This document shows positions 1 to 64,000 of a DNA stretch of 64,000 bases, piece by piece (positions within the stretch are counted from its first letter, which is position 1; the number at the start of each line of letters is the position of its first letter). The DNA comes from Escherichia coli. GTDB lineage: Bacteria; Pseudomonadota; Gammaproteobacteria; Enterobacterales; Enterobacteriaceae. The notes beneath the pieces were generated by a model. That model was not told where the DNA came from. It ran no database searches and worked only from the letters and a program-made list of their open reading frames with translations. The stretch lies in the NCBI RefSeq assembly GCF_050920415.1, contig NZ_CP169309.1, one strand, 5' to 3'. The position numbers were made by a program, and so were the translations under genes.

Positions 1-411
1 GCCGGTCATACCACCGGCCCCAATGGCTGCCCCCCATGCTGCAAGGGTGGCTCCGGCGGTAAAGAATGATCCGGCAATGGCGGCAGCCCCCAGGACAATC
101 TGGAATACGCCACCTGACTTGGCCCCGGCGACTCTGGGAACAATATGAATCACAGCGCCATCAGGCAGAGTCTCATGTAACTGCGCCGTTAACCCGGACG
201 TGCTGACGTCCCGCCCGGCAATCCGTACCTGATACCAGCCGTCGCTCAGTTTCTGACGAAACGCCGGGAGCTGTGTGGCCAGTGCCCGGATGGCTTCAGC
301 CCCCGTTTTCACACGAAGGTCGATGCGGCGACCAAATCGTTGTAAATCCCCGTAAAGGCAGATGCGCGCCATGCCCGGTGACGCCAGAGGGAGTGTGTGC
401 GTCGCTGCCAT
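1..411 (-). CDS. I: tail tip assembly protein I (lambda gpI-like); partial, 3' end beyond window start
   Basis: Minus-strand translation from ATG at 409-411 reads MAATHTLPLASPGMARICLYGDLQRFG... to ...FTAGATLAAWGAAIGAGGMTG at the window edge; overlaps the 3' end of K by ~100 nt as in lambda. Confidence 0.85.
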   Translation of the reverse strand, partial: MAATHTLPLASPGMARICLYGDLQRFGRRIDLRVKTGAEAIRALATQLPAFRQKLSDGWYQVRIAGRDVSTSGLTAQLHETLPDGAVIHIVPRVAGAKSGGVFQIVLGAAAIAGSFFTAGATLAAWGAAIGAGGMTG

Positions 412-1052
412 TTGTCGGTGTACCTCTCTCGTTTGCTCAGTTGTTCAGGAATATGGTGCAGCAGCTCGCCGTCGCCGCAGTAAATTGCGGCGTGATTCGG
501 CACCGATGAACCAAAACAGCACAGCAGCACATCGCCCGGCTGTGCCGCTGACAACGGCACCTGATACAGCCCCGTCGCCTCCAGATTATCCAGATAGAGA
601 TTCTGGCCGTTACGCCACCAGTCATCCTCACGATGAAAGTCCGGCATCTCAATCCCCGCCAGATGATAAGCATCCCGGAACAGTGTGTAACAGTCCGTCA
701 CACCGTGCTCAAAGCGCCGCCCGGTGAGATGCGGCACACAGCGGAACTTATGAATCGTCCCCCGGCAGACCAGCCACCACGGCAAATCACTCTGCACCTG
801 CAGCCGCCGGTCGGCCTCACTCAGCCAGGGCAGACCACCGGGGTGGCTGTGGACCAGCGCCACAATCTCACCCTGCATTTCTGCCTGCAGCCAGTCTTCC
901 GGCGACATACGGAAATACGCCTCCGGCTCACCGGAGATATTCACGCAGGGGAAATATCTTTCCCCCTCCGGCGTGCTTACCACGAAGCCGCACGACTCCG
1001 CTGGCGCACATCGCCGGGCGTGCGCCAGAATCGCTGATTCTGTCTGTGTCAT
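309..1052 (-). CDS. K: tail tip assembly protein K (lambda gpK-like, HSHPGG JAMM/MPN-like motif)
   Basis: Track ORF 247 aa MTQTESAILAHARRCAPAESCGFVV...; the start could instead be the internal Met (MSPEDWLQ...). Confidence 0.85.
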   Translation of the reverse strand: MTQTESAILAHARRCAPAESCGFVVSTPEGERYFPCVNISGEPEAYFRMSPEDWLQAEMQGEIVALVHSHPGGLPWLSEADRRLQVQSDLPWWLVCRGTIHKFRCVPHLTGRRFEHGVTDCYTLFRDAYHLAGIEMPDFHREDDWWRNGQNLYLDNLEATGLYQVPLSAAQPGDVLLCCFGSSVPNHAAIYCGDGELLHHIPEQLSKRERYTDKWQRRTHSLWRHRAWRASAFTGIYNDLVAASTFV

Positions 1053-1057
1053 GGGAT

Positions 1058-1756
1058 TTACTGCGAAAGTTTGTTAATGGAAAGGAAGCCGCCAAAGTTG
1101 CCGACGTTATTGCGGAACTTACAACCGCTCAGGCATTTGCTGCATTTATCCTTCGTGATATCGGACGTTGGCTGGTCATATTCATCCGCGACAGCCGGAC
1201 CGCTATAACCGCACTCGTCACCGCGATAGGTCCAGGTGCAGGTGTTGGCCAGCATGATACGTCCCGGAAAAACAGCGCCATCCGTTTCCGTCGGCGTGGA
1301 CAGTACAAAGGAGGCACTCACCGCGCTCAGTTCGCTGCACTGCTCAATGCGCCAGCGGCTGATCACCTCCTGCTCCGGATCGGCATAACTGTTTCCGTTG
1401 ACGAAGTTCACCGCATCCAGAAAACGGGCGTAAACCTTACGCCGGACCACCGTTCCGCCGACCAGACTCTGCATATCTTCCGCCATCCCGGTGACCATAC
1501 CGTACAGGTTAGAAACCGTCAGCGTGGGGCGCGTACTGGTGCCTTTGCCATTCAGTTCAAAACCGCTCCCCTGAATGGGATACGGCTGATACTGTCGCCC
1601 CTGCCAGGTGACCGGCTCACCTTTTTCGTTCTGCTCATTACAGAAAAAATAACGTTCTCCACCGACCTCTGTCAGGTCGATTTCCCAGAGCACCACGCTG
1701 GCCGACTGCTCCGCACGGGTGCATTCATTCAGTGTTTCCTGCCGGATATCCTGCAT
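1058..1756 (-). CDS. L: minor tail protein L (lambda gpL-like)
   Basis: Track ORF 232 aa MQDIRQETLNECTRAEQSASVVLWEIDL...; length and sequence as recalled for lambda L. Confidence 0.9.
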   Translation of the reverse strand: MQDIRQETLNECTRAEQSASVVLWEIDLTEVGGERYFFCNEQNEKGEPVTWQGRQYQPYPIQGSGFELNGKGTSTRPTLTVSNLYGMVTGMAEDMQSLVGGTVVRRKVYARFLDAVNFVNGNSYADPEQEVISRWRIEQCSELSAVSASFVLSTPTETDGAVFPGRIMLANTCTWTYRGDECGYSGPAVADEYDQPTSDITKDKCSKCLSGCKFRNNVGNFGGFLSINKLSQ

Positions 1757-2085
1757 CAGTTCACCACCTGTTCAAACTCTGCGCTGAACTCAACACGCAG
1801 CATACTGACCCGCGACGACCATTTTGCGCAGGTCACCTTTATCTGCCGCCACTCATAAGGCGGCGTCCACAGAAAGGATTTCCAGCCCCCGTGCTCTTCC
1901 AGAAACGACTCCAGTACCGTGGCCTCCTCACGGGGGACAGAAAGCGTCACGCTGTACGTTTTCAGGTTGGCATTCAGCCCGGCAGGCGCTCGCTGAGAAT
2001 AGCCATCACCAAAGCGCACCTTTCTTACAGAAGGGACCGAAGCCACATCCATACCGGGTTTCACTTTCCAGCGGAAGGTCTTCAT
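1756..2085 (-). CDS. M: minor tail protein M (lambda gpM-like)
   Basis: Track ORF 109 aa MKTFRWKVKPGMDVASVPSVRKVRFGDGYSQRAPAGL...; abuts L and H. Confidence 0.9.
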   Translation of the reverse strand: MKTFRWKVKPGMDVASVPSVRKVRFGDGYSQRAPAGLNANLKTYSVTLSVPREEATVLESFLEEHGGWKSFLWTPPYEWRQIKVTCAKWSSRVSMLRVEFSAEFEQVVN

Positions 2086-4643
2086 CGTCCACCTCCGGAG
2101 AACAGGCCACCATCACGCATCTGTGTCTGAATTTCATCACGGGCACCCTTGCGGGCCATGTCATACACCGCCTTCAGAGCAGCCGGACCTATCTGCCCGT
2201 TCGTGCCGTCGTTGTTAATCACCACATGGTTATTCTGCTCAAACGTCCCGGACGCCTGCGACCGGCTGTCTGCCATGCTGCCCGGTGTACCGACATAACC
2301 GCCGGTGGCATAGCCGCGCATCAGCCGGTAAAGATTCCCCACGCCAATCCGGCTGGTTGCCTCCTTCGTGAAGACAAACTCACCACGGTGAACAATCCCC
2401 GCTGGCTCATATTTGCCGCCGGTTCCCGTAAATCCTCCGGTTGCAAAATGGAATTTCGCCGCAGCGGCCTGAATGGCTGTACCGCCTGACGCGGATGCGC
2501 CGCCACCAACAGCCCCGCCAATGGCGCTGCCGATACTCCCGACAATCCCCACCATTGCCTGCTTAAGCAGAATTTCTGTCATCATGGACAGCACGGAACG
2601 GGTGAAGCTGCGCCAGTTCTGCTCACTGCCGGTCAGCATCGCTGCCATATTCTGTGCAATACCATCAAAGGTCTGCGTGGCTGCACTTTTTACCTGCGAC
2701 ATACTGTCCGTGGCGCTCTCTTCCCACTCACTCCAGCCGGACTTCAGGCCTGCCATCCAGCTCCCGCGAAGCTGGTCTTCAGCCGCCCAGGTCTTTTTCT
2801 GCTCTGACATGACGTTATTCAGCGCCAGCGGATTATCGCCATACTGTTCCTTCAGGCGCTGTTCCGTGGCTTCCCGTTCTGCCGGCCGGTCAGTCAGCCC
2901 CCGGCTTTTCGCATCAATGGCGGCCCGTTTTGCCCGTTGCTGCTGTGCGAATTTATCCGCCTGCTGCGCCAGCGCGTTCAGGCGCTCCTGATACGTAACC
3001 TTGTCGCCAAGTGCAGCCAGCTGGCGTTTGTACTCCAGCGTCTCATCTTTATGCGCCAGCAGGGATTTCTCCTGTGCGGACAGCTGGCGACGTTGTGCCG
3101 CCTCCTCCAGTACCGCGAACTGACTTTCTGCCTTCCACAAATCCCGGCGCTGCTGGCTGATTTTCTCATTTGCTCCGGCATGCTTCTCCAGCGTCCGGAG
3201 TTCTGCCTGAAGCGTCAGCAGGGCAGCATGAGCACTGTCTTCCTGACGATCGCCCGCAGACACCTTCACGCCGGACTGTTTCGGCTTTTTCAGCGTCGCT
3301 TCATAATCCTTTTTCGCCGCCGCCATCAGCGTGTTGTAATCCGCCTGCAGGATTTTCCCGTCTTTCAGTGCCTTGTTCAGTTCTTCCTGACGGGCGGTAT
3401 ATTTCTCCAGCGGCGTCTGCAGCCGTTCGTAAGCCTTCTGCGCCTCTTCGGTATATTTCAGCCGTGACGCTTCGGTATCGCTCTGCTGCTGCGCATTTTT
3501 GTCCTGTTGAGTCTGCTGCTCAGCCTTCTTTCGGGCGGCTTCAAGCGCAAGACGGGCCTTTTCACGATCATCCCAGTAACGCGCCCGCGCTTCATCGTTA
3601 ACAAAATAATCATCCTTGCGCAGATTCCAGATGTCGTCTGCTTTCTTAAACGCAGCCTCTGCCTTAATCAGCATCTCCTGCGCGGTATCAGGACGACCAA
3701 TATCCAGCACCGCATCCCACATGGATTTGAAGGCCCGCGCAGTCCTGTCTGCCCAGGTCTCCAGCGTGCCCATGTTCTCTTTCAGGCGGCGGGTCTGGTC
3801 ATCAAACCCTTTCGTTGCGGCCTCGTTCGCCGCCTGCAATGCCCCGGCTTCATCGCCGGAACGCTGCAACTGAGCAACATACGCAATCTGCTCCGCCGTC
3901 ACGTTATGGAACTGGCGTGCCATCGCCGTCAGCCCCGACGTCGGGTCTGTGGTCAGCTTCCCGAAGGCTTCAGCGACCTTGTCCACCTCCACGCCGGATG
4001 CAGAGGAGAAACGCGCCACACTCTGGCTGATGGACGCAATCTGAGCCTCACCGCTTACCCCCGCCTTAACCAGTGCGCTGAGTGACTCGCTGGTCTGGTT
4101 AAACGTCAGCCCTGCCGCCTGCCCGGCTCTGGACAGGACCAGCATGCGATCTGCCGTCAGACCCGACTGATTGCCGGAAAGGACCAGCGTTTTGTTGAAA
4201 TCGGACAGGGTTGAGTTGCCCTGATACCAGGCATACGCCAGCGCACCGGTCGCCACCGCCAGCGAGGTGGCCCCCACCATCGGCAGGGTGATCGCACCGG
4301 CAAGCCCCCTGAACATGGGGATCATCCCGCCGAAGGAGTCCTTCACCTGCCCCCCCTGTTGCAGCAGGATCAGCCACGGACTTTGCCCGCCTGCAAGCTG
4401 CGTGGCCACGTCGGTGAACTGTGCAGGCAGCATACGCATGGCGGCTTTATACTGCCCGACGGAAATCCCCGCTTTCTGTGCAGCCAGCGCCTGTCGGCTC
4501 AGCGACTGTTCAACGACTGCCGCTGTTTTTTTCGCATCACTTTCCGTACCGGAAAAATGACGCCTGACTCTGGCCATCTGCTCGTCAAATCTGGCCGCAT
4601 CCAGACTTAAATCAACGACCAGATCGCCTACCGGTTCAGCCAT
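2082..4643 (-). CDS. H: tail tape measure protein (lambda gpH-like)
   Basis: Track ORF 853 aa MAEPVGDLVVDLSLDAARFDEQMARVRRHFSG...; Ala/Gln-rich coiled-coil body with a Gly-rich C-terminal region. Confidence 0.95.
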   Translation of the reverse strand: MAEPVGDLVVDLSLDAARFDEQMARVRRHFSGTESDAKKTAAVVEQSLSRQALAAQKAGISVGQYKAAMRMLPAQFTDVATQLAGGQSPWLILLQQGGQVKDSFGGMIPMFRGLAGAITLPMVGATSLAVATGALAYAWYQGNSTLSDFNKTLVLSGNQSGLTADRMLVLSRAGQAAGLTFNQTSESLSALVKAGVSGEAQIASISQSVARFSSASGVEVDKVAEAFGKLTTDPTSGLTAMARQFHNVTAEQIAYVAQLQRSGDEAGALQAANEAATKGFDDQTRRLKENMGTLETWADRTARAFKSMWDAVLDIGRPDTAQEMLIKAEAAFKKADDIWNLRKDDYFVNDEARARYWDDREKARLALEAARKKAEQQTQQDKNAQQQSDTEASRLKYTEEAQKAYERLQTPLEKYTARQEELNKALKDGKILQADYNTLMAAAKKDYEATLKKPKQSGVKVSAGDRQEDSAHAALLTLQAELRTLEKHAGANEKISQQRRDLWKAESQFAVLEEAAQRRQLSAQEKSLLAHKDETLEYKRQLAALGDKVTYQERLNALAQQADKFAQQQRAKRAAIDAKSRGLTDRPAEREATEQRLKEQYGDNPLALNNVMSEQKKTWAAEDQLRGSWMAGLKSGWSEWEESATDSMSQVKSAATQTFDGIAQNMAAMLTGSEQNWRSFTRSVLSMMTEILLKQAMVGIVGSIGSAIGGAVGGGASASGGTAIQAAAAKFHFATGGFTGTGGKYEPAGIVHRGEFVFTKEATSRIGVGNLYRLMRGYATGGYVGTPGSMADSRSQASGTFEQNNHVVINNDGTNGQIGPAALKAVYDMARKGARDEIQTQMRDGGLFSGGGR

Positions 4644-4685
4644 ACCGGACTCCTCCTGCGATCCCTTCTGATACTGTCATCAGCA

Positions 4686-5069
4686 TTACGTCATCTCCGT
4701 CATGTCCGCCACATCCGGGGAAGCGGGGATAACTTCATTCCCGTCCGGGCCAAAGCGGACACCTCCGGCAAGCCCTGCCGCTTTCTGCATCAGCACATCA
4801 TCTTCAGGCTCTTCGTCAGCCTCGCGCCGGTTCAGCAGACTGAAATCCAGCGGATGCATATCCGGATCGCTGAAAAACAGGCTGAGCACGGTGTACGTCA
4901 GCCCGGAAAAGTGCATATCCAGCAGAACATCATGAAAATAATGGGTACTGTAAAAGCGGTGCCAGTCGGCATACTCCGTGGATGACATCCCGGCAAGCAT
5001 GGCACGCCAGTCAGGTCGCCCCATCTCACGCGCCAGTTTCAGGGCAAAACTCAGCTCACCGTCGAACAC
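4686..5069 (-). CDS. T: tail assembly chaperone T-frame segment (partner of G in the G-T fusion); C-terminally truncated relative to lambda T
   Basis: Track ORF 127 aa ...FDGELSFALKLAREMGRPDWRAMLAGMSSTEYADWHRFYSTHYFHDVLL...; ends ...DMTEMT* 43 nt upstream of the H start instead of overlapping it. Confidence 0.75.
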   Translation of the reverse strand: MFDGELSFALKLAREMGRPDWRAMLAGMSSTEYADWHRFYSTHYFHDVLLDMHFSGLTYTVLSLFFSDPDMHPLDFSLLNRREADEEPEDDVLMQKAAGLAGGVRFGPDGNEVIPASPDVADMTEMT

Positions 5070-5472
5070 TTTCCCGCAGAAACAGGCTCTGCGGGCCCGG
5101 CGTCCTCTGTCTGTTCAGGGCATTATTCACCACAAACTCATACATACCAGACAGCCGGTACACCACGTTTTCAGCATGAGAAATTGCCTCCGTGGGCCAG
5201 GTGGTAAGCACTTCCTGCTCAATCTGTTTAACGGCTTCATTCATGGACGGCAGCTTTGTCTTCTGCGGATGGTTATGCCACAGGGACATCGCCACCAGAA
5301 ACGCGCCGGTTCTGATGGCGTCTTCCACAGTAAACTTCCGGTTGCTGTCTGACTCCGCCTGTTCTGCCTGCCGTTTCATCAGGGCGAGATGCTCAATGCG
5401 CTGCAGGGCTGACAGTTCAGAAAGCGTGACGGTCACACCGTTATGTTCAAATGATTCGGTTTTCAGGAACAT
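5056..5472 (-). CDS. G: tail assembly chaperone G (lambda gpG-like) with frame-changed C-terminus
   Basis: Track ORF 138 aa MFLKTESFEHNGVTVTLSELSALQRIEHLALMKRQAEQ... ending ...VVNNALNRQRTPGPQSLFLRESVRR; slippery heptamer GGGAAAG at 5069-5075 (minus strand). Confidence 0.8.
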   Translation of the reverse strand: MFLKTESFEHNGVTVTLSELSALQRIEHLALMKRQAEQAESDSNRKFTVEDAIRTGAFLVAMSLWHNHPQKTKLPSMNEAVKQIEQEVLTTWPTEAISHAENVVYRLSGMYEFVVNNALNRQRTPGPQSLFLRESVRR

Positions 5473-5487
5473 CGCTGACTCTCCGGA

Positions 5488-6227
5488 TTAACTGTCGGTG
5501 ACAGTGATTTCTGCAACCGCAGCAAGTTCACCATTACCGGATAAAACCGGAATGTTGACCTTACCTGCAGCAACGCCTTTCACGGTGATGGTCATACCAC
5601 TGACCGACACGGTGGCTTTTGTTTTATCCGCTGACACCGCACGGAAGCTCTTGTCAGTTGCGCCCTCCGGCTGGAATGCCACGGTCAGCGTGGTGCTCTG
5701 CCCTTTCACCACCGAGGAGCTGGCAGGCGTCACGGTCATACCGGTTGCCGCTGTTACCGTGCTGCGATTTCTGCCATTGACGGACGGCCCACATTGGTGA
5801 CCTTCACCGTACGGGTGATCACTTCCTTCGCCGTCACCGCCTTACCGATACTGCTGACCCAGCCACGGAACACATCGACCGTGCCGTTCGGGAAGCGGAT
5901 TTTATAGGCACGGGTATCACCTTCATTAAACCACGCCAGCAGCGCCTGCTGCCCCTGCTCTCCGGGCATCCACGCCAGCGTGAAGCTGGTATCTCCGGCG
6001 GATTTCTGCCCCTGCCCGGTCGCGGTCCAGTCCGCATCTTCATCATCGAGATAACTGTCGTCATAGGACTCAGCGGTCAGTTCGCCGGGCGTCAGGTCTT
6101 TAACTTTAGCCAGACGCGACCAGTCAACGTCTGAAAGCGGGTTCGCATAAGGGTCGCCGCTCCCGTTATAAACCCACAGGGTGGTCCCGGCACCTTTCAC
6201 CGGTATTGCTGGATTTGGTACAGGCAT
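5488..6227 (-). pseudogene. V: major tail tube protein V (lambda gpV-like) split by a single-base frameshift into a tube-domain ORF (5754-6227) and an Ig-like C-terminal domain ORF (5488-5739)
   Basis: ORF 5754-6257 contains [20 protein letters not shown]...[11 protein letters not shown]; ORF 5488-5739 ([26 protein letters not shown]...ITVTDS) is in a different frame; the two are contiguous in lambda V. Confidence 0.75.
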
Positions 6228-6234
6228 ATCGTCC

Positions 6235-6630
6235 TCACATTTCATAGGTAATGACATAAGTCAGATCGGCAGAACTCCACAGGCCCGCATCATCGTCGCG
6301 CCGGTAGTCATAGCCACTGGCCACCATACTGGTGATCAAATCTGACAGTGCCGGGATATCGCTCATCACCGGATAAATCCGGGACTCCATCCACGCATCC
6401 AGCTCTGAATCCGGCACCTGAGCAGGCAGGAAAACTTCGATATGCAGTTCCGCCTGCCAGGTATCGCTGTCCAGCTCTTCGCCCGTGTATTCAGCGCCGG
6501 TGAGATAAACGGCAACTGCCGGAAAATCCGCCTCATCAAAAACAGCGGGGCGACCATCAAAAAACGTCGCCCCGGTGTCATGCTTCTCCAGTGCATCCAG
6601 TACGGCTGCACGGAGTTCAGTATGTTTCAT
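6235..6630 (-). CDS. U: tail terminator protein U (lambda gpU-like)
   Basis: Track ORF 131 aa [31 protein letters not shown]... Confidence 0.9.
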
Positions 6631-7205
6631 CGCTTTATTACCATCCTCAGTTGATGCTGCAGCGCATAGCCCAGCTCTTTCGGAAGACGCTCACGCCGTA
6701 TCCGCTCAATATTCTGTTTAAACGCCGTGGTCAGCGGCACCGCCATCGGGATTTTCACCACATCAATGGGGTAACGGTTTTTCCCGGCCACACGCTGCAT
6801 GACATGCCAGCGGCCATTTTTCAGTTGCTGAATAAACGCGCCGGGAATACGACGGTTTCCCACCACAAGCACGCTGCCGCCACCTTTCAGGGCTGAACGC
6901 TGCCCCTTTTTACGACGCCTGCGTCGGGACAGGACAATCCGCGCGTTACCCAGCTTTATTACGGGCAAATCCCCCCGGTTAACCTTGATTCTGGCCTGCG
7001 GATTTTTGACCGTGGCCCTTTTCAGCCTGGCCCTTTCCTTTACCAGTTTCCGGCGTACCTTTGTCTCACGGGCAACCTGTGACGCCGACTGCGATATCGC
7101 GGATGAAGCAACGCGGTTAATGGCCATTGCGGCAGCACCGGGCACCGCCGTTCTGCTGATACGGCTGAGGTTTTCAACGGCCTGCTCAAGACCTTTTATG
7201 GCCAT
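6627..7205 (-). CDS. Z: tail completion protein Z (lambda gpZ-like)
   Basis: Track ORF 192 aa MAIKGLEQAVENLSRISRTAVPGAAAMAINRV... Confidence 0.9.
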   Translation of the reverse strand: MAIKGLEQAVENLSRISRTAVPGAAAMAINRVASSAISQSASQVARETKVRRKLVKERARLKRATVKNPQARIKVNRGDLPVIKLGNARIVLSRRRRRKKGQRSALKGGGSVLVVGNRRIPGAFIQQLKNGRWHVMQRVAGKNRYPIDVVKIPMAVPLTTAFKQNIERIRRERLPKELGYALQHQLRMVIKR

Positions 7206-7216
7206 ACATCCCCCTT

Positions 7217-7570
7217 TCAGCGGCGACGGTTAACGGCAGGCGGTACGCCCCGCCCAAGCCAGAGATGACAGCTTCCGCCATCATCCGGCGAAATCCGGTC
7301 TATCCAGAAGTTTTCCTCACCGATGGTCAGCGTGTCGCCGCGCCGCAGCTGCCGCACATCATCAGTCCGGACAAACATGGACGGGCTGGAGCCTTCAACG
7401 CGCACGCCCGGTCCGGCATAGCTGATATTTTCAGGGTCATCAAAAACACCACGTATCACAGCACCGGACTGCTCACCGGATGTCATGGTGGCTGACGTTC
7501 CCATGTACCCGCGTATCGTTTCATCGGCGCGGGCAATGGCAGCATCGAACAGGTTATCGAAATCAGCCAC
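7217..7570 (-). CDS. FII: head-tail connector protein FII (lambda gpFII-like)
   Basis: Track ORF 117 aa MADFDNLFDAAIARADETIRGYMGTSATMTSGEQSG... Confidence 0.9.
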   Translation of the reverse strand: MADFDNLFDAAIARADETIRGYMGTSATMTSGEQSGAVIRGVFDDPENISYAGPGVRVEGSSPSMFVRTDDVRQLRRGDTLTIGEENFWIDRISPDDGGSCHLWLGRGVPPAVNRRR

Positions 7571-7581
7571 AGCGCCTCCCG

Positions 7582-7977
7582 TTATTGCATTCTGGCCAGG
7601 CCGCGCTCTGTCATTTCGGCTGCCACACCGGCAGAGACACGGAACGCCGTTCCCGGCAGCACAAATGCCACAGGTTCATCCCGCGTGGCGTGAAGTGCAT
7701 CAGTATGCAGCGTCACCAGTGCCACAACCGTGACCAGATCAGCCGTATCAGTCACGGTATCCGGCTGCGCTGATACCACCTCATTTTCATGTCCGGTCAG
7801 CGCATTTTCCGGGCTGACAGATGTGTCCTGACCGGCAGCGTCATCCGTGTCATCAAGCTCCTCTTCCAGCTCTGCCACACGGAGCGCCAGTTCTTCTTTC
7901 GTCCCCGTCAGGCTGACATCACGGTTCAGTTGTTCACCCAGCGAGCGGAGACGGGCAATCAGTTCATCTTTCGTCAT
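7582..7977 (-). CDS. FI: DNA packaging protein FI (lambda gpFI-like)
   Basis: Track ORF 7582-8016; start chosen at internal Met (MTKDELIARLRSLGEQLNRDVSLTG...), giving 131 aa. Confidence 0.85.
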   Translation of the reverse strand: MTKDELIARLRSLGEQLNRDVSLTGTKEELALRVAELEEELDDTDDAAGQDTSVSPENALTGHENEVVSAQPDTVTDTADLVTVVALVTLHTDALHATRDEPVAFVLPGTAFRVSAGVAAEMTERGLARMQ

Positions 7978-8018
7978 GGACTCCTCCACAGAGAGAAAAT
8001 GGCCCCGAAGGGCCATGA

Positions 8019-9044
8019 TTACGCCAGTTGTACGGACACGAACTCATCAGGGTCAGCCAGCAGCATCAGCGGTGCTGACTGAATCATGGTGAACTCACGC
8101 GCCGGATCGCCGGTGGTCACCCAGTTTTTCGGGTAACGGGCAGAGGCGTTAATGCCTTCGCGCTGTGCGTCCGCATCCTGAATGCAGCCATAGGTGCGCA
8201 GACCGCGTGCCTGAGTGTTACCCAGCACCATCGTGTTGTCCGGCAGGAAGTTCTTTTTGACGCCGTTTTCCACGTACTGTCCGGAATACACGACGATGGC
8301 CACATCGCCATACATCCCCTTATAGGACACCGCTTTGCCCAGGTCTTTCACCGCTGTCTCCAGCTCGGAATTAGAGCCACGACGGGTATCCAGCTTCTCC
8401 CTGACGGCTTTGAAGGAACGGAACAGCGCCCAGCCTTTCGGATCGAACACGATGATATTCACCACACCGCTGGCGTTCAGCGCGTAGGCTTCGATATCGT
8501 CGGTCGGGTCATACGTGGACTTGTCACGCTTGCTCCACTCCGTGCCGCCGGACTGCGTGATGTTATTCTCCTCACTGCGGCCCATATCCACCTCAACCGG
8601 ATCGAAGGCTTCACCGGTCATGGTGTATTTGCCCTTAAGCACGGCAGAAACTGCCTGCATCTCTTCGACCTGAGCAATGGCCAGCTCTTCGTCACGCATG
8701 TTCTGCATGATGATGCGACGGCGGCGGTAAGCCGGGTCCGCCAGATTCTGCGGATCTTCATCCGGCAGGCGACGCAGGGTCATCTGCGGATTCACTTCAT
8801 GCTTCGGCTTGACATATCCCGGCGTAAATTCAGAGGTGGAGCCGCCACGGGAACGGATAACCTCACCGGAAACAATCGGCGAAACGTACAGCGCCATGTT
8901 TACCAGTCCCGGAATTTGTGAGAGATAGACTTTCTCCGTGGTGAAGGGATAGCTCTCACGGAAAAAGAGACGCAGAAACAGCGGATCAAACTTAAATTTC
9001 TGCTCATTTGCCGCCAGCAGTTGGGCGGTTGTGTACATCGACAT
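8019..9044 (-). CDS. E: major capsid protein E (lambda gpE-like)
   Basis: Track ORF 341 aa MSMYTTAQLLAANEQKFKFDPLFLRLFFRESYPF... Confidence 0.95.
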   Translation of the reverse strand: MSMYTTAQLLAANEQKFKFDPLFLRLFFRESYPFTTEKVYLSQIPGLVNMALYVSPIVSGEVIRSRGGSTSEFTPGYVKPKHEVNPQMTLRRLPDEDPQNLADPAYRRRRIIMQNMRDEELAIAQVEEMQAVSAVLKGKYTMTGEAFDPVEVDMGRSEENNITQSGGTEWSKRDKSTYDPTDDIEAYALNASGVVNIIVFDPKGWALFRSFKAVREKLDTRRGSNSELETAVKDLGKAVSYKGMYGDVAIVVYSGQYVENGVKKNFLPDNTMVLGNTQARGLRTYGCIQDADAQREGINASARYPKNWVTTGDPAREFTMIQSAPLMLLADPDEFVSVQLA

Positions 9045-9100
9045 AAAAAAATCCCGTAAAAAAAAGCCGCACAGGCGGCCTTTAGTGATGAAGGGTAAAG

Positions 9101-9433
9101 TTAAACGATGCTGATTGCCGTTCCGGCAAACGCGGTCCGTTTTTTCGTCTCGTCGCTGGCAGCCTCCGGCCAGAGCACATCCTCATAACGGAACGTGCCG
9201 GACTTGTAGAACGTCAGCGTGGTGCTGGTCTGGTCAGCAGCAACCGCAAGAATGCCAACGGCAGCACCGTCGGTGGTGCCATCCCACGCAACCAGCTTAC
9301 GGCTGGAGGTGTCCAGCATCAGCGGGGTCATTGCAGGCGCTTTCGCACTCAATCCGCCGGGCGCGGTTGCGGTATGAGCCGGGTCACTGTTGCCCAGCGG
9401 CTGGTAATGGGTAAAGGTTTCTTTGCTCGTCAT
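9101..9433 (-). CDS. D: head decoration protein D (lambda gpD-like)
   Basis: Track ORF 9101-9439; start at second Met gives 110 aa [27 protein letters not shown]... Confidence 0.9.
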
Positions 9434-9442
9434 AAACATCCC

Positions 9443-10742
9443 TTACACTGGTGTGTTCAGCAAATCGTTAACGGCATCAGATGCCGGGTTACCTGCAGCC
9501 AGCGGTGCCGGTGCCCCCTGCATCAGACGATCCAGCGCAGTGTCACTGCGCGCCTGTGCACTCTGTGGTGCTGCGGCCAGAATGCGGCGGGCCGTTTCCA
9601 CGGTCATACCGGGGGTTTCTGCCAGCACGCGTGCCTGTTCTTCGCGTCCGTGAGCCTCCTCACAGTTGAGGATCCCCATAATGCGACTGTTTTCTGCCGC
9701 AACCGCTGCGGTGATCTGCGCGTTCACGTCCGGCTGCGCCGCGCTGGCGTTTTCGCCCTCCGTCGCTGGCACCACGTCAGTAACGTCAGCCTGCGAAGCA
9801 GTGGCTGAAACAGTTGTTGATTGAGTCTCTTTGGTCATTCGCCCTCCTGAGAGACGGGATTTACGTGCATCCAGTGCATCACGCATGACGGTGATCGCAT
9901 CGGTGCTGTTAACAAGTTCATCAGCCAGTCCGGCATCAATGGCCTCCTGACCGCTGTACACTGCAGCCTCGGTATCCAGCACAGCCTGCACGGACAGGCC
10001 GGTATATGCCGACACCTTCTGCGCAAACATCTGGCGGGTTGCGTCCATCCGGGACTGCAGTGTCTCCCGGACGTCATCCGGAAGATGGCTGTAGGGGTTG
10101 CCATCCACCTTATGGCTGCCGCTGTAAATCAGCGTGATTTCCACACCCTGTTTCTCCAGCGCAGCACCGTAATTACTGTGAGCCATCATGACGCCGATGG
10201 AGCCTGTCCGGGCGGTCTGCGTGACCAGACGCCGGGAGGCGGCACTGGCAAGCAGCTGACCTGCACTGCAGTTCATGTCGTTGGCCAGCGCCCATACCGG
10301 TTTTATGTCACGCACACGGGCGATGATGTCAGCGCAGTCAAATGCCCCCGCCACCATCCCGCCGGGCGTGTCCATATCGAGCAGAATGCCGTCCACCATC
10401 GGATCGCTGGCAGCCTGTTGCAGACGGGCGATAATGCCGTTGTAACCGGTCATCCCCGAATACGGCTGCAGCGCCCGCGTCCGGCTGACCAGCGTGCCGG
10501 AAACCGGCAGCACGGCGATGCCGTTCATGACCTGATAACTGCGGGCCTGTCGTGGTCCGTCATCATCACCGGATAACGCCAGCGTCGCGGGTGTCTCCGG
10601 GGCAGTCAGGCTGTCACCGGACACCGCATCTGTCAGGCGGCTGATCCCAAGCTGGCCTGCAAGCGCACAAAAGAAAACCCGCGCATAGGCGGGTTCAAGC
10701 ATCAGCGGCTCATTAAAGGCCATACTGGCAATATGCGGGAGA

Positions 10743-10762
<20 letters not shown>
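9443..10762 (-). CDS. C: head maturation protease/scaffold C (lambda gpC-like; Nu3 scaffold expected nested in-frame in its 3' part)
   Basis: Track ORF 9443-10897; product from the in-frame GTG at ~10760-10762 is 439 aa (VTAELRNLPHIASMAFNEPLMLEPAYARVFF...), overlapping the portal gene end as in lambda. Confidence 0.85.
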
Positions 10763-14443
<3,681 letters not shown>

Positions 14444-14469
<26 letters not shown>

Positions 14470-14989
14470 TCAGCAACCCCGGTATCAGTTCATCCAGCGC
14501 GGCTGCTTTGTTCATGGCTTTGATGATATCCCGTTTCAGGAAATCAACATGTCGGTTTTCCAGTTCCGGAAAACGCCGCTGCACCGACAGGGGGATCCCG
14601 TCGAGAATACTGGCAATTTCACCTGCGATCCGCGACAGCACGAAAGTACAGAATGCGGTTTCCACCACTTCAGCGGAGTCTCTGGCATTTTTCAGCTCCT
14701 GTGCGTCGGCCTGCGCACGCGTAAGTCGATGGCGTTCGTACTCAATAGTCCCTGGCTGGAGATCTGTCTCGCTGGCCTGCCGCAGTTCTTCAACTTCCCG
14801 GCGCAGCTTTTCGTTCTCAATTTCAGCATCCCTTTCGGCATACCATTTTATGACGGCGGCAGAATCATAAAGCACCTCATTACCCTTGCCACCGCCTCGC
14901 AGAACGGGCATTCCCTGCTCCTGCCAGTTCTGAATGGTACGGATACTCGCACCGAAAATATCAGCCAGCTGCTTTTTGTTGACTTCCAT
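14444..14989 (-). CDS. nu1: terminase small subunit Nu1 (lambda gpNu1-like)
   Basis: Track ORF 181 aa MEVNKKQLADIFGASIRTIQNWQEQGMPVLRGGGKGNE... (winged-HTH N-terminus). Confidence 0.95.
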
Positions 14990-14999
14990 TGTTCATTCC

Positions 15000-15200
15000 A
15001 CGGACAAAAACAGAGAAAGGAAACGACAGAGGCCAAAAAGCTCGCTTTCAGCACCTGTCGTTTCCTTTCTTTTCAGAGGGTATTTTAAATAAAAACATTA
15101 AGTTATGACGAAGAAGAACGGAAACGCCTTAAACCGGAAAATTTTCATAAATAGCGAAACCCCGCGAGGTCGCCGCCCCGTAACCTGTCGGATCGCCGGA
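15000..15200 (-). other. cos: cos site (cosB-cosN-cosQ); 12-nt cohesive-end sequence GGGCGGCGACCT present as reverse complement at ~15167-15178
   Basis: Reverse complement of 15001-15200 matches the lambda cos region as I recall it (GGGCGGCGACCTCGCGGG...TTTATGAAAATTTTCCGGTTTAAGGCGTTTCC...; other side ...CGGGTCCTTTCCGGCGATCCGACAGGTTACG); sits immediately upstream of Nu1. Confidence 0.8.
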
Positions 15201-15377
15201 AAGGACCCGCAAAATGATAATAATTATCATCTACATGTCACAACGTGCATCTACGCCATCAAACCACGTCAAATAATCAATTATGACGCAGGTATCGTAT
15301 TAATTGATCCGCATCAACTTAACGTAAAAACAACTTCAGACAATACAAATCAGCGACACTGAATACGGGGCAACCTC

Positions 15378-15572
15378 ATGTCAACGAAGAACAGAACCCG
15401 CAGAACAACAACCCGCAACATCCGCTTTCCTAACCAAATGATTGAACAAATTAACATCGCTCTTGATCAAAAAGGGTCCGGGAATTTCTCAGCCTGGGTC
15501 ATTGAAGCCTGCCGTCGGAGGCTAACGTCAGAAAAGAGAGCATATACATCAATTAAAAGTGATGAAGAATGA
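15378..15572 (+). CDS. ylcI: DUF3950-family small protein (DLP12 YlcI-like)
   Basis: Track ORF 64 aa MSTKNRTRRTTTRNIRFPNQMIEQINIALDQKGSGNFSAWVIEACRRRL...; recalled as YlcI-like, ribbon-helix-helix-like. Confidence 0.6.
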   Translation: MSTKNRTRRTTTRNIRFPNQMIEQINIALDQKGSGNFSAWVIEACRRRLTSEKRAYTSIKSDEE

Positions 15573-15736
15573 ACATCCCGCGTTCTTCCCTCCGAACAGG
15601 ACGATATTGTAAATTCACTTAATTACGAGGGCATTGCAGTAATTGAGTTGCAGTTTTACCACTTTCCTGACAGTGACAGACTGCGTGTTGGCTCTGTCAC
15701 AGGTTAAGTAGTTTGAATGATTAGCAGTTATGGTGA

Positions 15737-15943
15737 TCAGTCAACCACCAGGGAATAATCCTTCATATTATTATCGTGCTTCACCAACGCTGCCTCAATT
15801 GCCCTGAATGCTTCCAGAGACACCTTATGTTCTATACATGCAATTACAACATCAGGGTAACTCATAGAAATGGTGCTATTAAGCATATTTTTTACACGAA
15901 TCAGATCCACGGAGGGATCATCAGCAGATTGTTCTTTATTCAT
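15737..15943 (-). CDS. ybcW: hypothetical protein (DLP12 YbcW-like)
   Basis: Track ORF 68 aa [40 protein letters not shown]... Confidence 0.6.
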
Positions 15944-16186
15944 TTTGTCGCTCCATGCGCTTGCTCTTCATCTAGCGGTTAAAATATTACTTCAAATCTT
16001 TCTGTATGAAGATTTGAGCACGTTGGCCTTACATACATCTGTCGGTTGTATTTCCCTCCAGAATGCCAGCAGGACCGCACTTTGTTACACAACCAATACT
16101 ATTAATTGAAAACATTCCTAATATTTGACATAAATCATCAACAAAACACAAAGAGGTCAGACCAGATTGAAACGATAAAAACGATA

Positions 16187-16639
16187 ATGCAAACTACGCG
16201 CCCTCGTATCACATGGAAGGTTTTACCAATGGCTCAGGTTGCCATTTTTAAAGAAATATTCGATCAAGTGCGAAAAGATTTAAACTGTGAATTGTTTTAT
16301 TCTGAACTAAAACGTCACAATGTCTCACATTATATTTACTATCTAGCCACAGATAATATTCACATTGTGTTAGAAAACGATAACACTGTGTTAATAAAAG
16401 GACTTAAAAAGGTTGTAAATGTTAAATTCTCAAGAAATACGCATCTTATAGAAACGTCCTTTGATAGGTTGAAATCAAGAGAAATCACATTTCAGCAATA
16501 CAGGGAAAATCTTGCTAAAGCAGGAGTTTTCCGATGGGTTACAAATATCCACGAACATAAAAGATATTACTATACCTTTGATAATTCATTACTATTTACT
16601 GAGAGCATTCAGAACACTACACAAATCTTTCCACGCTAA
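16187..16639 (+). CDS. ybcV: DUF1398-family protein (DLP12 YbcV-like)
   Basis: Track ORF 16106-16639; start chosen at internal Met [32 protein letters not shown]... Confidence 0.6.
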
Positions 16640-16929
16640 ATCATAACGTCCGGTTTCTTCCGTGTCAGCACCGGGGCGTTGGCATAATGCAATACGTGTA
16701 CGCGCTAAACCCTGTGTGCATCGTTTTTAATTATTCCCGGACACTCCCGCAGAGAAGTTCCCCGTCAGGGCTGTGGACATAGTTAATCCGGGAATACAAT
16801 GACGATTCATCGCACCTGACATACATTAATAAATATTAACAATATGAAATTTCAACTCATTGTTTAGGGTTTGTTTAATTTTCTACACATACGATTCTGC
16901 GAACTTCAAAAAGCATCGGGAATAACACC

Positions 16930-17223
16930 ATGAAAAAAATGCTACTCGCTACTGCGCTGGCCCTGCTTATTACAGGATGTGCTCAACAGACGTTTACTGT
17001 TCAAAACAAACAGACAGCAGTAGCACCAAAGGAAACCATCACCCATCATTTCTTCGTTTCTGGAATTGGGCAGAAGAAAACTGTCGATGCAGCCAAAATT
17101 TGTGGCGGCGCAGAAAATGTTGTTAAAACAGAAACCCAGCAAACATTCGTAAATGGATTGCTCGGTTTTATTACTTTAGGCATTTATACTCCGCTGGAAG
17201 CGCGTGTGTATTGCTCAAAATAA
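16930..17223 (+). CDS. bor: Bor lipoprotein (serum-resistance lysogenic conversion protein)
   Basis: Track ORF 97 aa MKKMLLATALALLITGCAQQTFTVQNKQTAVAPKET...; lipobox LITGC; opposite strand to late genes as in lambda. Confidence 0.85.
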   Translation: MKKMLLATALALLITGCAQQTFTVQNKQTAVAPKETITHHFFVSGIGQKKTVDAAKICGGAENVVKTETQQTFVNGLLGFITLGIYTPLEARVYCSK

Positions 17224-17254
17224 TTGCATGAGTTGCCCATCGATATGGTCAGCT

Positions 17255-17716
17255 CTATCTGCACTGCTCATTAATATACTTCTGGGTTCCTTCCAGTTGT
17301 TTTTGCATAGTGATCAGCCTCTCTCTGAGGGTGAAATAATCCCGTTCAGCGGTGTCTGCCAGTCGGGGGGAGGCTGCATTATCCACGCCGGAGGCGGTGG
17401 TGGCTTCACGCACTGACTGACAGACTGCTTTGATGTGCAACCGACGACGACCAGCGGCAACATCATCACGCAGAGCATCATTTTCAGCTTTCGCATCAGC
17501 TAACTCCTTCGTGTATTTTGCATCGAGCGCAGCAACATCACGCTGACGCATCTGCATGTCAGTAATTGCCGCGTTCGCCAGCTTCAGTTCTCTGGCATTT
17601 TTGTCGCGCTGGGCTTTGTAGGTAATGGCGTTATCACGGTAATGATTAACAGCCCATGACAGGCAGACGATGATGCAGATAACCAGAGCGGAGATAATCG
17701 CGGTTACTCTGTTCAT
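17255..17716 (-). CDS. Rz: spanin inner-membrane subunit Rz (i-spanin)
   Basis: Track ORF 17255-17728; contains [39 protein letters not shown]...; lambda Rz-like. Confidence 0.9.
17314..17496 (-). CDS. Rz1: spanin outer-membrane lipoprotein subunit Rz1 (o-spanin), embedded in Rz in the +1 frame
   Basis: Track ORF 60 aa [46 protein letters not shown]...; lipobox VVGC and Pro-rich segment. Confidence 0.85.
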
Positions 17717-18210
17717 TGCTGACCCCACAAACAGATTTCACGCTCAATCTCACGACGAGTCATGAGACCTTTCCATTGCTTACCGCCAGCATATGTCCAG
17801 CGACGTAGCTGATCACATGCGCCTTTGATATCGCCCTGGTTTATTTTGCGAAGAAGCGTCGATGTTCTGAAATTGCCAGCACCCACGTTGTAAACGAATG
17901 AGTAAAGAGCGCCGCGCATTGTTTCCGGTATATCGACTTTGATGTACGGGTTAATTTGTCTGGCGACCGTGGCAAGGTCTTTATTCAGGAGGGCTTTGCA
18001 TTCTGCTTTGGTATACGTTTTACCGAGCATGATGTCTTTTCCTGTATGCCCGTGACATACAGTCCATACACCAACAATATCTTTGTATGGTATGTAGCTG
18101 ACACCTTCCAGACCATCGTTACCACTTGGGCCAGTGATTAACACTGATGCTATAGCAATTGCTCCGCCACCAATAGCAGCAGCAACGGCTTTTCGTAATG
18201 ATGGAGGCAT
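17713..18210 (-). CDS. R: SAR endolysin (phage-21 R / DLP12 RrrD-type lysozyme)
   Basis: Track ORF 165 aa [44 protein letters not shown]...; N-terminal Gly/Ala-rich signal-arrest-release helix followed by a T4-lysozyme-like catalytic region. Confidence 0.85.
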
Positions 18211-18425
18211 TATTCACCTCTCGCAGCCTTGCGCTTATCTTCTTTAATCTTGAAATAAAGGTTTGTCAGGTACGTCAGCAGGCCAAATACCAGGCTACCC
18301 AGCACACCTATTGCTGCCCACTGTGAGGGCGTGACTTTATCGAGCAGCTGTAAAAACCAGTAACCGGCACTACCTGCTGAGGTGCCATAGGCGACACCCG
18401 TTGTTAACTTATCCATGGATTTCAT
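18210..18425 (-). CDS. S: pinholin (phage-21 S21 / DLP12 EssD-type holin)
   Basis: Track ORF 71 aa [71 protein letters not shown]; two TM segments and a charged C-terminus. Confidence 0.8.
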
Positions 18426-18532
18426 AACCCCACCTCGCAGACAAAGCGGGTGTAAATTGAGGGAATACTACGAAACGTAACAGACTCGGAGTCAGTGAAT
18501 AACTCAGGTATTGGGTTATCAGCTAATATCGA

Positions 18533-18570
18533 GACTCAAAAAATGGAAAAACCCGCTCGACGGCGGGTTT
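18533..18570 (-). terminator. putative rho-independent terminator on the late-gene strand, upstream of S
   Basis: Minus strand reads AAACCCGCCGTCGAGCGGGTTT followed by TTCCATTTTTTGAG (GC-rich stem plus T-run). Confidence 0.45.
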
Positions 18571-18998
18571 AAGCTGTGTGACGAAGTAACCACTCTTAAC
18601 AGCATAACCAATTTTTTACGTACGTAAACCACTAAATGATATTTGCGAGAATGCTACCGAGTATTGAAAACACCACTACAAATACATAAGCAAATCTCAA
18701 CAAATAACCAACAAATAATTTCCAGTGTTATTTTTAGCCGATTTAAATTGAACCTTCAAATTATAGAGCACTTATAAATAACAGCCGTTAATATAAATTG
18801 GCTAATAGATTTATTTTTATTCAGCCAAGAGCTATAAATAGGATTCGATAGAAAAAAGTTCAGATAAAAATAGAGATCTACTTCACAAATCAAACGAGAA
18901 ACCAAAACTTACATCTTGAAATAATCACATTGATTAGATGAATATTTATCGCGCAGTGACATCATTTTTTAATAATAGTTCAAAAAAAAGGGCTCACG

Positions 18999-20096
18999 AT
19001 GAAAAAATTAACAGTGGCAATTTCTGCTGTAGCTGCATCAGTACTGATGGCGATGTCTGCTCAGGCAGCTGAAATTTATAATAAAGACAGTAACAAGCTG
19101 GATCTGTACGGGAAAGTTAATGCTAAGCACTACTTCTCCTCTAATGATGCAGATGATGGTGATACTACTTATGCCCGTCTTGGCTTCAAAGGTGAAACCC
19201 AAATCAACGATCAGCTGACTGGTTTCGGTCAGTGGGAATATGAATTCAAAGGCAACCGCGCTGAATCTCAAGGTTCCTCCAAAGACAAAACCCGTCTTGC
19301 ATTTGCAGGCCTGAAATTCGGTGACTACGGCTCAATCGATTACGGCCGTAACTACGGTGTAGCATACGACATCGGTGCGTGGACTGACGTTCTGCCAGAA
19401 TTCGGTGGCGATACCTGGACCCAAACAGATGTGTTCATGACTGGTCGTACCACTGGTGTTGCAACCTATCGTAACAACGACTTCTTTGGTCTGGTTGATG
19501 GTCTGAACTTTGCTGCTCAGTACCAAGGCAAAAACGATCGTAGCGATTTCGATAACTACACTGAAGGTAACGGTGATGGCTTCGGTTTCTCTGCTACCTA
19601 TGAATACGAAGGATTCGGTATCGGTGCAACTTATGCGAAATCTGATCGTACCGACACTCAAGTTAATGCAGGGAAAGTTCTTCCTGAAGTATTTGCTTCC
19701 GGTAAAAATGCAGAAGTTTGGGCCGCAGGTCTGAAATATGACGCTAACAACATTTACCTGGCCACTACCTATTCTGAAACCCAGAATATGACTGTATTTG
19801 CTGATCACTTCGTTGCTAATAAAGCTCAAAACTTCGAAGCTGTTGCACAATATCAGTTCGATTTCGGTCTGCGTCCGTCCGTTGCTTACCTGCAATCTAA
19901 AGGTAAGGATCTTGGAGTATGGGGCGATCAGGACTTAGTCAAATATGTTGATGTAGGTGCAACCTATTACTTCAACAAAAATATGTCTACTTTCGTTGAT
20001 TACAAAATCAACCTGCTTGACAAAAATGACTTCACTAAAGCACTCGGTGTAAGCACTGATGACATCGTTGCTGTAGGTCTGGTTTACCAGTTCTAA
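18999..20096 (+). CDS. nmpC: outer membrane porin (NmpC/Lc-type general porin), apparently intact
   Basis: Track ORF 365 aa [46 protein letters not shown]...VGLVYQF; signal peptide and C-terminal aromatic residue typical of OmpC-family porins; lies between Q and S on the opposite strand as in DLP12/PA-2. Confidence 0.9.
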
Positions 20097-20104
20097 TCTG
20101 ATTA

Positions 20105-20146
20105 CGAAAAAGATATGTTGCGGGAGGCTTTGCCTCCCCAACATAT
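20105..20146 (-). terminator. putative late terminator tR' (minus strand), also usable as convergent terminator for nmpC
   Basis: Palindrome ATATGTTGGGGAGGC-AAAG-CCTCCCGCAACATAT followed on the minus strand by CTTTTTCG; ~100 nt downstream of a promoter-like sequence after Q. Confidence 0.45.
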
Positions 20147-20233
20147 AAGTGGCTCCCTCAAGCCACTTCCTTTAGGAGCACAACCTTGCTTCTAACTATA
20201 TAAACCTTCTGTTATATATTACCCTTTATTTTT

Positions 20234-20259
20234 GGGGGCGTTGCAACGCCCCATTTTTA
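20234..20259 (+). terminator. putative rho-independent terminator on the plus strand downstream of nmpC
   Basis: GGGGCGTTGCAACGCCCC followed by ATTTTTAA. Confidence 0.5.
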
Positions 20260-20285
20260 ATAACTTTTAGTAAACAACTGGCATA

Positions 20286-20669
20286 TTAATTAGAGTTATT
20301 AACAACGATATCCATCTCTAACCGGATATCTAATGCCATTAACATCCCTTCAATTATACCCTCAGCCTTCTGTAACCTTTTCCCGATATAACCATCAGAG
20401 CAGCAATGCTTACCTGCCAGTGACATGAATGTCATACCGACTACATAATAATCTACTAATAAATCGTGCAAATCGCTGTTGTTCTTTTTCAGACGGGCCA
20501 TGCACCCGCAAATGATCATCGCGTCATCGTCACAACATTGCGGGCGAGATTTTACTTTTGAAGTAATTAATCCCTTAAAACCGGCGGCAATGGACGACCA
20601 GGTCACATCTTCATGATTATTAGCCGCCCACGCTCCCCAACGCTCAAGAACCATCTGAATATCACGCAT
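20286..20669 (-). CDS. Q: late-gene antiterminator Q (phage-82 / DLP12 QuuD type)
   Basis: Track ORF 20286-20684; contains [34 protein letters not shown]...[18 protein letters not shown]... (127 aa from this Met); Cys cluster consistent with a zinc-binding Q. Confidence 0.8.
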
Positions 20670-20751
20670 CAACTTACTCCACAAAAATCAGACCAGAACG
20701 CCAATTACAAGCAAAAATCAACAAAATAGTATTAGTTGATTGTTATCTCTG

Positions 20752-20892
20752 ACTTCATACTCCTGCTCCTGTCAGGGTTTTGGCGTAATTCTTCAGTATC
20801 CGGTAATCGGTCAAAACAGAACCAGGAAAACGATATAAGCGCAGGCGCACCCAGCGGCGGCGAAGACGCTCTGCCATATAAGACTCAAACAT
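20752..20892 (-). CDS. ylcG: small DUF3927-like protein (DLP12 YlcG-like)
   Basis: Manual minus-strand translation [45 protein letters not shown]; start overlaps the rusA stop; below track size cutoff. Confidence 0.5.
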
Positions 20893-21254
20893 CATTCATT
20901 CCCCATTTCGGTGATGGTCAGTTCCAGCCTCCCACCTTTGGTAACAGGCATCTTCACAACGCGGTAATCAACGACCTGAGCATCATCCAGCCAGAAACCT
21001 GCTTTGGTGAGTGCGTCAAAAGCGGCCTTTTGCAGATTATCCAGGTCACGGCGACGGCGATCCGGCATGTGGCACTCAATACGGATTTTCACTGGCATAG
21101 CCAGGCCGATATCCAGCATTGCGTTTTTAATGATTCGGGTGACGTTATCGCGGTATGCCTGCCCTTCTGCGCTGATGTGTGTGCGCCCGCGATTATGGCG
21201 GTAATAGCGGTTATTGCTCGGAGGCCAGGGTAGTGTGATGTGGTAAGTATTCAC
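20892..21254 (-). CDS. rusA: Holliday junction resolvase RusA
   Basis: Track ORF 20892-21317; 120 aa from the GTG at 21252-21254 ([37 protein letters not shown]...); start overlaps the ybcO stop. Confidence 0.85.
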
Positions 21255-21541
21255 GCCTTGATTACCCCCTCTTTCAGCCAGATAACCTGCGTTCTCGCCA
21301 TACCTTCCAGCGCGCATTCTTTTGCGTACTCAGCATCGACAAAATGCGTGCGGCGGTCGATTTCGTCGTGACAGGCAGAACAGGCAATGGTGGCAATAAG
21401 GTCTGGCGGTTTAATACCGGTGCCGCACAATCCAGCCAGCCGGATATGTGCCAGTACAGACGTTTCAGGGTTGCCATTACATACGCCAGTGATTCTTACC
21501 TGGCATTCCCGACCACGCGCTGCTTTTCTCAAATCAGCCAT
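21251..21541 (-). CDS. ybcO: DUF1364-family protein (DLP12 YbcO-like, Cys-rich putative nuclease)
   Basis: Track ORF 21251-21580; start chosen at [35 protein letters not shown]... Confidence 0.7.
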
Positions 21542-21704
21542 GATTCCTCCTTGCTGCCAGTCGCAACCATTTTTTATCAACCAGGCTAGCGGTATATCCG
21601 AGCAGTGTTGGTATTTCGGATGGCTTCAGCTCAGGCTTACGCTTACGACGATTTGGTACTCTGTAGATGTGTCCGTTCATGACACGAATAAGCGGTGTAG
21701 CCAT
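21534..21704 (-). CDS. ninE: NinE-like small protein
   Basis: Manual translation [56 protein letters not shown]; ATG overlaps the ybcN stop (TAATG); below track size cutoff. Confidence 0.6.
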   Translation of the reverse strand: MATPLIRVMNGHIYRVPNRRKRKPELKPSEIPTLLGYTASLVDKKWLRLAARRNHG

Positions 21705-22159
21705 TACGCCTCCTGCTTGTCGCGCAGCAGCTGGAACTCGCAGCTCTGCGGAATAGTCAGGTGGCAGCCAATATTCATCGCCCAGGCTTCAACCTTACAC
21801 AGGAAGACATACATCTCTCCGGTATCAAGATCGGAAGTATGGCGTAACGACTGGATAGTAGTGATTTCGCCGGTTACGACATCAACCAGGTCCTTGGTTT
21901 CATAACCGAGGTATGTGTGTTTGAGAGCATCTTTTACCCAAGCTGGAGTGGCGAACGTTTTACCCCTGCTGATGAGGTATTCACTGATTTCGCTGTACCA
22001 CATGTGGCTGAGTGCATTCTGGGAAAGACTGCGTTTCTCACGCCACGGTTTAAGCACCATGCGAAAGCATTTGCCTTCCTCCAGATAAGGCTGGATCTGC
22101 TGGCCGATAGCGGTGAAGTTACCACGATGCAATTTGATGCCGTCTTGTGGGAGGTTCAC
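21704..22159 (-). CDS. ybcN: NinB-position protein (DLP12 YbcN-like)
   Basis: Track ORF 151 aa, GTG start preceded by [47 protein letters not shown]... Confidence 0.75.
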
Positions 22160-22193
22160 GCTTCACCTCCGCAGAGGTCAAACGCTGGATGCA

Positions 22194-22278
22194 AAAAATC
22201 GCAGGTGCATCTCTGCATCTGTGAAGGGAGAAGAGAGTTTGGATTGTATGTGCGCATAAACGTCCCCGTTTAGCGCAG
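22194..22278. repeat. ~85-bp direct repeat, copy A (partner at 24128-24211, ~93% identical)
   Basis: AAAAATCGCAGGTGCATCTCTGCATCTGTGAAGGGAGAAGAGAGTTTGGATTGTATGTGCGCATAAACGTCCCCGTTTAGCGCA; contains imperfect hairpin GCGCATAAACG-TCCCC-GTTTAGCGC. Confidence 0.75.
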
Positions 22279-22353
22279 AAGTCACCGGAGTTGTTCAAGC
22301 TCCAATGGCATGATTATGGCTGGTTGATTATTGGAAATCAAATGTGCTGAAAA

Positions 22354-22863
22354 TTAGTCTGCCAAGTCTTCCTCAGTCGCAACTGGGTAATTCCAAATAT
22401 CAAAAAAAGCTATAGCCTCCTGCCATTTGCTCCATAAGTTATCAAGTACTTGTGTAGGTTCCGTACTTTTAAAAACAGAATCAGCCGCATCACCGTTATG
22501 AACTTCCTCGTACAGTTCCATTATTAGCAGATTAACAAAGTACTGTTTCAACATTAATGCCTGATTACCTTCTTTCTGCTGGCTATCCTGCTTGATGAGC
22601 TCCATCGCCCGTACTAGGCACCTGATGATATCCGCTGCATCATTAACGCTCCATTCAGATCCGCGCTTATCTTTAGCTGATGAATTGGCTCTCTCAGCGC
22701 AAGCCTTTAAAGACTCATAAAGGTAAACTCTATTTTGTAGCTGCAGCGCTTTTTTTGACGTGCACCAACTTGCAAGCGCCGACCCCGCTGCGGCTAATGT
22801 GCCAAACGCAGAAATGCCTGCTGCTATTGCACTTAAGTCGGCACTGTCAAAGTTCCACATCAT
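22354..22863 (-). CDS. hypothetical protein with one N-terminal hydrophobic helix; no family recognised
   Basis: Track ORF 169 aa MMWNFDSADLSAIAAGISAFGTLAAAGSALASWCTSKK...; AT-rich upstream region; lies inside the repeat-bracketed cassette. Confidence 0.6.
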   Translation of the reverse strand: MMWNFDSADLSAIAAGISAFGTLAAAGSALASWCTSKKALQLQNRVYLYESLKACAERANSSAKDKRGSEWSVNDAADIIRCLVRAMELIKQDSQQKEGNQALMLKQYFVNLLIMELYEEVHNGDAADSVFKSTEPTQVLDNLWSKWQEAIAFFDIWNYPVATEEDLAD

Positions 22864-23036
22864 CGTTACACCTTATATAAACACCCCTCAGTAATATCCA
22901 ATAAGGTATGTGAACAATCAATATAATTTATATCCGTATCGGCACATAGCGATTTTAATGCTACTGATAATGGTATCTTTTAGATTATATCGTCCAGTTC
23001 CAGTACCCGTATTTTATGAAATGGACTCGCACATTA

Positions 23037-23078
23037 CCAAAAAAAATGCCAGCACTTCCGTCATCGCAGAATGCTGGC
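23037..23078 (-). terminator. putative rho-independent terminator downstream of the Bro-N-like gene
   Basis: Minus strand: GCCAGCA...TGCTGGC stem followed by ATTTTTTTTGG. Confidence 0.45.
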
Positions 23079-23098
23079 AGTATTTCTAACTAGTGACT

Positions 23099-23707
23099 TT
23101 ATTGCAACAGATTCTGACGGAAATATGGTAACACACGACTCCACTTATCATCCTGCCACGGTTGGAATTTTACATGCGCCGTTTCTCTGGCAAGGATTTC
23201 TCGCGCCCTGTTGAGTATCCGAGGATATTCTTGTTCGATTGAAGTGAATCTACCTGCTTCGCGATGCTCTGCGACCTGAAGAAGGGGCGTAACGTTCTGG
23301 CAGGCGGTTAACATCGTATCACTTGCTCGCCATAACCAGGCGAGTGTGCAAAGTTCGTTATCAGTGAATTGTTTTGTGATTGGGGATTGTTGAACTTCTC
23401 GATCGAGAATATCCAGAACCCAGCGGCGGAATTCTTTGGCCACAGGAGTACGAGCAAACATGGCGATCAAATGGGCTCCGCGAAGGCTAAATACTCGAGA
23501 CTCCTGCATTCCACGAGGGGTGGTCACTTTGACCACCCTTGTCATCATATCTGTGAATTCATCTGAGTGCCGAGAGTAAATGCGCTGAACTGCTTTATCG
23601 TCCGCATATTCCAGTGCTAAACCAACTTCAGTGGCAGTAAGCCAAATTCTGTTATTGTGGCAAATCGGGGTAAACGTCGTTTTGTGGAATGCTAATTGAG
23701 TAGTCAT
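23099..23707 (-). CDS. Bro-N / antirepressor-like domain protein
   Basis: Track ORF 202 aa MTTQLAFHKTTFTPICHNNRIWLTATEVGLALEYADDKAVQRIYSRHSDEFTD...; N-terminal region resembles Bro-N/KilA-N phage regulatory domains (pattern recognition only). Confidence 0.55.
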   Translation of the reverse strand: MTTQLAFHKTTFTPICHNNRIWLTATEVGLALEYADDKAVQRIYSRHSDEFTDMMTRVVKVTTPRGMQESRVFSLRGAHLIAMFARTPVAKEFRRWVLDILDREVQQSPITKQFTDNELCTLAWLWRASDTMLTACQNVTPLLQVAEHREAGRFTSIEQEYPRILNRAREILARETAHVKFQPWQDDKWSRVLPYFRQNLLQ

Positions 23708-23970
23708 AGTATCACCTCATCAGGTTAACCATCACCACCAACGACGCCAATCGACTGGTGGTGAACTGTGTAAGGTTGGCGTAACCGGCTACTCAAACCC
23801 GGCGCTTCCGAAGAAGCCCTCACACAGCCCACCATAATTTGGGCATAGCCGTGCTTAGCGCACAAAAAAACCGCTTAACGCGGTATGCGTTGAGTAGTAT
23901 CCCGGGACGCCAATCCCGTGTGCCGATTTTGCGGCAACGCACAGAATATAGCGCCGGATAAATCATGTCG

Positions 23971-24060
23971 TCAACCCCAGTAAATGGACACCATGATGAT
24001 CACAGCCATAGCTGCTACAACAGTTACAACTACCTCAGGCCAAAACATAACGATTTCCAT
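23971..24060 (-). CDS. candidate 29-aa hydrophobic micro-protein
   Basis: Manual translation MEIVMFWPEVVVTVVAAMAVIIMVSIYWG*, preceded by AGGTGA about 5 nt upstream; single predicted TM helix; below track size cutoff. Confidence 0.3.
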   Translation of the reverse strand: MEIVMFWPEVVVTVVAAMAVIIMVSIYWG

Positions 24061-24127
24061 ATCACCTTTAGCCGCCAGACGAATAGAGACTCCCAATTCT
24101 GGCTGTCGAAGTAAAACACCGAATGTA

Positions 24128-24211
24128 AAAAATCGTAGGTGCATTTCTGCATCTGTGAATGGAGATGAGAGTTTGGATTGTGTGTGCGCATAAACGTCCC
24201 CGTTTAGCGCA
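24128..24211. repeat. ~85-bp direct repeat, copy B (partner at 22194-22278)
   Basis: AAAAATCGTAGGTGCATTTCTGCATCTGTGAATGGAGATGAGAGTTTGGATTGTGTGTGCGCATAAACGTCCCCGTTTAGCGCA; about 6 mismatches versus copy A. Confidence 0.75.
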
Positions 24212-24519
24212 ACCCCACCACCGGGTGTTCAGGCCGACAGTAACTATATTATTCCCTACTGATTTTTGAAAATCAAAGGTCTTTATACGTCACACGAGAG
24301 CAAATATTTCCGAAGAAGAAACCTTTCGCCTTGAAAGGATAAAGAGTTCATTTCATAAATTGAAATATTCAATAAGAATATTGCAAAAAATGAAATTATT
24401 TACTAGCGAGTCTATCTAACTGATAATTATGAAGATTGTAAGCGGTAGCAATCACCCGCATACACATTGAACAGGATTTAATACAAAACGTCTTAAATTG
24501 TCCGTAAGGAATAGCACGA

Positions 24520-26022
24520 ATGACTCAAACTCCTCTATTACTTGCAATCATATTTTTATTGGTTGTTCTTGTTCTTTATATAGCTGCAATCAAACGCATC
24601 AAAAAAATACAATTAGAATTAAGTGATAGCAATCAAAAAAATGAAGAATACAAATCTCGCTTTGCAGATTATTTTAATGTAGAAGAAGAATGTAAGAAGC
24701 TTATTGAGAAAACAGAGCAAGAATGCTCCATAATAAAAGAAGAATCCCTAAAAGTAAAAGAAAATGCCAATAATGAACTAACAAACACCATTGAAAAAAT
24801 GGATGGTATCAATAAACAAATCCAAGAGCTAAGAAGAACTTATAAAGAGAAGAAAGAAATATATGATAAACTAGTAAGGCAAATTTCTATTTATTCAGAA
24901 GATGTTGAGCTAGCCGAACTAGGATTTTACGAACCTCATTTTAATTTTGAAGATTCAGAGCAATTTAAAAACAAAATAAAATCCATCAGGGATGAACAGA
25001 AATTAATGCTGCGGGATAAAACCCACTCTGGCGCAGTATATTGTACAACCCAATGGACTGTTGAAGGCTCTCGAGCAGAGGGTAAAAAAATGACAGACAG
25101 AAATATCAGGCTAACTACTAGAGCATTTAATAATGAATGTGATGCTGCAATTAGCAATTGCACGTGGAAAAACATCACTAAAATGGAAGAACGCATCACA
25201 AAGGCATTTGAGGCCATAAATAAACTAAACGAGCAAAATCACATATATATAAACACTAAATACCTCAATAAAAAACTTGAGGAATTGTGGCTTACCCATG
25301 AATATCGTGAGCAAAAACAGAAAGAAAAAGAAGAACAGGCAGAAATAAGGGCACAAATGAGAGAGGAGGAGCGTGCACAACGAGAAATAGAAAAGGCCAT
25401 GCAAGACGCAGAGGCAGAAGAGCGCCGTTATAAAAAAGCAATTGAAGCTGCAAGAAAGGAAATGGAAAAAGTTACTGGTGACATGAAGCAGCGCCTCGAA
25501 AATCGCATTGCCGAACTAGAACAGAGTTTGTCGCAGGCTGAATCAAAGCATCAAAGAGCATTATCCATGGCACAACAAACCAAACAAGGTCATGTTTATA
25601 TTATTTCGAACATAGGTTCTTTTGGGGAGAATGTTTATAAAATAGGCATGACACGACGTCTTGATCCGCAAGACCGTGTAAATGAGCTCGGTGATGCATC
25701 TGTTCCTTTTATTTTTGATGTACATGCCATGATTTATTCGGAGGACGCTCCATCATTAGAAAAAAAACTACATGATGTCTTCGATAAAAAGAGAGTCAAT
25801 CTTGTAAATCGTAGAAAAGAGTTTTTCTATGTTACTCTGGATGAGATCAAAGAAGCTGTTAAAAAACACTCTGATTCAGAAATTGAATTTATTGAGACAG
25901 CAGTCGCAAAAGACTTTAATGAGTCATTGGCTATTCGTAATCATGAAAATAAAAAAAGTGACAACAGCAACTCATCAATTATACCTGAGCGAAAAACCCC
26001 AGAGTTTGCAGATGCAATTTAA
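24520..26022 (+). CDS. membrane-anchored coiled-coil protein with C-terminal GIY-YIG/T5orf172-like domain (DUF4041-like architecture); candidate defence moron
   Basis: Track ORF 500 aa: N-terminal TM helix (LLLAIIFLLVVLVLYIAAI), ~300 residues Lys/Glu-rich coiled coil, then GHVYIISNIGSFGENVYKIGMTRRLDPQDRVNELG...EKKLHDVF...RKEFFYV; RBS AAGGAA; strongly AT-rich; opposite strand to flanking phage genes. Confidence 0.8.
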   Translation: MTQTPLLLAIIFLLVVLVLYIAAIKRIKKIQLELSDSNQKNEEYKSRFADYFNVEEECKKLIEKTEQECSIIKEESLKVKENANNELTNTIEKMDGINKQIQELRRTYKEKKEIYDKLVRQISIYSEDVELAELGFYEPHFNFEDSEQFKNKIKSIRDEQKLMLRDKTHSGAVYCTTQWTVEGSRAEGKKMTDRNIRLTTRAFNNECDAAISNCTWKNITKMEERITKAFEAINKLNEQNHIYINTKYLNKKLEELWLTHEYREQKQKEKEEQAEIRAQMREEERAQREIEKAMQDAEAEERRYKKAIEAARKEMEKVTGDMKQRLENRIAELEQSLSQAESKHQRALSMAQQTKQGHVYIISNIGSFGENVYKIGMTRRLDPQDRVNELGDASVPFIFDVHAMIYSEDAPSLEKKLHDVFDKKRVNLVNRRKEFFYVTLDEIKEAVKKHSDSEIEFIETAVAKDFNESLAIRNHENKKSDNSNSSIIPERKTPEFADAI

Positions 26023-26270
26023 TTAATTTGTAGTAGCAATAAAGCAGGCATCGTTGAGAATATTTTGTCAGCGATGCTTACTTCTCTAACAAAAACGGTG
26101 ATTACCAACGAACTAACGGACTTCAGGTAATCATAAGACAAATGGAACGACTCTCCGGTGATTAGATCCCTGCAATAACAGTAATTTTCTACTAACTGAA
26201 AAATCTTTAACTGCCGCTCCTATTTCTAAGCTGACTGCTAGATTACATGGTGTGTTACCGATGAAAACCG

Positions 26271-26573
26271 TCACAGCAAGTTTAAGTTCATATCTCCATA
26301 CACTGCCAACACTCGTTTCATCGCGGCACTCTGGCGACACTCCTTGAAAATCAGATTCGTGCTCACCTTTCCTTCCCGTTCTTCCCTGGTAGCGAACCGG
26401 TAATACACCGTTCGCCAGACCTTACCATCAACGACCAAGATTCCTGCCCGTGCCATTTTAGCCGCAGCCTGATTTATACTGGTTACTGTTGCGCCTGTTA
26501 CCGCAGCAACGTCCTGCGCACAGAAGCTCTTATGCGTCCCCAGGTAATGAATAATTGCCTCTTTGCCCGTCAT
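26271..26573 (-). CDS. ren: Ren protein (lambda Ren-like)
   Basis: Track ORF 100 aa MTGKEAIIHYLGTHKSFCAQDVAAVTGATVTSINQAAAKMARAGILVVDGKVW... Confidence 0.85.
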   Translation of the reverse strand: MTGKEAIIHYLGTHKSFCAQDVAAVTGATVTSINQAAAKMARAGILVVDGKVWRTVYYRFATREEREGKVSTNLIFKECRQSAAMKRVLAVYGDMNLNLL

Positions 26574-27271
26574 ACAGTTGCTCCTTTCAGTCCGAACTTC
26601 GCTTTGATTTCTGCGATCTTCGCCAGAGCCTGTGCACGATTTAGAGGTCTACCGCCCATGACAGGAAGTTGTTTTACTGGTTCAGGTATCGCCTCACCAC
26701 GGTTAATTCGCGCGGTCATACAAGTCAGTTCATCGGCAGCCTTGCGCCGTAATTCCGCATCAGTAAGCGCATTGGCCCGCATGTTCTGATACAGGTTGGT
26801 AACCAGCCAGTAGTGCGCGTTTGATTTCCACGGATAAGACTCTGCATCTGGATACAGGCCACGTTTCCGGCAATACTCGTAAACCATATCAACCAGCTCG
26901 CTGGCGTTTGGCAGCCCGGCGGTAACGGATGCTTCTTCCCGGCACCAGGCAACAAACTGCCCGGGTGATGGCAGGAATGGTCGATTCTGCCGACGGGCTA
27001 CGCGCATTCCTGCGTCAACCTGTTCCATCGTGGTGATCCCGTTTTCCCGGAAAGCCAGAACCCACTGGCGGCGGATTTCGTTCAGTTCGTTCTGGTCCCG
27101 GTTAGCCAGGCTCGCCGGGAAAGTTGCCAGTAACTGGCTGAACACACCATTGATGATCTGCGCTACCTGTTGTACCTGCGGCTTTTCGTCGTACTGTTCC
27201 GGCATGTTGTTGGCGATCCGGCGCATCTGCTCACGGTCAAAGTTAACCATCTGTGCGGCGATGTTTTTCAT
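26570..27271 (-). CDS. P: replication protein P (DnaB helicase loader, lambda P-like)
   Basis: Track ORF 233 aa MKNIAAQMVNFDREQMRRIANNMPEQYDEKPQVQQVAQIINGVF... Confidence 0.9.
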   Translation of the reverse strand: MKNIAAQMVNFDREQMRRIANNMPEQYDEKPQVQQVAQIINGVFSQLLATFPASLANRDQNELNEIRRQWVLAFRENGITTMEQVDAGMRVARRQNRPFLPSPGQFVAWCREEASVTAGLPNASELVDMVYEYCRKRGLYPDAESYPWKSNAHYWLVTNLYQNMRANALTDAELRRKAADELTCMTARINRGEAIPEPVKQLPVMGGRPLNRAQALAKIAEIKAKFGLKGATV

Positions 27272-28287
27272 AAATCCACCCCGTAAATCCAGTCAGTGTT
27301 TGTCAGGTCGAGTTTTGATTTTCCGGCTATCACGCCAGCCTGTTGCTTGTTACGGTTGATTTCGAGTTGGGTCCACTTGTCGCGGAGTTTGGCCGGACTT
27401 AGCACGTTACCGGACCAGAAGTTGTCCTGGCATGCCCAGCGGAACAGCACGCACATGTCGCGGTGGTTACGGCCGTCACGTTCACGCATCAGGCGGATAT
27501 CGTTAGCCCACCCTGCAAAATTCGGTTTTCTGGCTGATGGCGCGATGGTCTTCACCATGTCAAACATCCACTCTGCGGCGGTCAGGTCTTCTGCTGTCCC
27601 CCACCTGCTGCCGCTCTGAATTGCAGCATCTGGTTTCTCCACAGGAAGATCGTTTTCTGGTTGGTCAGAGGATTCGCCAGAATTCTCGGACGAAAAAGGT
27701 TTTATATTGTCTTTTGTTAGTTTGTCTTTTGTGTTTACCTGATTCGGGTAAGTGCCTTTACCTGATTTGGGTAAACTTTTCTTACCTGATTCAGGTAAAT
27801 TTACCTCTTTCAGGTAAACTTTATTTTTCTTACCTGATTCGGGTAATGTTGACCATTCACTGACCACATTATTAATGCCGATATTCCGCCCGCTCTGAAT
27901 AAAAATCCCACGCTTTACCAGAACACTTTTTGCAGCAGAACACTTGTGCGGCAATATCCCGGTCAACTCGGAAAGTTGCTCGTTGCTCACCCAATCCAGT
28001 TTTTTATTAAAGCCATATGTTTTGCGCATGACAGCCAGGAAGACCAGAAGCTGGTGCTGTGTTAATCCGGCCAGCATCACAGCTTCCAGCAACTCATTTG
28101 CAATGCGCGTATAACCATCATCGAGATCTGCCACGCGCGGCTCCTTTTGTGCCGCATCCGGCACTGGAAAATTGAATATCTCAGCAGTGTTTGCCATAAT
28201 TCCTCCCGCAATGAGTGTGTTACGATTTGCACCTGAAAGTCGGTTCTGTTCCCGCAGACCGACTTTCGCCATTTCTGAACCTGTCAT
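27268..28287 (-). CDS. O: replication initiator O (lambdoid O-like; origin iterons inside the gene)
   Basis: Track ORF 339 aa (start uncertain; internal Met at MANTAEIFNF...); C-terminal part resembles the lambda O P-interaction domain; iterons at 27735-27846 lie within the coding sequence. Confidence 0.8.
   Translation of the reverse strand: MTGSEMAKVGLREQNRLSGANRNTLIAGGIMANTAEIFNFPVPDAAQKEPRVADLDDGYTRIANELLEAVMLAGLTQHQLLVFLAVMRKTYGFNKKLDWVSNEQLSELTGILPHKCSAAKSVLVKRGIFIQSGRNIGINNVVSEWSTLPESGKKNKVYLKEVNLPESGKKSLPKSGKGTYPNQVNTKDKLTKDNIKPFSSENSGESSDQPENDLPVEKPDAAIQSGSRWGTAEDLTAAEWMFDMVKTIAPSARKPNFAGWANDIRLMRERDGRNHRDMCVLFRWACQDNFWSGNVLSPAKLRDKWTQLEINRNKQQAGVIAGKSKLDLTNTDWIYGVDL
27698..27846. 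repeat. ori: replication origin: five palindromic iterons (TACCTGATTCGGGTA-like) plus adjacent AT-rich segment
   Basis: Copies at ~27736-27750, 27759-27773, 27783-27797, 27802-27816, 27831-27845; AT-rich stretch 27698-27734 on the downstream side relative to O. Confidence 0.65.
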
Positions 28288-28823
28288 ATTGCCCCCAGCA
28301 TGGTGGTCACCATCGCCATTAATGGACCAGCCAGATCCGGGTCCACACGAAACATCGACACAATACCTTCACTCATTTCCTTCAGTTTCTGGTGGCGTGG
28401 TGCGTTGAGAATGACAGCCTGTTTTGCCTCACTGAGTTCCTTTTCCATTTCAGCCAACCGAGTCATGAAGCTATCCTGCTCAACCAGGTAACCGCGATAT
28501 TCCAGCGGTAGTACCGCCAGAATTGCCGGGGTCAGTTCACGCACGTTATTTCGGTATTTTTCAGAATCGAATTTGTTATCGAGGAAGCGGAACAGCTTCT
28601 GGCGTGCACGGCTGACATCATCAGGGAAATCGATGGTGCCGTCGCCCTGCTCCCGATACTCATTCACAATGAGTGCGGCAACGACATCCTGATTATCTAC
28701 AGCCGACCAGGCGCGGACGGCATCACGGATTTTTTCGTGGCCTGGAGCTTGTTTTGTTTGAGAACGATTTATCACCGCAGTCGGAATAAATCCGCTAGTC
28801 TGTTGGTATGTAAGTGGTTGCAT
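28284..28823 (-). CDS. YdaT-family protein (occupies the cII position)
   Basis: Track ORF 179 aa MQPLTYQQTSGFIPTAVINRSQ...ALIVNEYREQGDGTIDFP...RELTPAILAVLPLEYRGYL; resembles Rac YdaT by recollection. Confidence 0.5.
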   Translation of the reverse strand: MQPLTYQQTSGFIPTAVINRSQTKQAPGHEKIRDAVRAWSAVDNQDVVAALIVNEYREQGDGTIDFPDDVSRARQKLFRFLDNKFDSEKYRNNVRELTPAILAVLPLEYRGYLVEQDSFMTRLAEMEKELSEAKQAVILNAPRHQKLKEMSEGIVSMFRVDPDLAGPLMAMVTTMLGAI

Positions 28824-28892
28824 AATTGACTCCTTTAGTTTGAATTGACTGTTAAGTTGATTGCTTATTGTTAAAGAGCGTGAAATGGAAAT

Positions 28893-29123
28893 TTAAGCTG
28901 CGTTCTTTTCGGTGTGTGGAAACAACTTCGGAAGATCCGGGCGAATCTGGTATGCCTTCACAACTCCACCAGTAGCCGTAACAATGCTGCCGACATGTTC
29001 AGGGGATACCTTTGCTTTGTTGTGAAGCCACTTATAGACGGCCTGCTGTGAAACTTCGCAGGCATCGCCTAGTTTCTTTTGTGAACCAACGATATTGATC
29101 GCTGTTTTGATTGCTGGGTTCAT
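28893..29123 (-). CDS. cro: Cro/YdaS-type HTH regulator (cro analogue)
   Basis: Track ORF 76 aa MNPAIKTAINIVGSQKKLGDACEVSQQAVYKWLHNKAKVSPEHVGSIVTATGG...; divergent from the repressor gene. Confidence 0.65.
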   Translation of the reverse strand: MNPAIKTAINIVGSQKKLGDACEVSQQAVYKWLHNKAKVSPEHVGSIVTATGGVVKAYQIRPDLPKLFPHTEKNAA

Positions 29124-29227
29124 AACAACCTCCGTGGTTAATCCGAATCAAGATTAAAACTATGGTTGTTTTTAGTCAACAACCATTTTCGTTTGATGAA
29201 ATAAAACCTTGGTTGTACATTTGATCT
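29124..29227. promoter_or_regulatory. immunity-region operator/promoter region between divergent cro-like and cI genes
   Basis: Inverted repeats with half-site TGGTTGT/ACAACCA (e.g. ATGGTTGTTTTTAGTCAACAACCAT); same half-site recurs in the putative OL/PL region. Confidence 0.5.
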
Positions 29228-29917
29228 ATGAAAACAACACTCTCAGAAAGACTTAAAGAAGCCAGATTAGCGCGAGGCCTTACACAAAAGGCGCTTGGGG
29301 ATTTGGTCGGGGTTAGCCAAGCTGCTATTCAGAAAATCGAAACAGGGAAAGCTAACCAAACAACTAAAATCGTGGAGATCGCGAACGCTTTGGGTGTGCG
29401 CGCAGAATGGTTATCTTCTGGCGTTGGAAATATGTCAGACAGTACAGTGCAACCAATACAATCAACTGTCAGCCATTCCAAATACTTCAAAATTGACGTT
29501 CTTGATATAGAAGTCAGTGCCGGGCCAGGTGTAATCAACCGTGAGTTTGTAGAAGTTCTACGCTCGGTTGAGTACTCGTTTGACGATGCTCGTCACATGT
29601 TCGATGGCAGGAAGGCGGAAAATATCCGCATCATTAACGTGCGAGGTGACAGCATGTCAGGGACGATCGAACCAGGTGACCTGCTGTTCGTTGATATCAC
29701 TGTTAAATCTTTCGACGGTGATGGCATCTATGCGTTTCTGTACGACGACACTGCCCATGTAAAACGTCTTCAAATGATGAAGGATAAGCTGCTGGTTATC
29801 TCTGATAACAAGAGCTACTCGCCGTGGGACCCGATCGAGAAAGACGAGATGAACCGGGTGTTCATATTCGGTAAGGTCATTGGAAGCATGCCGCAGACGT
29901 ACAGGAAGCATGGTTAA
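29228..29917 (+). CDS. cI: CI-type repressor (XRE-family HTH + S24 LexA-like autopeptidase domain)
   Basis: Track ORF 229 aa MKTTLSERLKEARLARGLTQKALGDLVGVSQAAIQKIETGK...GDSMSGTIEPGDLLFVD...KRL; HTH and Ser/Lys-dyad motifs. Confidence 0.85.
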   Translation: MKTTLSERLKEARLARGLTQKALGDLVGVSQAAIQKIETGKANQTTKIVEIANALGVRAEWLSSGVGNMSDSTVQPIQSTVSHSKYFKIDVLDIEVSAGPGVINREFVEVLRSVEYSFDDARHMFDGRKAENIRIINVRGDSMSGTIEPGDLLFVDITVKSFDGDGIYAFLYDDTAHVKRLQMMKDKLLVISDNKSYSPWDPIEKDEMNRVFIFGKVIGSMPQTYRKHG

Positions 29918-30146
29918 TTTATCTACGACTTAAGGGAGCGAAGGTTAAGGTTTATACCACTCGGATTAGATATTGCACTAAATTCTCTATAAGAACGCCA
30001 AATCTGTTTGCATATTTCAGTAAATATTCTCGTTGTTAGCTGAGATTTGTTGCTACTGTCAGCAAAATGTCCCCCTATCTCGTAGCGGTTTTTATTTCGA
30101 ATCATTATGTTAAGATGTTTCTGATTATAATGAATGGAAACATAAA

Positions 30147-30527
30147 ATGAGAAAAATCCTAATCGCTGCCATGATGGCATCTGTATTGGCTGGGTGTGCT
30201 TCTTCAGGCAACCAGCAACTCAAAAATGAAACTGAAATTAGTGTCCAGTCTAAACTTCAGGAAGGTAAAACAACCAAGAATGAGGTTAAATCTTACTTTG
30301 GTTCTCCTGATGCTGTTTCATATACTGACAGTGGAAACGAGATCTGGAAGTACGCCTTTGCAAAAGTAAAAGTTAATGGCACCACTTTTATTCCATTCTA
30401 TGGATTATTCCATAATGGAACGAACGGTACGAAAAAAGAACTTACTATTCTTTTTAACGATGACACGATTAAGAAATACACAATGTCAGAAACCCAAATA
30501 AACTCGAAATCAGGTTGGGCTGACTGA
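30147..30527 (+). CDS. lipoprotein of unknown function, located directly downstream of cI (rex position)
   Basis: Track ORF 126 aa MRKILIAAMMASVLAGCASSGNQQLKNETEISVQSKLQEGK...; lipobox LAGC; AT-rich; followed by a terminator. Confidence 0.7.
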   Translation: MRKILIAAMMASVLAGCASSGNQQLKNETEISVQSKLQEGKTTKNEVKSYFGSPDAVSYTDSGNEIWKYAFAKVKVNGTTFIPFYGLFHNGTNGTKKELTILFNDDTIKKYTMSETQINSKSGWAD

Positions 30528-30535
30528 TAATCATA

Positions 30536-30560
30536 CCCGGCAACCGCGCCGGGTTTTCTT
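30536..30560 (+). terminator. putative rho-independent terminator after the lipoprotein gene
   Basis: CCCGGCAACCGCGCCGGG followed by TTTTCTTTTCC. Confidence 0.55.
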
Positions 30561-30684
30561 TTCCTCCCCCTCATAACTCATACCGTCCAAAAAACCACCA
30601 CACCTCACTTCAGTTATCGCTATGCGATGCAAGTCACAAAATAAATCCATCCTAAATACAACCAGTTATATTTAAAACAACCGA

Positions 30685-30731
30685 CAAAACAACTTTTGTT
30701 GTTGACGATAAAACAACTATAGTTTTAAATA
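30685..30731 (+). promoter_or_regulatory. putative PL promoter with overlapping OL operators
   Basis: TTGACG (30702-30707), 17-bp spacer, TTAAAT (30725-30730); flanked by AACAACTTTTGTTGTT and AAAACAAC matching the OR half-site. Confidence 0.4.
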
Positions 30732-30803
30732 AATTCATCGCAACGACACAACGATACGGTAACCACCTGTTTCACCGTGGCGATGACCGCTTAGATCCGC
30801 AGT

Positions 30804-31214
30804 TTGAATTTCAGCAGGCTTCGGGGAGTGCGAGGGGTGAAACGGACGCGTGAACGTCGGTGTGACCAGCTGAAATCAACACAACACTTTATACCTCAGT
30901 CGCTTCAACGAGGCGGCTTAGTTATGACAACCGGCGGCCATCCACCGCCTGAATACGCGCAGAAGTCTCTATATGTTCAGCAGCCCAGCTTACGGGCAGG
31001 AGTTTTTATGGTTCATCAACATTACGGAACGCAGACCGTTAATCGCGGTGCGGTCATGCCAGGAATGCTGGTCAAACACAAAGATGGTACCTGGACTGCA
31101 TCAGCTAATTTACGCGGACGGCTTTATCTGCATCGCGGCATCGAGCGCACTTATACCCGTGATTTGCTCGTGGAAGTTTTTCTCGACGGACGCGGTAACG
31201 GCCTCAATCACTAA
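30804..31214 (+). CDS. hypothetical early-left protein; possibly an N-type antiterminator if a non-ATG start is used (ATG-initiated product would be 30924-31214)
   Basis: Track ORF 136 aa with TTG start; in-frame arginine-rich segment [12 protein letters not shown] resembles N-protein ARM motifs; first ATG ([14 protein letters not shown]...) has GAGG about 10 nt upstream; ends 75 nt before gam. Confidence 0.4.
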
Positions 31215-31289
31215 TCCCCTTTCCTGTTTTCCTAATCAGCCTGGCATTTCGCGGGCGATATTTTCACAGCCATTTTCAGGAGTTCAGCC

Positions 31290-31586
31290 ATGAACGCTTA
31301 TTACATTCAGGATCGTCTTGAGGCTCAGAGCTGGGCGCGTCACTACCAGCAGATCGCCCGTGAAGAGAAAGAGGCAGAACTGGCAGACGACATGGAAAAA
31401 GGCCTGCCCCAGCACCTGTTTGAATCGCTATGCATCGATCATTTGCAACGCCACGGGGCCAGCAAAAAAGCCATTACCCGTGCGTTTGATGACGATGTTG
31501 AGTTTCAGGAGCGCATGGCAGAACACATCCGGTACATGGTTGAAACCATTGCTCACCACCAGGTTGATATTGATTCAGAGGTATAA
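31290..31586 (+). CDS. gam: Gam (RecBCD inhibitor), short GamS form
   Basis: Track ORF 98 aa [52 protein letters not shown]... Confidence 0.9.
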
Positions 31587-31591
31587 AACGG

Positions 31592-32377
31592 ATGAGTACA
31601 GCACTCGCAACGCTGGCAGGGAAGCTGGCTGAACGTGTCGGCATGGATTCTGTCGACCCACAGGAACTGATCACCACTCTTCGCCAGACGGCATTTAAAG
31701 GTGATGCCAGCGATGCGCAGTTCATCGCATTGTTGATCGTCGCCAACCAGTACGGCCTTAATCCGTGGACGAAAGAAATTTACGCCTTCCCTGATAAGCA
31801 GAACGGCATCGTTCCGGTGGTGGGCGTTGATGGCTGGTCCCGCATCATCAATGAAAACCAGCAGTTTGATGGTATGGACTTTGAGCAGGACAATGAATCC
31901 TGCACATGCCGGATTTACCGCAAGGACCGCAATCATCCGATCTGCGTTACCGAGTGGATGGATGAATGCCGCCGCGAACCATTCAAAACCCGCGAAGGCA
32001 GAGAAATCACGGGGCCGTGGCAGTCGCATCCCAAACGGATGTTACGTCATAAAGCCATGATTCAGTGTGCCCGTCTGGCCTTCGGATTTGCTGGTATCTA
32101 TGACAAGGATGAAGCCGAGCGCATTGTCGAAAATACCGCATACACTGCAGAACGTCAGCCGGAACGCGACATCACTCCGGTTAACGATGAAACCATGCAG
32201 GAGATTAACACTCTGCTGATTGCCCTGGATAAAACATGGGATGACGACTTATTGCCGCTCTGTTCCCAGATATTTCGCCGCGACATTCGCGCATCGTCAG
32301 AACTGACACAGGCCGAAGCAGTGAAAGCTCTCGGATTCCTGAAACAGAAAGCCACTGAGCAGAAGGTGGCAGCATGA
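31592..32377 (+). CDS. bet: Bet (Red-beta single-strand annealing protein)
   Basis: Track ORF 261 aa [48 protein letters not shown]... Confidence 0.95.
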
Positions 32378-33054
32378 CACCGGACATTATCCTGCAGCGT
32401 ACCGGGATCGACGTGAGAGCTGTCGAACAGGGGGATGATGCATGGCACAAATTACGGCTCGGCGTCATCACCGCTTCAGAAGTTCACAACGTGATAGCAA
32501 AGCCCCGCTCAGGAAAGAAGTGGCCTGACATGAAAATGTCCTACTTCCACACCCTGCTTGCCGAGGTTTGCACCGGTGTGGCTCCGGAAGTTAACGCTAA
32601 AGCACTGGCCTGGGGAAAACAGTACGAGAACGACGCCAGAGCCCTGTTTGAGTTTACTTCCGGCGTGAATGTTACTGAATCCCCGATCATCTATCGCGAC
32701 GAAAGTATGCGCACCGCCTGCTCTCCCGATGGTTTATGCAGTGACGGCAACGGCCTTGAACTGAAATGCCCGTTTACCTCCCGGGATTTCATGAAATTCC
32801 GGCTCGGTGGTTTCGAGGCAATAAAATCGGCTTACATGGCCCAGGTGCAGTACAGCATGTGGGTGACGCGAAAAGATGCCTGGTACTTTGCCAACTATGA
32901 CCCACGAATGAAGCGTGAAGGCCTGCATTATGTCGTGATTGAGCAGGATGAAAAGTACATGGCGAGTTTTGACGAGATGGTGCCGGAGTTCATCGAAAAA
33001 ATGGACGAGGCACTGGCTGAAATTGGTTTTGTATTTGGGGAGCAATGGCGATGA
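32374..33054 (+). CDS. exo: Exo (Red-alpha 5'-3' exonuclease)
   Basis: Track ORF 226 aa [49 protein letters not shown]... Confidence 0.95.
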
Positions 33055-33233
33055 AGCATCCTCACGATAATATCCGGGTAGGCGCGATCACTTTCGTCTA
33101 CTCCGTTACAAAGCGAGGCTGGGTATTTCCCGGCCTTTCTGTTACCCGAAATCCCCTGAAAGCACAGCGGCTGGCTGAGGAGATAAATAATAAACGGGGA
33201 GCTGTATGCACAAAGCATCTCCTGTTGAGTTAA
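33045..33233 (+). CDS. small hypothetical protein (lambda orf60a-position)
   Basis: Track ORF 62 aa [50 protein letters not shown]...; start overlaps the exo stop. Confidence 0.55.
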
Positions 33234-33397
33234 GAACGAGCATTGAGATGGCACATAGCCTCGCTCAAATTGGAGTCAGGTTTGTGCCAATACCAGTAGA
33301 AACAGACGAAGAATTTCATACGTTAGCCGCATCCCTTTCACAAAAGCTGGAAATGATGGTGGCGAAAGCAGAAGCAGATGAGAGAGACCAGGTATGA
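33206..33397 (+). CDS. small hypothetical protein (lambda orf63-like)
   Basis: Track ORF 63 aa [50 protein letters not shown]... Confidence 0.55.
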   Translation: MHKASPVELRTSIEMAHSLAQIGVRFVPIPVETDEEFHTLAASLSQKLEMMVAKAEADERDQV

Positions 33398-33473
33398 CAA
33401 CCACTGAATGCATTTTTCTGGCAGCGGGCTTCATATTCTGTGTGCTTATGCTTGCCGACATGGGACTTGTTCA

Positions 33474-33689
33474 ATGACACATCAGCAAGAAAACGCCCTT
33501 CGCAGTATTGCCCGTCAGGCTAATTCTGAAATCAAAAAAGCCAGACAGCAGTTCCCGGATAAAAACGTCGATGATATTTGCCGTAGCGTACTGAAGAAGC
33601 ACCGCGAAACGGTAACGCTGATGGGATTCACACCGACTCATTTAAGCCTGGCGATCGGCATGTTAAACGGCGTCTTTAAGGAACGGTGA
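33474..33689 (+). CDS. small hypothetical protein (lambda orf61-like)
   Basis: Track ORF 33408-33689; start chosen at internal ATG 33474 (MTHQQENALRSIARQANSEIKKARQQFPDKNVDD...). Confidence 0.5.
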   Translation: MTHQQENALRSIARQANSEIKKARQQFPDKNVDDICRSVLKKHRETVTLMGFTPTHLSLAIGMLNGVFKER

Positions 33690-33787
33690 GCATGAAAAAC
33701 AAAATCATCATGGAGCTACAGGCTCCTTTTTTATTATTCGCATTCACCCTCAAGCGTATTAACCAACAATTCAGGGATTAATGAAAG

Positions 33788-34006
33788 ATGGCAGACATCA
33801 TTGATTCAGCATCAGGAATTGAAGAATTACAGCGCAACACAGCAATAAAAATGCGCCGCCTGAACCACCAGGCTATATCTGCCACTCATTGTTGTGAGTG
33901 TGGCGATCCGATAGATGAACGAAGACGCCTGGCCGTTCAGGGTTGTCGGACTTGTGCAAGTTGCCAGGAGGAGATCGAACTTAAGAACAAACAATGGGGA
34001 CTGTGA
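33788..34006 (+). CDS. DksA/TraR-family C4 zinc-finger protein
   Basis: Track ORF 72 aa MADIIDSASGIEELQRNTAIKMRRLNHQAISATHCCECGDPIDERRRLAVQGCRTCASCQEE...; CxxC...CxxC motif. Confidence 0.75.
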   Translation: MADIIDSASGIEELQRNTAIKMRRLNHQAISATHCCECGDPIDERRRLAVQGCRTCASCQEEIELKNKQWGL

Positions 34007-34053
34007 TGGCCTCAAAGCAGCAAATTTCAACATCGTCCAACTGAGGTGTAAAA

Positions 34054-34332
34054 ATGTTCAGAATCATTTTTCCTAACACCTGGTACGTCGACCACCACGG
34101 CACTCCCTGCAAAATCCTGCGTTCTACCCACAACAAAGTTCACTACATCCGAAAAGGCAGAACATGTATCGCCAGCATGTTCCGCTTTAATCATGACTTT
34201 GAACCTGTGAATAAAGCTGATGCAGATCGGATAGCAGAAGAGATCGAAACGGCAGAACACATTAAGAAGTTACGTGACATGCGTTCAAAAAGCAGAGGTA
34301 ACCATGGAATCATACAGCCTCACACTCGATGA
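34054..34332 (+). CDS. hypothetical protein
   Basis: Track ORF 92 aa MFRIIFPNTWYVDHHGTPCKILRSTHNKVHYIRKGRTCIASMFRFN...; no family recognised. Confidence 0.4.
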   Translation: MFRIIFPNTWYVDHHGTPCKILRSTHNKVHYIRKGRTCIASMFRFNHDFEPVNKADADRIAEEIETAEHIKKLRDMRSKSRGNHGIIQPHTR

Positions 34333-34675
34333 GGCCTGTCAGTTTCTTAAGATATCCAGACCAACCGCCACCAACTGGATACGAACAGGCCGCCTACAGG
34401 CAACACGTAAAGATCCAACCAAGCCAAAATCTCCTTACCTCACAACACGGCAAGCCTGCATTGCGGCGCTTCAGTCTCCGCTGCATACTGTCCAGGTGAG
34501 CGCGGGTGATGGCATAACAGAGGAAAGAAAATGTCACTCTTCCGCAGAAATGAAATATGGTATGCCTCGTATTCGCTCCCGGGCGGGAAACGAATTAAGG
34601 AATCTCTTGGCACAAAGGACAAGCGGCAAGCTCAGGAGTTGCACGACAAGCGAAAAGCAGAACTCTGGCGAGTAG
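34304..34675 (+). CDS. xis: excisionase-like protein (AlpA/Xis-type HTH), overlapping int start
   Basis: Track ORF 34274-34675; [37 protein letters not shown]... has the HTH pattern of AlpA/Xis-family excisionases; the open frame runs ~145 nt into int. Confidence 0.5.
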
Positions 34676-35694
34676 AAAAGCTAGGGGATTTACCTGATGT
34701 CACTTTTGAAGAGGCCTGCCTAAGATGGCTTGAGGAAAAAGCTGATAAAAAATCTCTCGATTCAGATAAAAGCCGGATTGAGTTCTGGCTTGAACATTTT
34801 GAGGGTATAAGGCTTAAAGATATCTCGGAGGCAAAGATTTACTCTGCTGTAAGCAGAATGCATAACAGAAAGACGAAAGAAATATGGAAACAGAAAGTTC
34901 AGGCCGCCATCAGGAAAGGTAAAGAACTGCCTGTTTATGAACCAAAGCCAGTATCAACTCAGACAAAGGCAAAGCATCTTGCCATGATAAAGGCCATTCT
35001 CCGTGCTGCAGAACGCGACTGGAAGTGGCTGGAAAAAGCGCCTGTCATCAAGATACCAGCGGTCAGAAACAAGCGAGTCAGATGGCTGGAAAAGGAGGAA
35101 GCAAAACGCCTTATTGATGAGTGCCCCGAACCACTGAAATCTGTCGTCAAGTTTGCGCTGGCAACTGGTCTGAGAAAGTCGAACATCATAAATCTGGAAT
35201 GGCAACAAATCGACATGCAGCGACGAGTTGCCTGGGTGAATCCAGAAGAGAGCAAATCAAACCGCGCCATTGGTGTGGCGCTAAACGATACCGCCTGTAA
35301 AGTGTTGCGTGATCAAATAGGCAAGCATCACAAATGGGTGTTTGTACATACCAAGGCGGCTAAGCGAGCAGATGGAACATCAACGCCTGCGGTCAGGAAG
35401 ATGCGCATCGACAGCAAGACATCATGGCTATCAGCTTGTCGTCGTGCAGGAATTGAAGATTTCCGTTTCCATGACCTCAGACACACCTGGGCAAGCTGGC
35501 TGATTCAGTCAGGCGTCCCATTATCAGTGCTTCAGGAAATGGGCGGATGGGAGTCCATAGAAATGGTTCGTAGGTATGCTCACCTTGCGCCTAATCATTT
35601 GACAGAGCATGCGAGGAAAATAGACGACATTTTTGGTGATAATGTCCCAAATATGTCCCACTCTGGAATTATGGAGGATATAAAGAAGGCGTAA
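34531..35694 (+). CDS. int: tyrosine site-specific integrase
   Basis: Track ORF 387 aa [47 protein letters not shown]...[39 protein letters not shown]; catalytic R..HxxR..Y signature; ends 15 nt from the tRNA 3' end. Confidence 0.95.
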
Positions 35695-35730
35695 CTGATT
35701 GAATTGTAATGGCGCGCCCTGCAGGATTCG
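35695..35730. other. prophage-host junction (att site overlapping the 3' end of argU); exact core not determinable without the distal copy
   Basis: int stop at 35694 and tRNA 3' end (CCA) at 35710; the second att copy is off-window. Confidence 0.5.
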
Positions 35731-35786
35731 AACCTGCGGCCCACGACTTAGAAGGTCGTTGCTCTATCCAACTGAGCTAAGGGCGC
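35710..35786 (-). tRNA. argU: tRNA-Arg (anticodon UCU)
   Basis: Reverse complement reads GCGCCCTTAGCTCAGTTGGATAGAGCAACGACCTTCTAAGTCGTGGGCCGCAGGTTCGAATCCTGCAGGGCGCGCCA; D- and T-arm consensus, anticodon loop CUUCUAA, 3' CCA. Confidence 0.9.
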
Positions 35787-36028
35787 GTTGATACCGCAAT
35801 GCAGTGTAATCGCGTGAATTATACGGTCAACCCTTGCTGAGTCAATGGCTTTTGATCTGGTTGCTGAACAAGTGAACGACCACGTCTGATTTTCTGATTT
35901 ATTTCGCTATAGCGGCAAACAAACGCACCCCGCTGCGCATCTGAATCAAGAAAACCCGTATTTTCATGTATCAAAGTACAATTTCCAGCCCTAACGGAAA
36001 ATTGTCCTACCCTGTGAGACTGGTAACT

Positions 36029-36661
36029 ATGAAACCAACGTCGGTGATCATTATGGATACCCATCCTATCATCAGAATGTCCATTGAAGTTCTGTTGCAA
36101 AAAAACAGTGAATTGCAGATTGTCCTGAAAACGGATGATTACCGCATAACCATCGATTATCTCCGAACCCGTCCTGTTGATTTAATCATTATGGATATAG
36201 ACTTGCCCGGTACAGACGGTTTTACCTTCCTGAAAAGAATCAAACAAATCCAGAGTACGGTGAAGGTATTATTTTTATCATCAAAATCAGAATGCTTTTA
36301 TGCGGGCAGAGCGATACAAGCGGGTGCTAACGGTTTTGTCAGTAAATGCAATGATCAGAATGATATTTTTCATGCCGTCCAGATGATTCTCTCTGGATAC
36401 ACTTTTTTTCCCAGTGAAACGCTCAACTATATAAAAAGTAATAAATGCAGCACCAATAATTCAACAGCTACGGTGCTATCTAATCGTGAAGTGACTATAT
36501 TACGCTATCTGGTTAGCGGATTATCTAATAAAGAAATTGCCGACAAACTATTACTTAGCAATAAAACAATTAGTGCGCATAAATCTAATATTTATGGCAA
36601 ACTCGGTTTGCATTCAATTGTAGAACTTATCGACTACGCCAAATTATATGAATTAATATAA
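36029..36661 (+). CDS. fimZ: fimbrial response regulator FimZ (receiver domain + LuxR-type HTH)
   Basis: Track ORF 35966-36661; start at ATG 36029 gives 210 aa MKPTSVIIMDTHPIIRMSIEVLLQKNSELQIVLKTDD... Confidence 0.9.
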   Translation: MKPTSVIIMDTHPIIRMSIEVLLQKNSELQIVLKTDDYRITIDYLRTRPVDLIIMDIDLPGTDGFTFLKRIKQIQSTVKVLFLSSKSECFYAGRAIQAGANGFVSKCNDQNDIFHAVQMILSGYTFFPSETLNYIKSNKCSTNNSTATVLSNREVTILRYLVSGLSNKEIADKLLLSNKTISAHKSNIYGKLGLHSIVELIDYAKLYELI

Positions 36662-36663
36662 TA

Positions 36664-37179
36664 TTAATTATAATTGATCATAAATATCGCATCCGCTTTC
36701 GCCACACCTGGTTGGACACCGCTGGCTAACGCTCGATAATTGGCAAAAAAGTTTAGCGTTACATTGCCATTTGCATCTACCTCCTCAGTCGGGCTCGCCT
36801 CGCCCAGCGCAAGCCGGGAGCGATCGCTCTTGCGTAATTCGATGGCGACGGTTTGTGCCATTGCGGGATCGTCCAGGGCCAGCAGGTTGGCATCGGATGC
36901 CGGCGTTCCCGTAAATAAAATCGCGACTGATCCCGGAGGACATCCTTCCAGGCGCAGACTAAAAGGAACAGGTGCCGTGGTATCGCCAGCGGTCAGTAGT
37001 TGTGTCGTAGGCCATCTGCCTAAATCTACCGTCTTATCAACATCCGCTGTGTTTACGGTACAGGAGAAATCAACAACGTTACCGTGCAAATTGATATTAA
37101 TCGTTCCTAAAGGGTCAGCTGCCCATCCACTGGAACTCCACAGTAGCCCGCAGAAACAGCTAAAGATTACTCTTCTCAT
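36664..37179 (-). CDS. sfmF: fimbrial minor subunit SfmF
   Basis: Track ORF 36664-37374; start at internal Met gives 171 aa MRRVIFSCFCGLLWSSSGWAADPLGTININLHGN... Confidence 0.85.
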   Translation of the reverse strand: MRRVIFSCFCGLLWSSSGWAADPLGTININLHGNVVDFSCTVNTADVDKTVDLGRWPTTQLLTAGDTTAPVPFSLRLEGCPPGSVAILFTGTPASDANLLALDDPAMAQTVAIELRKSDRSRLALGEASPTEEVDANGNVTLNFFANYRALASGVQPGVAKADAIFMINYN

Positions 37180-37189
37180 TCTCCGTACC

Positions 37190-38197
37190 TCATTGATAAT
37201 CGACGCGTAAATACCCCAGCGCGCTAAACGGCCCTTCGGTCGGTTTTTGACCGGTAATACTGATAGGCCAGGCGCGAAGTGTGACATTGGCTGCCGCAGC
37301 TGCATCCAGACGGAAAGGAATAACGCTATTGAGATCGTTAGGCGTGATCGGCGTATCGTTCTGATCGGCGACAATAAAACCTAAATCCTGATTGTCCGAC
37401 ACCATCGCCTGACCAGAAACGGCACTGGCTTCCAGACGCATTGTTAAATAAGCCTGCGCAGCAACATTCGTACATTTGATCGCAATATTCTTGGTTTGTG
37501 GCATGACACCATTAGGTCGATTCCCCGGCCCTGCCGCACTAAATAACGATGCACCGATATCACCAAAATCAAATTCAACAATTTGCCCGGCATTTAATTC
37601 GCAGTTTTGCGGTACTTCAACCCGGCCACCAAAACTAATGGTATAAACAGGTGTAACCAACGGATCGTAAGGCGTTGATGTCACATACACGGTAAACATC
37701 ACCTGTCTGGGGATCTCCACCATGTTAATAAAAGGACGAATAACCTTTAAACGAAATATCAAACGAGAATCCATCACCCCGAACGGAAGGTTTTGCGAAA
37801 CGTTAGGATCTGTTCCCATACGGATATAATTTTGCGGGGGAAACTGAATATCCATCACGCTATCAACCAGACTCATCGCACCTAATAGATAATCATTTAA
37901 TTGCATATATTTATAATTATCGATAGTTTCCTGAACAACAAAGTTGGTGACATAACTACGGTATGTATAATTCACCAGCGTACCGGGTGGGCAAATTGCT
38001 GACACACCTACCCAGCCGGATTTTTCCGGTAAAACAACAATCTGACCTGGCTGGTTATTGGTGCTATTAAAGACATTTGAGAGATCATAGTGTTCATCTT
38101 CTGCTACGCCAGTACTATTTGCACAAACAGTAGCCCACGATATGTTCGTTAACCACAAACATGCCATTGCCAATAATGACCTGCAGATTATCTTCAT
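37190..38197 (-). CDS. sfmH: fimbrial adhesin-like subunit SfmH (FimH-like)
   Basis: Track ORF 335 aa MKIICRSLLAMACLWLTNISWATVCANSTGVAEDEHYDL... Confidence 0.85.
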   Translation of the reverse strand: MKIICRSLLAMACLWLTNISWATVCANSTGVAEDEHYDLSNVFNSTNNQPGQIVVLPEKSGWVGVSAICPPGTLVNYTYRSYVTNFVVQETIDNYKYMQLNDYLLGAMSLVDSVMDIQFPPQNYIRMGTDPNVSQNLPFGVMDSRLIFRLKVIRPFINMVEIPRQVMFTVYVTSTPYDPLVTPVYTISFGGRVEVPQNCELNAGQIVEFDFGDIGASLFSAAGPGNRPNGVMPQTKNIAIKCTNVAAQAYLTMRLEASAVSGQAMVSDNQDLGFIVADQNDTPITPNDLNSVIPFRLDAAAAANVTLRAWPISITGQKPTEGPFSALGYLRVDYQ

Positions 38198-38209
38198 TGA
38201 TAATTTCCT

Positions 38210-40819
38210 TTATGAGCCAGGATGTGTGCAAACTGCCGAAATAACAGTGACGGCTTGCTGTAAGCTTTGCTTCGGCAATACATAGTGCGCAATGCAGCGT
38301 GAGTTCGCGCCGTCTCCCCACTGAACCAGTAATTCACCAGACAATGGCGCACCACTTAAATAAACTTGCCCGTCATCACCCACCATACTGGTTATTCCGG
38401 TACTGTTTTCCCGTACCAGTGATCCAAACGGCACCGGTTTTCCGCCCTGGGTAACGGTAATGAGCGCCCGCACGCCTATGCGGGTATCAAAATTGGCACG
38501 AACCAACGCGCCTTGCGTCGGCACAACGCTGCTAATATTTTTTTCAACATCGATGGAATTCCCCATCGTATTGGTATCAAGCGCGATACGGTTATACCGA
38601 TAAACCGTGGCATACGGCATCACCGCATAGCCGCGCCAGTCGGTTAAAATTCCAGTTTGATTTTCAATGCGTACACCGCCTGCGCCAGGCGCTTTAATCA
38701 AAACATTGGTATCCCCTAAAGGCTGGCTCAGCGTTATACCATTTTCATGCCCGACCACACCGCCAGACAGCTGCCAGTTAACGTCATGTTGATCGCGGTC
38801 GTAGTTATACCCGACCCCCAGCGTACCGTAAGCGGCCTGCCAGTTTGCCGTGGCGCTGCCCGTGTACCCATTATTCGAGGTATCGCCCTGGCTTACGTGA
38901 TAACTCAGGTTGTGGCCTTCCAGTAAGGTCCCACCAACGCCTGCCAGCCAGCTATTTTGCCCGTTGCTGTTACGGTTGGCGTTAAAGGAGGCATAAGCGC
39001 GATCGAGCGCATTTTCCCGGGTGTAGCGACGTTTGGTCAGAACATTGAAAGGCACTGAAACATTAAGTCCGACAATACGTTCGTTATCGGGGATCCCTAC
39101 AGATTCATTCCACGAAAATGAGAGTGAATAACTGATGCCAACCCAGCTGCTGGTATACCCCACCTGATACCAGGTATCTGAATCCGAAGTATTCCAGTAT
39201 TTTTGATGGGTACCAGAAATATAAAGCGAGCCAAAGTCATTAAGTGATTGTGAAATATTTAACTGCAAACGGTCTTTACGACTAAAGCGTAAATTGTGGT
39301 AATTCACGATTATCGGTTCATCGCGATGCTCACCGTCATAATCGTAATCATATTCGTACCCCTCCATTCGACGATACGCAACATCATCAAGGGTATAAAA
39401 ACCTTGTGTCGAATAGCGGTAACCCATTAACTGAAAATTGGTGCCGAAAGTGTTCATTGATTTCGCATAGAGGAAGCGAATGGAATCCCCCTCATGACGA
39501 CTGTCGTCGGCTAACTGACTGCGCGCATGCGTTACATCCAGCGACACTGCGCCCCAGTTCCCGAGGTTGCGCCCCAGCCCTAACAAAAAGGCGGTGTAAT
39601 TTGCAGATAATTGCGTCCCGCCGTAGGCAGTAAATTCCTGTGGTAAACCGCCGAGTGCCGTGCCCTGAAAAAAGAAAGGCGACGATTGCTGACTATTACC
39701 GCTACGAAAATCGCCCGCCGTCAGGTCAAATTTGAAACGCCCTTCGCGTTGTAAAATTGGCACTGTTGAATACGGAATAGTGTAATTCTGCTGATTACCA
39801 TCGCGTTCGTCGATGGTGACGTCCAGATCGCCATTTGAAGATGTCGGGTGCAAATCTGTAATTTCGAAAGCGCCGGGGGAAACATAGCTTTGATAGATAA
39901 TAAAACCATTTTGCCGAATCGTTAGCTGGGCCGCCGTACGGGCAATCCCACGTACCGTTGGGGCAAACCCTTGCTGGCTATCTGGATACATATTATCAGA
40001 AGAATAAAGCCGTACACCTCGAAATCCGACGCCATCGAAAATATCACTCCCTGTATTACCGTCTCCCATTACCAGTTCACTTTTCAGCGGAATAATGGCG
40101 CGCTGTACCCAGGTGCCAATATTATTCCACTGTTCTGAATGATATCCATTTCCGCGAAAATAGTTCCAGGAACCATTGTTGCGTAAACGCCACGGGCCAA
40201 TATTAATCCCACTAAGTTCACTAAAAAAATAGCTATCGTTACCATTACCTCTGTTACCGGTGAAATTATAATTCAGGAGTAAAGCAGGAATACCTTCATC
40301 CCACTCTTCAGGCGGAATGTAACCGTGAGCGCTACTCAACAACGCTATCTGAGGAATAGTGATGTTCAGGCGCATCGCTGCAAAATCAAAGTTAATTGTG
40401 GCATCAGGTACAGCTTTCAGTAAATTAATGCATTTATTATTTTGCTGCTGGGCTAACTCGGGGAATGCACTGCTATTAAGGCCAATTCGTTCAAGGAGTG
40501 CCTGGTTAAAACAAGGCATTAACCCACCTGATTTATCACCTGTATTTACTGTCGTCGATTCAAATACGATATCCTGTGAACCAATGAACTCATCATTACG
40601 CCAGAGATCCACCCGATACACACCCGCAGGTTGATGATTACCTCTCTCAAAGCGCGATAAATCAGCAACGGATGTGCCATTCTCTAATAAAAATGCCGGG
40701 TTGAAATAACTTTCCGCATAACTTAAAAAGGAGGGTAAAATGGCAAGAGATGAATAACAAATTCCGGCCAGACACCAGGTATACCTCTGCGGAATATCCG
40801 TAGTAGTGGGTATTTTCAT
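38210..40819 (-). CDS. sfmD: fimbrial outer membrane usher SfmD
   Basis: Track ORF 869 aa [45 protein letters not shown]... Confidence 0.9.
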
Positions 40820-40849
40820 AATTAGCTCTGATATTGTCAGATGATTCGG

Positions 40850-41542
40850 TTAGTTTAAGTTCACTTCTCTGACCGGAGTTACTGAACCATAATCATTAAC
40901 GGTCTGAAATTTCAGTTTTCCCCGCACTCCTGAGGGTAAGGGAATTTGTGAATTAACTCTGGGTGCAGCCATAGCATTCCCCAACTTTTGGCTGCCCACT
41001 TGCAGGTTAACCAGGGTGACATAAAAAGGTGATGGATTATGAACATTGATATAGTTACCGGATCGCGAAAACTTGAGTGTGTCCGGCGCTTCTGCGGGTA
41101 ATTCTTGTAGCTGAATTGGACGGAGAAATAACTTCATGCGCGATAAAATCGCCAGTTGCAAAACATTCCTGCCGTTCAATGCATTTTTATCTACCGAAGG
41201 GATCGTCTTAACATTCATCCAGAACAAAGACTCACGATCTGCCGCCAGCGGTGGACCGGTGTAAATAATACGCAAGGTATTTTCGCTTTTGGGTTCACTA
41301 ACAAACAGTGGCGGTGTAATGATGAATGACTTTTCTTTTACACCGCTACTGTTTTCAATCCACGAATTGACCAGAAAGCGCTCATTGGTATGGCTATTTC
41401 TAATCCATACCGCAGTCTGTTTAGCATCAGCGGGATAAATAATACGCGTGGCACCTAATGCGATCCCTCCGGCAGCATGGGCGCTGGCCGAAATGATTAA
41501 ATAAAATATAATGGGCATCAATAACTTTATTTTAGTCATCAT
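40850..41542 (-). CDS. sfmC: fimbrial periplasmic chaperone SfmC
   Basis: Track ORF 230 aa [49 protein letters not shown]... Confidence 0.9.
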
Positions 41543-41761
41543 AGTTAATACGCCTTGTGTATTCCTGACGGCAAAAATAAGGAGTATAAAGAAATGATTG
41601 CTTTGGTTTATTACAACACATCATTCCCTTTTCATTTAATAAAGCGGCATGATACAAAGTGAGCGTGATTTCGATTTACATTGCCACCATACCGCTTCAG
41701 ACAACCGGTACATTACTTTGTTATAAGACGTGATATATAATTCAAAACTACGTAGTTTTGA

Positions 41762-42304
41762 TTATTCGTATCTCATAATAAAAGTCGCGTCAGCATTTGC
41801 TTGCCCTGCTGATGCACTTGTACCGGTGCCTTTATAACGCGCAGAAAAATGAAGAACGTTGGTCCCGGGGATCAAGTTCTGGTTGGTTGAGAAGCTATTC
41901 CCATCAGGTTTGAGAATTGCGGATGTATTATCAAGTATTTCAATACCGACACCCGTTGCTGTTGTTGTATTGGTACTGGATGCAATGGCCAATAAATTAT
42001 CATTGATTGCATCCGCCTGACCAGAAAATGCAACGGCAGCATTAGCGGCAACAACAGGATCGCAGTCGTTCAACTGTATAGTGAATGGAATTAATGCAGA
42101 GGTATTACCAACAGCATTGAAAATATCGGTACGATATTGACCGAGTGTGACAACCTGGTCTGCCGAGTCAGTATTCACTGAACAGGCAGCATTCACCAGT
42201 TCGCCTTCAAAGTGAATTGTACCGCCATCTACAACGGCAGCATAACTACCCGTAGCGGCGAATAGTGCGGCAGCCAGCGCAGACGAAATAAATCTTAATT
42301 TCAT
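41762..42304 (-). CDS. sfmA: fimbrial major subunit SfmA
   Basis: Track ORF 41762-42337; start at ATG 42302-42304 gives 180 aa [43 protein letters not shown]... Confidence 0.9.
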
Positions 42305-42775
42305 ATATATTCCTTCAATCTCATTTATCGACTCCACATCCGTATATAACCGATTACTTTATTTAAGACACTGATAGTAGTAAAATTCCTTTTTATCCTC
42401 TAAGAATGTCTTAATTGAAAATATGCACTCTATTCTAAAAAATAGAGAGCCCCGTTAGATGAATATTTCCGCGCAAAATATATTCAACACAAATATAGAC
42501 CTGAAGCGGTAAATTACCAGGCTGAAAATTCTTTTTATATTGTCAGGTATTTCTTAAATTATCTTAATCCTTAGACAAGGAAATAAATCAGTTCCAGATT
42601 TACAACGTCATCATGGACGAAAAATGAAGCTTTCAATCTCAGCGACGGTGCGCCTCACCTTCGCAAGAGGTCGCTTCACGCGATAAATCTGAAACGAAAC
42701 CTGACAGCGCGCCCCGCTTCTGACAAAATAGGCGCATCCCCTTCGACCTACGTAACAGATGGAATCCTCTCTCTG

Positions 42776-43642
42776 ATGGCAGCAAAGATTATTGACGGTA
42801 AAACGATTGCGCAGCAGGTGCGCTCTGAAGTTGCTCAAAAAGTTCAGGCACGTATTGCAGCTGGACTGCGGGCACCAGGACTGGCCGTAGTACTGGTGGG
42901 TAGCAACCCTGCATCGCAAATTTATGTCGCAAGCAAACGCAAAGCTTGTGAAGAAGTCGGGTTCGTCTCCCGTTCTTATGACCTCCCGGAAACCACCAGC
43001 GAAGCGGAGCTGCTGGAGCTTATCGATGCGCTGAATGCCGACAACACCATTGATGGCATTCTGGTCCAACTGCCGTTACCGGCGGGTATTGATAACGTCA
43101 AAGTGCTGGAACGAATTCACCCGGACAAAGACGTTGACGGTTTCCATCCTTATAACGTCGGTCGTCTATGCCAGCGCGCGCCGCGTCTACGTCCTTGCAC
43201 CCCGCGTGGTATCGTCACACTGCTTGAGCGATACAACATTGATACCTTCGGTCTTAACGCCGTGGTGATTGGCGCATCGAATATCGTCGGTCGCCCAATG
43301 AGCATGGAACTGCTGCTCGCAGGTTGCACCACCACCGTGACTCACCGCTTCACTAAAAATCTGCGTCATCACGTAGAAAATGCCGATCTACTGATCGTTG
43401 CCGTCGGTAAACCGGGCTTTATTCCTGGTGACTGGATCAAAGAAGGCGCGATTGTGATTGATGTTGGCATCAACCGTCTGGAAAATGGCAAAGTTGTGGG
43501 CGACGTGGTGTTTGAAGACGCGGCTAAACGCGCCTCATACATTACGCCTGTTCCGGGCGGCGTTGGCCCGATGACGGTTGCCACGCTGATCGAAAACACG
43601 CTACAGGCGTGCGTTGAATATCATGATCCACAGGGTGAGTAA
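42776..43642 (+). CDS. folD: bifunctional methylenetetrahydrofolate dehydrogenase/cyclohydrolase
   Basis: Track ORF 288 aa [51 protein letters not shown]... Confidence 0.95.
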
Positions 43643-43643
43643 C

Positions 43644-43856
43644 ATGGCGACATTTTCTTTAGGTAAACATCCGCACGTTGAGCTGTGCGACTTGCTGAAA
43701 CTGGAAGGCTGGAGCGAAAGCGGTGCGCAGGCGAAAATCGCGATTGCCGAAGGCCAGGTGAAAGTCGACGGCGCGGTTGAAACGCGCAAACGCTGCAAAA
43801 TCGTCGCCGGTCAGACAGTGAGTTTTGCAGGTCACAGCGTACAGGTTGTTGCCTGA
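43644..43856 (+). CDS. ybcJ: S4-like RNA-binding protein YbcJ
   Basis: Track ORF 43614-43856; start at ATG 43644 gives 70 aa MATFSLGKHPHVELCDLLKLEGWSESGAQAKIAIAEGQVKVDGAVETRKRCKIV... Confidence 0.85.
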   Translation: MATFSLGKHPHVELCDLLKLEGWSESGAQAKIAIAEGQVKVDGAVETRKRCKIVAGQTVSFAGHSVQVVA

Positions 43857-43863
43857 TCCCTTT

Positions 43864-43895
43864 CCCGGCCTGTATCAACAGGCCGGTTCTCTTTT
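43864..43895 (+). terminator. putative rho-independent terminator after folD-ybcJ
   Basis: CCCGGCCTGTATCAACAGGCCGG followed by TTCTCTTTT. Confidence 0.55.
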
Positions 43896-43963
43896 CAGAC
43901 TTTTGCCCTCTACGCCCCGTTCATCCATGCTGATAGCATCGACATTTTGCCGAAGCGACCATC

Positions 43964-44485
43964 ATGCCAACCGTTATTACGCACGCCGCCGTTCCCCTTT
44001 GCATTGGTTTAGGGTTGGGTTCGAAAGTCATCCCTCCGCGCCTGTTATTTGCCGGAATCATCCTGGCGATGCTGCCCGATGCTGATGTATTGACATTTAA
44101 ATTTGGCGTTGCTTACGGCAATGTTTTTGGTCATCGCGGGTTCACCCATTCGCTGGTGTTTGCGTTTGTTGTCCCGCTGTTATGTGTGCTGATTGGACGT
44201 CGATGGTTCAGGGCTGGGCTGATTCGCTGCTGGCTGTTTTTAACCGTTTCGTTGCTATCGCACAGCTTGCTGGATTCGGTAACCACTGGCGGTAAAGGCG
44301 TTGGCTGGCTGTGGCCGTGGTCAGATGAACGCTTTTTCGCTCCCTGGCAGGTGATTAAAGTCGCGCCGTTTGCATTGTCTCGTTACACCACGCCGTACGG
44401 GCATCAGGTGATTATTTCTGAATTGATGTGGGTGTGGTTGCCGGGGATGCTACTGATGGGAATGTTGTGGTGGCGCAGACGATAA
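43964..44485 (+). CDS. ybcI: inner membrane protein YbcI (membrane-bound metal-dependent hydrolase family)
   Basis: Track ORF 173 aa MPTVITHAAVPLCIGLGLGSKVIPPRLLFAGIILAMLPDADVL... Confidence 0.85.
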   Translation: MPTVITHAAVPLCIGLGLGSKVIPPRLLFAGIILAMLPDADVLTFKFGVAYGNVFGHRGFTHSLVFAFVVPLLCVLIGRRWFRAGLIRCWLFLTVSLLSHSLLDSVTTGGKGVGWLWPWSDERFFAPWQVIKVAPFALSRYTTPYGHQVIISELMWVWLPGMLLMGMLWWRRR

Positions 44486-44520
44486 CCGGATGCGAAAACT
44501 CGCATCCGGCAATAGCGCAA

Positions 44521-45906
44521 TTACTTACGACGCCAGGTGGTCCCTTGCGGGCCATCTTCCAGCACGATCCCCATCTCGTTAAGACGGTCACGCGCCGCAT
44601 CTGCCGCCGCCCAGTCTTTCGCTTTACGGGCATCCAGACGCTGTTGAATTAAGGCTTCAATCTCAGCCACTTCGCTGTCGTCTGCCTGCGCGCCGCTTTG
44701 CAGGAACGCTTCCGGTTCTTGCTCCAGCAGGCCCAGCACGGCTGAAAGTTTACGCAGATGAGACGCCATCGCGTTTGCCGCTGCCATATCTTCTGCTTTC
44801 AGACGGTTCACTTCACGCGCCATATCAAACAGCACGGAATAGGCTTCCGGGGTGTTGAAATCGTCGTCCATCGCTTCAATAAAGCGCGCTTCAAACGCTT
44901 CGCCACCGGCAGGCGCAACGGTTTTATCTGTGCCGCGCAGCGCAGTGTAGAGGCGCTCCAGCGCCGCACGCGCCTGCTTCAGATTCTCTTCGCTGTAGTT
45001 CAGCTGGCTGCGATAGTGGCCCGACATCAGGAAGTAACGCACGGTTTCCGCGTCGTAGTATTTCAGCACATCACGCACGGTAAAGAAGTTACCCAGCGAT
45101 TTGGACATCTTCTCTCGGTCAACCATTACCATCCCCGAGTGCATCCAGTAGTTCACATACTGACCATCATGGGCACAGGTGGACTGCGCGATTTCGTTCT
45201 CGTGGTGCGGGAACATCAGGTCTGAACCACCGCCGTGGATATCAAAGTGGTTACCCAACTGCTTGCAGTTCATTGCCGAACATTCAATGTGCCAGCCTGG
45301 ACGGCCTGCGCCCCACGGAGACGGCCAGCTCGGTTCGCCCTCTTTCGACATCTTCCACAGAACGAAGTCCATCGGGTTGCGTTTGTCGTCGACCACGTCA
45401 ACGCGCGCGCCTGCCTGCAGCTGGTCGAGATCCTGACGCGACAGCACGCCATAAGTTGGATCGGTCGGTACGTCGAACATCACGTCGCCGTTGTCCGCCA
45501 CATAAGCGTGACCTTTGGCGATCAGTTGTTCAGTGAGTTCAATGATTTCTGCGATATGGTGCGTCGCGCGCGGCTCCATATCCGGGCGCAGAATGTTCAA
45601 AGCATCAAAATCTTTGTGCATTTCGGCGATCATGCGATCCACCAGCGCTACAAAGCTTTCGCCATTTTCATTGGCACGCTTGATGATTTTGTCGTCGATA
45701 TCGGTAATGTTGCGCACATACTTCAGCTTATAGCCGAGGAAACGCAAATAGCGTGCAACCACGTCAAAGGCAACAAAGGTACGCCCGTGACCGATATGAC
45801 AGAGATCGTAAACGGTGATTCCACACACGTACATGCCGACTTCCCCGGCGTGAATAGGCTTAAATTCCTCTTTTTGGCGTGTCAGAGTATTGAAGATTTT
45901 TAGCAT
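44521..45906 (-). CDS. cysS: cysteine--tRNA ligase
   Basis: Track ORF 461 aa [48 protein letters not shown]...KMSKSLGN; class I HIGH and KMSKS motifs. Confidence 0.95.
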
Positions 45907-46079
45907 CGAAGATTCCGTTTAGACATGTGTGGGTAATTGAGTTGCGTATAATACCCATATTTCCCGCGCGAATCAGCATACATTGCGTGATGATCCGATC
46001 GTGCGGTTATGCTATAACACCACCCTATATATGACCCGAATCGGGTTGAAGCACCAATCAAACGGAACAGGATGCAAAA

Positions 46080-46574
46080 ATGGTTACTTTCCACACCAAT
46101 CACGGCGATATTGTCATCAAGACTTTTGACGATAAAGCACCTGAAACAGTTAAAAACTTCCTGAACTACTGCCGCGAAGGTTTTTACAACAACACTATTT
46201 TCCACCGTGTTATCAATGGTTTCATGATTCAGGGCGGCGGTTTTGAACCGGGCATGAAACAAAAAGCCACCAAAGAACCGATCAAAAACGAAGCCAACAA
46301 CGGTCTGAAAAATACCCGTGGTACGCTGGCAATGGCCCGTACTCAGGCACCGCACTCTGCAACTGCACAGTTCTTCATCAACGTGGTTGATAACGACTTC
46401 CTGAACTTCTCTGGCGAAAGCCTGCAAGGTTGGGGTTACTGCGTGTTTGCTGAAGTGGTTGAAGGCATGGACGTGGTAGACAAAATCAAAGGTGTAGCAA
46501 CCGGTCGTAGCGGTATGCACCAGGACGTGCCAAAAGAAGACGTTATCATTGAAAGCGTGACCGTTAGCGAGTAA
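46080..46574 (+). CDS. ppiB: peptidyl-prolyl cis-trans isomerase B (cyclophilin)
   Basis: Track ORF 164 aa [54 protein letters not shown]... Confidence 0.95.
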
Positions 46575-46576
46575 TC

Positions 46577-47299
46577 GTGGCGACACTCTTTATTGCAGAT
46601 CTTCATCTCTGCGTGGAAGAACCGGCGATCACCGCCGGTTTTCTGCGTTTTTTAGCGGGGGAAGCCCGCAAGGCCGACGCGCTGTATATTCTTGGCGATC
46701 TGTTTGAAGCATGGATTGGCGATGACGATCCCAACCCACTCCATCGCCAGATGGCCGCAGCGATCAAAGCGGTATCCGATTCCGGCGTTCCCTGTTATTT
46801 CATTCATGGCAACCGTGATTTTCTGCTCGGCAAACGCTTTGCCCGTGAAAGCGGGATGACGTTATTGCCGGAAGAAAAAGTGCTCGAACTTTATGGCCGT
46901 CGGGTGCTGATTATGCATGGCGACACGCTGTGCACCGATGACATCGGTTATCAGGCTTTTCGCGCCAAAGTCCACAAGCCGTGGCTGCAAACGCTATTCC
47001 TCGCCCTGCCGTTGTTTGTGCGCAAACGCATTGCCGCGCGAATGCGAGCGAACAGCAAAGAAGCCAACAGCAGTAAATCGCTGGCGATCATGGACGTTAA
47101 CCAAAACGCGGTGGTCAGTGCGATGGAAAAGCATCAGGTGCAATGGTTGATTCACGGGCATACGCATCGCCCGGCGGTGCATGAACTGATCGCCAATCAG
47201 CAACCTGCTTTTCGTGTCGTGTTGGGTGCCTGGCATACGGAAGGTTCGATGGTGAAAGTCACGGCAGATGACGTTGAGTTGATCCATTTTCCATTTTAA
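46577..47299 (+). CDS. lpxH: UDP-2,3-diacylglucosamine diphosphatase
   Basis: Track ORF 240 aa, GTG start, [50 protein letters not shown]... Confidence 0.95.
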
Positions 47300-47328
47300 A
47301 AAACGCGCAACTTTGCTGATTTCATAGC

Positions 47329-47346
47329 CGCGCAACCGTTTTCCTT
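47329..47346 (+). promoter_or_regulatory. putative PurR operator (PUR box) upstream of purEK
   Basis: CGCGCAACCGTTTTCCTT resembles the PurR box consensus ACGCAAACGTTTTCNT; ~70 nt upstream of purE. Confidence 0.45.
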
Positions 47347-47416
47347 GCTCTCTTTCCGTGCTATTCTCTGTGCCCTCTAAAGCCGAGAGTTGTGCACCAC
47401 AGGAGTTTTAAGACGC

Positions 47417-47926
47417 ATGTCTTCCCGCAATAATCCGGCGCGTGTCGCCATCGTGATGGGGTCCAAAAGCGACTGGGCTACCATGCAGTTCGCCGCCGAA
47501 ATCTTCGAAATCCTGAATGTCCCGCACCACGTTGAAGTGGTTTCTGCTCACCGCACCCCCGATAAACTGTTCAGCTTCGCCGAAAGTGCCGAAGAGAACG
47601 GTTATCAGGTAATTATTGCGGGCGCAGGCGGCGCAGCGCACCTGCCGGGCATGATTGCCGCCAAAACGCTGGTGCCAGTGCTGGGTGTGCCAGTACAGAG
47701 CGCCGCACTGAGCGGTGTCGATAGCCTCTACTCCATCGTACAAATGCCGCGCGGCATTCCGGTGGGTACGCTGGCGATTGGTAAAGCTGGCGCGGCAAAC
47801 GCGGCGTTACTGGCAGCACAAATTCTTGCGACTCATGATAAAGAACTGCACCAGCGTTTGAATGACTGGCGCAAAGCACAAACTGATGAAGTGCTGGAAA
47901 ACCCGGACCCGCGAGGTGCGGCATGA
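47417..47926 (+). CDS. purE: N5-carboxyaminoimidazole ribonucleotide mutase
   Basis: Track ORF 47390-47926; start at ATG 47417 gives 169 aa [49 protein letters not shown]... Confidence 0.95.
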
Positions 47927-48990
47927 AACAGGTTTGCGTCCTCGGTAACGGGCAGTTAGGCCGTATGTTGCGCCAGGCAGGCGAACCGTTAGGCATTGCT
48001 GTCTGGCCGGTCGGGCTGGACGCTGAACCGGCGGCGGTGCCCTTTCAACAAAGCGTGATTACCGCTGAGATCGAACGCTGGCCGGAAACCGCATTAACGC
48101 GCGAGCTGGCACGCCATCCGGCCTTTGTGAACCGCGATGTGTTCCCGATTATTGCCGACCGTCTGACTCAGAAGCAGCTTTTCGACAAGCTTCACCTGCC
48201 GACTGCACCGTGGCAGTTACTTGCCGATCGCAGTGAGTGGCCTGCGGTGTTTGATCGTTTAGGTGAACTGGCGATTGTTAAGCGTCGTATTGGTGGCTAT
48301 GACGGTCGCGGTCAATGGCGTTTACGCGCCGATGAAACCGCACAGTTACCAACTGAATGCTACGGCGAATGTATTGTCGAGCAGGGCATTAACTTCTCTG
48401 GCGAAGTATCGCTGGTTGGCGCGCGCGGCTTTGATGGCAGCACTGTGTTTTATCCGCTGACGCATAACCTGCATCAGGACGGTATTTTGCGCACCAGCGT
48501 CGCTTTCCCGCAGGCCAACGCACAGCAGCAGGCGCAGGCCGAAGAGATGCTGTCGGCGATTATGCAGGAGCTGGGCTATGTGGGCGTGATGGCGATGGAG
48601 TGTTTTGTCACGCCGCAAGGTCTGCTGATCAACGAACTGGCTCCGCGTGTGCATAACAGCGGTCACTGGACACAAAACGGTGCCAGCATCAGCCAGTTTG
48701 AGCTGCATCTGCGGGCGATTACCGATCTGCCGTTACCGCAACCGGTAGTGAATAGTCCGTCGGTGATGATCAACCTGATTGGTAGCGATGTGAATTATGA
48801 CTGGCTGAAACTGCCGCTGGTGCATCTGCACTGGTACGACAAAGAAGTGCGTCCGGGCCGTAAGGTGGGGCATCTGAATTTGACCGACAGCGACACATCG
48901 CGTCTGACCGCAACGCTGGAAGCCTTAATCCCGCTGCTGCCGCCAGAGTATGCCAGCGGCGTGATGTGGGCGCAGAGTAAGTTCAGTTAA
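47923..48990 (+). CDS. purK: N5-carboxyaminoimidazole ribonucleotide synthase
   Basis: Track ORF 355 aa [49 protein letters not shown]... Confidence 0.95.
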
Positions 48991-49007
48991 CCTGGTGCTC
49001 AAATTCT

Positions 49008-49205
49008 TGCCGGATGCAGCGTGAACACCTTATCCGACCTACTAATCCGGTACCCATTGTAGGCCTGATAAGACGCGTCAAGCGTCGCATCAGGCATGGT
49101 GCGCCGATTACCGGATGCGGCGTGAACGCCTTATCCGACTACCAATCCGGTACCCATTGTAGGCCTGATAAGACGCGTCAAGCGTCGCATCAGGCATGGT
49201 GCGCC
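49008..49205. repeat. REP/BIME element: two tandem ~95-bp units of paired REP palindromes
   Basis: GCCGGATGCAGCGTGAACACCTTATCCGACCTAC...TGTAGGCCTGATAAGACGCGTCAAGCGTCGCATCAGGCA repeated twice with few mismatches, between convergent purK and ybcF. Confidence 0.75.
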
Positions 49206-49223
49206 ATATGCTGGATGCTCCCA

Positions 49224-50120
49224 TCACGACAGCGAAATACAGGTCCCCGCTTCGCCCGCCAGCGTCTCTTCAATCCGCGATAAAGCCCCAATCCACGCAG
49301 GTTTACCACGGCTTCTGACATAGCCACTCACCGCCGTTACCTTCGGCCCCATCGCCCCATCGGCTTTGGCAAATGGCGCTAACTCATCCGGTGTGGCATG
49401 GCGAATGGCGCGTTGCTGCGGCGTTCCCCAGTTTTCATAAACCGCGTCAGCATCGGTGAGGATCACCAGTCCATCGGCATTAATCTGCTCGGCAAGCAAC
49501 GCCGCGGCGAGATCTTTATCAATCACCGCTTCACTCCCTGCTCCGTCATCCGTCACCGGAACACCGCCGCCGCCACTGCAAATCACCACATGCCCCTCTT
49601 TGAGCAACAACTCGATGGCTTCGCTGTCGAGAATTTTACGAGGCTGGGGAGATGCCACCACCCGGCGTAAATATTTGCCATCACGCTTCATTTTCCAGCC
49701 GTAAGCCGTTTCCAGTGCCTCTTGTTCTTCTGGCTGATAAACCGGGCCGATAAACTTCTCTGGCTGCAAAAACGCCGGATCATCAGACGAAACTTCAATG
49801 CGTGTCAGCACCGTCGTCACAGGCGGCATCTGCGGCTGTGCGCTCAAACTCTGCGCCAGCATATAGCCAATCATCCCCTGACTTTCCGCCACCAGCACAT
49901 CCAGTGGATACGGTTCGACCTCTTTCCACGCCAGATTCTGTAACGCCAACAACCCCACCTGCGGCCCGTTGCCGTGAACAATCGCCAGCCGATAAGCACG
50001 CGCCAGGCGCGCCAGCGCGGGAACAGCACTGGCAATATTGCGATATTGATTTTCTGCCGTCAGCGCCTCACCGCGCTGGAGTAAGGCATTGCCCCCAAGA
50101 GCTACAACCAGTGTTTTCAT
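49224..50120 (-). CDS. ybcF: carbamate kinase-like protein
   Basis: Track ORF 298 aa [56 protein letters not shown]... Confidence 0.9.
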
Positions 50121-50932
50121 GGTGTTCCTTGTAATAATTGTTGACCAAGCCAGAACCCCAGCAGCGTATCAGCCCCTGACGTATGCCCCAGCGCCAGCAG
50201 CGAATCAATCGCAACAGCGGTACGTTTCGGGCAACTCAGAGCATGAACAAAGTGCAGGAGTGGCGAGGCGAAGTATCCTTGCGCGGCATAACGTAAATAA
50301 TTAACGCTCACCGCTGTGGTAACGAGTTGAAGATTGTCGGAACAGGCAAAAAACGGGCGACCGGAGCGCGCATCTAAAGCGCCATAATACCAGGCTGCCA
50401 GCAGCATTCCCGTTAGCGTGTCATCATGACTCGGCGTTAATCCCGGCCCTTTACCCAGCCAGTGCCGCCAGTCGGTCTTAACGCCATTGAGCGCGGCCTG
50501 AAAACAGTGACGAAACTGGCGTAATTCAGCGGGAAGCGGATCGCCTGCCGCCAACGCCAGCGGCCCGAAAAGCCCGGTTTCCTCCGCGCGTTGCATCCAT
50601 GCCGCTGCAAGTGGTTGAGGATGCGCAGGCGGCGTAATACGCAGCAAACAATAACGCTGTGGCTGTTTAACCGTGAAACGCCCGAGGCGAATCCCTTGAG
50701 CCATAACCTGTGGTCGTTCATTGCCGCATAATCCACCGCATAACGCATCGAATTGCGCGCGGCGAAGCACCCATCCTCCGGGACCGAAACCACTTCCCTG
50801 ACGATGCAGCGTTAACAATTCACCGCTTTCCGTCATCAGGTTAATCGCCCGCCGCCACACGCCCGCTAACCGCCAGGACTGGCGATAATTCGGTGCACTA
50901 CGGCTGGCAAGCAGAGGATGGATGATCGTCAT
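50117..50932 (-). CDS. ylbF: YlbF protein (uncharacterised, allantoin-cluster associated)
   Basis: Track ORF 50117-51025 overlaps ylbE; start chosen at internal Met [32 protein letters not shown]... (271 aa), leaving a 10-nt gap to ylbE. Confidence 0.8.
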
Positions 50933-50942
50933 TGCGCGTTCC

Positions 50943-52202
50943 TCAACCAATCCCCATGCTTTCAGCCAGAGCTTCCAGCGCCTGTTCAAAGCACGCCAGC
51001 GGTGCCCGCACAGTGCCTGCACCAATCTGCCCGATCCCCGCCTCTTTATGGGCGATACCCGTATTGATGAGTGGTGTAATGCCGGTTTCTACCACGCGAC
51101 GAATATCCAGCCCCAGGCACGCGCCCTGGAAATCCCAGCCAGGGATCTGCAACTGCATATTGCGCTCAAGGAAGATTTCTGCCATCTCTTCAGATACCGC
51201 TCTGGCTGCTTCCATGCCACCCGCACCGACAAAGCGCGTTACGCCAGGCGCTGCGATCATCGCGGCACCACCGATACCAAAGGTTTCGGTAATCGCGCTA
51301 TCGCCCATATCCGGGTTCGCCTGCTCCTGCGAGAAGCCGGTGAAAAACAGACCTTGCGGAGTGTTAACTGGCGCAGTAAACCAGCGCTCGCCCAGCCCGC
51401 TGACCCGAATCCCGAACATATTGCCGTTGCGGGTCATAGCCGTGACGATGCTGCCCGCGCGGATCATCGCGCCTGCATCCATCGCCGCCTTGCAATAGGC
51501 CATCGCGAGGTTGAGGAAGAACTGATCGGTCACGCTGAGGAAATCCATCACTTCCGCGATGTGCTGTTTATCGTGATTGAGGCGAGCAATTTGTGGGGCC
51601 AGCGCACGCATTAACAGTGCTGAGGAAGCAATATTGCGCTGATGGAATTCATCGCCCATCGTAATGCCCTGCGCCATCATCGCGGTGAGATCGATACCGC
51701 GCTCCATGCGCCCCAGCGCCGCGCTTAATACCGGCATTAACACATCACGCATCCAGCGATGGCGAGTCAGGACATCTTCGCCGTAAGCGCCAAAACGCAT
51801 CACTTTACCGATACCTTCATTGAGGTTGCAGTACGCCCGGTTACCGTCGGTCACGTTCTCGACCACCAGCATCGGCATACTGGCAGAAGTAATTCCGCCC
51901 ATTGGCCCGACGGCATTCACATGGTGACAAGGAATGAAGTTCACTTCCCCCTGCTCCAGCATCGCCAGTGCCTGCGCTTCATCTTTCGCCCAGCCTTCAA
52001 ACAGACACGCACCCACGCACGCCCCTTTCATGGGGCCGGTCATCTCCTGCCAGCGCATCGGCGGCCCGGCGTGAAGCAGTGTTTTACCCTGATTTAATTC
52101 ATTAATGAGTGAAGACGCCGGTTGCACATCCAGCCAGTGTGGACGAGCGCGACGAATTTGTTCGATAACCGCAGCATTGGCTTGCGCCACTGATGTAAAC
52201 AT
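50943..52202 (-). CDS. ylbE: YlbE protein (DUF1116 family), uninterrupted here
   Basis: Track ORF 419 aa [51 protein letters not shown]... Confidence 0.85.
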
Positions 52203-52211
52203 GGGAACCCC

Positions 52212-53879
52212 TTATTGCAAACATTCTAATAAACGAGCCAGTTTTTTATTGCCGCCAGCGACTGGTGACCATTGGTAATGCACAACCGGTTTGCTGGCGC
52301 TTTGTAGTTCCAGCGCAAAGCTGCGTAATCCGATGTTAATCACGGCGACGTTTTCCAGTAATGACGGTGTGTGTGGCTGTGTGGCAGGCGAGAGCGGATG
52401 AATTAACGCCGCCGCCAGCAAGGTGGCTTCCGGCAGCGAACTCACTACCGCGATCCCTGCATCTTCCAGCGTGGCGATTTGTTGCGAGCGGCATTGCGGG
52501 TCACGTTCAGTGCCTGTCACCGTGGCAATGGCATACAGTGGTTGATTGTCTGGACGCGCGGCACAGGCTTTTTGCCAGGCGCTTACCAGCGAGGCTGCAG
52601 GATCGGTGGTCGCACCGAAGCCAATCACCACATCAAGCAGCAATACGCGCACTTGCGGTTTAGCGCCGAGATCGGCAATTAACTGGTTGCGTAAGGTTGG
52701 GTCGATCATCGGATGGGGACGCCCGACGGTGTAAAAATCATCGCCGAGGTCAATAATCTGGTGACCATCGGCGTCGAGCATCATGCCGTGATGATGGGTA
52801 TCGTCGGCTACCACGCCAAGATGCGCGGCAAGTAATCCCGCCGCTTCGGCGGCTAACGTACCGCCGGTATACAAGCCGCAAATAAGTCCGCTGCTGACAG
52901 GTGCTATTGCGTTACGTCGCGCCGTAACGCGTGAAAGCAGGCAAGCCAGGCGTGCAGCCTCATCCAGCGAGGAGGCAAACCAGACATTCTCGTCGCGGGC
53001 CACCGCCGGGATATAACCTAAAAACAGCGCCACCGTTGGTTTGCCGGTTGCTTTCATGGCATTAACAATTTTCAGACGCACAGCTTCGGCAGGCGGTTTT
53101 GAAACAAACGCCAGCACTTCGCTTTTCTCATCTACACTGAGCATTTCCAGCGCCGTTAGCGCACTGATGCCGCCCACGTCACGGCTGAGGTCGCGCCCGC
53201 CAAGACCAATCGCGTGAGTAATTCCCTCACCTGCCAGTGCAATCTGCGAACACAGTTCCTGAATCCCGGTACCGGAAGCGCCAATGACGCCAATGTTGCC
53301 TTCCGGCATCACGTTAGCAAAAGCCAGCGGCGTGGCGGCAATCATCGATGTACCGCAGTCCGGCCCCATCACCAGCAAACCTTTTTCCCGCGCGTGGGTT
53401 TTAAGTTGGATTTCATCTTCCAGCGTGACGTTATCGGAGAACATCATCACGTTGAGGTTGCGATCCAGCGCCTGGTTCGCCAGTTCCGCCGCATACTCGC
53501 CAGCCACTGAAATCAGCGCCAGATTGGCATTGGGTAATTTCTGACAGGCACTGTCCCAGCGACGCACCAGCGTCAACGCCTGGCTGCTGCCCGTTCCCTG
53601 CGCCAGTTGCTTTAGCGCCTCTTCAAGCTGCTGCATAATCGCCTGCGCGATCCCCGCATCCGCCGCTTCGCTACGAATTGCCACGCAAATATCGTTCGGC
53701 GTGGCGTTATTAAAATCGTCATGCCAGAAACCTGTGGTATCTAATAACGCTTTATTGGCGGGCGTACCCATCATTACGGAAACATCATCAACATTTTCTG
53801 ATTCGCTGAGTTTTCGTGAAATAATCATTAAACTGACCGAATCCTGAAAACACCCTTTTTTAATAAAGGCGTGGATCAT
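52212..53879 (-). CDS. fdrA: FdrA (succinyl-CoA synthetase alpha-like CoA-binding protein)
   Basis: Track ORF 555 aa MIHAFIKKGCFQDSVSLMIISRKLSESENVDDVSVMMGTPANKALLDTTGF... Confidence 0.9.
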   Translation of the reverse strand: MIHAFIKKGCFQDSVSLMIISRKLSESENVDDVSVMMGTPANKALLDTTGFWHDDFNNATPNDICVAIRSEAADAGIAQAIMQQLEEALKQLAQGTGSSQALTLVRRWDSACQKLPNANLALISVAGEYAAELANQALDRNLNVMMFSDNVTLEDEIQLKTHAREKGLLVMGPDCGTSMIAATPLAFANVMPEGNIGVIGASGTGIQELCSQIALAGEGITHAIGLGGRDLSRDVGGISALTALEMLSVDEKSEVLAFVSKPPAEAVRLKIVNAMKATGKPTVALFLGYIPAVARDENVWFASSLDEAARLACLLSRVTARRNAIAPVSSGLICGLYTGGTLAAEAAGLLAAHLGVVADDTHHHGMMLDADGHQIIDLGDDFYTVGRPHPMIDPTLRNQLIADLGAKPQVRVLLLDVVIGFGATTDPAASLVSAWQKACAARPDNQPLYAIATVTGTERDPQCRSQQIATLEDAGIAVVSSLPEATLLAAALIHPLSPATQPHTPSLLENVAVINIGLRSFALELQSASKPVVHYQWSPVAGGNKKLARLLECLQ

Positions 53880-54195
53880 AACAACTCCTTAAAAATTGCA
53901 CCCATGGCAATTGCACGAGCAGTGTTAATGTGGCGATTACGGTATCGATGGATGGTGACAAATAAGGTGATGAATATCACACGGAGATTATTAGCAAAAG
54001 AATTCAAATAACCGCCAGACTATTACGCGTTATTTTTTAATAAGCATAGTTGTTTTAAAAACCAGGTTAAAAGCGAGCGGATTATCAAATAAATTCTAAC
54101 TATATTTTTTTGCCTGTCTGGATCACATAATCCAGATATTTTCCCTGTATGTTAATTGCAGTCATGCTTCACACCGTCGTTAAAAAGGAAGACAG

Positions 54196-55245
54196 ATGAA
54201 AATCAGTCGGGAAACACTCCACCAGCTAATCGAGAATAAACTCTGCCAGGCTGGGTTAAAACGTGAGCACGCTGCAACCGTGGCTGAAGTATTGGTTTAC
54301 GCCGATGCCAGAGGGATCCACTCTCATGGCGCGGTGCGCGTTGAATACTACGCAGAGCGCATATAAAAAGGCGGCACCAACCGCGAACCAGAGTTTCGTC
54401 TTGAAGAAACCGGACCGTGCTCGGCAATTTTACATGCCGACAATGCCGCCGGACAGGTCGCGGCAAAAATGGGTATGGAACATGCCATCAAAACCGCCCA
54501 GCAAAAAGGCGTTGCGGTGGTCGGTATCAGCCGGATGGGTCACAGCGGCGCAATCTCTTATTTTGTGCAGCAGGCAGCCCGCGCCGGATTGATTGGCATT
54601 TCGATGTGCCAGTCCGATCCAATGGTGGTGCCGTTTGGCGGCGCGGAAATTTACTACGGCACTAACCCACTGGCCTTTGCCGCGCCGGGAGAAGGCGACG
54701 AGATTCTTACTTTTGATATGGCGACTACCGTACAGGCGTGGGGGAAAGTTCTCGATGCACGCTCGCGCAATATGTCTATCCCGGATACTTGGGCGGTCGA
54801 TAAAAACGGTGCACCAACAACCGATCCCTTCGCGGTTAACGCCCTGCTCCCGGCTGCCGGACCGAAAGGTTATGGCCTGATGATGATGATCGACGTCCTC
54901 TCAGGCGTCTTACTCGGCTTACCGTTCGGGCGTCAGGTCAGTTCGATGTATGACGATTTACACGCCGGACGTAATTTGGGGCAATTACATGTAGTTATTA
55001 ATCCGAACTTTTTCTCCTCCAGCGAATTATTCCGTCAACATCTTAGCCAGACCATGCGCGAATTAAATGCCATTACCCCCGCGCCCGGTTTTAACCAGGT
55101 TTATTATCCCGGACAGGATCAGGATATTAAACAACACAAAACCGCCGTCGAAGGTATCGAAATTGTTGATGATATTTACCAGTATTTAATTTCCGACGCG
55201 CTTTATAACACGTCATACGAAACGAAAAATCCCTTTGCGCAATAA
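54196..55245 (+). pseudogene. allD: ureidoglycolate dehydrogenase gene allD interrupted by an in-frame TAA at codon 57 (54364-54366)
   Basis: ATG 54196 reads MKISRETLHQLIENKLCQAGLKREHAATVAEVLVYADARGIHSHGAVRVEYYAERI-TAA-KGGTNREPEFRLEETGPCSAILHADNAAGQVAAK and continues in the same frame into the 258-aa track ORF 54469-55245; total 349 codons; the stop is confirmed by the antisense track ORF reading ...LFI... across it. Confidence 0.75.
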
Positions 55246-55266
55246 TTGTTGAGACAGGACTTTCTT

Positions 55267-56502
55267 ATGATTACACATTTCCGTCAAGCCATAGAAGAAA
55301 CGCTGCCCTGGCTTTCCTCTTTTGGCGCTGACCCAACGGGTGGAATGACCCGTTTACTTTATTCGCCGGAGTGGCTGGAAACCCAGCAGCAATTTAAAAA
55401 AAGAATGGCAGCAAGTGGGCTGGAAACACGTTTCGATGAAGTGGGGAATTTATACGGCCGCCTGAACGGCAGCGAATACCCCCAGGAAGTGATTCTGAGC
55501 GGTTCGCATATTGATACCGTGGTTAACGGCGGTAACCTCGACGGACAATTCGGCGCACTGGCGGCGTGGCTGGCGATTGACTGGCTGAAAACGCAATACG
55601 GCGCGCCGCTGCGAACGGTCGAAGTGGTGGCAATGGCGGAAGAAGAAGGCAGCCGCTTCCCGTATGTCTTCTGGGGCAGTAAAAATATCTTTGGGCTGGC
55701 GAATCCTGACGACGTGCGGAATATCTGTGATGCCAAAGGAAATAGTTTTGTCGATGCAATGAAGGCTTGCGGATTTACTCTGCCGAACGCCCCACTAACT
55801 CCGCGTCAGGATATTAAAGCCTTTGTCGAACTGCATATCGAACAGGGCTGTGTGCTGGAAAGTAATGGGCAGTCAATTGGCGTGGTGAATGCAATTGTCG
55901 GGCAACGTCGCTATACGGTGACGCTGAACGGCGAATCAAACCATGCAGGCACCACGCCGATGGGTTATCGTCGTGATACGGTTTACGCTTTCAGTCGCAT
56001 TTGCCATCAGTCAGTTGAGAAAGCGAAAAAGATGGGCGATCCGCTGGTGCTGACCTTTGGCAAGGTGGAGCCGCGCCCGAATACGGTGAATGTAGTGCCG
56101 GGTAAAACCACGTTCACCATTGATTGTCGTCATACCGACACTGCCATGTTGCGCGATTTTACCCAACAGTTAGAAAACGACATGCGGGCGATTTGCGATG
56201 AAATGGACATTGGTATTGATATCGATTTATGGATGGACGAAGAACCCGTGCCGATGAACAAGGAGCTTGTCGCCACCCTGACAGAATTGTGTGAAAGCGA
56301 AAAACTGAATTATCGGGTAATGCACAGTGGTGCCGGGCACGACGCACAAATTTTCGCGCCTCGCGTGCCGACCTGCATAATTTTCATTCCCAGCATCAAC
56401 GGGATCAGCCATAACCCGGCGGAACGCACCAATATTACCGACCTTGCCGAAGGGGTCAAAACGTTGGCACTCATGCTTTATCAACTTGCCTGGCAGAAAT
56501 AA
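55267..56502 (+). CDS. allC: allantoate amidohydrolase
   Basis: Track ORF 55246-56502; start at internal Met gives 411 aa MITHFRQAIEETLPWLSSFGADPTGGMTRLLYSPEWLETQQQFKK... Confidence 0.9.
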   Translation: MITHFRQAIEETLPWLSSFGADPTGGMTRLLYSPEWLETQQQFKKRMAASGLETRFDEVGNLYGRLNGSEYPQEVILSGSHIDTVVNGGNLDGQFGALAAWLAIDWLKTQYGAPLRTVEVVAMAEEEGSRFPYVFWGSKNIFGLANPDDVRNICDAKGNSFVDAMKACGFTLPNAPLTPRQDIKAFVELHIEQGCVLESNGQSIGVVNAIVGQRRYTVTLNGESNHAGTTPMGYRRDTVYAFSRICHQSVEKAKKMGDPLVLTFGKVEPRPNTVNVVPGKTTFTIDCRHTDTAMLRDFTQQLENDMRAICDEMDIGIDIDLWMDEEPVPMNKELVATLTELCESEKLNYRVMHSGAGHDAQIFAPRVPTCIIFIPSINGISHNPAERTNITDLAEGVKTLALMLYQLAWQK

Positions 56503-56512
56503 GGAGTTATAA

Positions 56513-57298
56513 ATGGGATATTTAAATAACGTCACCGGTTACCGCGATGATTTACTGGCTAACCGTGCGATTGTTAAACACGGTAATTTCGCGCTGCTAA
56601 CCCCGGACGGTCTGGTAAAAAATATTATTCCGGGCTTTGAAAATTGTGACGCGACAATCCTCTCCACGCCAAAGCTGGGGGCCTCTTTTGTTGATTATCT
56701 GGTCACACTGCATCAAAACGGCGGCAACCAACAGGGCTTCGGTGGTGAAGGAATTGAAACGTTCCTGTATGTGATTTCTGGAAATATCACTGCCAAAGCC
56801 GAAGGGAAAACATTTACCTTAAGCGAAGGTGGCTATCTTTATTGCCCGCCGGGTTCCTTAATGACGTTTGTTAATGCTCAGGCCGAAGACAGCCAAATAT
56901 TCTTGTATAAGCGCCGCTATGTTCCGGTAGAAGGCCATGCGCCGTGGCTGGTTTCTGGCAATGCCAGCGAACTGGAACGCATTCACTATGAAGGTATGGA
57001 CGATGTGATCTTGCTGGACTTCCTGCCCAAAGAGTTAGGTTTTGATATGAACATGCATATCCTCTCTTTTGCGCCAGGTGCCAGCCACGGTTATATCGAA
57101 ACTCACGTCCAGGAACACGGTGCCTATATTCTTTCCGGTCAGGGGGTTTATAACCTCGACAATAACTGGATCCCGGTGAAAAAAGGCGATTACATCTTTA
57201 TGGGCGCTTATTCCTTACAGGCCGGTTATGGCGTAGGGCGTGGTGAAGCGTTTAGTTATATTTATTCGAAGGATTGTAACCGCGACGTTGAGATTTAA
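56513..57298 (+). CDS. allE: (S)-ureidoglycine aminohydrolase (cupin)
   Basis: Track ORF 261 aa MGYLNNVTGYRDDLLANRAIVKHGNFALLTPDGLVKNIIPGFENCDATIL... Confidence 0.9.
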   Translation: MGYLNNVTGYRDDLLANRAIVKHGNFALLTPDGLVKNIIPGFENCDATILSTPKLGASFVDYLVTLHQNGGNQQGFGGEGIETFLYVISGNITAKAEGKTFTLSEGGYLYCPPGSLMTFVNAQAEDSQIFLYKRRYVPVEGHAPWLVSGNASELERIHYEGMDDVILLDFLPKELGFDMNMHILSFAPGASHGYIETHVQEHGAYILSGQGVYNLDNNWIPVKKGDYIFMGAYSLQAGYGVGRGEAFSYIYSKDCNRDVEI

Positions 57299-57340
57299 GT
57301 CATACCACACGCCTGATTATTTTTAGCTATGTTGGATTTT

Positions 57341-57367
57341 GCCACGGTTTATACCGTGGCTTTTTTT
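57341..57367 (+). terminator. putative rho-independent terminator after allE
   Basis: GCCACGGTTTATACCGTGGC followed by TTTTTTT. Confidence 0.6.
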
Positions 57368-57382
57368 GTAGTCAATTCAGGT

Positions 57383-57410
57383 AAAAAAAAGATGCGATAT
57401 AAATCGCATC
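57383..57410 (-). terminator. putative rho-independent terminator after glxK (convergent)
   Basis: Minus strand: GATGCGATTTATATCGCATC followed by TTTTTTTTACC. Confidence 0.55.
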
Positions 57411-57427
57411 CGCTTTAAAGGTAAGAG

Positions 57428-58573
57428 TCAGTTTTTAATTCCCTGACCTATTTTAATGGCGCAGGCAATATTTCGCGCACTGTTGAAGAGATTGGTTTCA
57501 CCGCTGGCGAGCACTTCGGCTAAAGGTGCCAGACGTGGCAAAATGCTGAATACCGCGTCAATGCCGTACTGGTGCACCACTTCCACGCCATCACCCAATA
57601 CACCAGCAATCCCAACCACCGGGACATTAAACTGCTTCGCCACCGACGCCACACCCAGCGGCGCTTTACCGCCTGCCGTTTGCGAGTCGATGCGCCCTTC
57701 CCCGGTGATCACCAGTGCTGCACCCTGCACCGCCTGCGCAAGATTGACCGCATTCAACACAATCTCAATACCCGGTTTAATATCCGCATTGAGGAATACC
57801 GCCGCCGCAATGCCCATACCGCCCGCCGCACCGCCGCCCGCCATCTGGCAGACGTTGATTTCAGTTAGCTGTTGTAAAACACGGGCGTAATTTTGCAGCC
57901 CCTGTTCCAGCTCTTCGACCATTTCTGGCGTTGCCCCTTTTTGCGGGCCAAACACCGCCGCCGCGCCGCGTGCCCCTACCAACGGATTATCTACATCGCA
58001 CGCTACTTCAATATGGCAGTTCGCCAGGCGCGGATCGCACTCCTCCATCTCAATGCTTGCCACGCGCGCTAAATTGCCACCGTTAGCCGCCAGCGCCTGA
58101 CCGTCGGCATCAAGGAAACTCGCACCAAGCGCCTGCGCCATGCCCATACCGCCGTCGACCGTCGCGCTACCACCAATGCCGAGAATAATATGGCGAATAT
58201 CGTTATCCAGCGCATGGCGAATTAACTCCCCCGTACCAAAACTGGAGGCCAGCAACGGATTACGCTTTTCAGGCTCGACCAGCATCAGGCCACTTGCCGC
58301 CGCCATCTCAATCACCGCCGTTTTCCCGTCGCCGGTAAGGCCATAAAAAGCATTCACTGTTTCCCCCGTCGGCCCACAGACTTCAAGCGTCACGATTTTG
58401 CCGCCCGTCGCTGCGACCATCGCATCCACCGTTCCTTCGCCGCCATCCGCTATCGGCAAACAGATATAGTGCGCATCGGGAAATATGGTCGAAAACCCGG
58501 CTTTAATTGCCTGACAACATTTTTCTGCACTTAAGCTCTCTTTAAACGAGTCTGGCGCAATGACAATCTTCAT
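57428..58573 (-). CDS. glxK: glycerate 2-kinase
   Basis: Track ORF 57428-58579; start at [48 protein letters not shown]... (381 aa). Confidence 0.9.
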
Positions 58574-58594
58574 TATCAATCCTTTTTCAACAAA

Positions 58595-59902
58595 TTATTC
58601 GATGCGTTCCCACGGAATAAGATTATCCATAAGAACAGCCAGTAAAATTCCGACCAGTAAGCCGTTACTGAGCAGAGGACGAAGCGTTAATGGAAGGTCT
58701 TGCAGATACACAGGCGGTAATGCCATTAAAAATATGCCGACAAATAACGGCAATGCGAGTCGATAAATATTGCGAGCGGTAAACGTTATTTGCTGACTAA
58801 ACACCAGCGCGGAAAAGAGTAAAGGCAGATAAGAAACCAGCATGACCGCGCTACTCACTGGTAAGGGGATACTGCAAAACAGTCGCGTGAATGCCGGAAC
58901 CAGTGCCACCAGCAGGCAAATAACGCTGCCATAAATAAACGAACGCCGCGTGTAATCGCCAGTCTGGGTTAATAAACCAATGGATGAAACGAACGGTGAA
59001 AATGGAATTACCGCCAACGGCACGGTTATCAGCGTCATAAATCCGGTCGCCACAAAGCTGCGCCGGTAACGCGAATTCCCCGCGCCCTGTTGCGGATAAA
59101 AAACATCCGTTCCGCGAATCGCACCGTAGGTATTACTGATATTTACCAGACCTGTAATCACCGCCGTCAGAATAATCCCCGGCGACAAAGCACCGCCACT
59201 GCCGAGCGGGAACCACTGCCAGTGCAACTCACCGGAGAGCGAATGCGAAGAAGGAAAGCAAAAGTACCACAACAACCAGCCGGTTATGGTACCGACCAGC
59301 AGGCCATAACGGGCAAAACGTTGCGGCAGGAAGATAATCATCGCCAGTACCAGGCACATCACCGCCACCGAGAGCGCGAACGGCGGTAACTGAATTTTAA
59401 AATTCGGGTCGGCTATGCCAAACGGCAGGCCGAGCATACCTTTGAAAAAGATAGTGGTCAGCTGCGCGCCCAGCATCAACATAAACAAGACCATCACAGA
59501 CGGCGTAAATAACCACGCCAGGCGATGACCTAATCCGCTAAAACCAATCAACATCGTCAGCACGCCAGAGAGCGCAATTCCCACCGCCAGGCTGGTAGCA
59601 ATATCGTTGATCGGTGTCCCGCGCGATGCTTCGCCAAGGGTGATAGTAAGGATGGTTCCCCACCACAGGCCACCCGGCCCTTCCATAATAGCGCGACGAT
59701 GACCGCAGAACGCCTGAGCGAAGCAGGCCAGTGCGGTAGCAAGAAAAGCATATTGCGTGAGCGTAAGCAGGCTACTTTGCGGCAACTGAAAAGCAGAAAG
59801 TAGCGTAGGAGGAACCACAACAGTGTTGCAAAAAATAAAGAAAAACCACTGAAATCCTGATAACAGGCTTTCGCGGCTGACTGCAAAATTGAACATAAAC
59901 AC
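58595..59902 (-). CDS. ybbY: putative purine permease (nucleobase:cation symporter-2 family)
   Basis: Track ORF 435 aa, multi-TM, MFMFNFAVSRESLLSGFQWFFFIFCNTVVVPPTLLSAFQLPQSS... Confidence 0.85.
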   Translation of the reverse strand: MFMFNFAVSRESLLSGFQWFFFIFCNTVVVPPTLLSAFQLPQSSLLTLTQYAFLATALACFAQAFCGHRRAIMEGPGGLWWGTILTITLGEASRGTPINDIATSLAVGIALSGVLTMLIGFSGLGHRLAWLFTPSVMVLFMLMLGAQLTTIFFKGMLGLPFGIADPNFKIQLPPFALSVAVMCLVLAMIIFLPQRFARYGLLVGTITGWLLWYFCFPSSHSLSGELHWQWFPLGSGGALSPGIILTAVITGLVNISNTYGAIRGTDVFYPQQGAGNSRYRRSFVATGFMTLITVPLAVIPFSPFVSSIGLLTQTGDYTRRSFIYGSVICLLVALVPAFTRLFCSIPLPVSSAVMLVSYLPLLFSALVFSQQITFTARNIYRLALPLFVGIFLMALPPVYLQDLPLTLRPLLSNGLLVGILLAVLMDNLIPWERIE

Positions 59903-59952
59903 ACCTTAACCGGAGAATGCCCGCCGCAAGGACGGGCATTGCAGGGGCCAGA

Positions 59953-61314
59953 TTACTGCTGATGTTTAAGGATAAATTGACCTTTCGGCGCAACAGGGAA
60001 GCCCTGTTCGATGTCGTAAATCACATCACCACGTAAGAGGGTTTTCGTGATACGCGCGCCAATGGTACGGCCAACATACGGGCTGACTTTGTGGCGATAT
60101 TCCAGATCGTCATTGGTAAGAACATAGCTGCTATTCGGCTGAATGAAGACGAAGTCGGCATCTTTTCCTGGGGCGATCCGGCCTTTTTGCTGCAAACCGA
60201 AAATATCTGCTGCGTTAGTTGCCATTAATTTGCCGAACATCGGCAGAGACATACCACGTTTCTGTACTGCTTCATCGAACATCACGTCCATGCAGCTTTG
60301 CAGACCGGCGATACCGCCCCATGCTTTCATGATGTTGCCTGCTTTCATTTCCGGCGGGCATGGAGAGTGGTCGGAAACCAGGCAGTCGATTTCACCGTTA
60401 AACAGTTTTTCCCACATGCCTTTCTGGTTTTCCAGATCGCGGATCGGTGGTGAACACTTCGCCAGAGTACCGATTTCTTCGAACTGATCGGTATCCAGTA
60501 CAAAGTAATGCGGGCAGGATTCACAGGTAACGTCCTGGCCTTCCTGACGCGCACGAGTCACCTCTTCAACACCTTCCGGGCTGCTGATGTGGCAAACGTG
60601 CAGACGGCAACCGGCGACTTTCGCCAGGTACAGTACGCGGCGAATCGCTTCCACTTCGGTAAACACCGGACGCGAAGCCACATAGTCATGAGCGGTTACG
60701 CGACCTTCGCGCTTCGCTTCTTCGCCCAGTTCGTCACAGATCAGCGCATTTTCGCAGTGCACCAGCACTGGCTGACCCAGTTCGCCCAGCTTCTGTGCGC
60801 CTTTGAAAAACTGCCAGTCGTTTACGTCACGGAAGTCGTTGTCGATACCGCGATCGCCACAGGTTGCAACGAAGCATTTGAAGCCGACAACGCCCACTTC
60901 ATCCAGCTCATGCAGACGGTCGATGTTGTAAGACACCAGGCCACCGAGTTGCGCCGCATCGATAGTCAGCTTGCCTTTAGCGGCATCAAACTTCAGTTCA
61001 ATCGATGCGCGGTCAACCGTTGCAGGCAGCTGGTTGAGCGGCATTTCGATCATGGTGGTGATACCCCCTTTTGCCGCTGCGCGAGTACCCGTTTCATAAC
61101 CTTCCCAGTGGCTACGACCCGGTTCAGAAATATGGGTGTGCGCATCAACCATGCCTGGCGAAACCACCAGACCAGACGCATCCATAACTTCTTTTGCATC
61201 GCCCAGATCCTGACCGATAGCAGCAATTTTTCCGCCTTTAACGGCGATATCTACAACGCGAGCTTCGTTTTCTAAAATAACGGTGCCGTTTTTAATGATT
61301 AAATCAAAAGACAT
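59953..61314 (-). CDS. allB: allantoinase
   Basis: Track ORF 59953-61362; start at internal Met gives 453 aa [61 protein letters not shown]... Confidence 0.9.
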
Positions 61315-61374
61315 AACAAACTCCTTGTAAAATACAGATTGGTTTTTTAACTCAATGTTCAATATCGGGATTAA

Positions 61375-62829
61375 TTAACCTGTGACTTTTTGTTCTCCTG
61401 TTTTTTCTGCTGCAGTACGTTTCTTTAATAAGGCGTAGGCCGCAAAGGCGACAATAACGCCGACAAACCATGAAATGCGTGATAAAGGCTCCATGAACGG
61501 AATAAATTTACCACCGAGAGATAAAATAACGGCGACCAAAGTTACTGAGAACGCGGTGAGGTTAAAGCCGTTATCATAATATTTATAATCGCCTGCTGCG
61601 GTGTACAGCTCATCAAGATTAATTTGCCCACGCATCACCACAAAATAATGCGCCATCATCACACCAATGACCGGACCAAGCATTCCGCCGATAATATCGA
61701 GGAACAGATAAATACTGTCCTGATTTTCCATTAACTTCCACGGGCAGATCAGCAGGCTAATAATACTGGCAATCAGTACGCCATTTTTATAAGTCAGTTT
61801 CGTCGGCGCAATAGCGGCAATCTGATATCCGGCTGGAATAATATTACCGGTGGCATTAGTGGAAATGGTCGTCATCAGAATAACCAGTACCGCAAAGAAC
61901 GAGGCAAACAGGCTATCCCAACGCTGAACAATATCCAGCACGTTCCAGGTGTCAGCGCCGTAGTGAATACTGGCTCCGGCAATAATACATACCCCGGCGA
62001 CCGCAAACAGAATATAGGCCACAACTAAACCCAGCGTTTGCCCCAGCGCCTGCTCACGAAACGAGTGGGCGTTTTGCGTAAAGTCGGATGCGCTCACCGC
62101 CGGTGCCGCCCAGACCGCAACCACCGCGTTGATCACCACCAAAAACAGGAAGCCACTGTTTTCTGCTTTCTGAATACCGCTCGGGATGTAGTCAAAGATG
62201 GGACCAATCCCGACGAGCGAAATCGCCCAAATTGCCATGCCGCCGAAAACGATATAGATACACGGATTAAGAATAGCGGTGAATTTATTTAAAACTTTGC
62301 CACCACCGAAACCGATTCCGACGTTCACCAGCCAGAAGAGTACGAAAGTGATTAAGCCCGGTAGAGAAAGCCCTAACAGGGTAAAATCACCACCGAGAGT
62401 TAAAAATCCCGGCCAGATTTTGCCAATCAGGATCAAGCAGGCCAGCGATCCGGCGTAACATTGCAGGCCAAACCACATAATGGCAGCAATCCCGCCTCTT
62501 AATAATCCGGGAAACAGTGCACCACGTACGCCGTAAGAAGCACGCAGGATCATGGCAAACGGTACGCCGTATTTACTGCCCGTAGCACCGTTTAATACCA
62601 TTACCGCGGCAATGAAAAAGGCACTGAGGATAATTGCCAGCATAATACTAAAGGTAGACAAGCCGAGAATAAAAAAGCCGCCAACCATCACATAATTGGG
62701 AACGTTATGAACCGAACCCATCCATAAGGTAAAATAGTTAAATGTTTTCCAGGTCCGCTGGCTTTGCGTTTTCGGCAATAGATCTTCGCTATAGCCGCGT
62801 TGCTGGAATAGTTTTCTCTGATGTTCCAT
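61375..62829 (-). CDS. allP: allantoin permease (NCS1 family)
   Basis: Track ORF 484 aa MEHQRKLFQQRGYSEDLLPKTQSQRTWKTFNYFTLWMGSVHNVPNYVMVGG... Confidence 0.9.
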   Translation of the reverse strand: MEHQRKLFQQRGYSEDLLPKTQSQRTWKTFNYFTLWMGSVHNVPNYVMVGGFFILGLSTFSIMLAIILSAFFIAAVMVLNGATGSKYGVPFAMILRASYGVRGALFPGLLRGGIAAIMWFGLQCYAGSLACLILIGKIWPGFLTLGGDFTLLGLSLPGLITFVLFWLVNVGIGFGGGKVLNKFTAILNPCIYIVFGGMAIWAISLVGIGPIFDYIPSGIQKAENSGFLFLVVINAVVAVWAAPAVSASDFTQNAHSFREQALGQTLGLVVAYILFAVAGVCIIAGASIHYGADTWNVLDIVQRWDSLFASFFAVLVILMTTISTNATGNIIPAGYQIAAIAPTKLTYKNGVLIASIISLLICPWKLMENQDSIYLFLDIIGGMLGPVIGVMMAHYFVVMRGQINLDELYTAAGDYKYYDNGFNLTAFSVTLVAVILSLGGKFIPFMEPLSRISWFVGVIVAFAAYALLKKRTAAEKTGEQKVTG

Positions 62830-62998
62830 AAATCCCTCTTAATTTCACGTATCGAATAACGCTGTTTTTAATCTAGCTATGAGGAACAAATAAAAAACAA
62901 ATATTATTTTAAATACTGAAGCAACATCTTTGGCTGCTTTCTTTTTTAATATTGCTGGCCGATTCATTTTCTGATATCGGCCATTTTTATTGCGGGTA

Positions 62999-63877
62999 TC
63001 AGGCCAGTTTATGGTTAGCCATTAATTCCAGCGCCTGCACTAACGCAGAGTGATCCAACTGGCTGCCACCGTTTGCCGCACAGGTATTAAACAATTCCTG
63101 GCAGGTCGCGGTGTTTGGCAGGTTCAGCGCCAGTGCTTTCGCACTTTGCAGTGCCAGGTTGAGATCTTTCTGGTGCAGCGCAATTTTGAAACCTGGATTA
63201 AAGGTGCGTTTAATCATGCGCTCACCGTGAACTTCCAGAATACGTGAGGAAGCAAAGCCGCCCATCAGCGCCTGGCGCACACGTACCGGATCCGCTCCGG
63301 CTTTTGAAGCAAACAGCAGGGCTTCAGAAACCGCTTCAATATTGAGCGCCACGATAATCTGATTTGCCACTTTGCAGGTCTGGCCGTCGCCGTTACCGCC
63401 CACGAGGGTGATATTTTTACCGAGCAATTCAAACAGCGGTTTAACACGTTCAAATACCGCTTCGTCGCCGCCAACCATAATCGACAACGTCCCTTCACGC
63501 GCGCCGATTTCACCGCCGGAGACGGGCGCATCGAGATAATCGCCGCCCAGTTCATTCACCTGACGAGCGAAACGCTTAGTTTCAATCGGGGAAATGGAGC
63601 TCATATCAACAATGGTTTTGCCCTTCAGCGAGGCTTTGGTACAACCATTTTCACCAAACAGAACTTCTTCAACCTGTGGCGTATCCGGCACCATAATAAA
63701 AATGATGTCCGATGCTTCCGTTACCTGGCGCGCAGTTTCAACACTGACGGCACCCAGTGACAGTAATTCATCAACAACCGGACCAATGGTTGTGACATGC
63801 AGTTGATGACCGGCACGCGCCAGATTAATGGCCATCGGTGTACCCATAATGCCTAAGCCAATAAATCCCAGTTTCAT
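62999..63877 (-). CDS. glxR: tartronate semialdehyde reductase
   Basis: Track ORF 292 aa MKLGFIGLGIMGTPMAINLARAGHQLHVTTIGPVVDELLSLGAVSVETARQV...; Rossmann GxGxxG at N-terminus. Confidence 0.9.
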   Translation of the reverse strand: MKLGFIGLGIMGTPMAINLARAGHQLHVTTIGPVVDELLSLGAVSVETARQVTEASDIIFIMVPDTPQVEEVLFGENGCTKASLKGKTIVDMSSISPIETKRFARQVNELGGDYLDAPVSGGEIGAREGTLSIMVGGDEAVFERVKPLFELLGKNITLVGGNGDGQTCKVANQIIVALNIEAVSEALLFASKAGADPVRVRQALMGGFASSRILEVHGERMIKRTFNPGFKIALHQKDLNLALQSAKALALNLPNTATCQELFNTCAANGGSQLDHSALVQALELMANHKLA

Positions 63878-63976
63878 AATTAACCTCTTTTAAATTTCGA
63901 TTTTCCTGAATTCAGACAACACGATCCCCTGCCAACTTAGCGGCCTAAAAAAGCATTGCCTGAACAGCGTTACGTT

Positions 63977-64000
63977 TTAACGGTACGGATCCATCCAGCG
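63977..64000 (-). CDS. 3' end of an upstream minus-strand gene (by K-12 synteny possibly hydroxypyruvate isomerase hyi); only ~7 codons in window
   Basis: Minus-strand frame reads ...RWMDPYR* with stop at 63977-63979; identity rests on gene order only. Confidence 0.25.
   Translation of the reverse strand, partial: RWMDPYR

Follow-up and report, generated by a model that had tools for sequence, protein, structure and literature searches.

Register of the G-T slip site

The locus examined here raises the question of whether a lambdoid prophage of Escherichia coli has lost the programmed -1 frameshift that joins tail genes G and T, or whether it only appears to have done so in the assembled sequence. 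The window, by which we mean the whole 64,000-nucleotide stretch that was analyzed, is lambdoid prophage from position 1 to approximately 35,700 and E. coli chromosome for the remainder (fimZ/sfm, folD, cysS, purEK and the all genes), with an intD-type integrase (34531-35694) that adjoins tRNA-Arg(tct) (35710-35786), i.e., the argU site. The late operon lies on the minus strand and comprises E, FI, FII, Z, U, V, G, T, H, M, L and K. Between V (5488-6227) and H on this strand are two overlapping open reading frames, of which the upstream one is homologous to gpG and the downstream one to gpT, as judged from NCBIfam matches and from 98.5% nucleotide identity to lambda (J02459) across G-T. For the upstream frame, the match to TIGR01674 (phage_lambda_G) scored 192.7 bits against a cut-off of 74.45 and covered residues 1-121 of 138, that is, up to the frame change, while the downstream frame matched TIGR01715 (phage_lam_T) with 170.3 bits against a cut-off of 77.35. 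The features of this part of the operon are as follows.

5056 to 5472, minus strand: gene G (tail assembly chaperone), 138 aa as written, with the last 19 residues out of frame from a 1-nt deletion
5069 to 5075, minus strand: slippery heptamer GGGAAAG, intact, read (C)GG GAA AG and not G GGA AAG
5118 to 5120, minus strand: first deletion site, coding-strand CCC versus CCCC in lambda, 2H10, HN68, JCKP02 and MFDS1022581
4686 to 5075, minus strand: T reading frame, +1 to G as written, with an early end (...DVADMTEMT and stop) 42 nt before the start of H
2082 to 4643, minus strand: H (tape measure), 853 aa, intact

The reference system for such a locus is the lambda G-T frameshift, which is said to have been the subject of Levin et al. 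in 1993. It is a programmed -1 ribosomal frameshift with the slip site G GGA AAG (PMC3296357, PMC5009743), the identity of GGGAAAG as the lambda G/GT heptamer being given in Table 1 of PMC3296357, and it has gpG and gpGT at a ratio of about 30:1, with G binding the tape measure and T recruiting V (PMC5009743, PMC3296357). Our locus is like lambda in its V-G-T-H gene order, its identical heptamer, the open T frame downstream and its equivalog matches to both TIGR01674 and TIGR01715, but as written it departs from lambda on three counts, namely a heptamer shifted by one base from its proper register, a T frame at +1 to G, and a shortened T.

Inspection of the sequence and its frames confirmed that the initial annotation had correctly described the G frame and the heptamer register. 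Gene G as written ends ...NNALNRQRTPGPQSLFLRESVRR and stop (given as VVNNALNRQRTPGPQSLFLRESVRR and stop in the open reading frame list), and the first G of the heptamer falls at codon position 2 of this frame (CTG CGG GAA AGT GTT CGA CGG TGA), whereas in lambda it falls at codon position 3 (GCG GGA AAG). As a result, G as written does not hold G GGA AAG in its zero frame shortly before its stop, nor does T lie in the -1 frame relative to G, since the T frame (GGG AAA GTG TTC GAC GGT GAG CTG...) is +1 to it. A -1 slip from the written frame would instead enter GCG GGA AAG TGT TCG ACG GTG AGC TGA, which is the lambda G frame, and then stop. The canonical -1 G-T fusion is thus absent from the sequence as written, just as had been claimed.

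Alignment to lambda J02459 and phage 2H10 traced the frame change in G to a single base, with GCCCCTG having become GCCCTG, and the run that is left (plus-strand GGG at 5118-5120) lies 43 nt upstream of the heptamer. The suspicion that one C had been lost from a CCCC run upstream of the slip site was therefore well founded. When one C was put back in silico, G became 140 aa long with the lambda C-terminus (...NNAPEQTEDAGPAEPVSAGKCSTVS and stop), the heptamer returned to register and a -1 slip then entered T, so that the lambda C-terminus and register given in the annotation also proved accurate.

Two further single-base deletions in T and V

Aligning the locus to lambda and related prophages, a check that the initial annotation had proposed, showed that the relatives examined all possess CCCC at the first site and additionally brought out two deletions that the annotation had missed, one in T and one in V, such that three adjacent tail genes (V, G and T) are each short by one base.

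4695, minus strand: second deletion site, in T, plus-strand single C versus CC in relatives, coding strand GGAGGATG to GGAGATG
5754 to 6227, minus strand: V, N-terminal tube-domain fragment, approximately 152 native residues and then IAAR and stop (...PSMAEIAAR and stop)
5488 to 5768, minus strand: V, C-terminal Ig-like (Big_2) part in another frame, with frame 2 reading to ...TVTDS and stop
5768 to 5769, minus strand: third deletion site, in V, plus-strand GCGAT-TTC versus GCGATCTTC in relatives, outside a homopolymer, removing the C of a GATC (Dam) site

The deletion in T is seen in the 1-kb alignment with lambda and 2H10 as GACGGAGGATG to GACGGAGATG at plus-strand 4695, and in longer context as GACGGAGGATGAC to GACGGAGATGAC. 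Its effect is that the last 17 residues of T (DDVMLMTVSEGIAGGVRYG) are replaced by MT and a stop, the native end being ...DVADMTEDDVMLMTVSEGIAGGVRYG and stop, which leaves T 17 residues short of a full-length gene of 144 codons (lambda numbering) ending at the start of H. The T stop and the H start of lambda overlap, but here 42 nt separate the T stop from the H ATG at 4643 and uncouple the two. Judging from the alignment, the native end of T is still present in the adjacent frame, and one base (G at 4695) restores the gene. In V, the change on the minus strand is CAGAAGATCGC to CAGAAATCGC, at about plus-strand 5768, and splits the gene between its tube and Ig-like domains, the latter recorded as Pfam Big_2 on the intact homologues; again, one base at 5768 is enough to restore a V open reading frame of 246 codons.

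Absence of the deletion alleles from related sequences

To place these three deletions among related sequences, 5,426 complete E. coli genomes were searched, and in 3,686 of these a site covers 80% or more of the query. The best 40 of these 3,686 all span 1,704 nt where the window has 1,701, with an identity of 99.8% for the best matches, a shortfall that the three gaps would by themselves roughly account for (3/1,704 = 0.18%). Among phage records, the best 40 listed of the 50,697 searched all span 1,003 nt compared with 1,001 in the window. A scan of three public collections, of viral, metagenome and species-representative genomes, gave no exact match to a 30-mer carrying the G deletion, but 10 viral contigs possess the wild-type 31-mer of this site; this exact pattern scan covered the G deletion only, and the V and T deletions were judged by span differences and by open reading frame lengths in related contigs. 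Approximately 24 such contigs, identified by a Z, portal or FII protein identical to that of the window and extending as far as V-G-T, possess a V of 246 aa, a G of 140 aa and a T of 144 aa with the canonical overlap. The Z protein of the window is too common to discriminate lineages, and the contigs reached through its portal and FII variants do not exceed 98-99.8% identity, the best of them being the draft assembly L021 described below. Overall, none of the three deletions occurred in the E. coli matches listed, the aligned phage records or the roughly 24 contigs reaching V-G-T, i.e., in any of the independent sequences compared for this element, and an exact-protein look-up for the frame-changed G and for H of the window matched no record.

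These comparisons bear on the idea that an alternative recoding event, either a +1 or -2 ribosomal shift near C GGG AAA GU or a compensating shift at CCC, still yields a G-T fusion here. It could draw on an intact heptamer, on a T frame that is open from the heptamer onward, and on the prospect that, were both tRNAs to shift by +1 (CGG to GGG, GAA to AAA), each would presumably keep two of its three pairs. Against it, no relative examined has such a register, every related locus that reaches G-T possessing the canonical -1 register, and the heptamer codons of the written frame, CGG and GAA, cannot re-pair at -1. By inspection there is also neither a stimulatory +1 context nor a shifty stop (CGG UGA cannot re-pair at GGU), and because T is truncated and V broken, a rescued fusion would still be abnormal. 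A known parallel is 'corrective' frameshifting or slippage (Citrobacter rodentium tssM, PMC4256274; a category in PMC5009743), which resembles the present case in that an indel precedes a C-terminal extension that is required; but those corrective cases use long homopolymeric runs conserved within a lineage, while the run in the window is CCC, too short for the transcriptional slippage described in PMC4256274, and its allele was found nowhere else searched. Given this private allele together with a truncated T and a broken V, the G lesion is not an isolated, conserved design. On codon inspection, we rejected recoding by -1, +1, -2 or transcriptional slippage, as no re-pairing, stimulatory context or conservation was found, and we hold it to be the least probable of all readings considered here, with next to no weight.

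Clustering of the deletions in an otherwise clean window

The closest full-length prophage is that of E. coli HN68, also at argU, to which window positions 1-36998 aligned at 99.09% identity with 332 mismatches and only 6 gap columns. Three of these columns are the deletions (at 4694/5, 5117-20 and 5768) and the other three are intergenic, one in an A-tract (9058-9065) and two forming a compensating pair right of the tRNA, such that the only frame-breaking indels across 37 kb relative to HN68 are the three deletions. From about 9100 to 36400 there is no gap at all relative to HN68, the three deletions lying further left. An independent draft assembly, L021 (GCA_035787075.1, JALKTG010000007.1), matched window positions 7476-20344 at 99.78% identity with zero gaps over 12.9 kb. 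The A-tract upstream of E has 8 A both here and in L021, compared with 7 A in HN68, JCKP02 and MFDS1022581; we considered it as a fourth private indel and rejected it, and the 8-A tract is probably genuine because the independent draft has the same length.

The chromosomal part of the window is equally clean. Positions 39001-64000 are 100.0% identical to the chromosome of E. coli MFDS1022581 with zero gaps, and none of the 24 genes there (0/24) is frameshifted. Across the regions compared with MFDS1022581, L021 and HN68, unique sequence in the window is without a private frame-breaking indel.

Two minor observations were made along these alignments. The allD gene (ureidoglycolate dehydrogenase; 54196-55245, plus strand) has an in-frame stop at codon 57 (54364-54366), which is common to MFDS1022581, where PGAP labels it 'internal stop', while allD is intact in strain 2013C-4282. 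In FI, there is an in-frame 3-nt length difference relative to ydfJ-type prophages at 7749-7751, and no such gap relative to HN68.

The main alternative to an artifact is that all three deletions are real, and that three independent -1 mutations have put the tail module of an otherwise complete argU lambdoid prophage out of action. Such a prophage would have a scrambled G C-terminus and no gpGT, a T minus its last 17 residues and a V minus its Ig-like domain. After induction, host lysis and head packaging would go ahead, but functional tails would not be made. In favor of this reading, the written sequence specifies just such a tail defect, E. coli annotations often contain frameshifted prophage genes, and gpG and gpGT are both needed for tail assembly in a ratio that matters (PMC3296357, PMC5009743). 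The distribution of the lesions, however, argues against this reading, as the three events span 1,075 bp, with otherwise no frame-breaking indel in the 37-kb prophage, and the probability of a span of 1,075 bp or less is 0.0025 for three events placed uniformly in 37 kb. None of the three is shared with any other sequence searched. Furthermore, because one lesion already abolishes tails, there would be no selection for two more nearby. We therefore regard three real mutations as unlikely, though well within what a prophage of this kind might present.

A tail module shared with a prophage of a sister strain

The three deletions also share their surroundings, as they all fall in a block that recurs, save for the missing bases, in a lambdoid prophage of another strain.

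3172 to 6335, no strand assigned: identity block, 3,164 bp long and without a mismatch when set against the prophage at ydfJ in E. coli MFDS1022581, covering the 3' part of H, T, G, V and the 5' part of U

Within this block the sole differences from the ydfJ-site prophage of MFDS1022581 are the three deletions, while the flanks diverge by 1-3%, and the probability that three random events would all fall inside it is approximately 6e-4. The block looks, from the sequences compared, like a recent exchange or a module shared between lambdoid prophages. The spectrum of changes is three deletions and zero substitutions in the block, two of the three being in short C/G runs and one in a GATC Dam site; as the block was delimited by its lack of mismatches, the 'no substitutions' part of this argument is partly built into its definition. 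Outside the block, counts of private substitutions versus private indels over the late operon are not informative because the head region is mosaic, with a best match of 99.2% and 53 positions that differ from all three comparators. That the lesions are all deletions, with no substitution alongside, and all sit in a block identical to another prophage further weakens the case for three real mutations.

A variant of the real-mutation reading would have the three deletions arise at once, the block being a gene-conversion tract from a co-resident prophage that was copied by error-prone, Pol IV/DinB-type -1 repair synthesis in a 'mutation shower'. The three -1 losses, each of a G:C pair, would be its footprint, and V, G-T and T would have been lost in a single step. 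This would explain both the clustering and the deletion-only spectrum without any sequencing error. It would need approximately one error per kb, far above any measured rate for such synthesis that we know of, and we consider it very improbable, a small part of the already low weight given to real deletions as a whole.

The sister strain provides the context for the block. In MFDS1022581 (NZ_CP169399.1, 3596000-3637000) the argU site is empty (envY, tRNA-Arg, fimZ), with no prophage there, and since this is so despite a chromosome that is 100.0% identical over 25 kb, the argU prophage is, on these alignments, a recent gain or loss within the lineage. The same strain, with its identical 25-kb chromosomal stretch, has the copy of the block at ydfJ, and it is therefore the sister strain that carries the repeat partner. 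All three deletions are confined to sequence matching a second prophage of the sister strain, and it is from this strain that we infer a partner in the source genome itself. If the source genome also has a ydfJ-site prophage, the block is an exact 3.2-kb repeat within it.

The MFDS1022581 assembly has its own lesions in repeated elements. PGAP flags as frameshifted the portal gene and the istA and istB genes of ISEc62 (NZ_CP169399.1, prophage-region coordinates 7465-9429 and 13956-15556). The portal gene has a 1-nt deletion that is not common to the next-best matches listed and lies in a region found at 4 sites of that genome, and the ISEc62 copy, an element that likewise has 4 places there, is 2 nt shorter than its closest copy. 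By these comparisons the multi-copy elements of the MFDS1022581 assembly are flawed in the manner seen in the window.

Separately, the L021 contig, whose head module is 99.8% identical, ends at window position 7476, inside FII and before the tail genes. Such a break would fit a tail module that is present in several copies in strains of this type.

A consensus error as the preferred explanation

Real mutations in E. coli are predominantly substitutions, whereas the errors of a long-read consensus are for the most part deletions and often fall in homopolymers, and systematic nanopore errors are known to arise at Dam sites. Set against this background, a pattern of deletions only, confined to a repeat while the rest of the window is clean, is what one would expect of long-read errors that survive polishing. 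We accordingly think it probable that the G frame change belongs to a set of three single-base deletion errors left uncorrected in the consensus of the assembly, and is likely not a biological change.

The proposed course of events would start from a source genome that carries a second copy of the block and was assembled from long reads, both of which we infer. The 3172-6335 tail module would probably be present identically in a second lambdoid prophage of this genome; long reads would place such a repeat correctly, while short reads could not be mapped uniquely inside it. As short-read mapping would not be unique in the repeat, consensus indels from the long reads would survive short-read polishing there and be removed everywhere else. 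That short-read alignment is unreliable in repeats, and that errors there often remain after polishing, is documented in the Polypolish paper (PMC8812927 / bioRxiv 10.1101/2021.10.14.464465). The true sequence would then be canonical throughout, with a V of 246 aa, a G of 140 aa holding G GGA AAG in its zero frame, and a 144-aa T read in the -1 frame, and with it a normal programmed -1 G-T frameshift.

Compared with residual long-read errors in repeats as a known phenomenon, the window is alike in having single-base deletions, mostly in short homopolymers, within a multi-kb exact repeat and next to clean unique sequence. It differs in that one of the three deletions is at a GATC site and in that the repeat partner comes from the sister strain. 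These two differences are also what speaks against a consensus error, as the third deletion is outside a homopolymer and the second prophage has been demonstrated only in a strain with an identical 25-kb chromosomal stretch. It is likewise the case that prophage genes do accumulate frameshifts, so that a genuine cluster of pseudogenes keeps some probability.

Weighing these points, a consensus error in an inter-prophage repeat is the most likely cause and an ordinary tail-defective prophage the next most likely. The initial annotation had left it open whether the prophage is tail-defective, relies on another recoding event or has been misassembled, and of these three readings it is the assembly error that gained the best support, while a tail defect keeps the lesser probability given above and recoding found no support.

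Implications for the prophage and for genome annotation

If the deletions are errors, then 'complete' genomes can carry false pseudogenes exactly in those prophage modules that are common to co-resident phages. The G-T frameshift site would in that case serve as a sensitive detector, because a single missing base is enough to make an essential recoding signal look broken. If they are instead real, the strain possesses an otherwise intact argU prophage that is probably able to excise, replicate and lyse and that makes no tails, which would be an ordinary defective prophage of local interest only. Either outcome leaves the knowledge of programmed frameshifting unchanged.

The window prophage can also be set beside DLP12, a defective lambdoid prophage of E. 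coli K-12, which occupies the same argU integration site and whose type of gene names (nohD, essD, rrrD, rzpD, quuD, rusA, ybcN/O) appears in the HN68 annotation of the equivalent prophage. Unlike DLP12, which we take to be a deletion remnant without head and tail modules, the window prophage has every gene from integrase through K at its HN68-annotated length, the distal tail genes being off the window, and what separates it from intact relatives are three single bases, its frame-breaking indels.

Two cargo genes were noted in this prophage as annotated in HN68. One encodes a 365-aa porin (18999-20096, plus strand) between Q and the lysis genes, and the other a 500-aa DUF4041 protein (24520-26022, plus strand) between a P22AR-like gene and ren.

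Follow-up and report, generated by a model that had tools for sequence, protein, structure and literature searches.

A shortened T frame among three single-base deletions in the tail genes of a lambda-like prophage of Escherichia coli

The prophage and its tail genes

The window, by which we mean the whole 64-kb stretch of DNA analysed here, is a piece of E. coli chromosome with a lambda-like prophage at the argU (DLP12) site. The late genes are on the minus strand and extend from K at the left edge of the window to Nu1/nohD at about 15 kb, after which the early region follows. The intD gene lies just left of a tRNA-Arg gene at about 35.7 kb, and from this tRNA to 64 kb the sequence is chromosomal, comprising the sfm/fim genes through the allantoin-utilisation genes. 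The features of the tail region considered in this work are listed in Table 1.

Table 1. Features of the tail gene region, in window coordinates
Feature	Position	Strand	Description
Tape measure gene H	2082..4643	minus	intact, 853 aa
Block shared with the ydfJ-site prophage of sister strain MFDS1022581	3172..6335		3164 bp, identical apart from the three deletions
T-frame ORF	4686..5069	minus	127 codons; stop codon TAA, 4686-4688; relatives have the same residues 1-125, followed here by M-T-stop
T lesion site	4695..4696	minus	one G lost from GG; gene strand GAGGATGAC to GAGATGAC
G ORF as it stands	5056..5472	minus	138 aa; last 23 residues out of frame (ending NNALNRQRTPGPQSLFLRESVRR, stop)
Slippery heptamer GGGAAAG of the G-T programmed -1 frameshift	5069..5075	minus	sequence intact
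G lesion site	5118..5120	minus	CCCC to CCC on the gene strand
Rest of V, out of frame (residues 153-246)	5488..5772	minus	83-aa orphan ORF
Truncated major tail protein V	5754..6227	minus	157 aa, ending SMAEIAAR, stop; 246 aa in relatives
V lesion site	5768..5769	minus	C of plus-strand GATC lost; gene strand AAGATC to AAATC

Over window 4000-6400, a 2.4-kb query from U to the beginning of H, identity is 98.0% with lambda and reaches 99.8% with E. coli prophages. The lambda chaperones engage the tape measure protein through the G part and bring in the major tail protein gpV through the T part; the ratio of gpG to gpGT is about 30:1, and tail assembly requires both (PMC5009743; PMC4493119). The window shares with lambda the gene order V-G-T-H, the slippery GGGAAAG heptamer and the T domain. 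Unlike lambda, it has, in the sequence as given, a G gene frameshifted upstream of the slip site, a heptamer that is out of phase, and a T frame that has lost its end and no longer overlaps H.

Some differences among the compared sequences concern other genes or other records. At window position 918, within the K gene (309..1052, minus strand), the lambda record NC_001416 is one base short relative to the window and to all E. coli prophage copies compared. K has 247 aa in the window and starts 5 nt after L, compared with an annotated 199 aa and a 148-nt gap after L in lambda, and in its 5' part the K of NC_001416 may be frameshifted or contain an old sequencing error. Compared with lambda and most prophages, the FI gene (window ~7750) lacks three bases in frame, a deletion that it has in common with phage 2H10 and that represents a natural allele. 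The record MW057783.1, entitled 'Campylobacter phage CJLB-4', is 98.0% identical to the window in the U-to-H region, the same score as that of lambda, and its T is 100% identical to the T of lambda; it looks like lambda DNA under another name. In the chromosomal part of the window, the sfmD usher gene (window 38383) is intact, as it is in the sister strain MFDS1022581, and a one-base deletion in sfmD, annotated as a frameshift, is common to MS 85-1, 20KM2222, Z0117EC0116 and HN68.

Single-base deletions in T, G and V

The T frame of the window ends in PDVADMTEMT followed by the stop codon, and 42 nt separate this stop from the start codon of H at 4643, so that the end of T does not overlap the start codon of the tape measure gene. 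The shortening of the T frame in the sequence record is thus confirmed, and with it an earlier description of the locus from its letters alone (hereafter the sequence-only reading), which had noted a short T frame that stops upstream of H without overlapping it. The same reading had given the T frame of lambda 144 codons and an overlap with the H start, and this is correct: in NC_001416 (positions 10115-10549) T has 144 codons, ends in DMTEDDVMLMTVSEGIAGGVRYG followed by the stop, and overlaps the start of H by 8 nt. The proposal that the loss of a single base explains the short frame also withstood comparison. Aligned base by base with lambda, phage 2H10 and three E. coli prophages, the window has one missing base at 4695/4696, a G that is present in lambda and in every relative examined; on the plus strand the change reads CATCCTCC to CATCTCC.

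The consequence of this deletion is that 17 residues are cut off, two more are changed, and the stop is uncoupled from the H start. The T product of the window is therefore without the last 19 residues (126-144) of full-length T and has gained two residues in their place, while residues 1-125 match the T of the relative JNE120442 with 100% identity. After the deletion the T frame coincides with the frame of H. A T-H fusion was considered and is ruled out, because three in-frame stops (TAA, TGA and TGA) intervene before the H start codon. The AGGAGG ribosome-binding site of H itself, 7-12 nt upstream of the start codon, is unchanged. The loss of the T/H overlap should not affect H translation, because only a small share of ribosomes would be expected to read T.

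The G gene is frameshifted 43 nt upstream of the slippery site. In the mutated G frame the first base of GGGAAAG occupies codon position 2, not position 3, and the heptamer is out of phase with the upstream part of G as a result of the one-base deletion at 5118-5120. The T ORF of the window is in the +1 frame relative to the G start instead of the -1 frame, and the -1 relation of T to G is restored when the deleted base is put back. With the heptamer out of phase and T in the +1 frame, a -1 slip therefore cannot give the G-T product. Other recoding routes to G-T, by a +1 or a -2 shift, were rejected by inspection, as neither the heptamer codons CGG GAA AGU nor the context of the G stop, CGA CGG UGA, gives good re-pairing. 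The T lesion, if real, would consequently add little to the defect, since the G frameshift upstream already prevents the formation of G-T. When the three bases missing from V, G and T are re-inserted, the sequence is identical to that of a relative at 1704 of 1704 positions, and V, G and T are restored to 246, 140 and 144 aa, respectively.

Rarity of the deletions and natural short T ends

The occurrence of each deletion elsewhere was assessed with 81-mers spanning the deletion, compared by BLAST with the copies of the same site in 5,426 complete E. coli genomes. The T deletion was found in 0 of 4184 copies, the G deletion in 0 of 1546 and the V deletion in 0 of 2447. As a positive control, the same procedure applied to another prophage deletion recovered 5 genomes sharing it, showing that the test detects shared deletions. 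A 31-mer covering the T lesion had no exact match in collections of species-representative genomes, viral sequences and metagenome contigs, and the intact 32-mer at the same site is present in 44 viral contigs. None of the six ORF products derived from the lesions occurs as an exact sequence among about 15 billion proteins. Within these collections the lesion is confined to this record, as expected of an assembly artefact.

The part of T that remains contains the conserved portion of the protein. The Pfam domain Phage_tail_T (PF06223) corresponds to residues 29-104 of the 144-aa T and matches over the full model (1-73 of 73, E = 3.7e-14); it falls within the kept residues 1-125 and the lost residues 126-144 lie outside it. 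All 34 invariant columns of the T alignment lie before residue 110, and the T of the window retains every one of them (34/34). The truncation of T alone could well be tolerated, judging from this alignment, because the conserved core is within residues 1-125. The T proteins of mEp237, mEp460 and Gifsy-1 have 106-112 aa and end at positions 110-112 of lambda T. In these short T domains (N15/mEp237-like, mEp460-like and Gifsy-1) the protein ends a few residues after the conserved motif GGVRYGPD, and the window T keeps the corresponding motif, AGLAGGVRFGPDG. They differ from the window in having a T frame that overlaps the tape measure start, by 23-29 nt in mEp237, mEp460 and Gifsy-1, and an intact G in the correct phase upstream.

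The sequence-only reading had named naturally short T ends in related functional phages as an observation that would refute its reading. Such ends do exist in mEp237, mEp460 and Gifsy-1, but no close relative carries this particular truncation (0/4184). The interpretation that the lambda-type T domain exists naturally in a functional form with this short end draws on these functional phages, on the position of the lost residues outside the Pfam domain and on the complete retention of the invariant columns. It has to be set against the absence of this end from the 4184 closely related copies, from 140 phage records and from the 44 viral contigs, against the overlap with the tape measure start found in the natural short forms, whereas the T of the window halts 42 nt before it, and against the G frameshift upstream, which makes T unreachable by a -1 slip. 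We regard a natural variant as extremely improbable, and this interpretation as close to refuted.

The comparison of T ends also bears on the history of the lambda-type T. Relative to the short forms, lambda-type T (residues 97-144; window 4686-4790) has a C-terminal extension of about 34 aa that ends in a second copy of the terminal motif of the family (AGLAGGVRFGPDG followed at a distance by EGIAGGVRYG and the stop). The T frames of mEp237, mEp460 and Gifsy-1 stop just past the first copy of the motif and overlap the tape measure start there. This arrangement suggests an ancestral duplication of the T-end/H-start junction in lambda-type T.

The block that holds the deletions and their possible origin

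The three deletions are located in a block that, in all other respects, is identical to the ydfJ-site prophage of the sister strain MFDS1022581 (Table 1). The block is the longest substitution-free stretch between the window and that prophage; over the late region as a whole, the two differ at 307 positions in 14.2 kb, with about 2% divergence outside the block. Each deletion is more than 560 bp away from the block edge. Within the block, in a patch at 4146-6316 that contains all three deletions, the argU-type relative JNE120442 differs from the window at about 60 sites, and it is nearly identical to the window outside the patch. Taken together, these alignments describe the window prophage as what appears to be a mosaic, in which an argU-type backbone carries a patch, covering V, G, T and the 5' end of H, that is identical to the sister strain's ydfJ prophage. 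As such a mosaic would imply, the H protein is a chimera, with an N-terminal part that matches the sister strain's ydfJ prophage and a C-terminal part that matches argU-type prophages; an exact-sequence lookup of the H protein found no record.

Over the 28,293 bases of the chromosomal flank of the prophage (35708-64000), alignment with MFDS1022581 shows 1 mismatch and no gaps. A generally low-quality assembly was considered as an explanation for the deletions and is ruled out by this gap-free 28-kb flank. Length differences in poly-A tracts at 23039 and 24601 were likewise considered as errors peculiar to the window and rejected, as they are common to strain HN68 and represent natural polymorphisms.

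The sister strain has its lambda-like prophage at ydfJ, and its argU site (L005 42566-42642) contains no prophage, even though the flank is virtually identical to that of the window. Because the site is empty in so close a relative, the argU prophage appears to have been gained or lost very recently in this lineage. The portal gene of the ydfJ prophage of MFDS1022581 (L003 ~15062) has a one-base deletion and is annotated as frameshifted. An identical portal deletion is found in four unrelated complete genomes (RM10386, RM8352, ESBL 15 and PNUSAE008512), which makes it either a mutational hotspot or a recurrent sequencing error. The IS21 genes istA and istB at the ydfJ locus of MFDS1022581 are both annotated as frameshifted as well.

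Across the 64 kb, every indel except the T, G and V deletions is shared with at least one compared sequence. The rest of the prophage contains no indel that is absent from all four of its closest relatives, and the other late genes are full length in 15 of 15 cases. The chance that three random sites in the window would all fall in the block is 1.2e-4, and the chance that they would span no more than 1073 bp is 1e-3. In mutation accumulation experiments with E. coli, indels and substitutions occur at a ratio of about 1:10. With this ratio and the divergence of the flank, about 0.01 indels are expected in the block, compared with 3 seen alongside zero substitutions. All three are -1 events at G:C pairs, in different contexts: a 4-base homopolymer in G, a GATC Dam site in V and a GG pair in T. 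No methylation motif or other motif common to the three sites is apparent, apart from the one GATC. The pattern is not that of a cryptic prophage, in which lesions and substitutions are spread over the element.

The sequence-only reading had called the T lesion the second independent lesion in the G-T chaperone. The G frameshift is indeed present, but independence is unlikely given that the T, G and V deletions are clustered in a single 3.16-kb block. The three lesions probably have one shared cause, because they are the sole unshared indels and all lie in one substitution-free block. The alternative implied by the sequence-only reading is that the deletions are real inactivating mutations which arose independently as a resident prophage decayed in the ordinary way. 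Prophages of E. coli often contain frameshifted genes, one example being the portal gene in the prophage of the sister genome, whose one-base deletion is common to four other genomes; and the lesions, if real, would leave the prophage without a G-T fusion and with shortened V and T. However, decay would have to leave all other late genes intact and make no other window-unique indel in 64 kb. It would also have to account for an indel load about 270 times that predicted from the flank divergence, without a single substitution and in a block identical to another prophage, and for a clustering with a chance of about 1e-3. Moreover, the loss of tail genes would give the host no protection from induction, and we see no selection that would favor three such hits. 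We consider independent decay quite unlikely. Since ordinary decay does not fit, something local to the block would therefore have made the deletions.

One local process is error-prone recombinational repair. The deletions could be real and stem from one event, in which a tract of 2.2-3.2 kb was transferred from the ydfJ prophage to the argU prophage by gene conversion or double-strand-break repair with Pol IV/DinB-type synthesis. The boundaries of the patch speak for such an event, as a sequence that is argU-like outside ~4146-6316 and ydfJ-identical inside is the mosaic expected from conversion, and the deletions are all inside. Three -1 events at G:C pairs with zero substitutions would be in keeping with an error-prone polymerase making mainly -1 frameshifts, and the outcome would be a prophage left unable to build tails alone. 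Mutagenic break repair is known in E. coli, where RpoS/SOS/DinB-dependent mutation hotspots near breaks, in the first kilobases of the repaired break, have been documented (PMC3607216). The likeness consists in a local cluster of -1 frameshifts within an apparent recombination tract between two homologous prophages.

The density of the deletions argues in the opposite direction. Three frameshifts in about 1.1 kb need an error rate near 1e-3 per base, far above the density in earlier reports of mutagenic repair. In vitro, Pol IV makes one-base deletions at a rate of about 2e-4, and at this rate less than one deletion is expected even if the whole tract was copied without mismatch repair. The involvement of a break or of Pol IV in this prophage is conjecture. 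Confinement of the lesions to an exact repeat is also predicted by the far commoner polishing artefact, and the patch could itself be a product of the assembly. We view a conversion or repair tract made by Pol IV/DinB-type synthesis as unlikely, though more than a negligible possibility. The fuller scenario, in which both lambda-like prophages were resident, a single repair event copied a 2-3 kb tract between them with three -1 frameshifts by an error-prone polymerase, and the donor could supply V, G and G-T in trans, is slightly less likely still.

The explanation that we prefer lies in the record: the T truncation is probably an error of a long-read-based assembly, one of three single-base deletions that escaped correction in an exact repeat. 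According to this explanation, the source genome would carry a second lambda-like prophage holding an exact copy of the block, as the sister strain leads us to suppose; the exact repeat itself is seen only as the identity of the block to the ydfJ prophage of that strain. The assembly would be based on long reads, because the 64-kb contig crosses a 3-kb stretch identical to another prophage, and its consensus errors would be mostly small deletions. Short reads would not be uniquely placeable within the 3.16-kb repeat, and polishing would fail there. The Polypolish paper (PMC8812927) describes a failure mode in which short-read polishing leaves long-read errors standing specifically in repeats. 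The window resembles the errors left in repeats of hybrid assemblies, as that paper presents them, in that unshared single-base deletions are restricted to a multi-kilobase stretch with an identical copy while the surrounding unique sequence is clean. It differs in that two of the three sites are not long homopolymers and in that the second copy is known from the sister strain only.

The contexts of the deletions (the 4-base homopolymer, the Dam site and the GG) fit error types of long reads. Against an artefact, such errors less typically remove a base from GG or the C from GATCTT, and the copy of the block in the sister assembly is without the deletions, so they are not invariable errors of the sequence context. 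The block of the sister genome may not be an exact repeat there, and hence may have been polishable.

Most likely the lesion belongs to the sequence record and is an artefact; a real lesion would be an ordinary strain-specific frameshift affecting a prophage tail gene. An annotator who took the apparent loss of the G-T chaperone at face value would class the prophage as tail-defective, and the pattern of the deletions, which points to the record, calls for caution. If a repair tract did produce them, the three deletions would be the trace left in nature by mutagenic break repair, which disabled the tail genes of one prophage. Real lesions would mean that the prophage makes no G-T and no full-length V and would depend for its tails on a co-resident prophage, which is an ordinary state for a prophage of E. 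coli.

Follow-up and report, generated by a model that had tools for sequence, protein, structure and literature searches.

Organization of the Prophage and the Adjacent Host DNA

The window analyzed here is a stretch of 64,000 nucleotides of Escherichia coli DNA (contig NZ_CP169309.1), in which a lambda-like prophage on the minus strand (1..35707) is followed by host DNA. The far end of the prophage is located beyond the window. The prophage is composed of a lambda-type late region joined to early and lysis genes of the DLP12 type. Positions 1-15178 (minus strand) are colinear with lambda from 15183 to 1 at 98.7% identity, and the late genes are arranged in the lambda order, namely nu1, A, W, B, C/nu3, D, E, FI, FII, Z, U, V, G, T, H, M, L, and K. 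The DLP12-type early and lysis region covers positions 15178-35707 and is 99.5% identical to the prophages occupying the same site in MS 85-1, 20KM2222, and others. The integrase gene is found at the prophage end, beside the argU tRNA-Arg(tct) gene (35710-35786).

Several further features of the prophage can be described. Two cargo genes are encoded on the opposite strand. The first is a porin of the OmpC/NmpC-like type (365 aa; 18999-20096, plus strand), and the second is a DUF4041 protein (24799-26022, plus strand), which is named a SNIPE-associated domain protein in the annotations of related prophages and may be anti-phage. In the vicinity of the K start (918, minus strand), just upstream of the position at which K is annotated to begin, one base more than in the lambda reference is present, and E. 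coli prophages have it likewise. The ORF of the K region encodes a C40 peptidase of 247 aa, compared with the 199-aa K annotated in NC_001416. Gene FI carries a 3-bp deletion (7749-7751, minus strand) with respect to lambda and to all three E. coli prophages used in the alignments below; this deletion is in-frame, and the reading frame is kept, unlike in V, G, and T. The lengths of A-runs (A7 or A8) at the intergenic positions 9065, 23046, and 24607 differ from those of close relatives, which may represent either natural homopolymer polymorphism or consensus error in one of the compared assemblies.

The host DNA (35708-64000) extends from fimZ/sfm to glxR. Over these 28,293 bp, the window differs from the sister strain MFDS1022581 (NZ_CP169399.1) by one SNP (44983, in cysS) and no gaps, which corresponds to 99.996% identity. 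The argU site is empty in MFDS1022581, and the prophage, which exceeds 35 kb and occupies the DLP12/argU site (junction 35708), represents a very recent gain or loss relative to this strain. When the prophage was compared with its closest relatives, no coding 1-bp indels were found in the ~32 kb outside the region described below. A generally poor assembly was considered and ruled out, since the 28 kb of host DNA show zero gaps and only intergenic A-run differences occur elsewhere in the prophage.

Gene V Is Interrupted Between Its Two Domains

Gene V, which encodes the major tail protein, is located on the minus strand and is present in two parts. The N-terminal part is an ORF for the tail-tube domain (5754..6227, minus strand), which starts with MPVPNP and consists of 153 native codons followed by IAAR and a TAA stop, so that the V ORF as written ends after 157 codons. 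The C-terminal part is an ORF of 83 aa (5488..5739, minus strand; MTVTPASS...TDS) for the Ig-like (Big_2) domain. This ORF begins at the internal Met164 codon and is read in the -1 frame. Between the native codons of the two parts one G is absent after codon 153, at window position 5768/5769, which converts GAAGATCGC into GAAATCGC. The site of the missing base (5766..5771, minus strand) reads GAAGATC in all relatives and GAAATC here. In the alignment with lambda (NC_001416) and three E. coli prophages (L001, L002, and L006), the relatives have GCAGAAGATCGCAGC at the break, and the window has GCAGAAATCGCAGC. The loss removes the G from a GATC (Dam) site and does not fall in a homopolymer.

The reinsertion of this G into V restores a continuous ORF of 246 codons. 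The protein encoded by the repaired gene is the same as V of the prophage at the ydfJ site of MFDS1022581 (L002), annotated as WP_001360639.1; 9 residues distinguish it from lambda V. In the Pfam search, Phage_TTP_12 was assigned to residues 18-152 of V (E 2e-70), with matches to the PDB entries 2k4q (N domain) and 6p3e, and Big_2 was assigned to residues 161-239 of the repaired V, with a match to the PDB entry 2l04 (C domain). The break is located in the linker that separates Phage_TTP_12 from Big_2, and both domains are intact. In all respects tested, apart from the continuity of its frame, the gene is lambda V. It has the N-terminal tube domain of a gpV-type protein and the Z-U-V-G-T-H order of a lambda-type late operon, but the in-frame fusion to Big_2 within an ORF of ~246 codons is missing, because Big_2 is intact yet in the -1 frame.

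These results agree with the sequence-only reading, in which V had been described as split by a single-base frameshift at the boundary of the tube and Ig domains. The two ORFs that it had listed, 5754-6227 and 5488-5739, were both recovered on the minus strand, and the base missing after codon 153 is indeed located in the interdomain linker. The lambda V sequence on which that description relied is accurate.

Companion Lesions in Genes G and T

Single-base losses are also present in the two genes that follow V in the operon. The gene of the tail assembly chaperone, G (5056..5472, minus strand), undergoes a frameshift after approximately codon 118, where CCCC is shortened to CCC at ~5118-5121, and acquires the new tail LNRQRTPGPQSLFLRESVRR followed by a stop. 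In the T reading frame (4686..5069, minus strand), GAGGATG is changed to GAGATG at ~4694-4696. As a result, the frame is 18 codons short and terminates with ...DMTEMT and a stop. The slippery heptamer of the G/GT junction, GGGAAAG (5069..5075, minus strand), is present but out of register through the upstream lesion, which shifts the G frame 44 nt upstream of it. The index of the heptamer modulo 3 is 1 here and 2 once G is repaired, and the codons over the motif are CGG GAA AGT, where the repaired frame would have G GGA AAG. After the repair of both G and T, the G-T segment becomes identical to that of the ydfJ-site prophage (L002).

The sequence context of the three losses is not uniform. A run of at least three identical bases occurs at one of the three sites (CCCC in G), while the other two consist of GG (T) and a single G (V). 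By inspection, a Dam/Dcm motif is found at the V lesion only (GATC), and the G and T lesions are located outside such motifs. Methylation alone can therefore not account for the three losses together. The lesions together span 1,073 bp, which confirms the earlier observation of three frame lesions within ~1.1 kb with the rest of the morphogenesis genes intact. A comparison with the closest prophage relatives had been proposed as a check, and in this comparison each of the three lesions is a 1-bp deletion with respect to lambda and the three prophages.

An Exact Block Shared with the Prophage at the ydfJ Site

All three deletions are located within a block (3172..6335) of 3,164 bp that has 0 substitutions compared with the ydfJ-site prophage of MFDS1022581. 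The block comprises the 5′ part of H, the whole of T, G, and V, and the 3′ end of U, and its flanks differ from the same prophage by up to ~7%. The left edge falls within the tape-measure gene H (2082..4643, minus strand), which is intact and encodes 853 aa; no record of this exact H protein sequence was found. Each deletion is at least 567 bp away from the block edge, and the tally of differences from the ydfJ-site prophage within the block is 3 indels and 0 substitutions. The region is multicopy in the sister genome MFDS1022581, where 2 places match a 70-mer of V and 6 match the V-G-T region. Such a sharp mosaic patch in the argU prophage suggests, from the pattern of sequence identity, a recent recombination between resident lambdoid prophages.

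The composition of this tally can be compared with the expected proportion of indels among mutations. Spontaneous indels in E. coli amount to ~1/10 of substitutions. In the wild-type mutation-accumulation lines of Vibrio, indels amount to ~1/5 of substitutions (PMC5854121). The comparison of the window with its relatives gives ~40 substitutions per indel event. The probability that three of three events are indels is 5e-3 at an indel-to-substitution ratio of 1/5, 8e-4 at ~1/10, and 1e-5 at ~1/40. The position of the lesions was considered in a similar manner. Of the prophage sequence in the window, 8.9% belongs to the block, and under uniform placement the probability of three hits within it is ~7e-4, a value that is only indicative, as the block was found post hoc from relatives of the lesion region.

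Distribution of the Lesions in Other Genomes

The interrupted arrangement was searched for in other phages and genomes. Among the matches listed, the V-G-T region is 2,004 bp long in all 25 phage and 40 genome matches, compared with 2,001 bp here. The 70-mer that spans the V lesion is not matched exactly in any of the complete E. coli genomes; all 2,213 places, distributed over 1,973 of 5,426 genomes, carry the extra base. The search of ~15 billion proteins for the exact sequences of the truncated V (in the forms of 157 and 167 aa), the 83-aa Ig ORF, the shifted G, and the short T returned none of them.

The features by which a pseudogene is recognized, i.e., a lesion shared by relatives or by other assemblies, or other signs of decay, are not seen at V, G, and T. 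The lesions are private, the block is free of substitutions, and the other prophage genes are intact. What is seen corresponds to the pattern of an assembly error, in which single-base indels are private to one assembly and their repair restores known intact genes. The host part of the window provides a different case. The gene allD (ureidoglycolate dehydrogenase; 54196-55245, plus strand) has an internal stop at codon 57, which the annotation of the sister assembly shows as well. As judged by this comparison, allD is a real, shared pseudogene, in contrast to the private lesions of V, G, and T.

Origin of the Three Deletions

The explanation that best fits these findings is that all three single-base losses, including the one that breaks V, are residual consensus errors of long-read sequencing and do not represent the DNA of the organism. 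On the basis of sequence comparison, we estimate the probability of this explanation at roughly 65%. In the proposed mechanism, the H'-T-G-V-U' stretch would be an exact copy of a stretch in the second lambdoid prophage (ydfJ) of the lineage. Short reads have no unique placement within an exact repeat that exceeds their fragment size, and a repeat of 3.2 kb would exceed it by far. Deletion-type errors of the long reads would then escape polishing inside the repeat, while the adjacent unique DNA would be corrected. The true genes would be an ordinary V of 246 codons and a normal G and G-T, and the prophage would be structurally complete. For this mechanism we infer that the genome of the window was assembled from long reads and carries a second copy of the block, which is known from the sister strain MFDS1022581 and not from the window's own genome.

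Errors of this kind are described in the literature. In benchmarks of polishing with short reads, most of the errors left over were located in repeats, and such errors give rise to frameshifts (Wick and Holt 2022, Polypolish, PMC8812927). The motif GATC is error-prone in nanopore sequencing, although the errors there are mainly miscalls and not deletions (PMC11610603), and the position of the V lesion in a GATC site serves as a lead only toward a nanopore error. Similar changes occur in the sister assembly. In a single copy of the multicopy element ISEc62 (L002 7565-9529), one base is lost from a GGG run in istA and one from an A6 run in istB, leaving GG and A5; the annotation marks both genes as frameshifted. 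A private 1-bp deletion is also found in the portal gene of the sister ydfJ prophage (L002 ~15063), and this gene, too, is annotated as frameshifted. The deletions in ISEc62 and in the portal gene are probably unpolished errors in repeats as well.

Two arguments of the sequence-only reading have to be modified in the light of consensus errors in a repeat. It was reasoned that an artefact is less likely because the V site is not a homopolymer. The description of the site is correct, but the inference is weak when set against lesions that are private and a block with 3 indels and 0 substitutions. The three lesions were also called a striking local cluster. The cluster is present; it is, however, as expected from unpolished long-read errors in an exact repeat (PMC8812927). 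Assembly errors had themselves been named in that reading as a refuting outcome, and the present evidence favors it. A biological origin of the lesions is, in turn, unlikely because of the indel-only spectrum, the placement within the block, the lack of any other occurrence, and the clean surroundings.

The alternative in which the three deletions are real, recent, and private mutations that have made the prophage newly defective is possible, but we regard it as doubtful. Lambdoid prophages, for example those of O157 Sakai, are well known to carry small inactivating lesions, and frameshifted genes are common among such prophages in nature. The lesions are, moreover, present in the given sequence, and a real pseudogene, allD, is found in the same window. 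The ~60 kb around the lesions looks accurate, which indicates that the assembly is not generally poor, and classic long homopolymers are lacking at two of the three sites. These points are opposed by the combination of three indels with zero substitutions in a 3.2-kb block and by the confinement of all lesions to 1,073 bp, with ~32 kb of other prophage genes left untouched. Selection does not explain the presence of three lesions, because one suffices to inactivate the tail. Furthermore, none of the three occurs in any relative or other assembly, whereas the allD lesion is shared. If the mutations were real, they would represent an ordinary and very recent inactivation of a lambdoid tail module, with a mild interest in the three hits within one recombination patch.

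A related scenario assumes that the deletions are real and arose simultaneously. Here, gene conversion or double-strand-break repair would have copied the H'-T-G-V-U' stretch from the ydfJ prophage to the argU prophage with the participation of a -1-prone polymerase of the Pol IV type. The lesions coincide with an apparent recent recombination patch, whose sequence is exact inside and divergent on both sides. Each of them removes a G or a C in a -1 event, and Pol IV makes -1 deletions in break repair. The same pattern is predicted more simply by an assembly error, and no evidence here separates the two. No substitutions accompany the deletions, and a second example is absent from the 2,213 natural copies of V and from the V-G-T matches listed. 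We hold such an event to be very improbable. If it had occurred, the block would be the footprint of frameshift-biased, error-prone repair synthesis, by which a complete prophage would have become instantly tail-less with a tube-only V.

Finally, it is hardly conceivable that the split V is a functional recoding element, in which some ribosomes shift by -1 near the end of the tube ORF and add the Ig domain to a fraction of subunits. The tube ORF and the -1 frame of the Ig ORF do overlap, both being open over 88 nt (5754-5841), and programmed frameshifting adds Ig-like domains in some phages (for SPP1, see the reference in PMC8718954). This overlap, however, lacks both an in-register X XXY YYZ heptamer and any stretch of at least 5 identical bases, which effectively rules out recoding. 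The arrangement is not conserved in any other copy (2,213 places; ~15 billion proteins), and exactly one base separates it from the normal fused V.

Consequences for the Prophage and Its Annotation

The outcome for the tail module depends on which explanation holds. If the deletions are consensus errors, annotation should list the prophage as structurally intact instead of as a defective one with three pseudogenes. Clusters of single-base frameshifts in exact repeats shared between prophages would then serve as a warning sign when long-read assemblies are scanned. The knowledge of gpV and of its Ig-like domain is unchanged under either outcome.

If the deletions are real, the effects would extend over all three genes. 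The V product would be a protein with the tube domain only, built of 153 native residues and IAAR, and re-initiation of the Ig domain from Met164 may or may not occur. The G protein would be devoid of its last 22 residues, and T would be truncated. In lambda, gpG and the frameshift product gpGT, which is formed by the heptamer mechanism, are both required (PMC3296357). In the window, a -1 slip at GGGAAAG would re-enter the old tail of G and not T. Since the lesion in G puts the slip site out of register, gpGT could not be made, and the G lesion by itself would abolish gpGT and tail assembly regardless of the state of V. Excision, replication, head building, and lysis would still be possible in such a prophage, but the formation of tails would not.

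The possibility that a truncated V is functional had been raised from the sequence. According to the work reviewed in PMC8718954, the N domain of gpV corresponds to residues 1-156, and the removal of the C domain leads to a ~100-fold loss of activity with tails still formed. The suggestion is thus broadly fair for V alone, since tails form without the C domain; it becomes moot with the lesions in G and T, and the cost of ~100-fold has to be added.

Comparison with Known Systems

The closest known system is gpV of lambda, which shares with the window the U-V-G-T-H context, 97.8% DNA identity over 2 kb, and the order of the domains. The difference is that lambda gpV is continuous, while V in the window is interrupted after codon 153, with its domains in different frames. 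An even closer likeness is found for the WP_001360639.1 allele of V, carried by the ydfJ prophage of MFDS1022581 and by JCKP02. After the G is restored, V of the window is identical to this allele in both protein and DNA, and the same applies to G and G-T after their repair. The copies of WP_001360639.1 are intact and annotated as normal, in contrast to the copy in the window, which has three 1-bp deletions and is located at argU and not at ydfJ.

The mutants of lambda in which the C domain of V is affected (2010 work, as summarized in PMC8718954) are an experimental counterpart of the truncated V. The gpV-N construct of residues 1-156 is close to the predicted product of residues 1-153, and these mutants form tails. 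However, they have a normal G and GT, whereas in the window G, the register of the slip site, and T are all damaged, so that tails are not expected. The layout of the split V is reminiscent of the pair gp17.1 and gp17.1* of SPP1, in which the tube and Ig-like domains are likewise encoded in adjacent overlapping frames. This likeness to gp17.1* is one of layout only, as the split V has neither a slippery site nor conservation and is one base away from the fusion.

The lesions of the window probably fit best among the errors described in PMC8812927, which they resemble in being 1-bp deletions that cause frameshifts. Here they are confined to a substitution-free stretch longer than the short-read fragment, and the neighboring DNA is clean. 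They differ from typical errors of homopolymer length in that only one of the three sites has at least three identical bases.

Follow-up and report, generated by a model that had tools for sequence, protein, structure and literature searches.

A lambda-type DNA-packaging (cos) site, close to base-for-base that of lambda, in an argU prophage of Escherichia coli

The 64,000-nucleotide stretch of Escherichia coli DNA analyzed here (contig NZ_CP169309.1; hereafter the window) raises the question of whether the lambda-like cohesive-end sequence that it carries forms part of a genuine DNA-packaging (cos) site and, if so, to which packaging specificity class that site belongs. The initial annotation had proposed a cos site matching that of lambda at positions 15000 to 15200, accompanied by lambda-type terminase genes and conferring lambda-like packaging despite a non-lambda right arm. 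Judged by its sequence, the element is the cos site of a lambda-family prophage residing in the E. coli chromosome and is near base-for-base that of textbook lambda; we estimate at approximately 0.9 the probability that it represents an authentic cos of a lambda-family prophage, integrated at the tRNA-Arg gene argU and possessing the packaging specificity of lambda. The finding of a cos was thereby confirmed and is an ordinary one, the element being a textbook structure that is already known.

The 12-nucleotide (nt) cohesive end of lambda, GGGCGGCGACCT, is present as an exact and single occurrence in the window, on the minus strand at positions 15167 to 15178, and the cos site as a whole reads on that strand, a point on which the earlier description is corrected. 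The 16-bp cosN, CGGGGCGGCGACCTCG, similarly occurs once in the window and was recovered in none of 100 dinucleotide-preserving shuffles. A search allowing up to two mismatches returned 3 matches against 5 expected, and the exact 16-mer test was employed instead to assess chance; on this basis, and given the uniqueness of the 16-mer in the window, a chance match is ruled out.

For comparison with lambda, the two genome ends of J02459 were joined (positions 47903 to 48502 followed by 1 to 800), against which window positions 15778 to 14380 (minus strand) align with 26 differences across 1,400 columns (98.1% identity) and without rearrangement. Nowhere in cosN, cosB, or cosQ does this alignment across the lambda genome ends diverge substantially. 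The 7-mer GGGTCCT is present at lambda positions 48473 to 48479, which we take to be the coordinates of cosQ, presumably as defined by Wieczorek and Feiss (2001). All other subsite boundaries were adopted from papers of the Feiss laboratory (PMC9026076, PMC4856287, and PMC4669245). When compared subsite by subsite (Table 1), the sequences of cosQ, cosN, R3, the I1 fragment, R2, and R1, together with the ATG of Nu1, are all identical to those of lambda, the identity of cosN encompassing the 12-nt end and both of its CG flanks, and the proposed match of cosN, cosB, and cosQ to lambda consequently stands. The interval originally assigned to the site does enclose cosN and cosB, but it falls short of cosQ, which lies 2 to 8 bp outside it. 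All spacings within the site match those of lambda once G138 of J02459 is set aside, resequenced lambda having the same R2-R1 spacing as the window.

The anatomy of the site is likewise that of lambda. The cosQ subsite is described as a highly conserved, 7-bp packaging-termination signal (PMC4669245), and the distance from its end to the nick is 23 bp in the window and lambda alike. cosN has been defined as 12 bp flanked by a further 2 bp on each side, with 10 of its 16 positions being symmetric (PMC9026076), and the same twofold symmetry (10 of 16 positions) is present here. Placed by homology, the nicks would fall between 15179 and 15178 on the minus strand and between 15167 and 15166 on the plus strand. 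Published boundaries place I2 at approximately bp 18 to 50, with bp 65 to 90 representing the fragment of I1 that was used (PMC4856287), and R3 at bp 50 to 65, where contacts are made at bp 55 to 63, while R2 and R1 are reported to be inverted relative to each other and identical over 16 bp, the Nu1 ATG being located at bp 191 (PMC9026076). In agreement with the published arrangement, the reverse complement of R2 in the window equals R1 across 16 bp, and the ATG of Nu1, at window position 14989, corresponds to lambda bp 191. Natural variation among cos copies from IMG/VR (116 to 120 copies) delineates a functional block in which conservation of at least 90% starts at the outer edge of cosQ, being approximately 75% just beyond it, and extends via cosN and I2 to approximately bp 45; the drop beyond bp 45 is due to alternative cosB classes.

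Table 1. Features of the cos site, the packaging genes, the tail-gene deletions, and the prophage arms in the window
Feature	Window coordinates	Strand	Comparison or remark
cosQ, GGGTCCT	15202..15208	-	Identical to lambda 48473-48479
cosQ-cosN spacer, 21 bp	15181..15201	-	Lambda length; one substitution (lambda 48486 T>C)
cosN, 16 bp (12-nt cohesive end plus 2-bp CG on each side)	15165..15180	-	Identical to lambda
I2 (lambda bp 18-50), essential bent spacer between cosN and cosB	15129..15161	-	32/33 identical to lambda; length kept
R3 (lambda bp 50-65), critical TerS (gpNu1) site by homology	15114..15129	-	Identical to lambda, including core bp 55-63
I1 (lambda bp 65-90 fragment), IHF-binding/intrinsic-bend segment between R3 and R2	15089..15114	-	Identical to lambda
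R2 (lambda bp 109-124), TerS site inverted relative to R3 and R1	15055..15070	+	Identical to lambda
R1 (lambda bp 151-166), accessory TerS site	15014..15029	-	Identical to lambda
Nu1, terminase small subunit (TerS), 181 aa	14444..14989	-	179/181 identical to lambda; Pfam Phage_Nu1, E=3.9e-101
A (gpA), terminase large subunit (TerL), 641 aa	12544..14469	-	637/641 identical to lambda; Pfam GpA_ATPase and GpA_nuclease
B, portal protein (terminase-DNA docking)	10743..12344	-	Intact, lambda length; 531/534 aligned positions (533 residues plus stop codon) identical
FI, packaging chaperone	7582..7977	-	119/132 (90%) identical to lambda gpFI; one-codon in-frame deletion
V deletion	~5768	-	V truncated at ~aa 157 of 246
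G deletion, C4>C3	~5117	-	Frame changed across G/GT slippery site GGGAAAG (lambda 10109)
T deletion, GG>G	~4694	-	T terminated at aa 127 of 144
Left arm	1-15178	-	98.7% identical to lambda 15183-1
Right arm	15179-35711		Mosaic
Right arm, Rz to right end	15179-17716		98.6% identical to lambda 48502-45966
Right arm, part of O, P, ren	26291-27734		93.9% identical to lambda 40562-39119
Right arm, gam, bet, exo	31205-33983		97.3% identical to lambda 33196-30418
IntD-type integrase	34531-35694		Adjoins tRNA-Arg
tRNA-Arg(tct), argU	35710-35786		DLP12 locus

The proteins predicted to act on the site are also those of lambda, as had been proposed for the terminase genes. Nu1 differs from its lambda counterpart solely by A75T and L132I, and residues 1 to 74, which span the DNA-binding domain with its recognition helix (residues 17 to 24, RTIQNWQE) and wing (residues 31 to 39), are identical. 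Four substitutions (T151S, D184E, P231L, and I459V) distinguish gpA; as in lambda, its gene overlaps Nu1 at the 3' end of the latter. The head and packaging genes W, B, C, Nu3, D, E, FI, and FII are all intact, the product of FI being known to help Complex I bind the prohead (PMC4856287). The packaging mechanism proposed here is modeled on the identity of the site with that of lambda, the roles of the subsites being those reported previously (PMC4669245, PMC4856287, and PMC9026076). According to this model, gpA would be anchored on cosN across the bent I2 spacer and would introduce two nicks 12 bp apart, generating the 5' overhang GGGCGGCGACCT; terminase would remain on the cosB end (Complex I) and subsequently dock on the portal. 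DNA would then be translocated in the order Nu1, A, and the head and tail genes, i.e., toward lower window coordinates, until cosQ and cosN of the next cos on the concatemer trigger the terminating cut. Actual cleavage at the site is presumed on the same grounds. The site would fix the predicted ends of the virion DNA (15166/15167 and 15178/15179), the direction of packaging, and the lambda class of the argU prophage; it is further predicted that lambda-specificity helpers and cosmid systems would recognize it and that packaging modules could be exchanged with the many lambda-cos prophages that most E. coli genomes contain.

Identity of the cohesive end is not, in itself, diagnostic of packaging specificity. 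Among the IMG/VR loci (L010 to L129), 102 copies of an exact 52-mer covering cosN and I2 have enough flanking sequence to be classified; 76 of these are of the lambda Nu1/cosB type, approximately 17 precede an unrelated TerS of 169 aa (which starts VATQTEVARHL), and approximately 4 precede a TerS of the phage 21 type. At least three TerS/cosB classes are therefore located behind an identical 52-bp cosN/I2 segment, the cohesive-end module being common across packaging specificities, and a match to cosN alone does not fix specificity. The known determinants of specificity are bp 55 to 63 of R3, particularly bp 56, 58, and 59, and residues 20 and 24 of TerS (PMC4669245 and PMC9026076). In the window, R3 bp 55 to 63 and both TerS residues are those of lambda, unlike those of phage 21, and the lambda-like specificity that had been anticipated is, as far as sequence can indicate, retained: it is here fixed by the identity of cosB and Nu1 to their lambda equivalents. 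Every sequence feature by which membership can be assessed places the window in the lambda cos family, through cosN, a 7-bp cosQ at lambda spacing, and an I2 spacer of conserved length (the distance between cosN and cosB being critical) with 32 of 33 bases identical, and in the lambda specificity class, through a complex cosB of the order R3-I1-R2-R1 (with R2 inverted) carrying lambda R sequences, a winged helix-turn-helix TerS with the lambda recognition helix and wing as well as Q20 and E24, and a cognate TerL that possesses both an ATPase and an endonuclease domain and whose gene directly follows that of TerS. Lambda packaging specificity is, on these predictive grounds, well supported.

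The existence of several TerS classes behind one cosN/I2 segment does leave room for a site which has only cosN in common with lambda and whose specificity is 21-like, N15-like, or that of another TerS class. Phage 21 (X02501, gp1/gp2) is instructive in this regard, as it possesses the same 12-nt cohesive end, the same succession of I2 followed by R3-I1-R2-R1, and a TerS start codon near bp 189 to 191. Its R sequences nevertheless differ (...CGTGTCGG... in phage 21), its gp1 is only 53% identical to the Nu1 of the window, and its recognition helix reads RTIERWQS (E20 and S24) as opposed to RTIQNWQE (Q20 and E24), the discriminating residues being those indicated in the legend to Fig. 2 of PMC4669245. 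Lambda and phage 21 package each other's DNA more than 1,000-fold less efficiently than their own (PMC4669245). R3, R2, R1, and the recognition helix of Nu1 in the window are those of lambda and are clearly unlike those of phage 21. The simple cos of N15 has a single R site (R3), lacks an IHF site, and is followed by a TerS start at bp 89 (PMC9026076), whereas the window harbors three R sites and an ATG at bp 191. A 21-like or N15-like specificity is effectively refuted by the comparisons of Nu1, cosB, and phage 21, and a non-lambda specificity of any of these kinds is regarded as highly improbable.

An origin of the site in a satellite was also considered, in which a PICI-type cos would hijack the terminase of a helper phage via an Rpp protein. 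PICI cos sites do feature near-identical cosQ and cosN sequences at lambda-like spacing (PMC9026076); however, R sequences are missing from them and rppA comes next, while in the window a complete, tripartite lambda cosB leads into Nu1 and A and an entire lambda left arm of 15 kb. The combination of cosQ and cosN without R sites and then rppA is not what is found here, and this gene content refutes a PICI-type cos, which we consider next to impossible. A satellite-like element was encountered elsewhere, within the portal gene of the homologous argU prophage of strain Z0117EC0116 (locus L131, approximately 7,600 to 18,500), where it encodes, alongside an integrase and a primase, two head proteins (a major capsid protein and a head decoration protein) as well as a small terminase subunit; the element is absent from the window.

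Although all subsites and the position of the Nu1 start codon agree with the lambda J02459 cos (48473 to 48502 plus 1 to 190), and Nu1 and gpA are each 99% identical, four differences separate the window from that record in and immediately around the core: T>C at lambda 48486, A>G at 48471, T>G at bp 19, and the missing G138. The first of these (window position 15195) is located in the cosQ-cosN spacer, where the C of the window is found in at least 90% of 116 to 120 IMG/VR copies; lambda J02459 therefore carries the minority allele. The A>G change at 48471, 2 bp outside cosQ, is common to PhiR68_2, PhiR26_1, and 74% of IMG/VR copies. The absence of G138 (window position approximately 15040) renders the R2-R1 spacing 1 bp shorter than that of J02459, yet G138 is equally absent from resequenced lambda (PV340536), DE3, PhiR68_2, PhiR26_1, and an Stx1 phage. 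As every other record examined is without it, G138 is a peculiarity of J02459 and not a change of spacing, and a true difference in cosB spacing was rejected.

The T>G change at bp 19 (window position 15160), situated in I2, is the sole window-specific change in the core. On the bottom strand it converts the A4 tract at bp 19 to 22 to A3. G at this position was observed in none of 120 IMG/VR cos copies, in which T is invariant. In complete E. coli genomes, the 60-mer covering cosN and I2 was recovered at one mismatch in 4,495 of 5,426 (83%), and none of the 7,781 places in these 4,495 genomes reaches 99% identity or more to the window 60-mer, bp 19 being the only difference between that 60-mer and lambda. 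I2 is reported to be essential and strongly conserved and to possess a static bend of approximately 28 degrees, which has been attributed to the A4 tract (bp 19 to 22) together with an A4T4 tract (PMC4856287). A hypomorphic cos can accordingly be envisaged, in which the substitution weakens the I2 bend and lowers the initiation of packaging. In favor of such an effect are the essential and conserved nature of bp 18 to 50, which are proposed to act via the A4 and A4T4 bends (PMC4856287), the invariant T in natural copies with no exact counterpart of the 60-mer in E. coli genomes, and the T5 carried by phage 21 at the same tract position. The change is, however, a single substitution that leaves the spacing intact, and experimental replacement of 6 bp of I2 (I2re30-35) merely reduced function, its loss having required replacement of 33 bp (PMC4856287). 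On the plus strand, moreover, the change corresponds to a shift from A4C3 to A3C4 at a homopolymer boundary, and it may for that reason represent a base-calling error. We consider a hypomorphic cos unlikely and presume that the bp 19 change is tolerated by an otherwise lambda-type site. Beyond annotation the site has little importance, and this change in I2, if real, is the only point of possible wider use.

The closest relatives of the 241-bp core are PhiR68_2, Turner, and PhiR30_1, at 99.2 to 99.6% identity to the window, PhiR26_1, DE3, and the prophages at the DLP12 locus annotated nohD/ybcV/ybcW being further lambda-like relatives. PhiR26_1 was deposited as a phage with E. coli K-12 MG1655 listed as its host, and it shares with the window both its integration at argU and its right arm. 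Its cosB, however, represents a second common haplotype with 7 differences from that of the window, between bp 73 and 176 and mostly outside the R sites, while the cosB of the window is of the lambda haplotype. A prophage at 100% identity was present in no complete E. coli genome of the collection searched, a search with the frameshifted G' protein returned no recorded counterpart, and a literature search yielded no paper describing the PhiR/ECOR phages.

The prophage occupies the argU/DLP12 locus, as is indicated by fimZ and the sfm fimbrial operon beyond the integrase and tRNA gene. The host flank (37000 to 61900; 24.9 kb) is 100.0% identical to that of strain MFDS1022581, whose argU site is empty. 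The description of the right arm as non-lambda requires qualification: much of it is indeed without a nucleotide match to lambda (Q, the porin gene, S/R, the immunity region, and int, i.e., all but the three segments of Table 1), but it is mosaic, and the 2.5 kb that adjoin cos are 98.6% identical to lambda. As annotated in relatives, it encodes a QuuD-type Q, a porin, EssD/RrrD lysis proteins, PD-lambda-1 (DUF4041), Rha, and a different immunity region. Over its whole length, it differs from the right arm of PhiR26_1 (PV340555) by 1 base in 20.5 kb, with no indels. Its cargo includes a 500-aa DUF4041 protein (24520 to 26022, plus strand), annotated in PhiR26_1 as the anti-phage defense protein PD-lambda-1, and a 365-aa OmpD/NmpC-type porin (18999 to 20096, plus strand) encoded between Q and the lysis genes. 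Cross-matches to PhiR26_1 also uncovered a direct repeat of approximately 104 bp (22174 to 22277 and 24108 to 24211; 89% identity) which brackets a Rha-like gene and a 169-aa open reading frame, and which may have been left by the insertion of a module.

The left arm, in turn, is a fine-scale mosaic with many junctions. Its first 2,500 positions differ from lambda at 4 bases; positions 3500 to 6000 are devoid of substitutions relative to a prophage that MFDS1022581 carries at 2.53 Mb and that strain 442/2 possesses as well; and the remaining segments include some whose nearest counterpart is that of PhiR26_1 or Z0117EC0116. Such a pattern suggests repeated exchange with co-resident lambdoid prophages. 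One of its junctions coincides with the cos site: within an 89-bp interval (15107 to 15195) which contains cosN, identity to PhiR26_1 switches from approximately 100% to approximately 98.3%, the left arm being approximately 1.7% diverged. Cutting at cos creates recombinogenic ends. In addition, when DNA is packaged from tandem prophages, the left arm of one prophage becomes linked to the right arm of another, a design that has been exploited experimentally (PMC4669245). A role for cos as a recombination hotspot or arm-swapping boundary was nevertheless unsupported by linkage among 52 distinct natural haplotypes: r2 across cosN (0.028 at 100 to 200 bp and 0.054 at 200 to 300 bp) was no lower than that within the arms (0.031 and 0.068 at 100 to 200 bp; 0.027 and 0.059 at 200 to 300 bp). 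A literature search on cos as a recombinator likewise returned nothing relevant. The alignment of the identical PhiR26_1 tract stops at attL, so the other end of the tract is not informative, and the junction at cosN is treated as a coincidence, representing one junction among many.

Whether the site serves an autonomous phage depends on the tail genes, in which three private 1-bp deletions (minus strand) were identified at positions equivalent to lambda 9414 (V), 10066 (G), and 10490 (T). Neither lambda nor PhiR26_1 carries any of them, nor do strains 442/2 and Z0117EC0116. The E. coli genomes that best match this tail tract are 99.8% identical to it and comprise 1,304 bases against 1,301 in the window, so that nothing but the three deletions appears to separate the sequences over 1.3 kb. 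If they are real, the cos would be a genuine lambda-type site within an already defective prophage, in which the V, G, and T frameshifts abolish tail assembly; the site would then be of no use, or would serve to fill heads that depend on tails supplied by a co-resident lambdoid prophage. This proposal is compatible with the identification of the site as an authentic lambda-type cos and departs from it only as to whether an autonomous phage is served. It is favored by the truncation of V and T and the shifted G/GT frame, which are not shared by the relatives examined, and by the fact that the window is otherwise not prone to indels, the right arm having none relative to PhiR26_1 and the host flank being 100.0% identical to MFDS1022581 over 24.9 kb. 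On the other hand, all three deletions are confined to positions of approximately 3500 to 6000, the tract with zero substitutions relative to another prophage of the MFDS1022581 lineage. This tract is probably an exact repeat in the present genome, a situation in which polishing with short reads fails and 1-bp deletion errors of long reads persist. Two of the three deletions are, furthermore, located in short homopolymers, and three indels without any substitution in 1.1 kb would be unusual for natural decay. The deletions may, therefore, reflect real decay or assembly errors, error being as plausible as decay, and we regard a prophage that is already defective as a real prospect, if one somewhat short of an even chance. 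Even with normal cutting at its cos, the prophage may fail to produce infectious particles; neither interpretation of the deletions changes what the cos site is.

Were all four private changes real, i.e., the three deletions and the bp 19 substitution, the window would present intact heads, terminase, and remainder of cos beside fresh frameshifts in V, G, and T. This would depict a lambda-type prophage very early in decay or domestication, with an I2 mutation that weakens packaging initiation. Such a combination is doubtful; if true, the bp 19 variant would offer a naturally occurring one-base probe of I2, an element that is still poorly understood.

A further discrepancy with J02459 was noted in the left arm, where that record lacks a G at 14266 (window position approximately 918) relative to the window. 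It was rejected as a real difference and treated as a peculiarity of J02459, based on comparison with the window and on what we take to be a known correction to that record. The K reading frame is 247 aa in the window, compared with the 199 aa annotated in J02459.

Follow-up and report, generated by a model that had tools for sequence, protein, structure and literature searches.

A four-gene lysis cassette in a prophage of Escherichia coli raises the question of how a holin and an endolysin resembling those of phage 21 come to be joined to the spanin genes of lambda, and whether that combination is a new one. The cassette lies in a 64,000-nucleotide stretch of DNA (contig NZ_CP169309.1), which is referred to here, at its full length, as the window.

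Organization of the lysis cassette

Four overlapping reading frames, all on the minus strand, fill positions 17255..18425 in the open reading frame list of the window. The S start codon begins at 18425, and the Rz stop codon ends at 17255. An earlier note on this DNA had given 17255 and 18425 as the limits of the cassette, and these are exact, because all four reading frames are present at those ends; the strand, which is minus, had been left out. All four genes and their types had been named correctly in the note. The features of the cassette are as follows.

18425..18210, minus strand: S, EssD-type allele of the phage 21 S gene, 71 amino acids (open reading frame, PF04971)
18416..18210, minus strand: frame of the S68 pinholin, read from Met4, the second start in M-K-S-M
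18210..17713, minus strand: R, SAR endolysin, GH24-type lysozyme, 165 amino acids (PF00959, identity to R21)
18189..18121, minus strand: SAR (signal-anchor-release) domain codons, R residues 8-30 (composition and hydropathy)
17716..17255, minus strand: Rz, i-spanin, inner-membrane subunit, 153 amino acids from ATG (PF03245)
17496..17314, minus strand: Rz1, o-spanin lipoprotein, 60 amino acids, in the +1 frame inside Rz (PF06085)

The stop codon of S and the ATG of R share one base (TAATG), and the stop codon of R overlaps the ATG of Rz in the sequence ATGA (17716..17713). Rz was taken from the ATG at 17716; the mechanical open reading frame list extends it by four codons, to a GTG at 17728. 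PHROGs calls of holin, endolysin, and Rz-like spanin gave the same assignment as Pfam, and the Pfam E values of all four predicted proteins are far beyond chance.

Very probably, the four genes make up the late lysis cassette of a lambdoid prophage that is integrated at argU, the DLP12 site of E. coli, and the pinholin/SAR-endolysin pathway of phage 21 would act in it together with a lambda-type two-component spanin. The mode of action is drawn from near-identity to the proteins of phage 21 and lambda. Among all of the results, none spoke against this explanation.

S, a predicted pinholin

The S protein belongs to PF04971, 'Bacteriophage P21 holin S' (E value, 2e-35; 121 bits against a cut-off of 26), and is identical to the phage 21 protein, S21, at 61 of 71 residues. 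Its RefSeq accession, WP_000839596.1, designates the same protein as EssD of K-12. BLASTP yielded no alignment between S and lambda S, the family of which is PF05106. A forced global alignment of S with lambda S gave 26 identities in 62 positions, a value that is meaningless where BLASTP finds no significant local alignment.

Hydropathy calculated on the sequence revealed two uncharged stretches in S, residues 7-25 and 36-54. The first is weakly hydrophobic and SAR-like, with a mean hydropathy of 0.59 and a Gly/Ala/Ser/Thr content of 63%. The second is more hydrophobic (mean, 1.72) and is followed by a basic C-terminal tail. Pinholins carry a G40-xxx-S44-xxx-G48 motif in their second transmembrane domain, and G40, S44, and G48 are all present in the 36-54 stretch of S. 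With about 70 residues, two predicted transmembrane stretches, and a charged C-terminal tail, S has the features of a class II holin.

The N terminus of S, MKSMDK, is the same as that of S21 and includes the dual start M1-K2-S3-M4. The full 71-codon frame from Met1 corresponds to the S71 antipinholin, with its extra lysine, and the start at Met4 corresponds to the S68 pinholin. The records of phages 21 and 434B annotate both S products and two ribosome-binding sites; in the GenBank record of phage 21, the reference given for the dual start of S is PMID 2019562. The window is 98.6% identical to 434B within S and 99.6% identical upstream of it. The predicted RNA fold of 18475..18385 places a hairpin over the Shine-Dalgarno region of S, yet its total energy was no better than that of shuffled sequences (z = -0.13).

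Thus, the family assignment, the similarity to S21, the two uncharged stretches, and the dual start all bear out the earlier description of S as a 71-residue pinholin-type holin with two transmembrane segments. The pinholes made by S21-68 are small (about 2 nm); they depolarise the membrane and do not permit the passage of folded endolysin (PMC6139136). Pinhole formation, and its timing, are predicted for S, an allele that differs from S21 at 10 residues.

R, a SAR endolysin identical to that of phage 21

R was compared to the corresponding protein in the deposited phage 21 genome (OL657228), and the two were identical at 165 of 165 residues. R belongs to the phage lysozyme family PF00959 (E value, 1.3e-45). 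It also matched the R21 structures PDB 3HDE and 3HDF and the DLP12 RrrD structure 4ZPU, with E values down to 4e-112; the match to 3HDE (E value, 3.7e-112) covers R residues 1-165.

SAR domains are N-terminal, charge-free, weakly hydrophobic stretches that are rich in Gly, Ala, Ser, and Thr and follow one to three basic residues, and SAR endolysins have the lysozyme catalytic triad E-X8-D-X5-T (PMC9239132). Residues 8-30 of R are free of charge, have a mean Kyte-Doolittle hydropathy of 1.60, consist of Gly, Ala, Ser, or Thr at 65% of positions, and come just after R6 and K7. The catalytic triad is present as E35-X8-D44-X5-T50.

R has no similarity to lambda R (best BLASTP E value, 3.9). Forced global alignment of the two returned 36 identities in 131 positions, which is as meaningless as the corresponding figure for S, there being no significant local alignment by BLASTP. 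The identity to R21 and the stretch at residues 8-30 bear out the claim that R has an N-terminal SAR helix and is not the transglycosylase of lambda.

The earlier note had named one finding that would overturn its reading, namely, that R is a canonical cytoplasmic endolysin, which would leave the cytoplasm through the large holes of a canonical holin. The comparison gave the opposite, since R is the same as R21, the model SAR endolysin, residue for residue, and has the Gly/Ala-rich N-terminal stretch after two basic residues. Furthermore, S falls in the phage 21 holin family rather than in that of lambda S, and BLASTP detected no similarity of either S or R to its lambda counterpart. No point in support of a cytoplasmic enzyme was found, and there is practically no chance that this explanation is correct. 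The definitive test of a SAR endolysin is Sec-dependent export, inactive tethering, and release on depolarisation or by pinholin (PMC9239132). Export, tethering, and release would apply to the exact sequence of R only if the published work on R21 used the same sequence.

A lambda-type Rz/Rz1 spanin

Rz and Rz1 belong to PF03245 (E value, 2.6e-54) and PF06085 (E value, 2.9e-20), respectively. Rz is identical to lambda Rz at 152 of 153 residues and to phage 21 Rz at 150 of 153, and Rz1 matches that of lambda at 59 of 60 residues and that of phage 21 at all 60. The Rz1 gene lies wholly within Rz, at an offset of 220 nucleotides, which puts it in the +1 frame [(17716-17496) mod 3 = 1].

Domains and cysteines have been described for lambda Rz (C99 and C152) and Rz1 (Cys20, C29, and a penta-proline) (PMC5295617). 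The Rz protein of the window has a strongly hydrophobic transmembrane domain at residues 4-23 (mean hydropathy, 2.71) and cysteines at positions 14, 18, 99, and 152. Rz1 has a VVGC lipobox with Cys20, C29, PPPPP at residues 32-36, and 10 prolines among 41 mature residues. The lambda-like character of Rz/Rz1, with the lipoprotein gene embedded in the +1 frame, was thus borne out by the identities, the lipobox, and the frame offset.

Studies of the lambda and phage 21 proteins have shown that the spanin is needed for disruption of the outer membrane, which occurs by membrane fusion (PMC6139136). A spanin role is likewise predicted for Rz and Rz1 of the window, which differ from the lambda proteins by at most one residue each and from those of phage 21 by at most three.

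Two mosaic joints in the cassette

Comparison of the window with the phage 21 lysis region (OL657228) and with lambda (NC_001416) located two joints.

17716..17713, minus strand: mosaic joint on comparison with lambda, at the ATGA in which the R stop codon overlaps the Rz start codon
18231..18212, minus strand: mosaic joint relative to phage 21, in the last ~20 nucleotides of S (mismatch density)

Homology to lambda detected with blastn starts at window position 17716, which corresponds to lambda position 45966 and is the A of the Rz ATG. It runs at 98.9% identity from there to at least 15500, the end of the stretch compared with lambda, and takes in Rz, Rz1, bor, and genes similar to ybcV and ybcW. 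In 50-nucleotide windows, identity to lambda was 24 to 60% upstream of 17716, values that represent alignment noise, and 96 to 100% downstream. Because lambda homology begins abruptly at the ATGA and continues at about 99% through bor and beyond, the module boundary that had been proposed inside the operon is real, and it falls exactly at the R/Rz overlap, where homology goes from none to 99 to 100%.

The earlier note had recognized a single boundary. The R/Rz joint stands, but a second joint, about 20 nucleotides before the S stop codon, had been missed. Nucleotide identity to phage 21 is 76.4% in S, 99.2% in R, 99.3% in Rz, and 93.2% in bor, with both flanks unrelated. There were 51 mismatches to phage 21 in 18417..18231 (50 in 18232..18425) and only 7 in the remainder up to the end of Rz; with 18231 included, there were 8 in the 977 nucleotides of 18231..17255. 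The contrast of 50/194 versus 8/977 is highly significant (Fisher P = 1.7e-33). Given this jump in mismatches near 18231, the second joint, seen in the comparison with phage 21, falls in the final ~20 nucleotides of S. In R and in the 5' half of Rz, the window is nearer to phage 21 than to K-12 DLP12 (96.6 to 97.6% nucleotide identity to the latter).

Taken by sequence, the cassette is a patchwork of an S gene of the EssD/DLP12 type, an R gene of the phage 21 type, Rz/Rz1 genes common to lambda and phage 21, and bor and downstream DNA of the lambda type, and its pieces appear as freely exchanging gene-sized modules. This is textbook lambdoid mosaicism, in which the joints coincide exactly with the edges of genes, one at the ATGA overlap and the other in the final codons of S. 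The exact positions of the two joints and the assignment of an allele to each gene are all that the present analysis adds.

Distribution of the pinholin/SAR-endolysin and spanin combination

The 1.6-kb block from S to bor is 100% identical in phage PhiR26_1. It is covered over at least 80% of its length in 35 phage records, among them phages 21 and 434, and in 1,877 of 5,426 complete E. coli genomes (about a third), in which the genes are annotated as essD, rrrD, rzpD, and bor. Aligned to phage 21, the whole S-to-bor block comes out in one piece. The lambda-type Rz/Rz1 genes are indeed paired with the phage 21-type genes, as had been claimed, but not in the sense of a hybrid, since phage 21 has the same Rz/Rz1. 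The combination is the canonical phage 21/DLP12 cassette, described decades ago, and the pairing is not new, because phage 21, 434B, K-12 DLP12, and the 1,877 E. coli genomes have it. That the pinholin/SAR-endolysin pathway combines freely with the lambda spanin was already evident from phage 21.

One explanation for the joint between S/R and Rz/Rz1 is a recent recombination of a phage-21-like with a lambda-like phage in the present lineage, which would make the cassette a novel chimera. The abrupt onset of lambda homology at the R/Rz ATGA, and its continuation at 99 to 100% through bor and 1.7 kb further, would fit such an event, as would the course of the phage 21 alignment, in which identity drops to 93% in bor and the DNA is then unrelated. 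However, phage 21 itself has the same Rz/Rz1 (458 of 461 nucleotides, with a score equal to that of lambda), the same R, and the same ATGA joint, and the joint is found likewise in 434B, in K-12 DLP12, and in the 35 phage records and 1,877 E. coli genomes. Only the flanks, namely, the S allele and the bor side, depart from phage 21. Since the R/Rz joint is common to phage 21, 434B, DLP12, and many genomes, it is old and widely inherited. A recent origin in this lineage is highly improbable, and the novel lambda-by-21 chimera was rejected because phage 21 carries the same Rz/Rz1.

Separate searches of phage records found S plus R DNA in 151 records, compared to 557 for Rz DNA. P22-like phages of Salmonella, such as ST104, SE1, and BTP1, have R but not the present S, and mEp460 and Stx1 phages have S but not the present R. 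To judge from these matches, the halves of the cassette assort independently in sequenced phages.

The second joint, together with the S-only and R-only matches, could suggest that different pinholin alleles are exchanged while the SAR endolysin stays constant, as a means of retuning the timing of lysis. In this prophage family, the intact antisense porin gene and the hairpin terminator, which lie between Q and S, might add a late read-through control that couples expression of a lysogenic-conversion gene to lysis. Both ideas are tentative and are unlikely to be correct. In itself, the cassette is an ordinary, well-studied four-gene set that is already known and common, and it matters little beyond correct annotation.

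The prophage and elements flanking the cassette

Positions 4..35711 of the window form one collinear match to positions 35713..1 of PhiR26_1, with 99.25% identity over 35.7 kb. The deposited PhiR26_1 genome is that of an isolated phage, for which the host is given as K-12 MG1655. In the part of the prophage that the window holds, the genes for replication, head, tail, and integrase are intact; the edge of the window falls inside the tail genes. The flanking features referred to below are as follows.

16930..17223, plus strand: bor, serum-resistance lipoprotein gene (PF06291; E value, 1.4e-30)
18570..18549, minus strand: terminator-like hairpin followed by a T-run, ~125 nucleotides upstream of S (pattern scan)
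20286..20669, minus strand: Q-type late antiterminator gene, quuD (PF06530; E value, 4e-53)
34531..35694: int (intD), next to tRNA-Arg(tct)
35710..35786: tRNA-Arg(tct), adjoining int at the prophage end

Beyond tRNA-Arg(tct) are the host fimZ/sfm genes, as read from an E. coli record collinear with the window at 99.5% identity. The gene order quuD-porin-essD-rrrD-rzpD-bor-ybcV-ybcW-nohD was found, with names taken from collinear E. coli records of 99.5% identity. By these markers, the integration site is the argU/DLP12 site.

The bor gene and the cassette are in convergent orientation. Although bor is not one of the lysis genes, it is part of the same lambda-like block. It is closer to lambda bor (94 of 97 amino acids; 99.0% of nucleotides) than to phage 21 bor (93.2% of nucleotides). 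The collinear records, 99.4 to 99.5% identical in this region, annotate quuD as antitermination protein Q, and quuD is the presumed activator of cassette transcription.

An intact porin gene (18999..20096; PF00267; E value, 1e-156) lies upstream of S on the opposite strand. The S allele and the porin may be related to phage PA-2, a relationship on which the present explanation does not draw; a literature search on phage PA-2, nmpC, and DLP12 returned no paper mentioning PA-2. The hairpin at 18570..18549 has a folding energy of -12 kcal/mol (z = -1.8), lies in a region that is 99.6% identical to K-12 DLP12, and may function as a terminator. A search for the late promoter (pR') with a sigma-70 consensus returned fewer hits than in shuffled sequence, and none of them was plausibly placed. 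A permissive Rfam scan of 15500..21000 returned no RNA family.

Proposed route of lysis and a possible host function

The pinholin/SAR pathway and the requirement for a spanin have been described for lambda and phage 21 (PMC6139136), and near-identity to those experimentally studied proteins is the ground on which the following route is proposed. After induction, Q would let late transcripts run from downstream of Q into S, R, and Rz/Rz1, passing the hairpin terminator and crossing the porin gene in the antisense direction. Translation of S, R, and Rz would be coupled through the TAATG and ATGA overlaps. S would be translated from both Met1 (S71, the antipinholin) and Met4 (S68, the pinholin), with both products building up in the inner membrane, while R would be exported by Sec and held tethered and inactive by its N-terminal, weakly hydrophobic SAR helix. 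When the programmed time is reached, S68 would make many small pinholes and the proton-motive force would collapse. The SAR helix would then leave the bilayer, and R would refold to an active lysozyme that degrades the murein. Finally, complexes of Rz, in the inner membrane, and Rz1, the lipoprotein of the outer membrane, would fuse the two membranes.

It has been proposed for K-12 DLP12 that the cassette is a domesticated remnant kept for host uses, such as cell-wall turnover and vesicle or biofilm phenotypes, and the same might be considered here. The defective DLP12 prophage of K-12 keeps an intact, transcribed essD-rrrD-rzpD/rzoD operon, which influences vesiculation (PMC7918800). The prophage of the window is at the same argU site, its S accession is that of EssD, and the cassette is as frequent among complete E. 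coli genomes as noted above. However, over 35.7 kb the prophage of the window is collinear with a phage deposited as an isolated genome, and in this visible part it has intact genes for replication, head, tail, and integrase. Because these 35.7 kb are intact and match a viable phage, a function for the host only appears less likely here than a role in phage lysis, and we consider domestication unlikely. The two roles are not mutually exclusive and could coexist.

Comparison with known phages and prophages

The R/Rz ATGA overlap and the embedded +1 Rz1 are the same in lambda as in the window. Rz, Rz1, and bor are nearly identical to their lambda counterparts, and nucleotide identity to lambda is about 99% over the next 1.7 kb downstream. 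In contrast, lambda S is a class I holin of 107 amino acids with three transmembrane domains, and lambda R is a soluble transglycosylase without a Pfam hit; neither has detectable similarity to S or R of the window. Lambda uses the large-hole pathway, as opposed to the pinholin/SAR pathway of phage 21 (PMC6139136).

Phage 21 (OL657228) is identical to the window in gene order, overlaps, and architecture, has the same MKSM dual start, and likewise has bor following on the opposite strand. It differs in the S allele (61 of 71 amino acids; 76.4% of nucleotides), its bor is 93% identical, and the DNA downstream of bor is unrelated. The DNA upstream of the cassette is also unrelated, with pR', a terminator, and two tRNAs in phage 21 and the porin gene in the window.

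DLP12 of K-12, with the order essD-rrrD(ybcS)-rzpD/rzoD-borD, occupies the same argU site. EssD is identical to S, the 1.6-kb block is about 98% identical, and the neighbours are the same as in the window (quuD, the porin gene nmpC, bor, ybcV, ybcW, and nohD). For R and the 5' half of Rz, DLP12 has a slightly divergent allele, at the 96.6 to 97.6% nucleotide identity given above, and its Rz start codon is GTG, whereas Rz of the window was taken from ATG. The nmpC gene of K-12 carries IS5, but the porin gene of the window is intact, and DLP12 is truncated after the small terminase gene, whereas the prophage of the window has intact head and tail genes.

Also close to the window is PhiR26_1 (PV340555), with its relatives (2G7b, ev243, Turner, and the PhiR series); the 1.6-kb cassette of PhiR26_1 is 100% identical. 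PhiR26_1 differs from the window by scattered substitutions only (262 mismatches and 6 gaps), and the window holds the integrated form, with host flanks.

Attachment site and accessory genes of the prophage

The direct adjacency of the integrase gene and the tRNA gene argU marks the attachment site of the prophage.
34531..35694, + strand, prophage integrase, directly adjoining argU
35710..35786, - strand, tRNA-Arg(tct) (argU)
The fimZ and sfm fimbrial genes of the host begin at about 36 kb in the window. The window begins within the tail-tip genes, so that the distal prophage end, which in the isolated phage PhiR26_1 carries J, lom, stf, and ompT, lies outside it.

The prophage carries three further genes noted here.
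10743..12344, intact portal gene
16106..16639, + strand, ybcV/lambda-p78-like open reading frame downstream of bor (DUF1398 in the RefSeq annotation)
24520..26022, + strand, PD-lambda-1/SNIPE defence gene (500 aa; PADLOC E = 1.9e-198)
The defence protein, the gene for which is flanked by ren and a rha-like gene, is composed of DUF4041 and a nuclease. Recent characterisation of this family describes a membrane-bound nuclease that cleaves phage DNA on entry (PMC13190303). The open reading frame downstream of bor shares ∼99% identity with the part of the lambda right arm whose RefSeq label is 'head protein'. PADLOC also matches it weakly, at E = 2.7e-4, with a model for type II restriction enzymes, but this hit is probably spurious.

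In an otherwise near-identical prophage of E. coli Z0117EC0116 (NZ_CP098192), the portal gene is interrupted by a ∼10.9-kb element (positions 26990..37878 of locus L004 from this strain). Because it codes for an integrase, a primase, SSB, a major capsid protein, a decoration protein, and a small terminase, this element resembles a capsid-forming satellite.

Interval between Q and S, and comparison with K-12

Two features lie between Q and S.
18549..18570, - strand (late-transcript strand), G+C-rich hairpin with a T-run to ∼18540 (-12 kcal/mol; z = -1.8)
18999..20096, + strand, intact nmpC/OmpD-like porin gene (365 aa; PF00267, E = 1e-156)
The hairpin, ∼125 nt upstream of S and followed by UUUUUCCAUUUUUU, may be a terminator that is overridden by Q. 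A 38-aa hypothetical open reading frame annotated across the hairpin in PhiR26_1 (window 18511..18627, + strand) is probably spurious.

The porin gene, which is oriented against late transcription, is intact here, whereas both K-12 DLP12 and phage 434B have an IS5 insertion in it. In a K-12-type genome (L006), S and bor are almost identical to those of the window, and 28 substitutions separate R plus the 5' half of Rz from the window sequence. The Rz start codon (window 17716) is ATG in the window, lambda, and phage 21, but GTG in K-12 rzpD.

Follow-up and report, generated by a model that had tools for sequence, protein, structure and literature searches.

A porin and IpeX cassette parts the Q gene from its predicted late promoter in a DLP12/PA-2-type prophage of Escherichia coli

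In phage lambda the late promoter PR' is found immediately after the antiterminator gene Q or overlapping its end, and the lambda 6S-like leader RNAs come from an arrangement in which a constitutive late promoter lies closely before a terminator, so that a short RNA is expected in lysogens. Short PR' leader RNAs are also listed for phages 21, 82, phi80 and P22, and in the Sakai Stx phages dRNA-seq and Term-seq gave a distance of 258 nt from the PR' start down to the 3' end of tR' (PMC7547250). The GenBank record of phage 933W, which carries the same type of cassette, annotates a putative late promoter pR' (TTTACG-N16-TATCAT), a putative qut site and a possible rho-independent terminator; in that phage the end of Q and the promoter overlap, and the StxS RNA is delimited by a second terminator, which lies 258 nt downstream.

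A locus in which an nmpC/Lc porin gene carries an IpeX tail is already known from E. coli prophages of the DLP12/PA-2 type. The ipeX RNA of DLP12 is 167 nt long, is part of the porin transcript, is processed from it and lowers OmpC (PMC12197685, a 2025 review), and OmpF is named as its second target in other papers. Production of the porin in lysogens is known for PA-2 from the literature (Schnaitman 1975). The S-R-Rz operon of DLP12 is described, second-hand, in a 2021 paper as possessing a regulatory region of its own and as being controlled by a Q-type antiterminator, RpoE and Hha (PMC7918800).

The window analysed here, by which we mean the whole 64-kb stretch of E. coli DNA, includes a region that we assign, on sequence grounds, to the late-control and lysis part of a full-length lambdoid prophage of the DLP12/PA-2 type. 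Like DLP12, the prophage sits at the argU tRNA gene (tRNA-Arg tct, 35710-35786), and its terminase, portal and other head genes are found upstream. Segment 18426-20285, with which this work is mainly concerned, is 100% identical to the corresponding DNA of many E. coli chromosomes, has a match in about 3755 of the 5426 complete E. coli genomes, and has 97.5% DNA identity with the record of PA-2. With DLP12 of K-12 MG1655 the prophage shares the gene order quuD, nmpC, essD, rrrD, rzpD, bor. Unlike it, it is full length and its porin gene is free of IS5, whereas the K-12 element is a remnant with nmpC split by IS5.

The minus strand carries every late and early-right phage gene; bor (16930-17223), so named in RefSeq, is on the plus strand. 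Q, at 20286-20669 on the minus strand, encodes an antiterminator of the QuuD type of 127 aa (Pfam PF06530, E 3.5e-53); the identical gene is labelled quuD in RefSeq, its product has 78% identity to 933W Q over 126 aa, and the protein has matches in 401 records. Phage 21 Q, whose structure is solved and whose binding site is known, was also considered as a source for transferring a Q-binding site, and was set aside as too distant (E 7.6e-7). The lysis cassette, on the minus strand at 17255-18425 (PF04971 and PF00959), consists of S, a phage-21-type pinholin/holin at 18210-18425 (PF04971; essD in RefSeq), R at 17713-18210 (rrrD), Rz at 17255-17716 (rzpD) and Rz1 at 17314-17496, which is annotated as rzoD in K-12.

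Between Q and S, on the strand opposite to Q, S, R and Rz, lies an intact NmpC/Lc porin ORF of 365 aa (18999-20096, plus strand) ending in ...VYQF. Its match to the Pfam profile Porin_1 is full-length (PF00267, E 1e-156, residues 29-365), and it is identical to the Lc protein of PA-2 at 363 of 365 residues; Lc, 99% identical to the porin of the window, carries an annotated signal peptide of 23 aa, and a C-terminal Phe is present. The ORF, the profile match and the minus-strand genes on both sides thus bear out the first-pass annotation in its description of an intact, opposite-strand porin moron at this place. Upstream of the ORF the composition profile and promoter scoring delimit an AT-rich regulatory region (18629-18998, plus strand, 27-30% GC), where the best-scoring porin promoter candidate has TTGAAA at 18916 and a -10 element near 18940, and for which a CRP site is annotated in the PA-2 record. 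The cassette as a whole is composed of an AT-rich regulatory region, the ORF, a structured 3' UTR of 167 nt (IpeX) and a terminator of its own, and it is convergent to Q. A minus-strand ORF of 69 aa at 19935-20144, the 'ORF1' of PA-2, was rejected as a gene, having no family match and overlapping the porin in antisense.

Such an organisation is close to that of the bor/lom-type morons of lambda, extra genes of late regions with a transcription of their own, which are likewise self-contained, possess their own terminator and differ in base composition from their surroundings; as with them, relatives lack the porin cassette at this site, its expression in the lysogen is likely, and a role of the porin in lysogenic conversion is plausible. 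Unlike them, it sits between a regulator gene and the target promoter of that very regulator, outside the late operon.

The 3' UTR of the porin, at 20097-20263 on the plus strand, corresponds in length and sequence to IpeX, with 163 of 167 positions identical to K-12 574362-574528, the segment that immediately follows the stop codon of nmpC. Of the four differences, two fall in the terminator loop and one in the loop of the first stem, and the remaining one converts a G-U pair to A-U. The predicted fold comprises five hairpins (MFE -62.4 kcal/mol, z -7.9), the first of which we call H1 and the last H3. The first-pass annotation had pointed to the porin 3' end as the place where a porin-regulating small RNA, IpeX, is described in DLP12, and this identity, the 167-nt length and the published account (PMC12197685) confirm it. 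A scan of 16000-22000 against Rfam 15 at E<=1 gave zero matches; IpeX apparently has no Rfam family, so this absence is uninformative. H3 (20235-20259, plus strand), recognised both by the terminator scan and by folding, is the predicted intrinsic terminator of the porin/IpeX transcript, with a stem of 7 bp at 20235-20252 followed by AUUUUUA (dG -13.9 kcal/mol, z -2.7).

Natural variation in the spacer was followed in 27 distinct variants of a 209-nt stretch spanning the 189-nt spacer, most of which differ from the window at few positions. The variants of H3 alter its loop only, the variant sites in H1 hit the loop or move the bulge, and in the spacer generally the changes are substitutions in loops, displacements of the H1 bulge, or a G-U pair becoming A-U. 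One of the variants (L086) is an outlier and looks like low-quality sequence. A covariation test of IpeX was abandoned because the variation among the 27 variants was too small.

Folding also agrees with the first-pass annotation on three hairpins in this segment: H1 and H2 on the minus strand and H3 on the plus strand. A simple terminator scan finds H2 and H3 and misses H1 because of its bulge. The number of terminators in the region is not above that of shuffled sequences (6 found against 4.2 expected), and the support for the hairpins thus comes from their individual energies and from homology. H1 (20105-20146, minus strand) has a stem of 15 bp with one bulge at 20113-20146 and a C-T5 tail at 20112-20107; it folds with dG -22.7 kcal/mol (z -4.3) on the minus strand and with dG -23.3 (z -4.7) on the plus strand.

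According to our comparison, the predicted Q-dependent late promoter of this prophage is not beside Q but past the porin, at 18601-18628 on the minus strand, just upstream of S. Its putative -35 element is TTTACG (18628-18623) and its -10 element TATGCT (18606-18601), with a 16-nt spacer containing CGTAAAAA. The minus strand of 18530-18645 aligns with the part of the 933W record that holds pR' (20666-20693), the putative qut site (20707-20714) and the first terminator (20726-20748), which places the equivalent of the 933W qut site at 18580-18587 and the candidate tR', our H2, at 18536-18570, both on the minus strand. H2 has a stem of 8 bp at 18570-18549 followed by UUUUUCCAUUUUUU, with dG about -12. 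The late transcript is predicted to start near 18594/18593, within the stretch 18580-18598 (minus strand), where the 13-mer TAAGAGTGGTTAC at 18598-18586 spans the predicted start and is identical in 933W-type phages, SfII, PhiR40_1, PA-2 and K-12.

The motif TTTACR-N2-CGTAAAAA-N6-TATNNT has one match in the 64-kb window, even with three mismatches allowed, against 0.06 expected, and each related locus has one copy, every time on the late strand. Sensitive blastn with the block retrieves 363 phage records, mostly of Stx phages, in which it adjoins Q and carries an annotated promoter or terminator. The K-12 copy of the 116-nt block is identical, the tR' stem is 100% conserved in SfII, and in 79 of the 84 porin-bearing loci examined (80 IMG/VR loci together with five divergent phage records) all four elements, Q, the porin, the PR' block and S, are present with a constant spacing.

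The mapped Sakai start is in line with this assignment. Applied to 933W-type sequence, the published length of 258 nt puts the start 5-10 nt past the TATCAT -10 element, consistent with PR'; we used this length and not the published coordinate, as the numbering differs between genome versions. The window and the 933W/Sakai Stx cassette have in common the Q family, the -35 and -10 elements, the spacer motif and the 13-mer, and the first terminator hairpin is homologous. In contrast to 933W, the window has one terminator before S, and the 3' part that forms StxS is absent: H2 is the sole terminator-like hairpin in the leader of roughly 170 nt between PR' and S, and S starts about 110 nt past tR'. 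The 258-nt StxS RNA spans the homolog of H2, which must therefore be read through in Stx phages, and the termination strength of H2 is accordingly uncertain. H2 may be leaky, in keeping with the basal activity that is reported for the lysis genes of DLP12 (PMC7918800). Compared with lambda 6S, the leader RNA predicted for the window is only about 50 nt, and we imply no function for it.

PR' and the stop codon of Q are 1.66 kb apart, with the porin cassette between them. From a PR' situated between porin and S it follows that late transcripts would start downstream of the porin and that the cassette would lie outside the late operon. Two proposals of the first-pass annotation are not supported: an obligatory antisense passage of Q-antiterminated late transcription through the porin, and the reading of the hairpin at 20105-20146, together with a promoter-like sequence after Q, as a candidate PR'-tR' pair. 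What corresponds to the 933W pR', qut and terminator sits instead between porin and S, at 18536-18628 (minus strand). The promoter-like sequence after Q does exist (TTGCAA 20246-20241, a 19-nt spacer, TAATAT 20221-20216, minus strand), but it is weak, ranking 275 among all window positions. When the spacer downstream of Q in the window is aligned with the sequence that follows Q in a 933W-type phage, the two have no homology. In the same alignment the likeness of the block upstream of S to the 933W-type region became visible.

The arrangement of the first-pass annotation can be weighed as a rival. In it PR' would directly follow Q, 20113-20146 would be tR' with an RNA of about 100 nt, and Q-modified polymerase would cross the porin to reach S. 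It has in its favour the promoter-like sequence at a suitable distance from a strong minus-strand terminator, the precedent of lambda and of 933W, whose PR' overlaps the end of Q, and phage 1H12, where a little sequence is shared after Q (ATATAACAG) and a terminator is found there too. Set against these are the 19-nt spacer of the Q-adjacent candidate, the position of its -35 element inside the stem of the porin terminator H3, its lack of similarity to a PR' of the 933W type, the poor conservation of the post-Q sequence (absent in PhiR40_1, weak in 1H12), and the homolog of a mapped PR' elsewhere in the window, where it is unique; we regard this arrangement as highly improbable. It could also be imagined that both promoters are active, the late operon starting at 18594 and the Q-adjacent promoter making an antisense RNA over IpeX and the porin 3' end. 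Neither can be dismissed by score, the predicted PR' itself being only moderately promoter-like by consensus (rank 168 in the window, against 275), and the convergent overlap would yield an RNA complementary to IpeX; yet the Q-adjacent promoter has no comparative support, and such a double arrangement seems to us very unlikely. Consensus and weight-matrix promoter scans do not separate the two PR' candidates, and it is homology alone that separates them. A PR' remote from Q is also found in SfII, PhiR40_1, PhiR55_1, vB_EcoS-569R4 and 1H12, so that adjacency to Q must be considered typical of the cassette and not defining for it.

With H1 released from the part of tR', its own function has to be considered on both strands. 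On the plus strand it provides IpeX with its first stem-loop, and on the minus strand we infer that it is most likely the terminator of the Q (early-right) transcript as well. One can argue that only the plus strand is relevant, H1 contributing to IpeX structure or stability or acting as a protective 3' stem-loop, and that the minus-strand T5 tail is incidental: H1 heads the five predicted stems of a very stable fold (z -7.9), it lies 16 nt past the porin stop codon, IpeX reportedly arises by processing of the longer porin transcript (PMC12197685), and the natural variants keep the stem intact. On the other hand, the plus-strand A-run ahead of the stem serves no obvious purpose in IpeX, while the minus-strand reading gives a textbook terminator tail, and late-direction terminator-like hairpins are found after Q also in 1H12 and PhiR40_1, two other lineages with different cargo. 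The two roles are, besides, compatible with each other, and we consider a purely plus-strand role possible, though rather unlikely.

We give a probability of about 0.8 to the model as a whole, that is, to the DLP12/PA-2 identity, a PR' beyond the porin, late transcription starting downstream of the porin and H1 stopping the transcripts of Q. The start site, the Q site and tR' are in it predictions by homology, and we also infer the loading of Q at PR' and the efficiencies with which tR' and H1 terminate. In the lysogen, the porin and IpeX would be transcribed from the porin's own promoter, would convert the cell surface and would lower the host's OmpC and OmpF; PR' would yield a short RNA of about 50 nt ending at tR'. 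Upon induction, Q would load on RNA polymerase at PR' and read through tR' into S, R and Rz, and late transcription from PR' would never enter the porin. H1, with its minus-strand T5 tail, would halt transcripts coming out of Q and keep them from running into the porin in antisense, and only N-antiterminated early transcription could be expected to cross it.

The same order of Q, opposite-strand cargo and PR' block, with unrelated genes as the cargo, is seen again in SfII, in PhiR40_1 and PhiR55_1, and in vB_EcoS-569R4. In SfII the cargo is two genes matching the candidate defence pair PDC-M53A/B, in PhiR40_1 and PhiR55_1 a 148-aa gene of unknown function, and in vB_EcoS-569R4 two unknown genes. 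In 1H12 a promoter of the PR' type is found 1.9 kb beyond Q, past the opposite-strand lipocalin gene blc and one same-strand gene. Same-strand cargo (tRNAs, stx, dam) is located downstream of PR'. This pattern is drawn from a small number of lineages and should not be read as a census. In the porin phages, given a terminator after Q, the 3' end of Q mRNA and IpeX would overlap in antisense over about 155 nt, and such an overlap could couple the expression of porin and IpeX to the timing of the lytic switch. It would be tempting to generalise, and to see in the Q-PR' gap of the 933W/DLP12 family a recurrent 'safe harbour' for opposite-strand genes, insulated by the post-Q terminator and, through the Q/IpeX overlap, coupled in its expression to the lytic switch; we put this forward as a speculative and doubtful idea.

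The porin with IpeX is textbook-level lysogenic conversion, and the locus as it was first described adds nothing new to it. We see the useful result in a correction, namely that in a widespread prophage family the late promoter is, by its homology, parted from Q by cargo, and annotation pipelines or readers who assume that PR' comes after Q will misplace the start of the late operon. That only one modest terminator separates PR' from the holin gene may account for the basal activity reported for the lysis genes of DLP12, and the gap between Q and PR' in related phages is worth checking for defence genes.

The place occupied in our prophage by the intact NmpC/Lc porin gene (18999-20096, plus strand), between the late-gene antiterminator Q and the PR' block, the predicted late promoter region, is filled in other phages by genes of different kinds. 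In Shigella phage SfII two genes at 2135-3749 of the compared locus separate Q from a PR'-like block, and their products match PDC-M53A (E 2e-32) and PDC-M53B (E 3e-54), the two members of a candidate defence pair. Phage 1H12 carries a lipocalin gene (Blc) on the opposite strand directly after Q (locus positions 3535-4059), and a PR'-type promoter, TTTACAATCGTAAAAA...TATGAT, lies 1.9 kb past Q at 5256-5283; the early transcribed sequence that follows this promoter is not like that of the other phages.

Upstream of the porin, at window positions 18600-19000, the composition profile falls to 27-30% GC between flanks of 45-52%, a value typical of foreign DNA and possibly connected with H-NS silencing. 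Two annotations of the PA-2 record can be reconsidered here. The CRP binding site (J02580 1067-1087, about 18575-18595 of the window) lies on the conserved first bases of the late transcript. Because these bases are also kept in phages having no porin, the PR'/qut sequence may resemble a CRP site only by chance. The 69-aa 'ORF1' annotated in 1986 (19935-20144, minus strand) starts within H1, the hairpin beyond the porin 3' end, and runs antisense to the porin C-terminus; a family search of it gave no match, and it is probably not a gene.

Phage 434B (OL657227), a laboratory isolate of phage 434, has the K-12 form of the porin region, including nmpC::IS5. Its depositors marked this region as non-homologous to 434 and placed a crossover in ylcG; it was apparently from DLP12 that 434B took up this region, via recombination. 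The porin region of the window is identical to that of E. coli M8, and a difference of about 1.6 kb is found somewhere between Q and argU (20700-35800), where the argU-site tRNA stands at 35710 and not at the 34120 expected from M8. This identity and this difference make the window prophage a mosaic variant of the M8 prophage.

Within the nin region, a 169-aa minus-strand ORF (22354-22863), for which the family search found no match, adjoins a gene for a Bro-N/P22 antirepressor-like protein (23099-23707, minus strand). Further on, at 24520-26022 of the plus strand, a 500-aa protein with the Pfam domains DUF4041 and T5orf172 is encoded, which PADLOC matches to the anti-phage defence protein PD-Lambda-1 (E 1.9e-198). 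The early-right genes of this prophage are on the other strand, which makes the PD-Lambda-1-like gene, after the porin, its second opposite-strand cargo gene.
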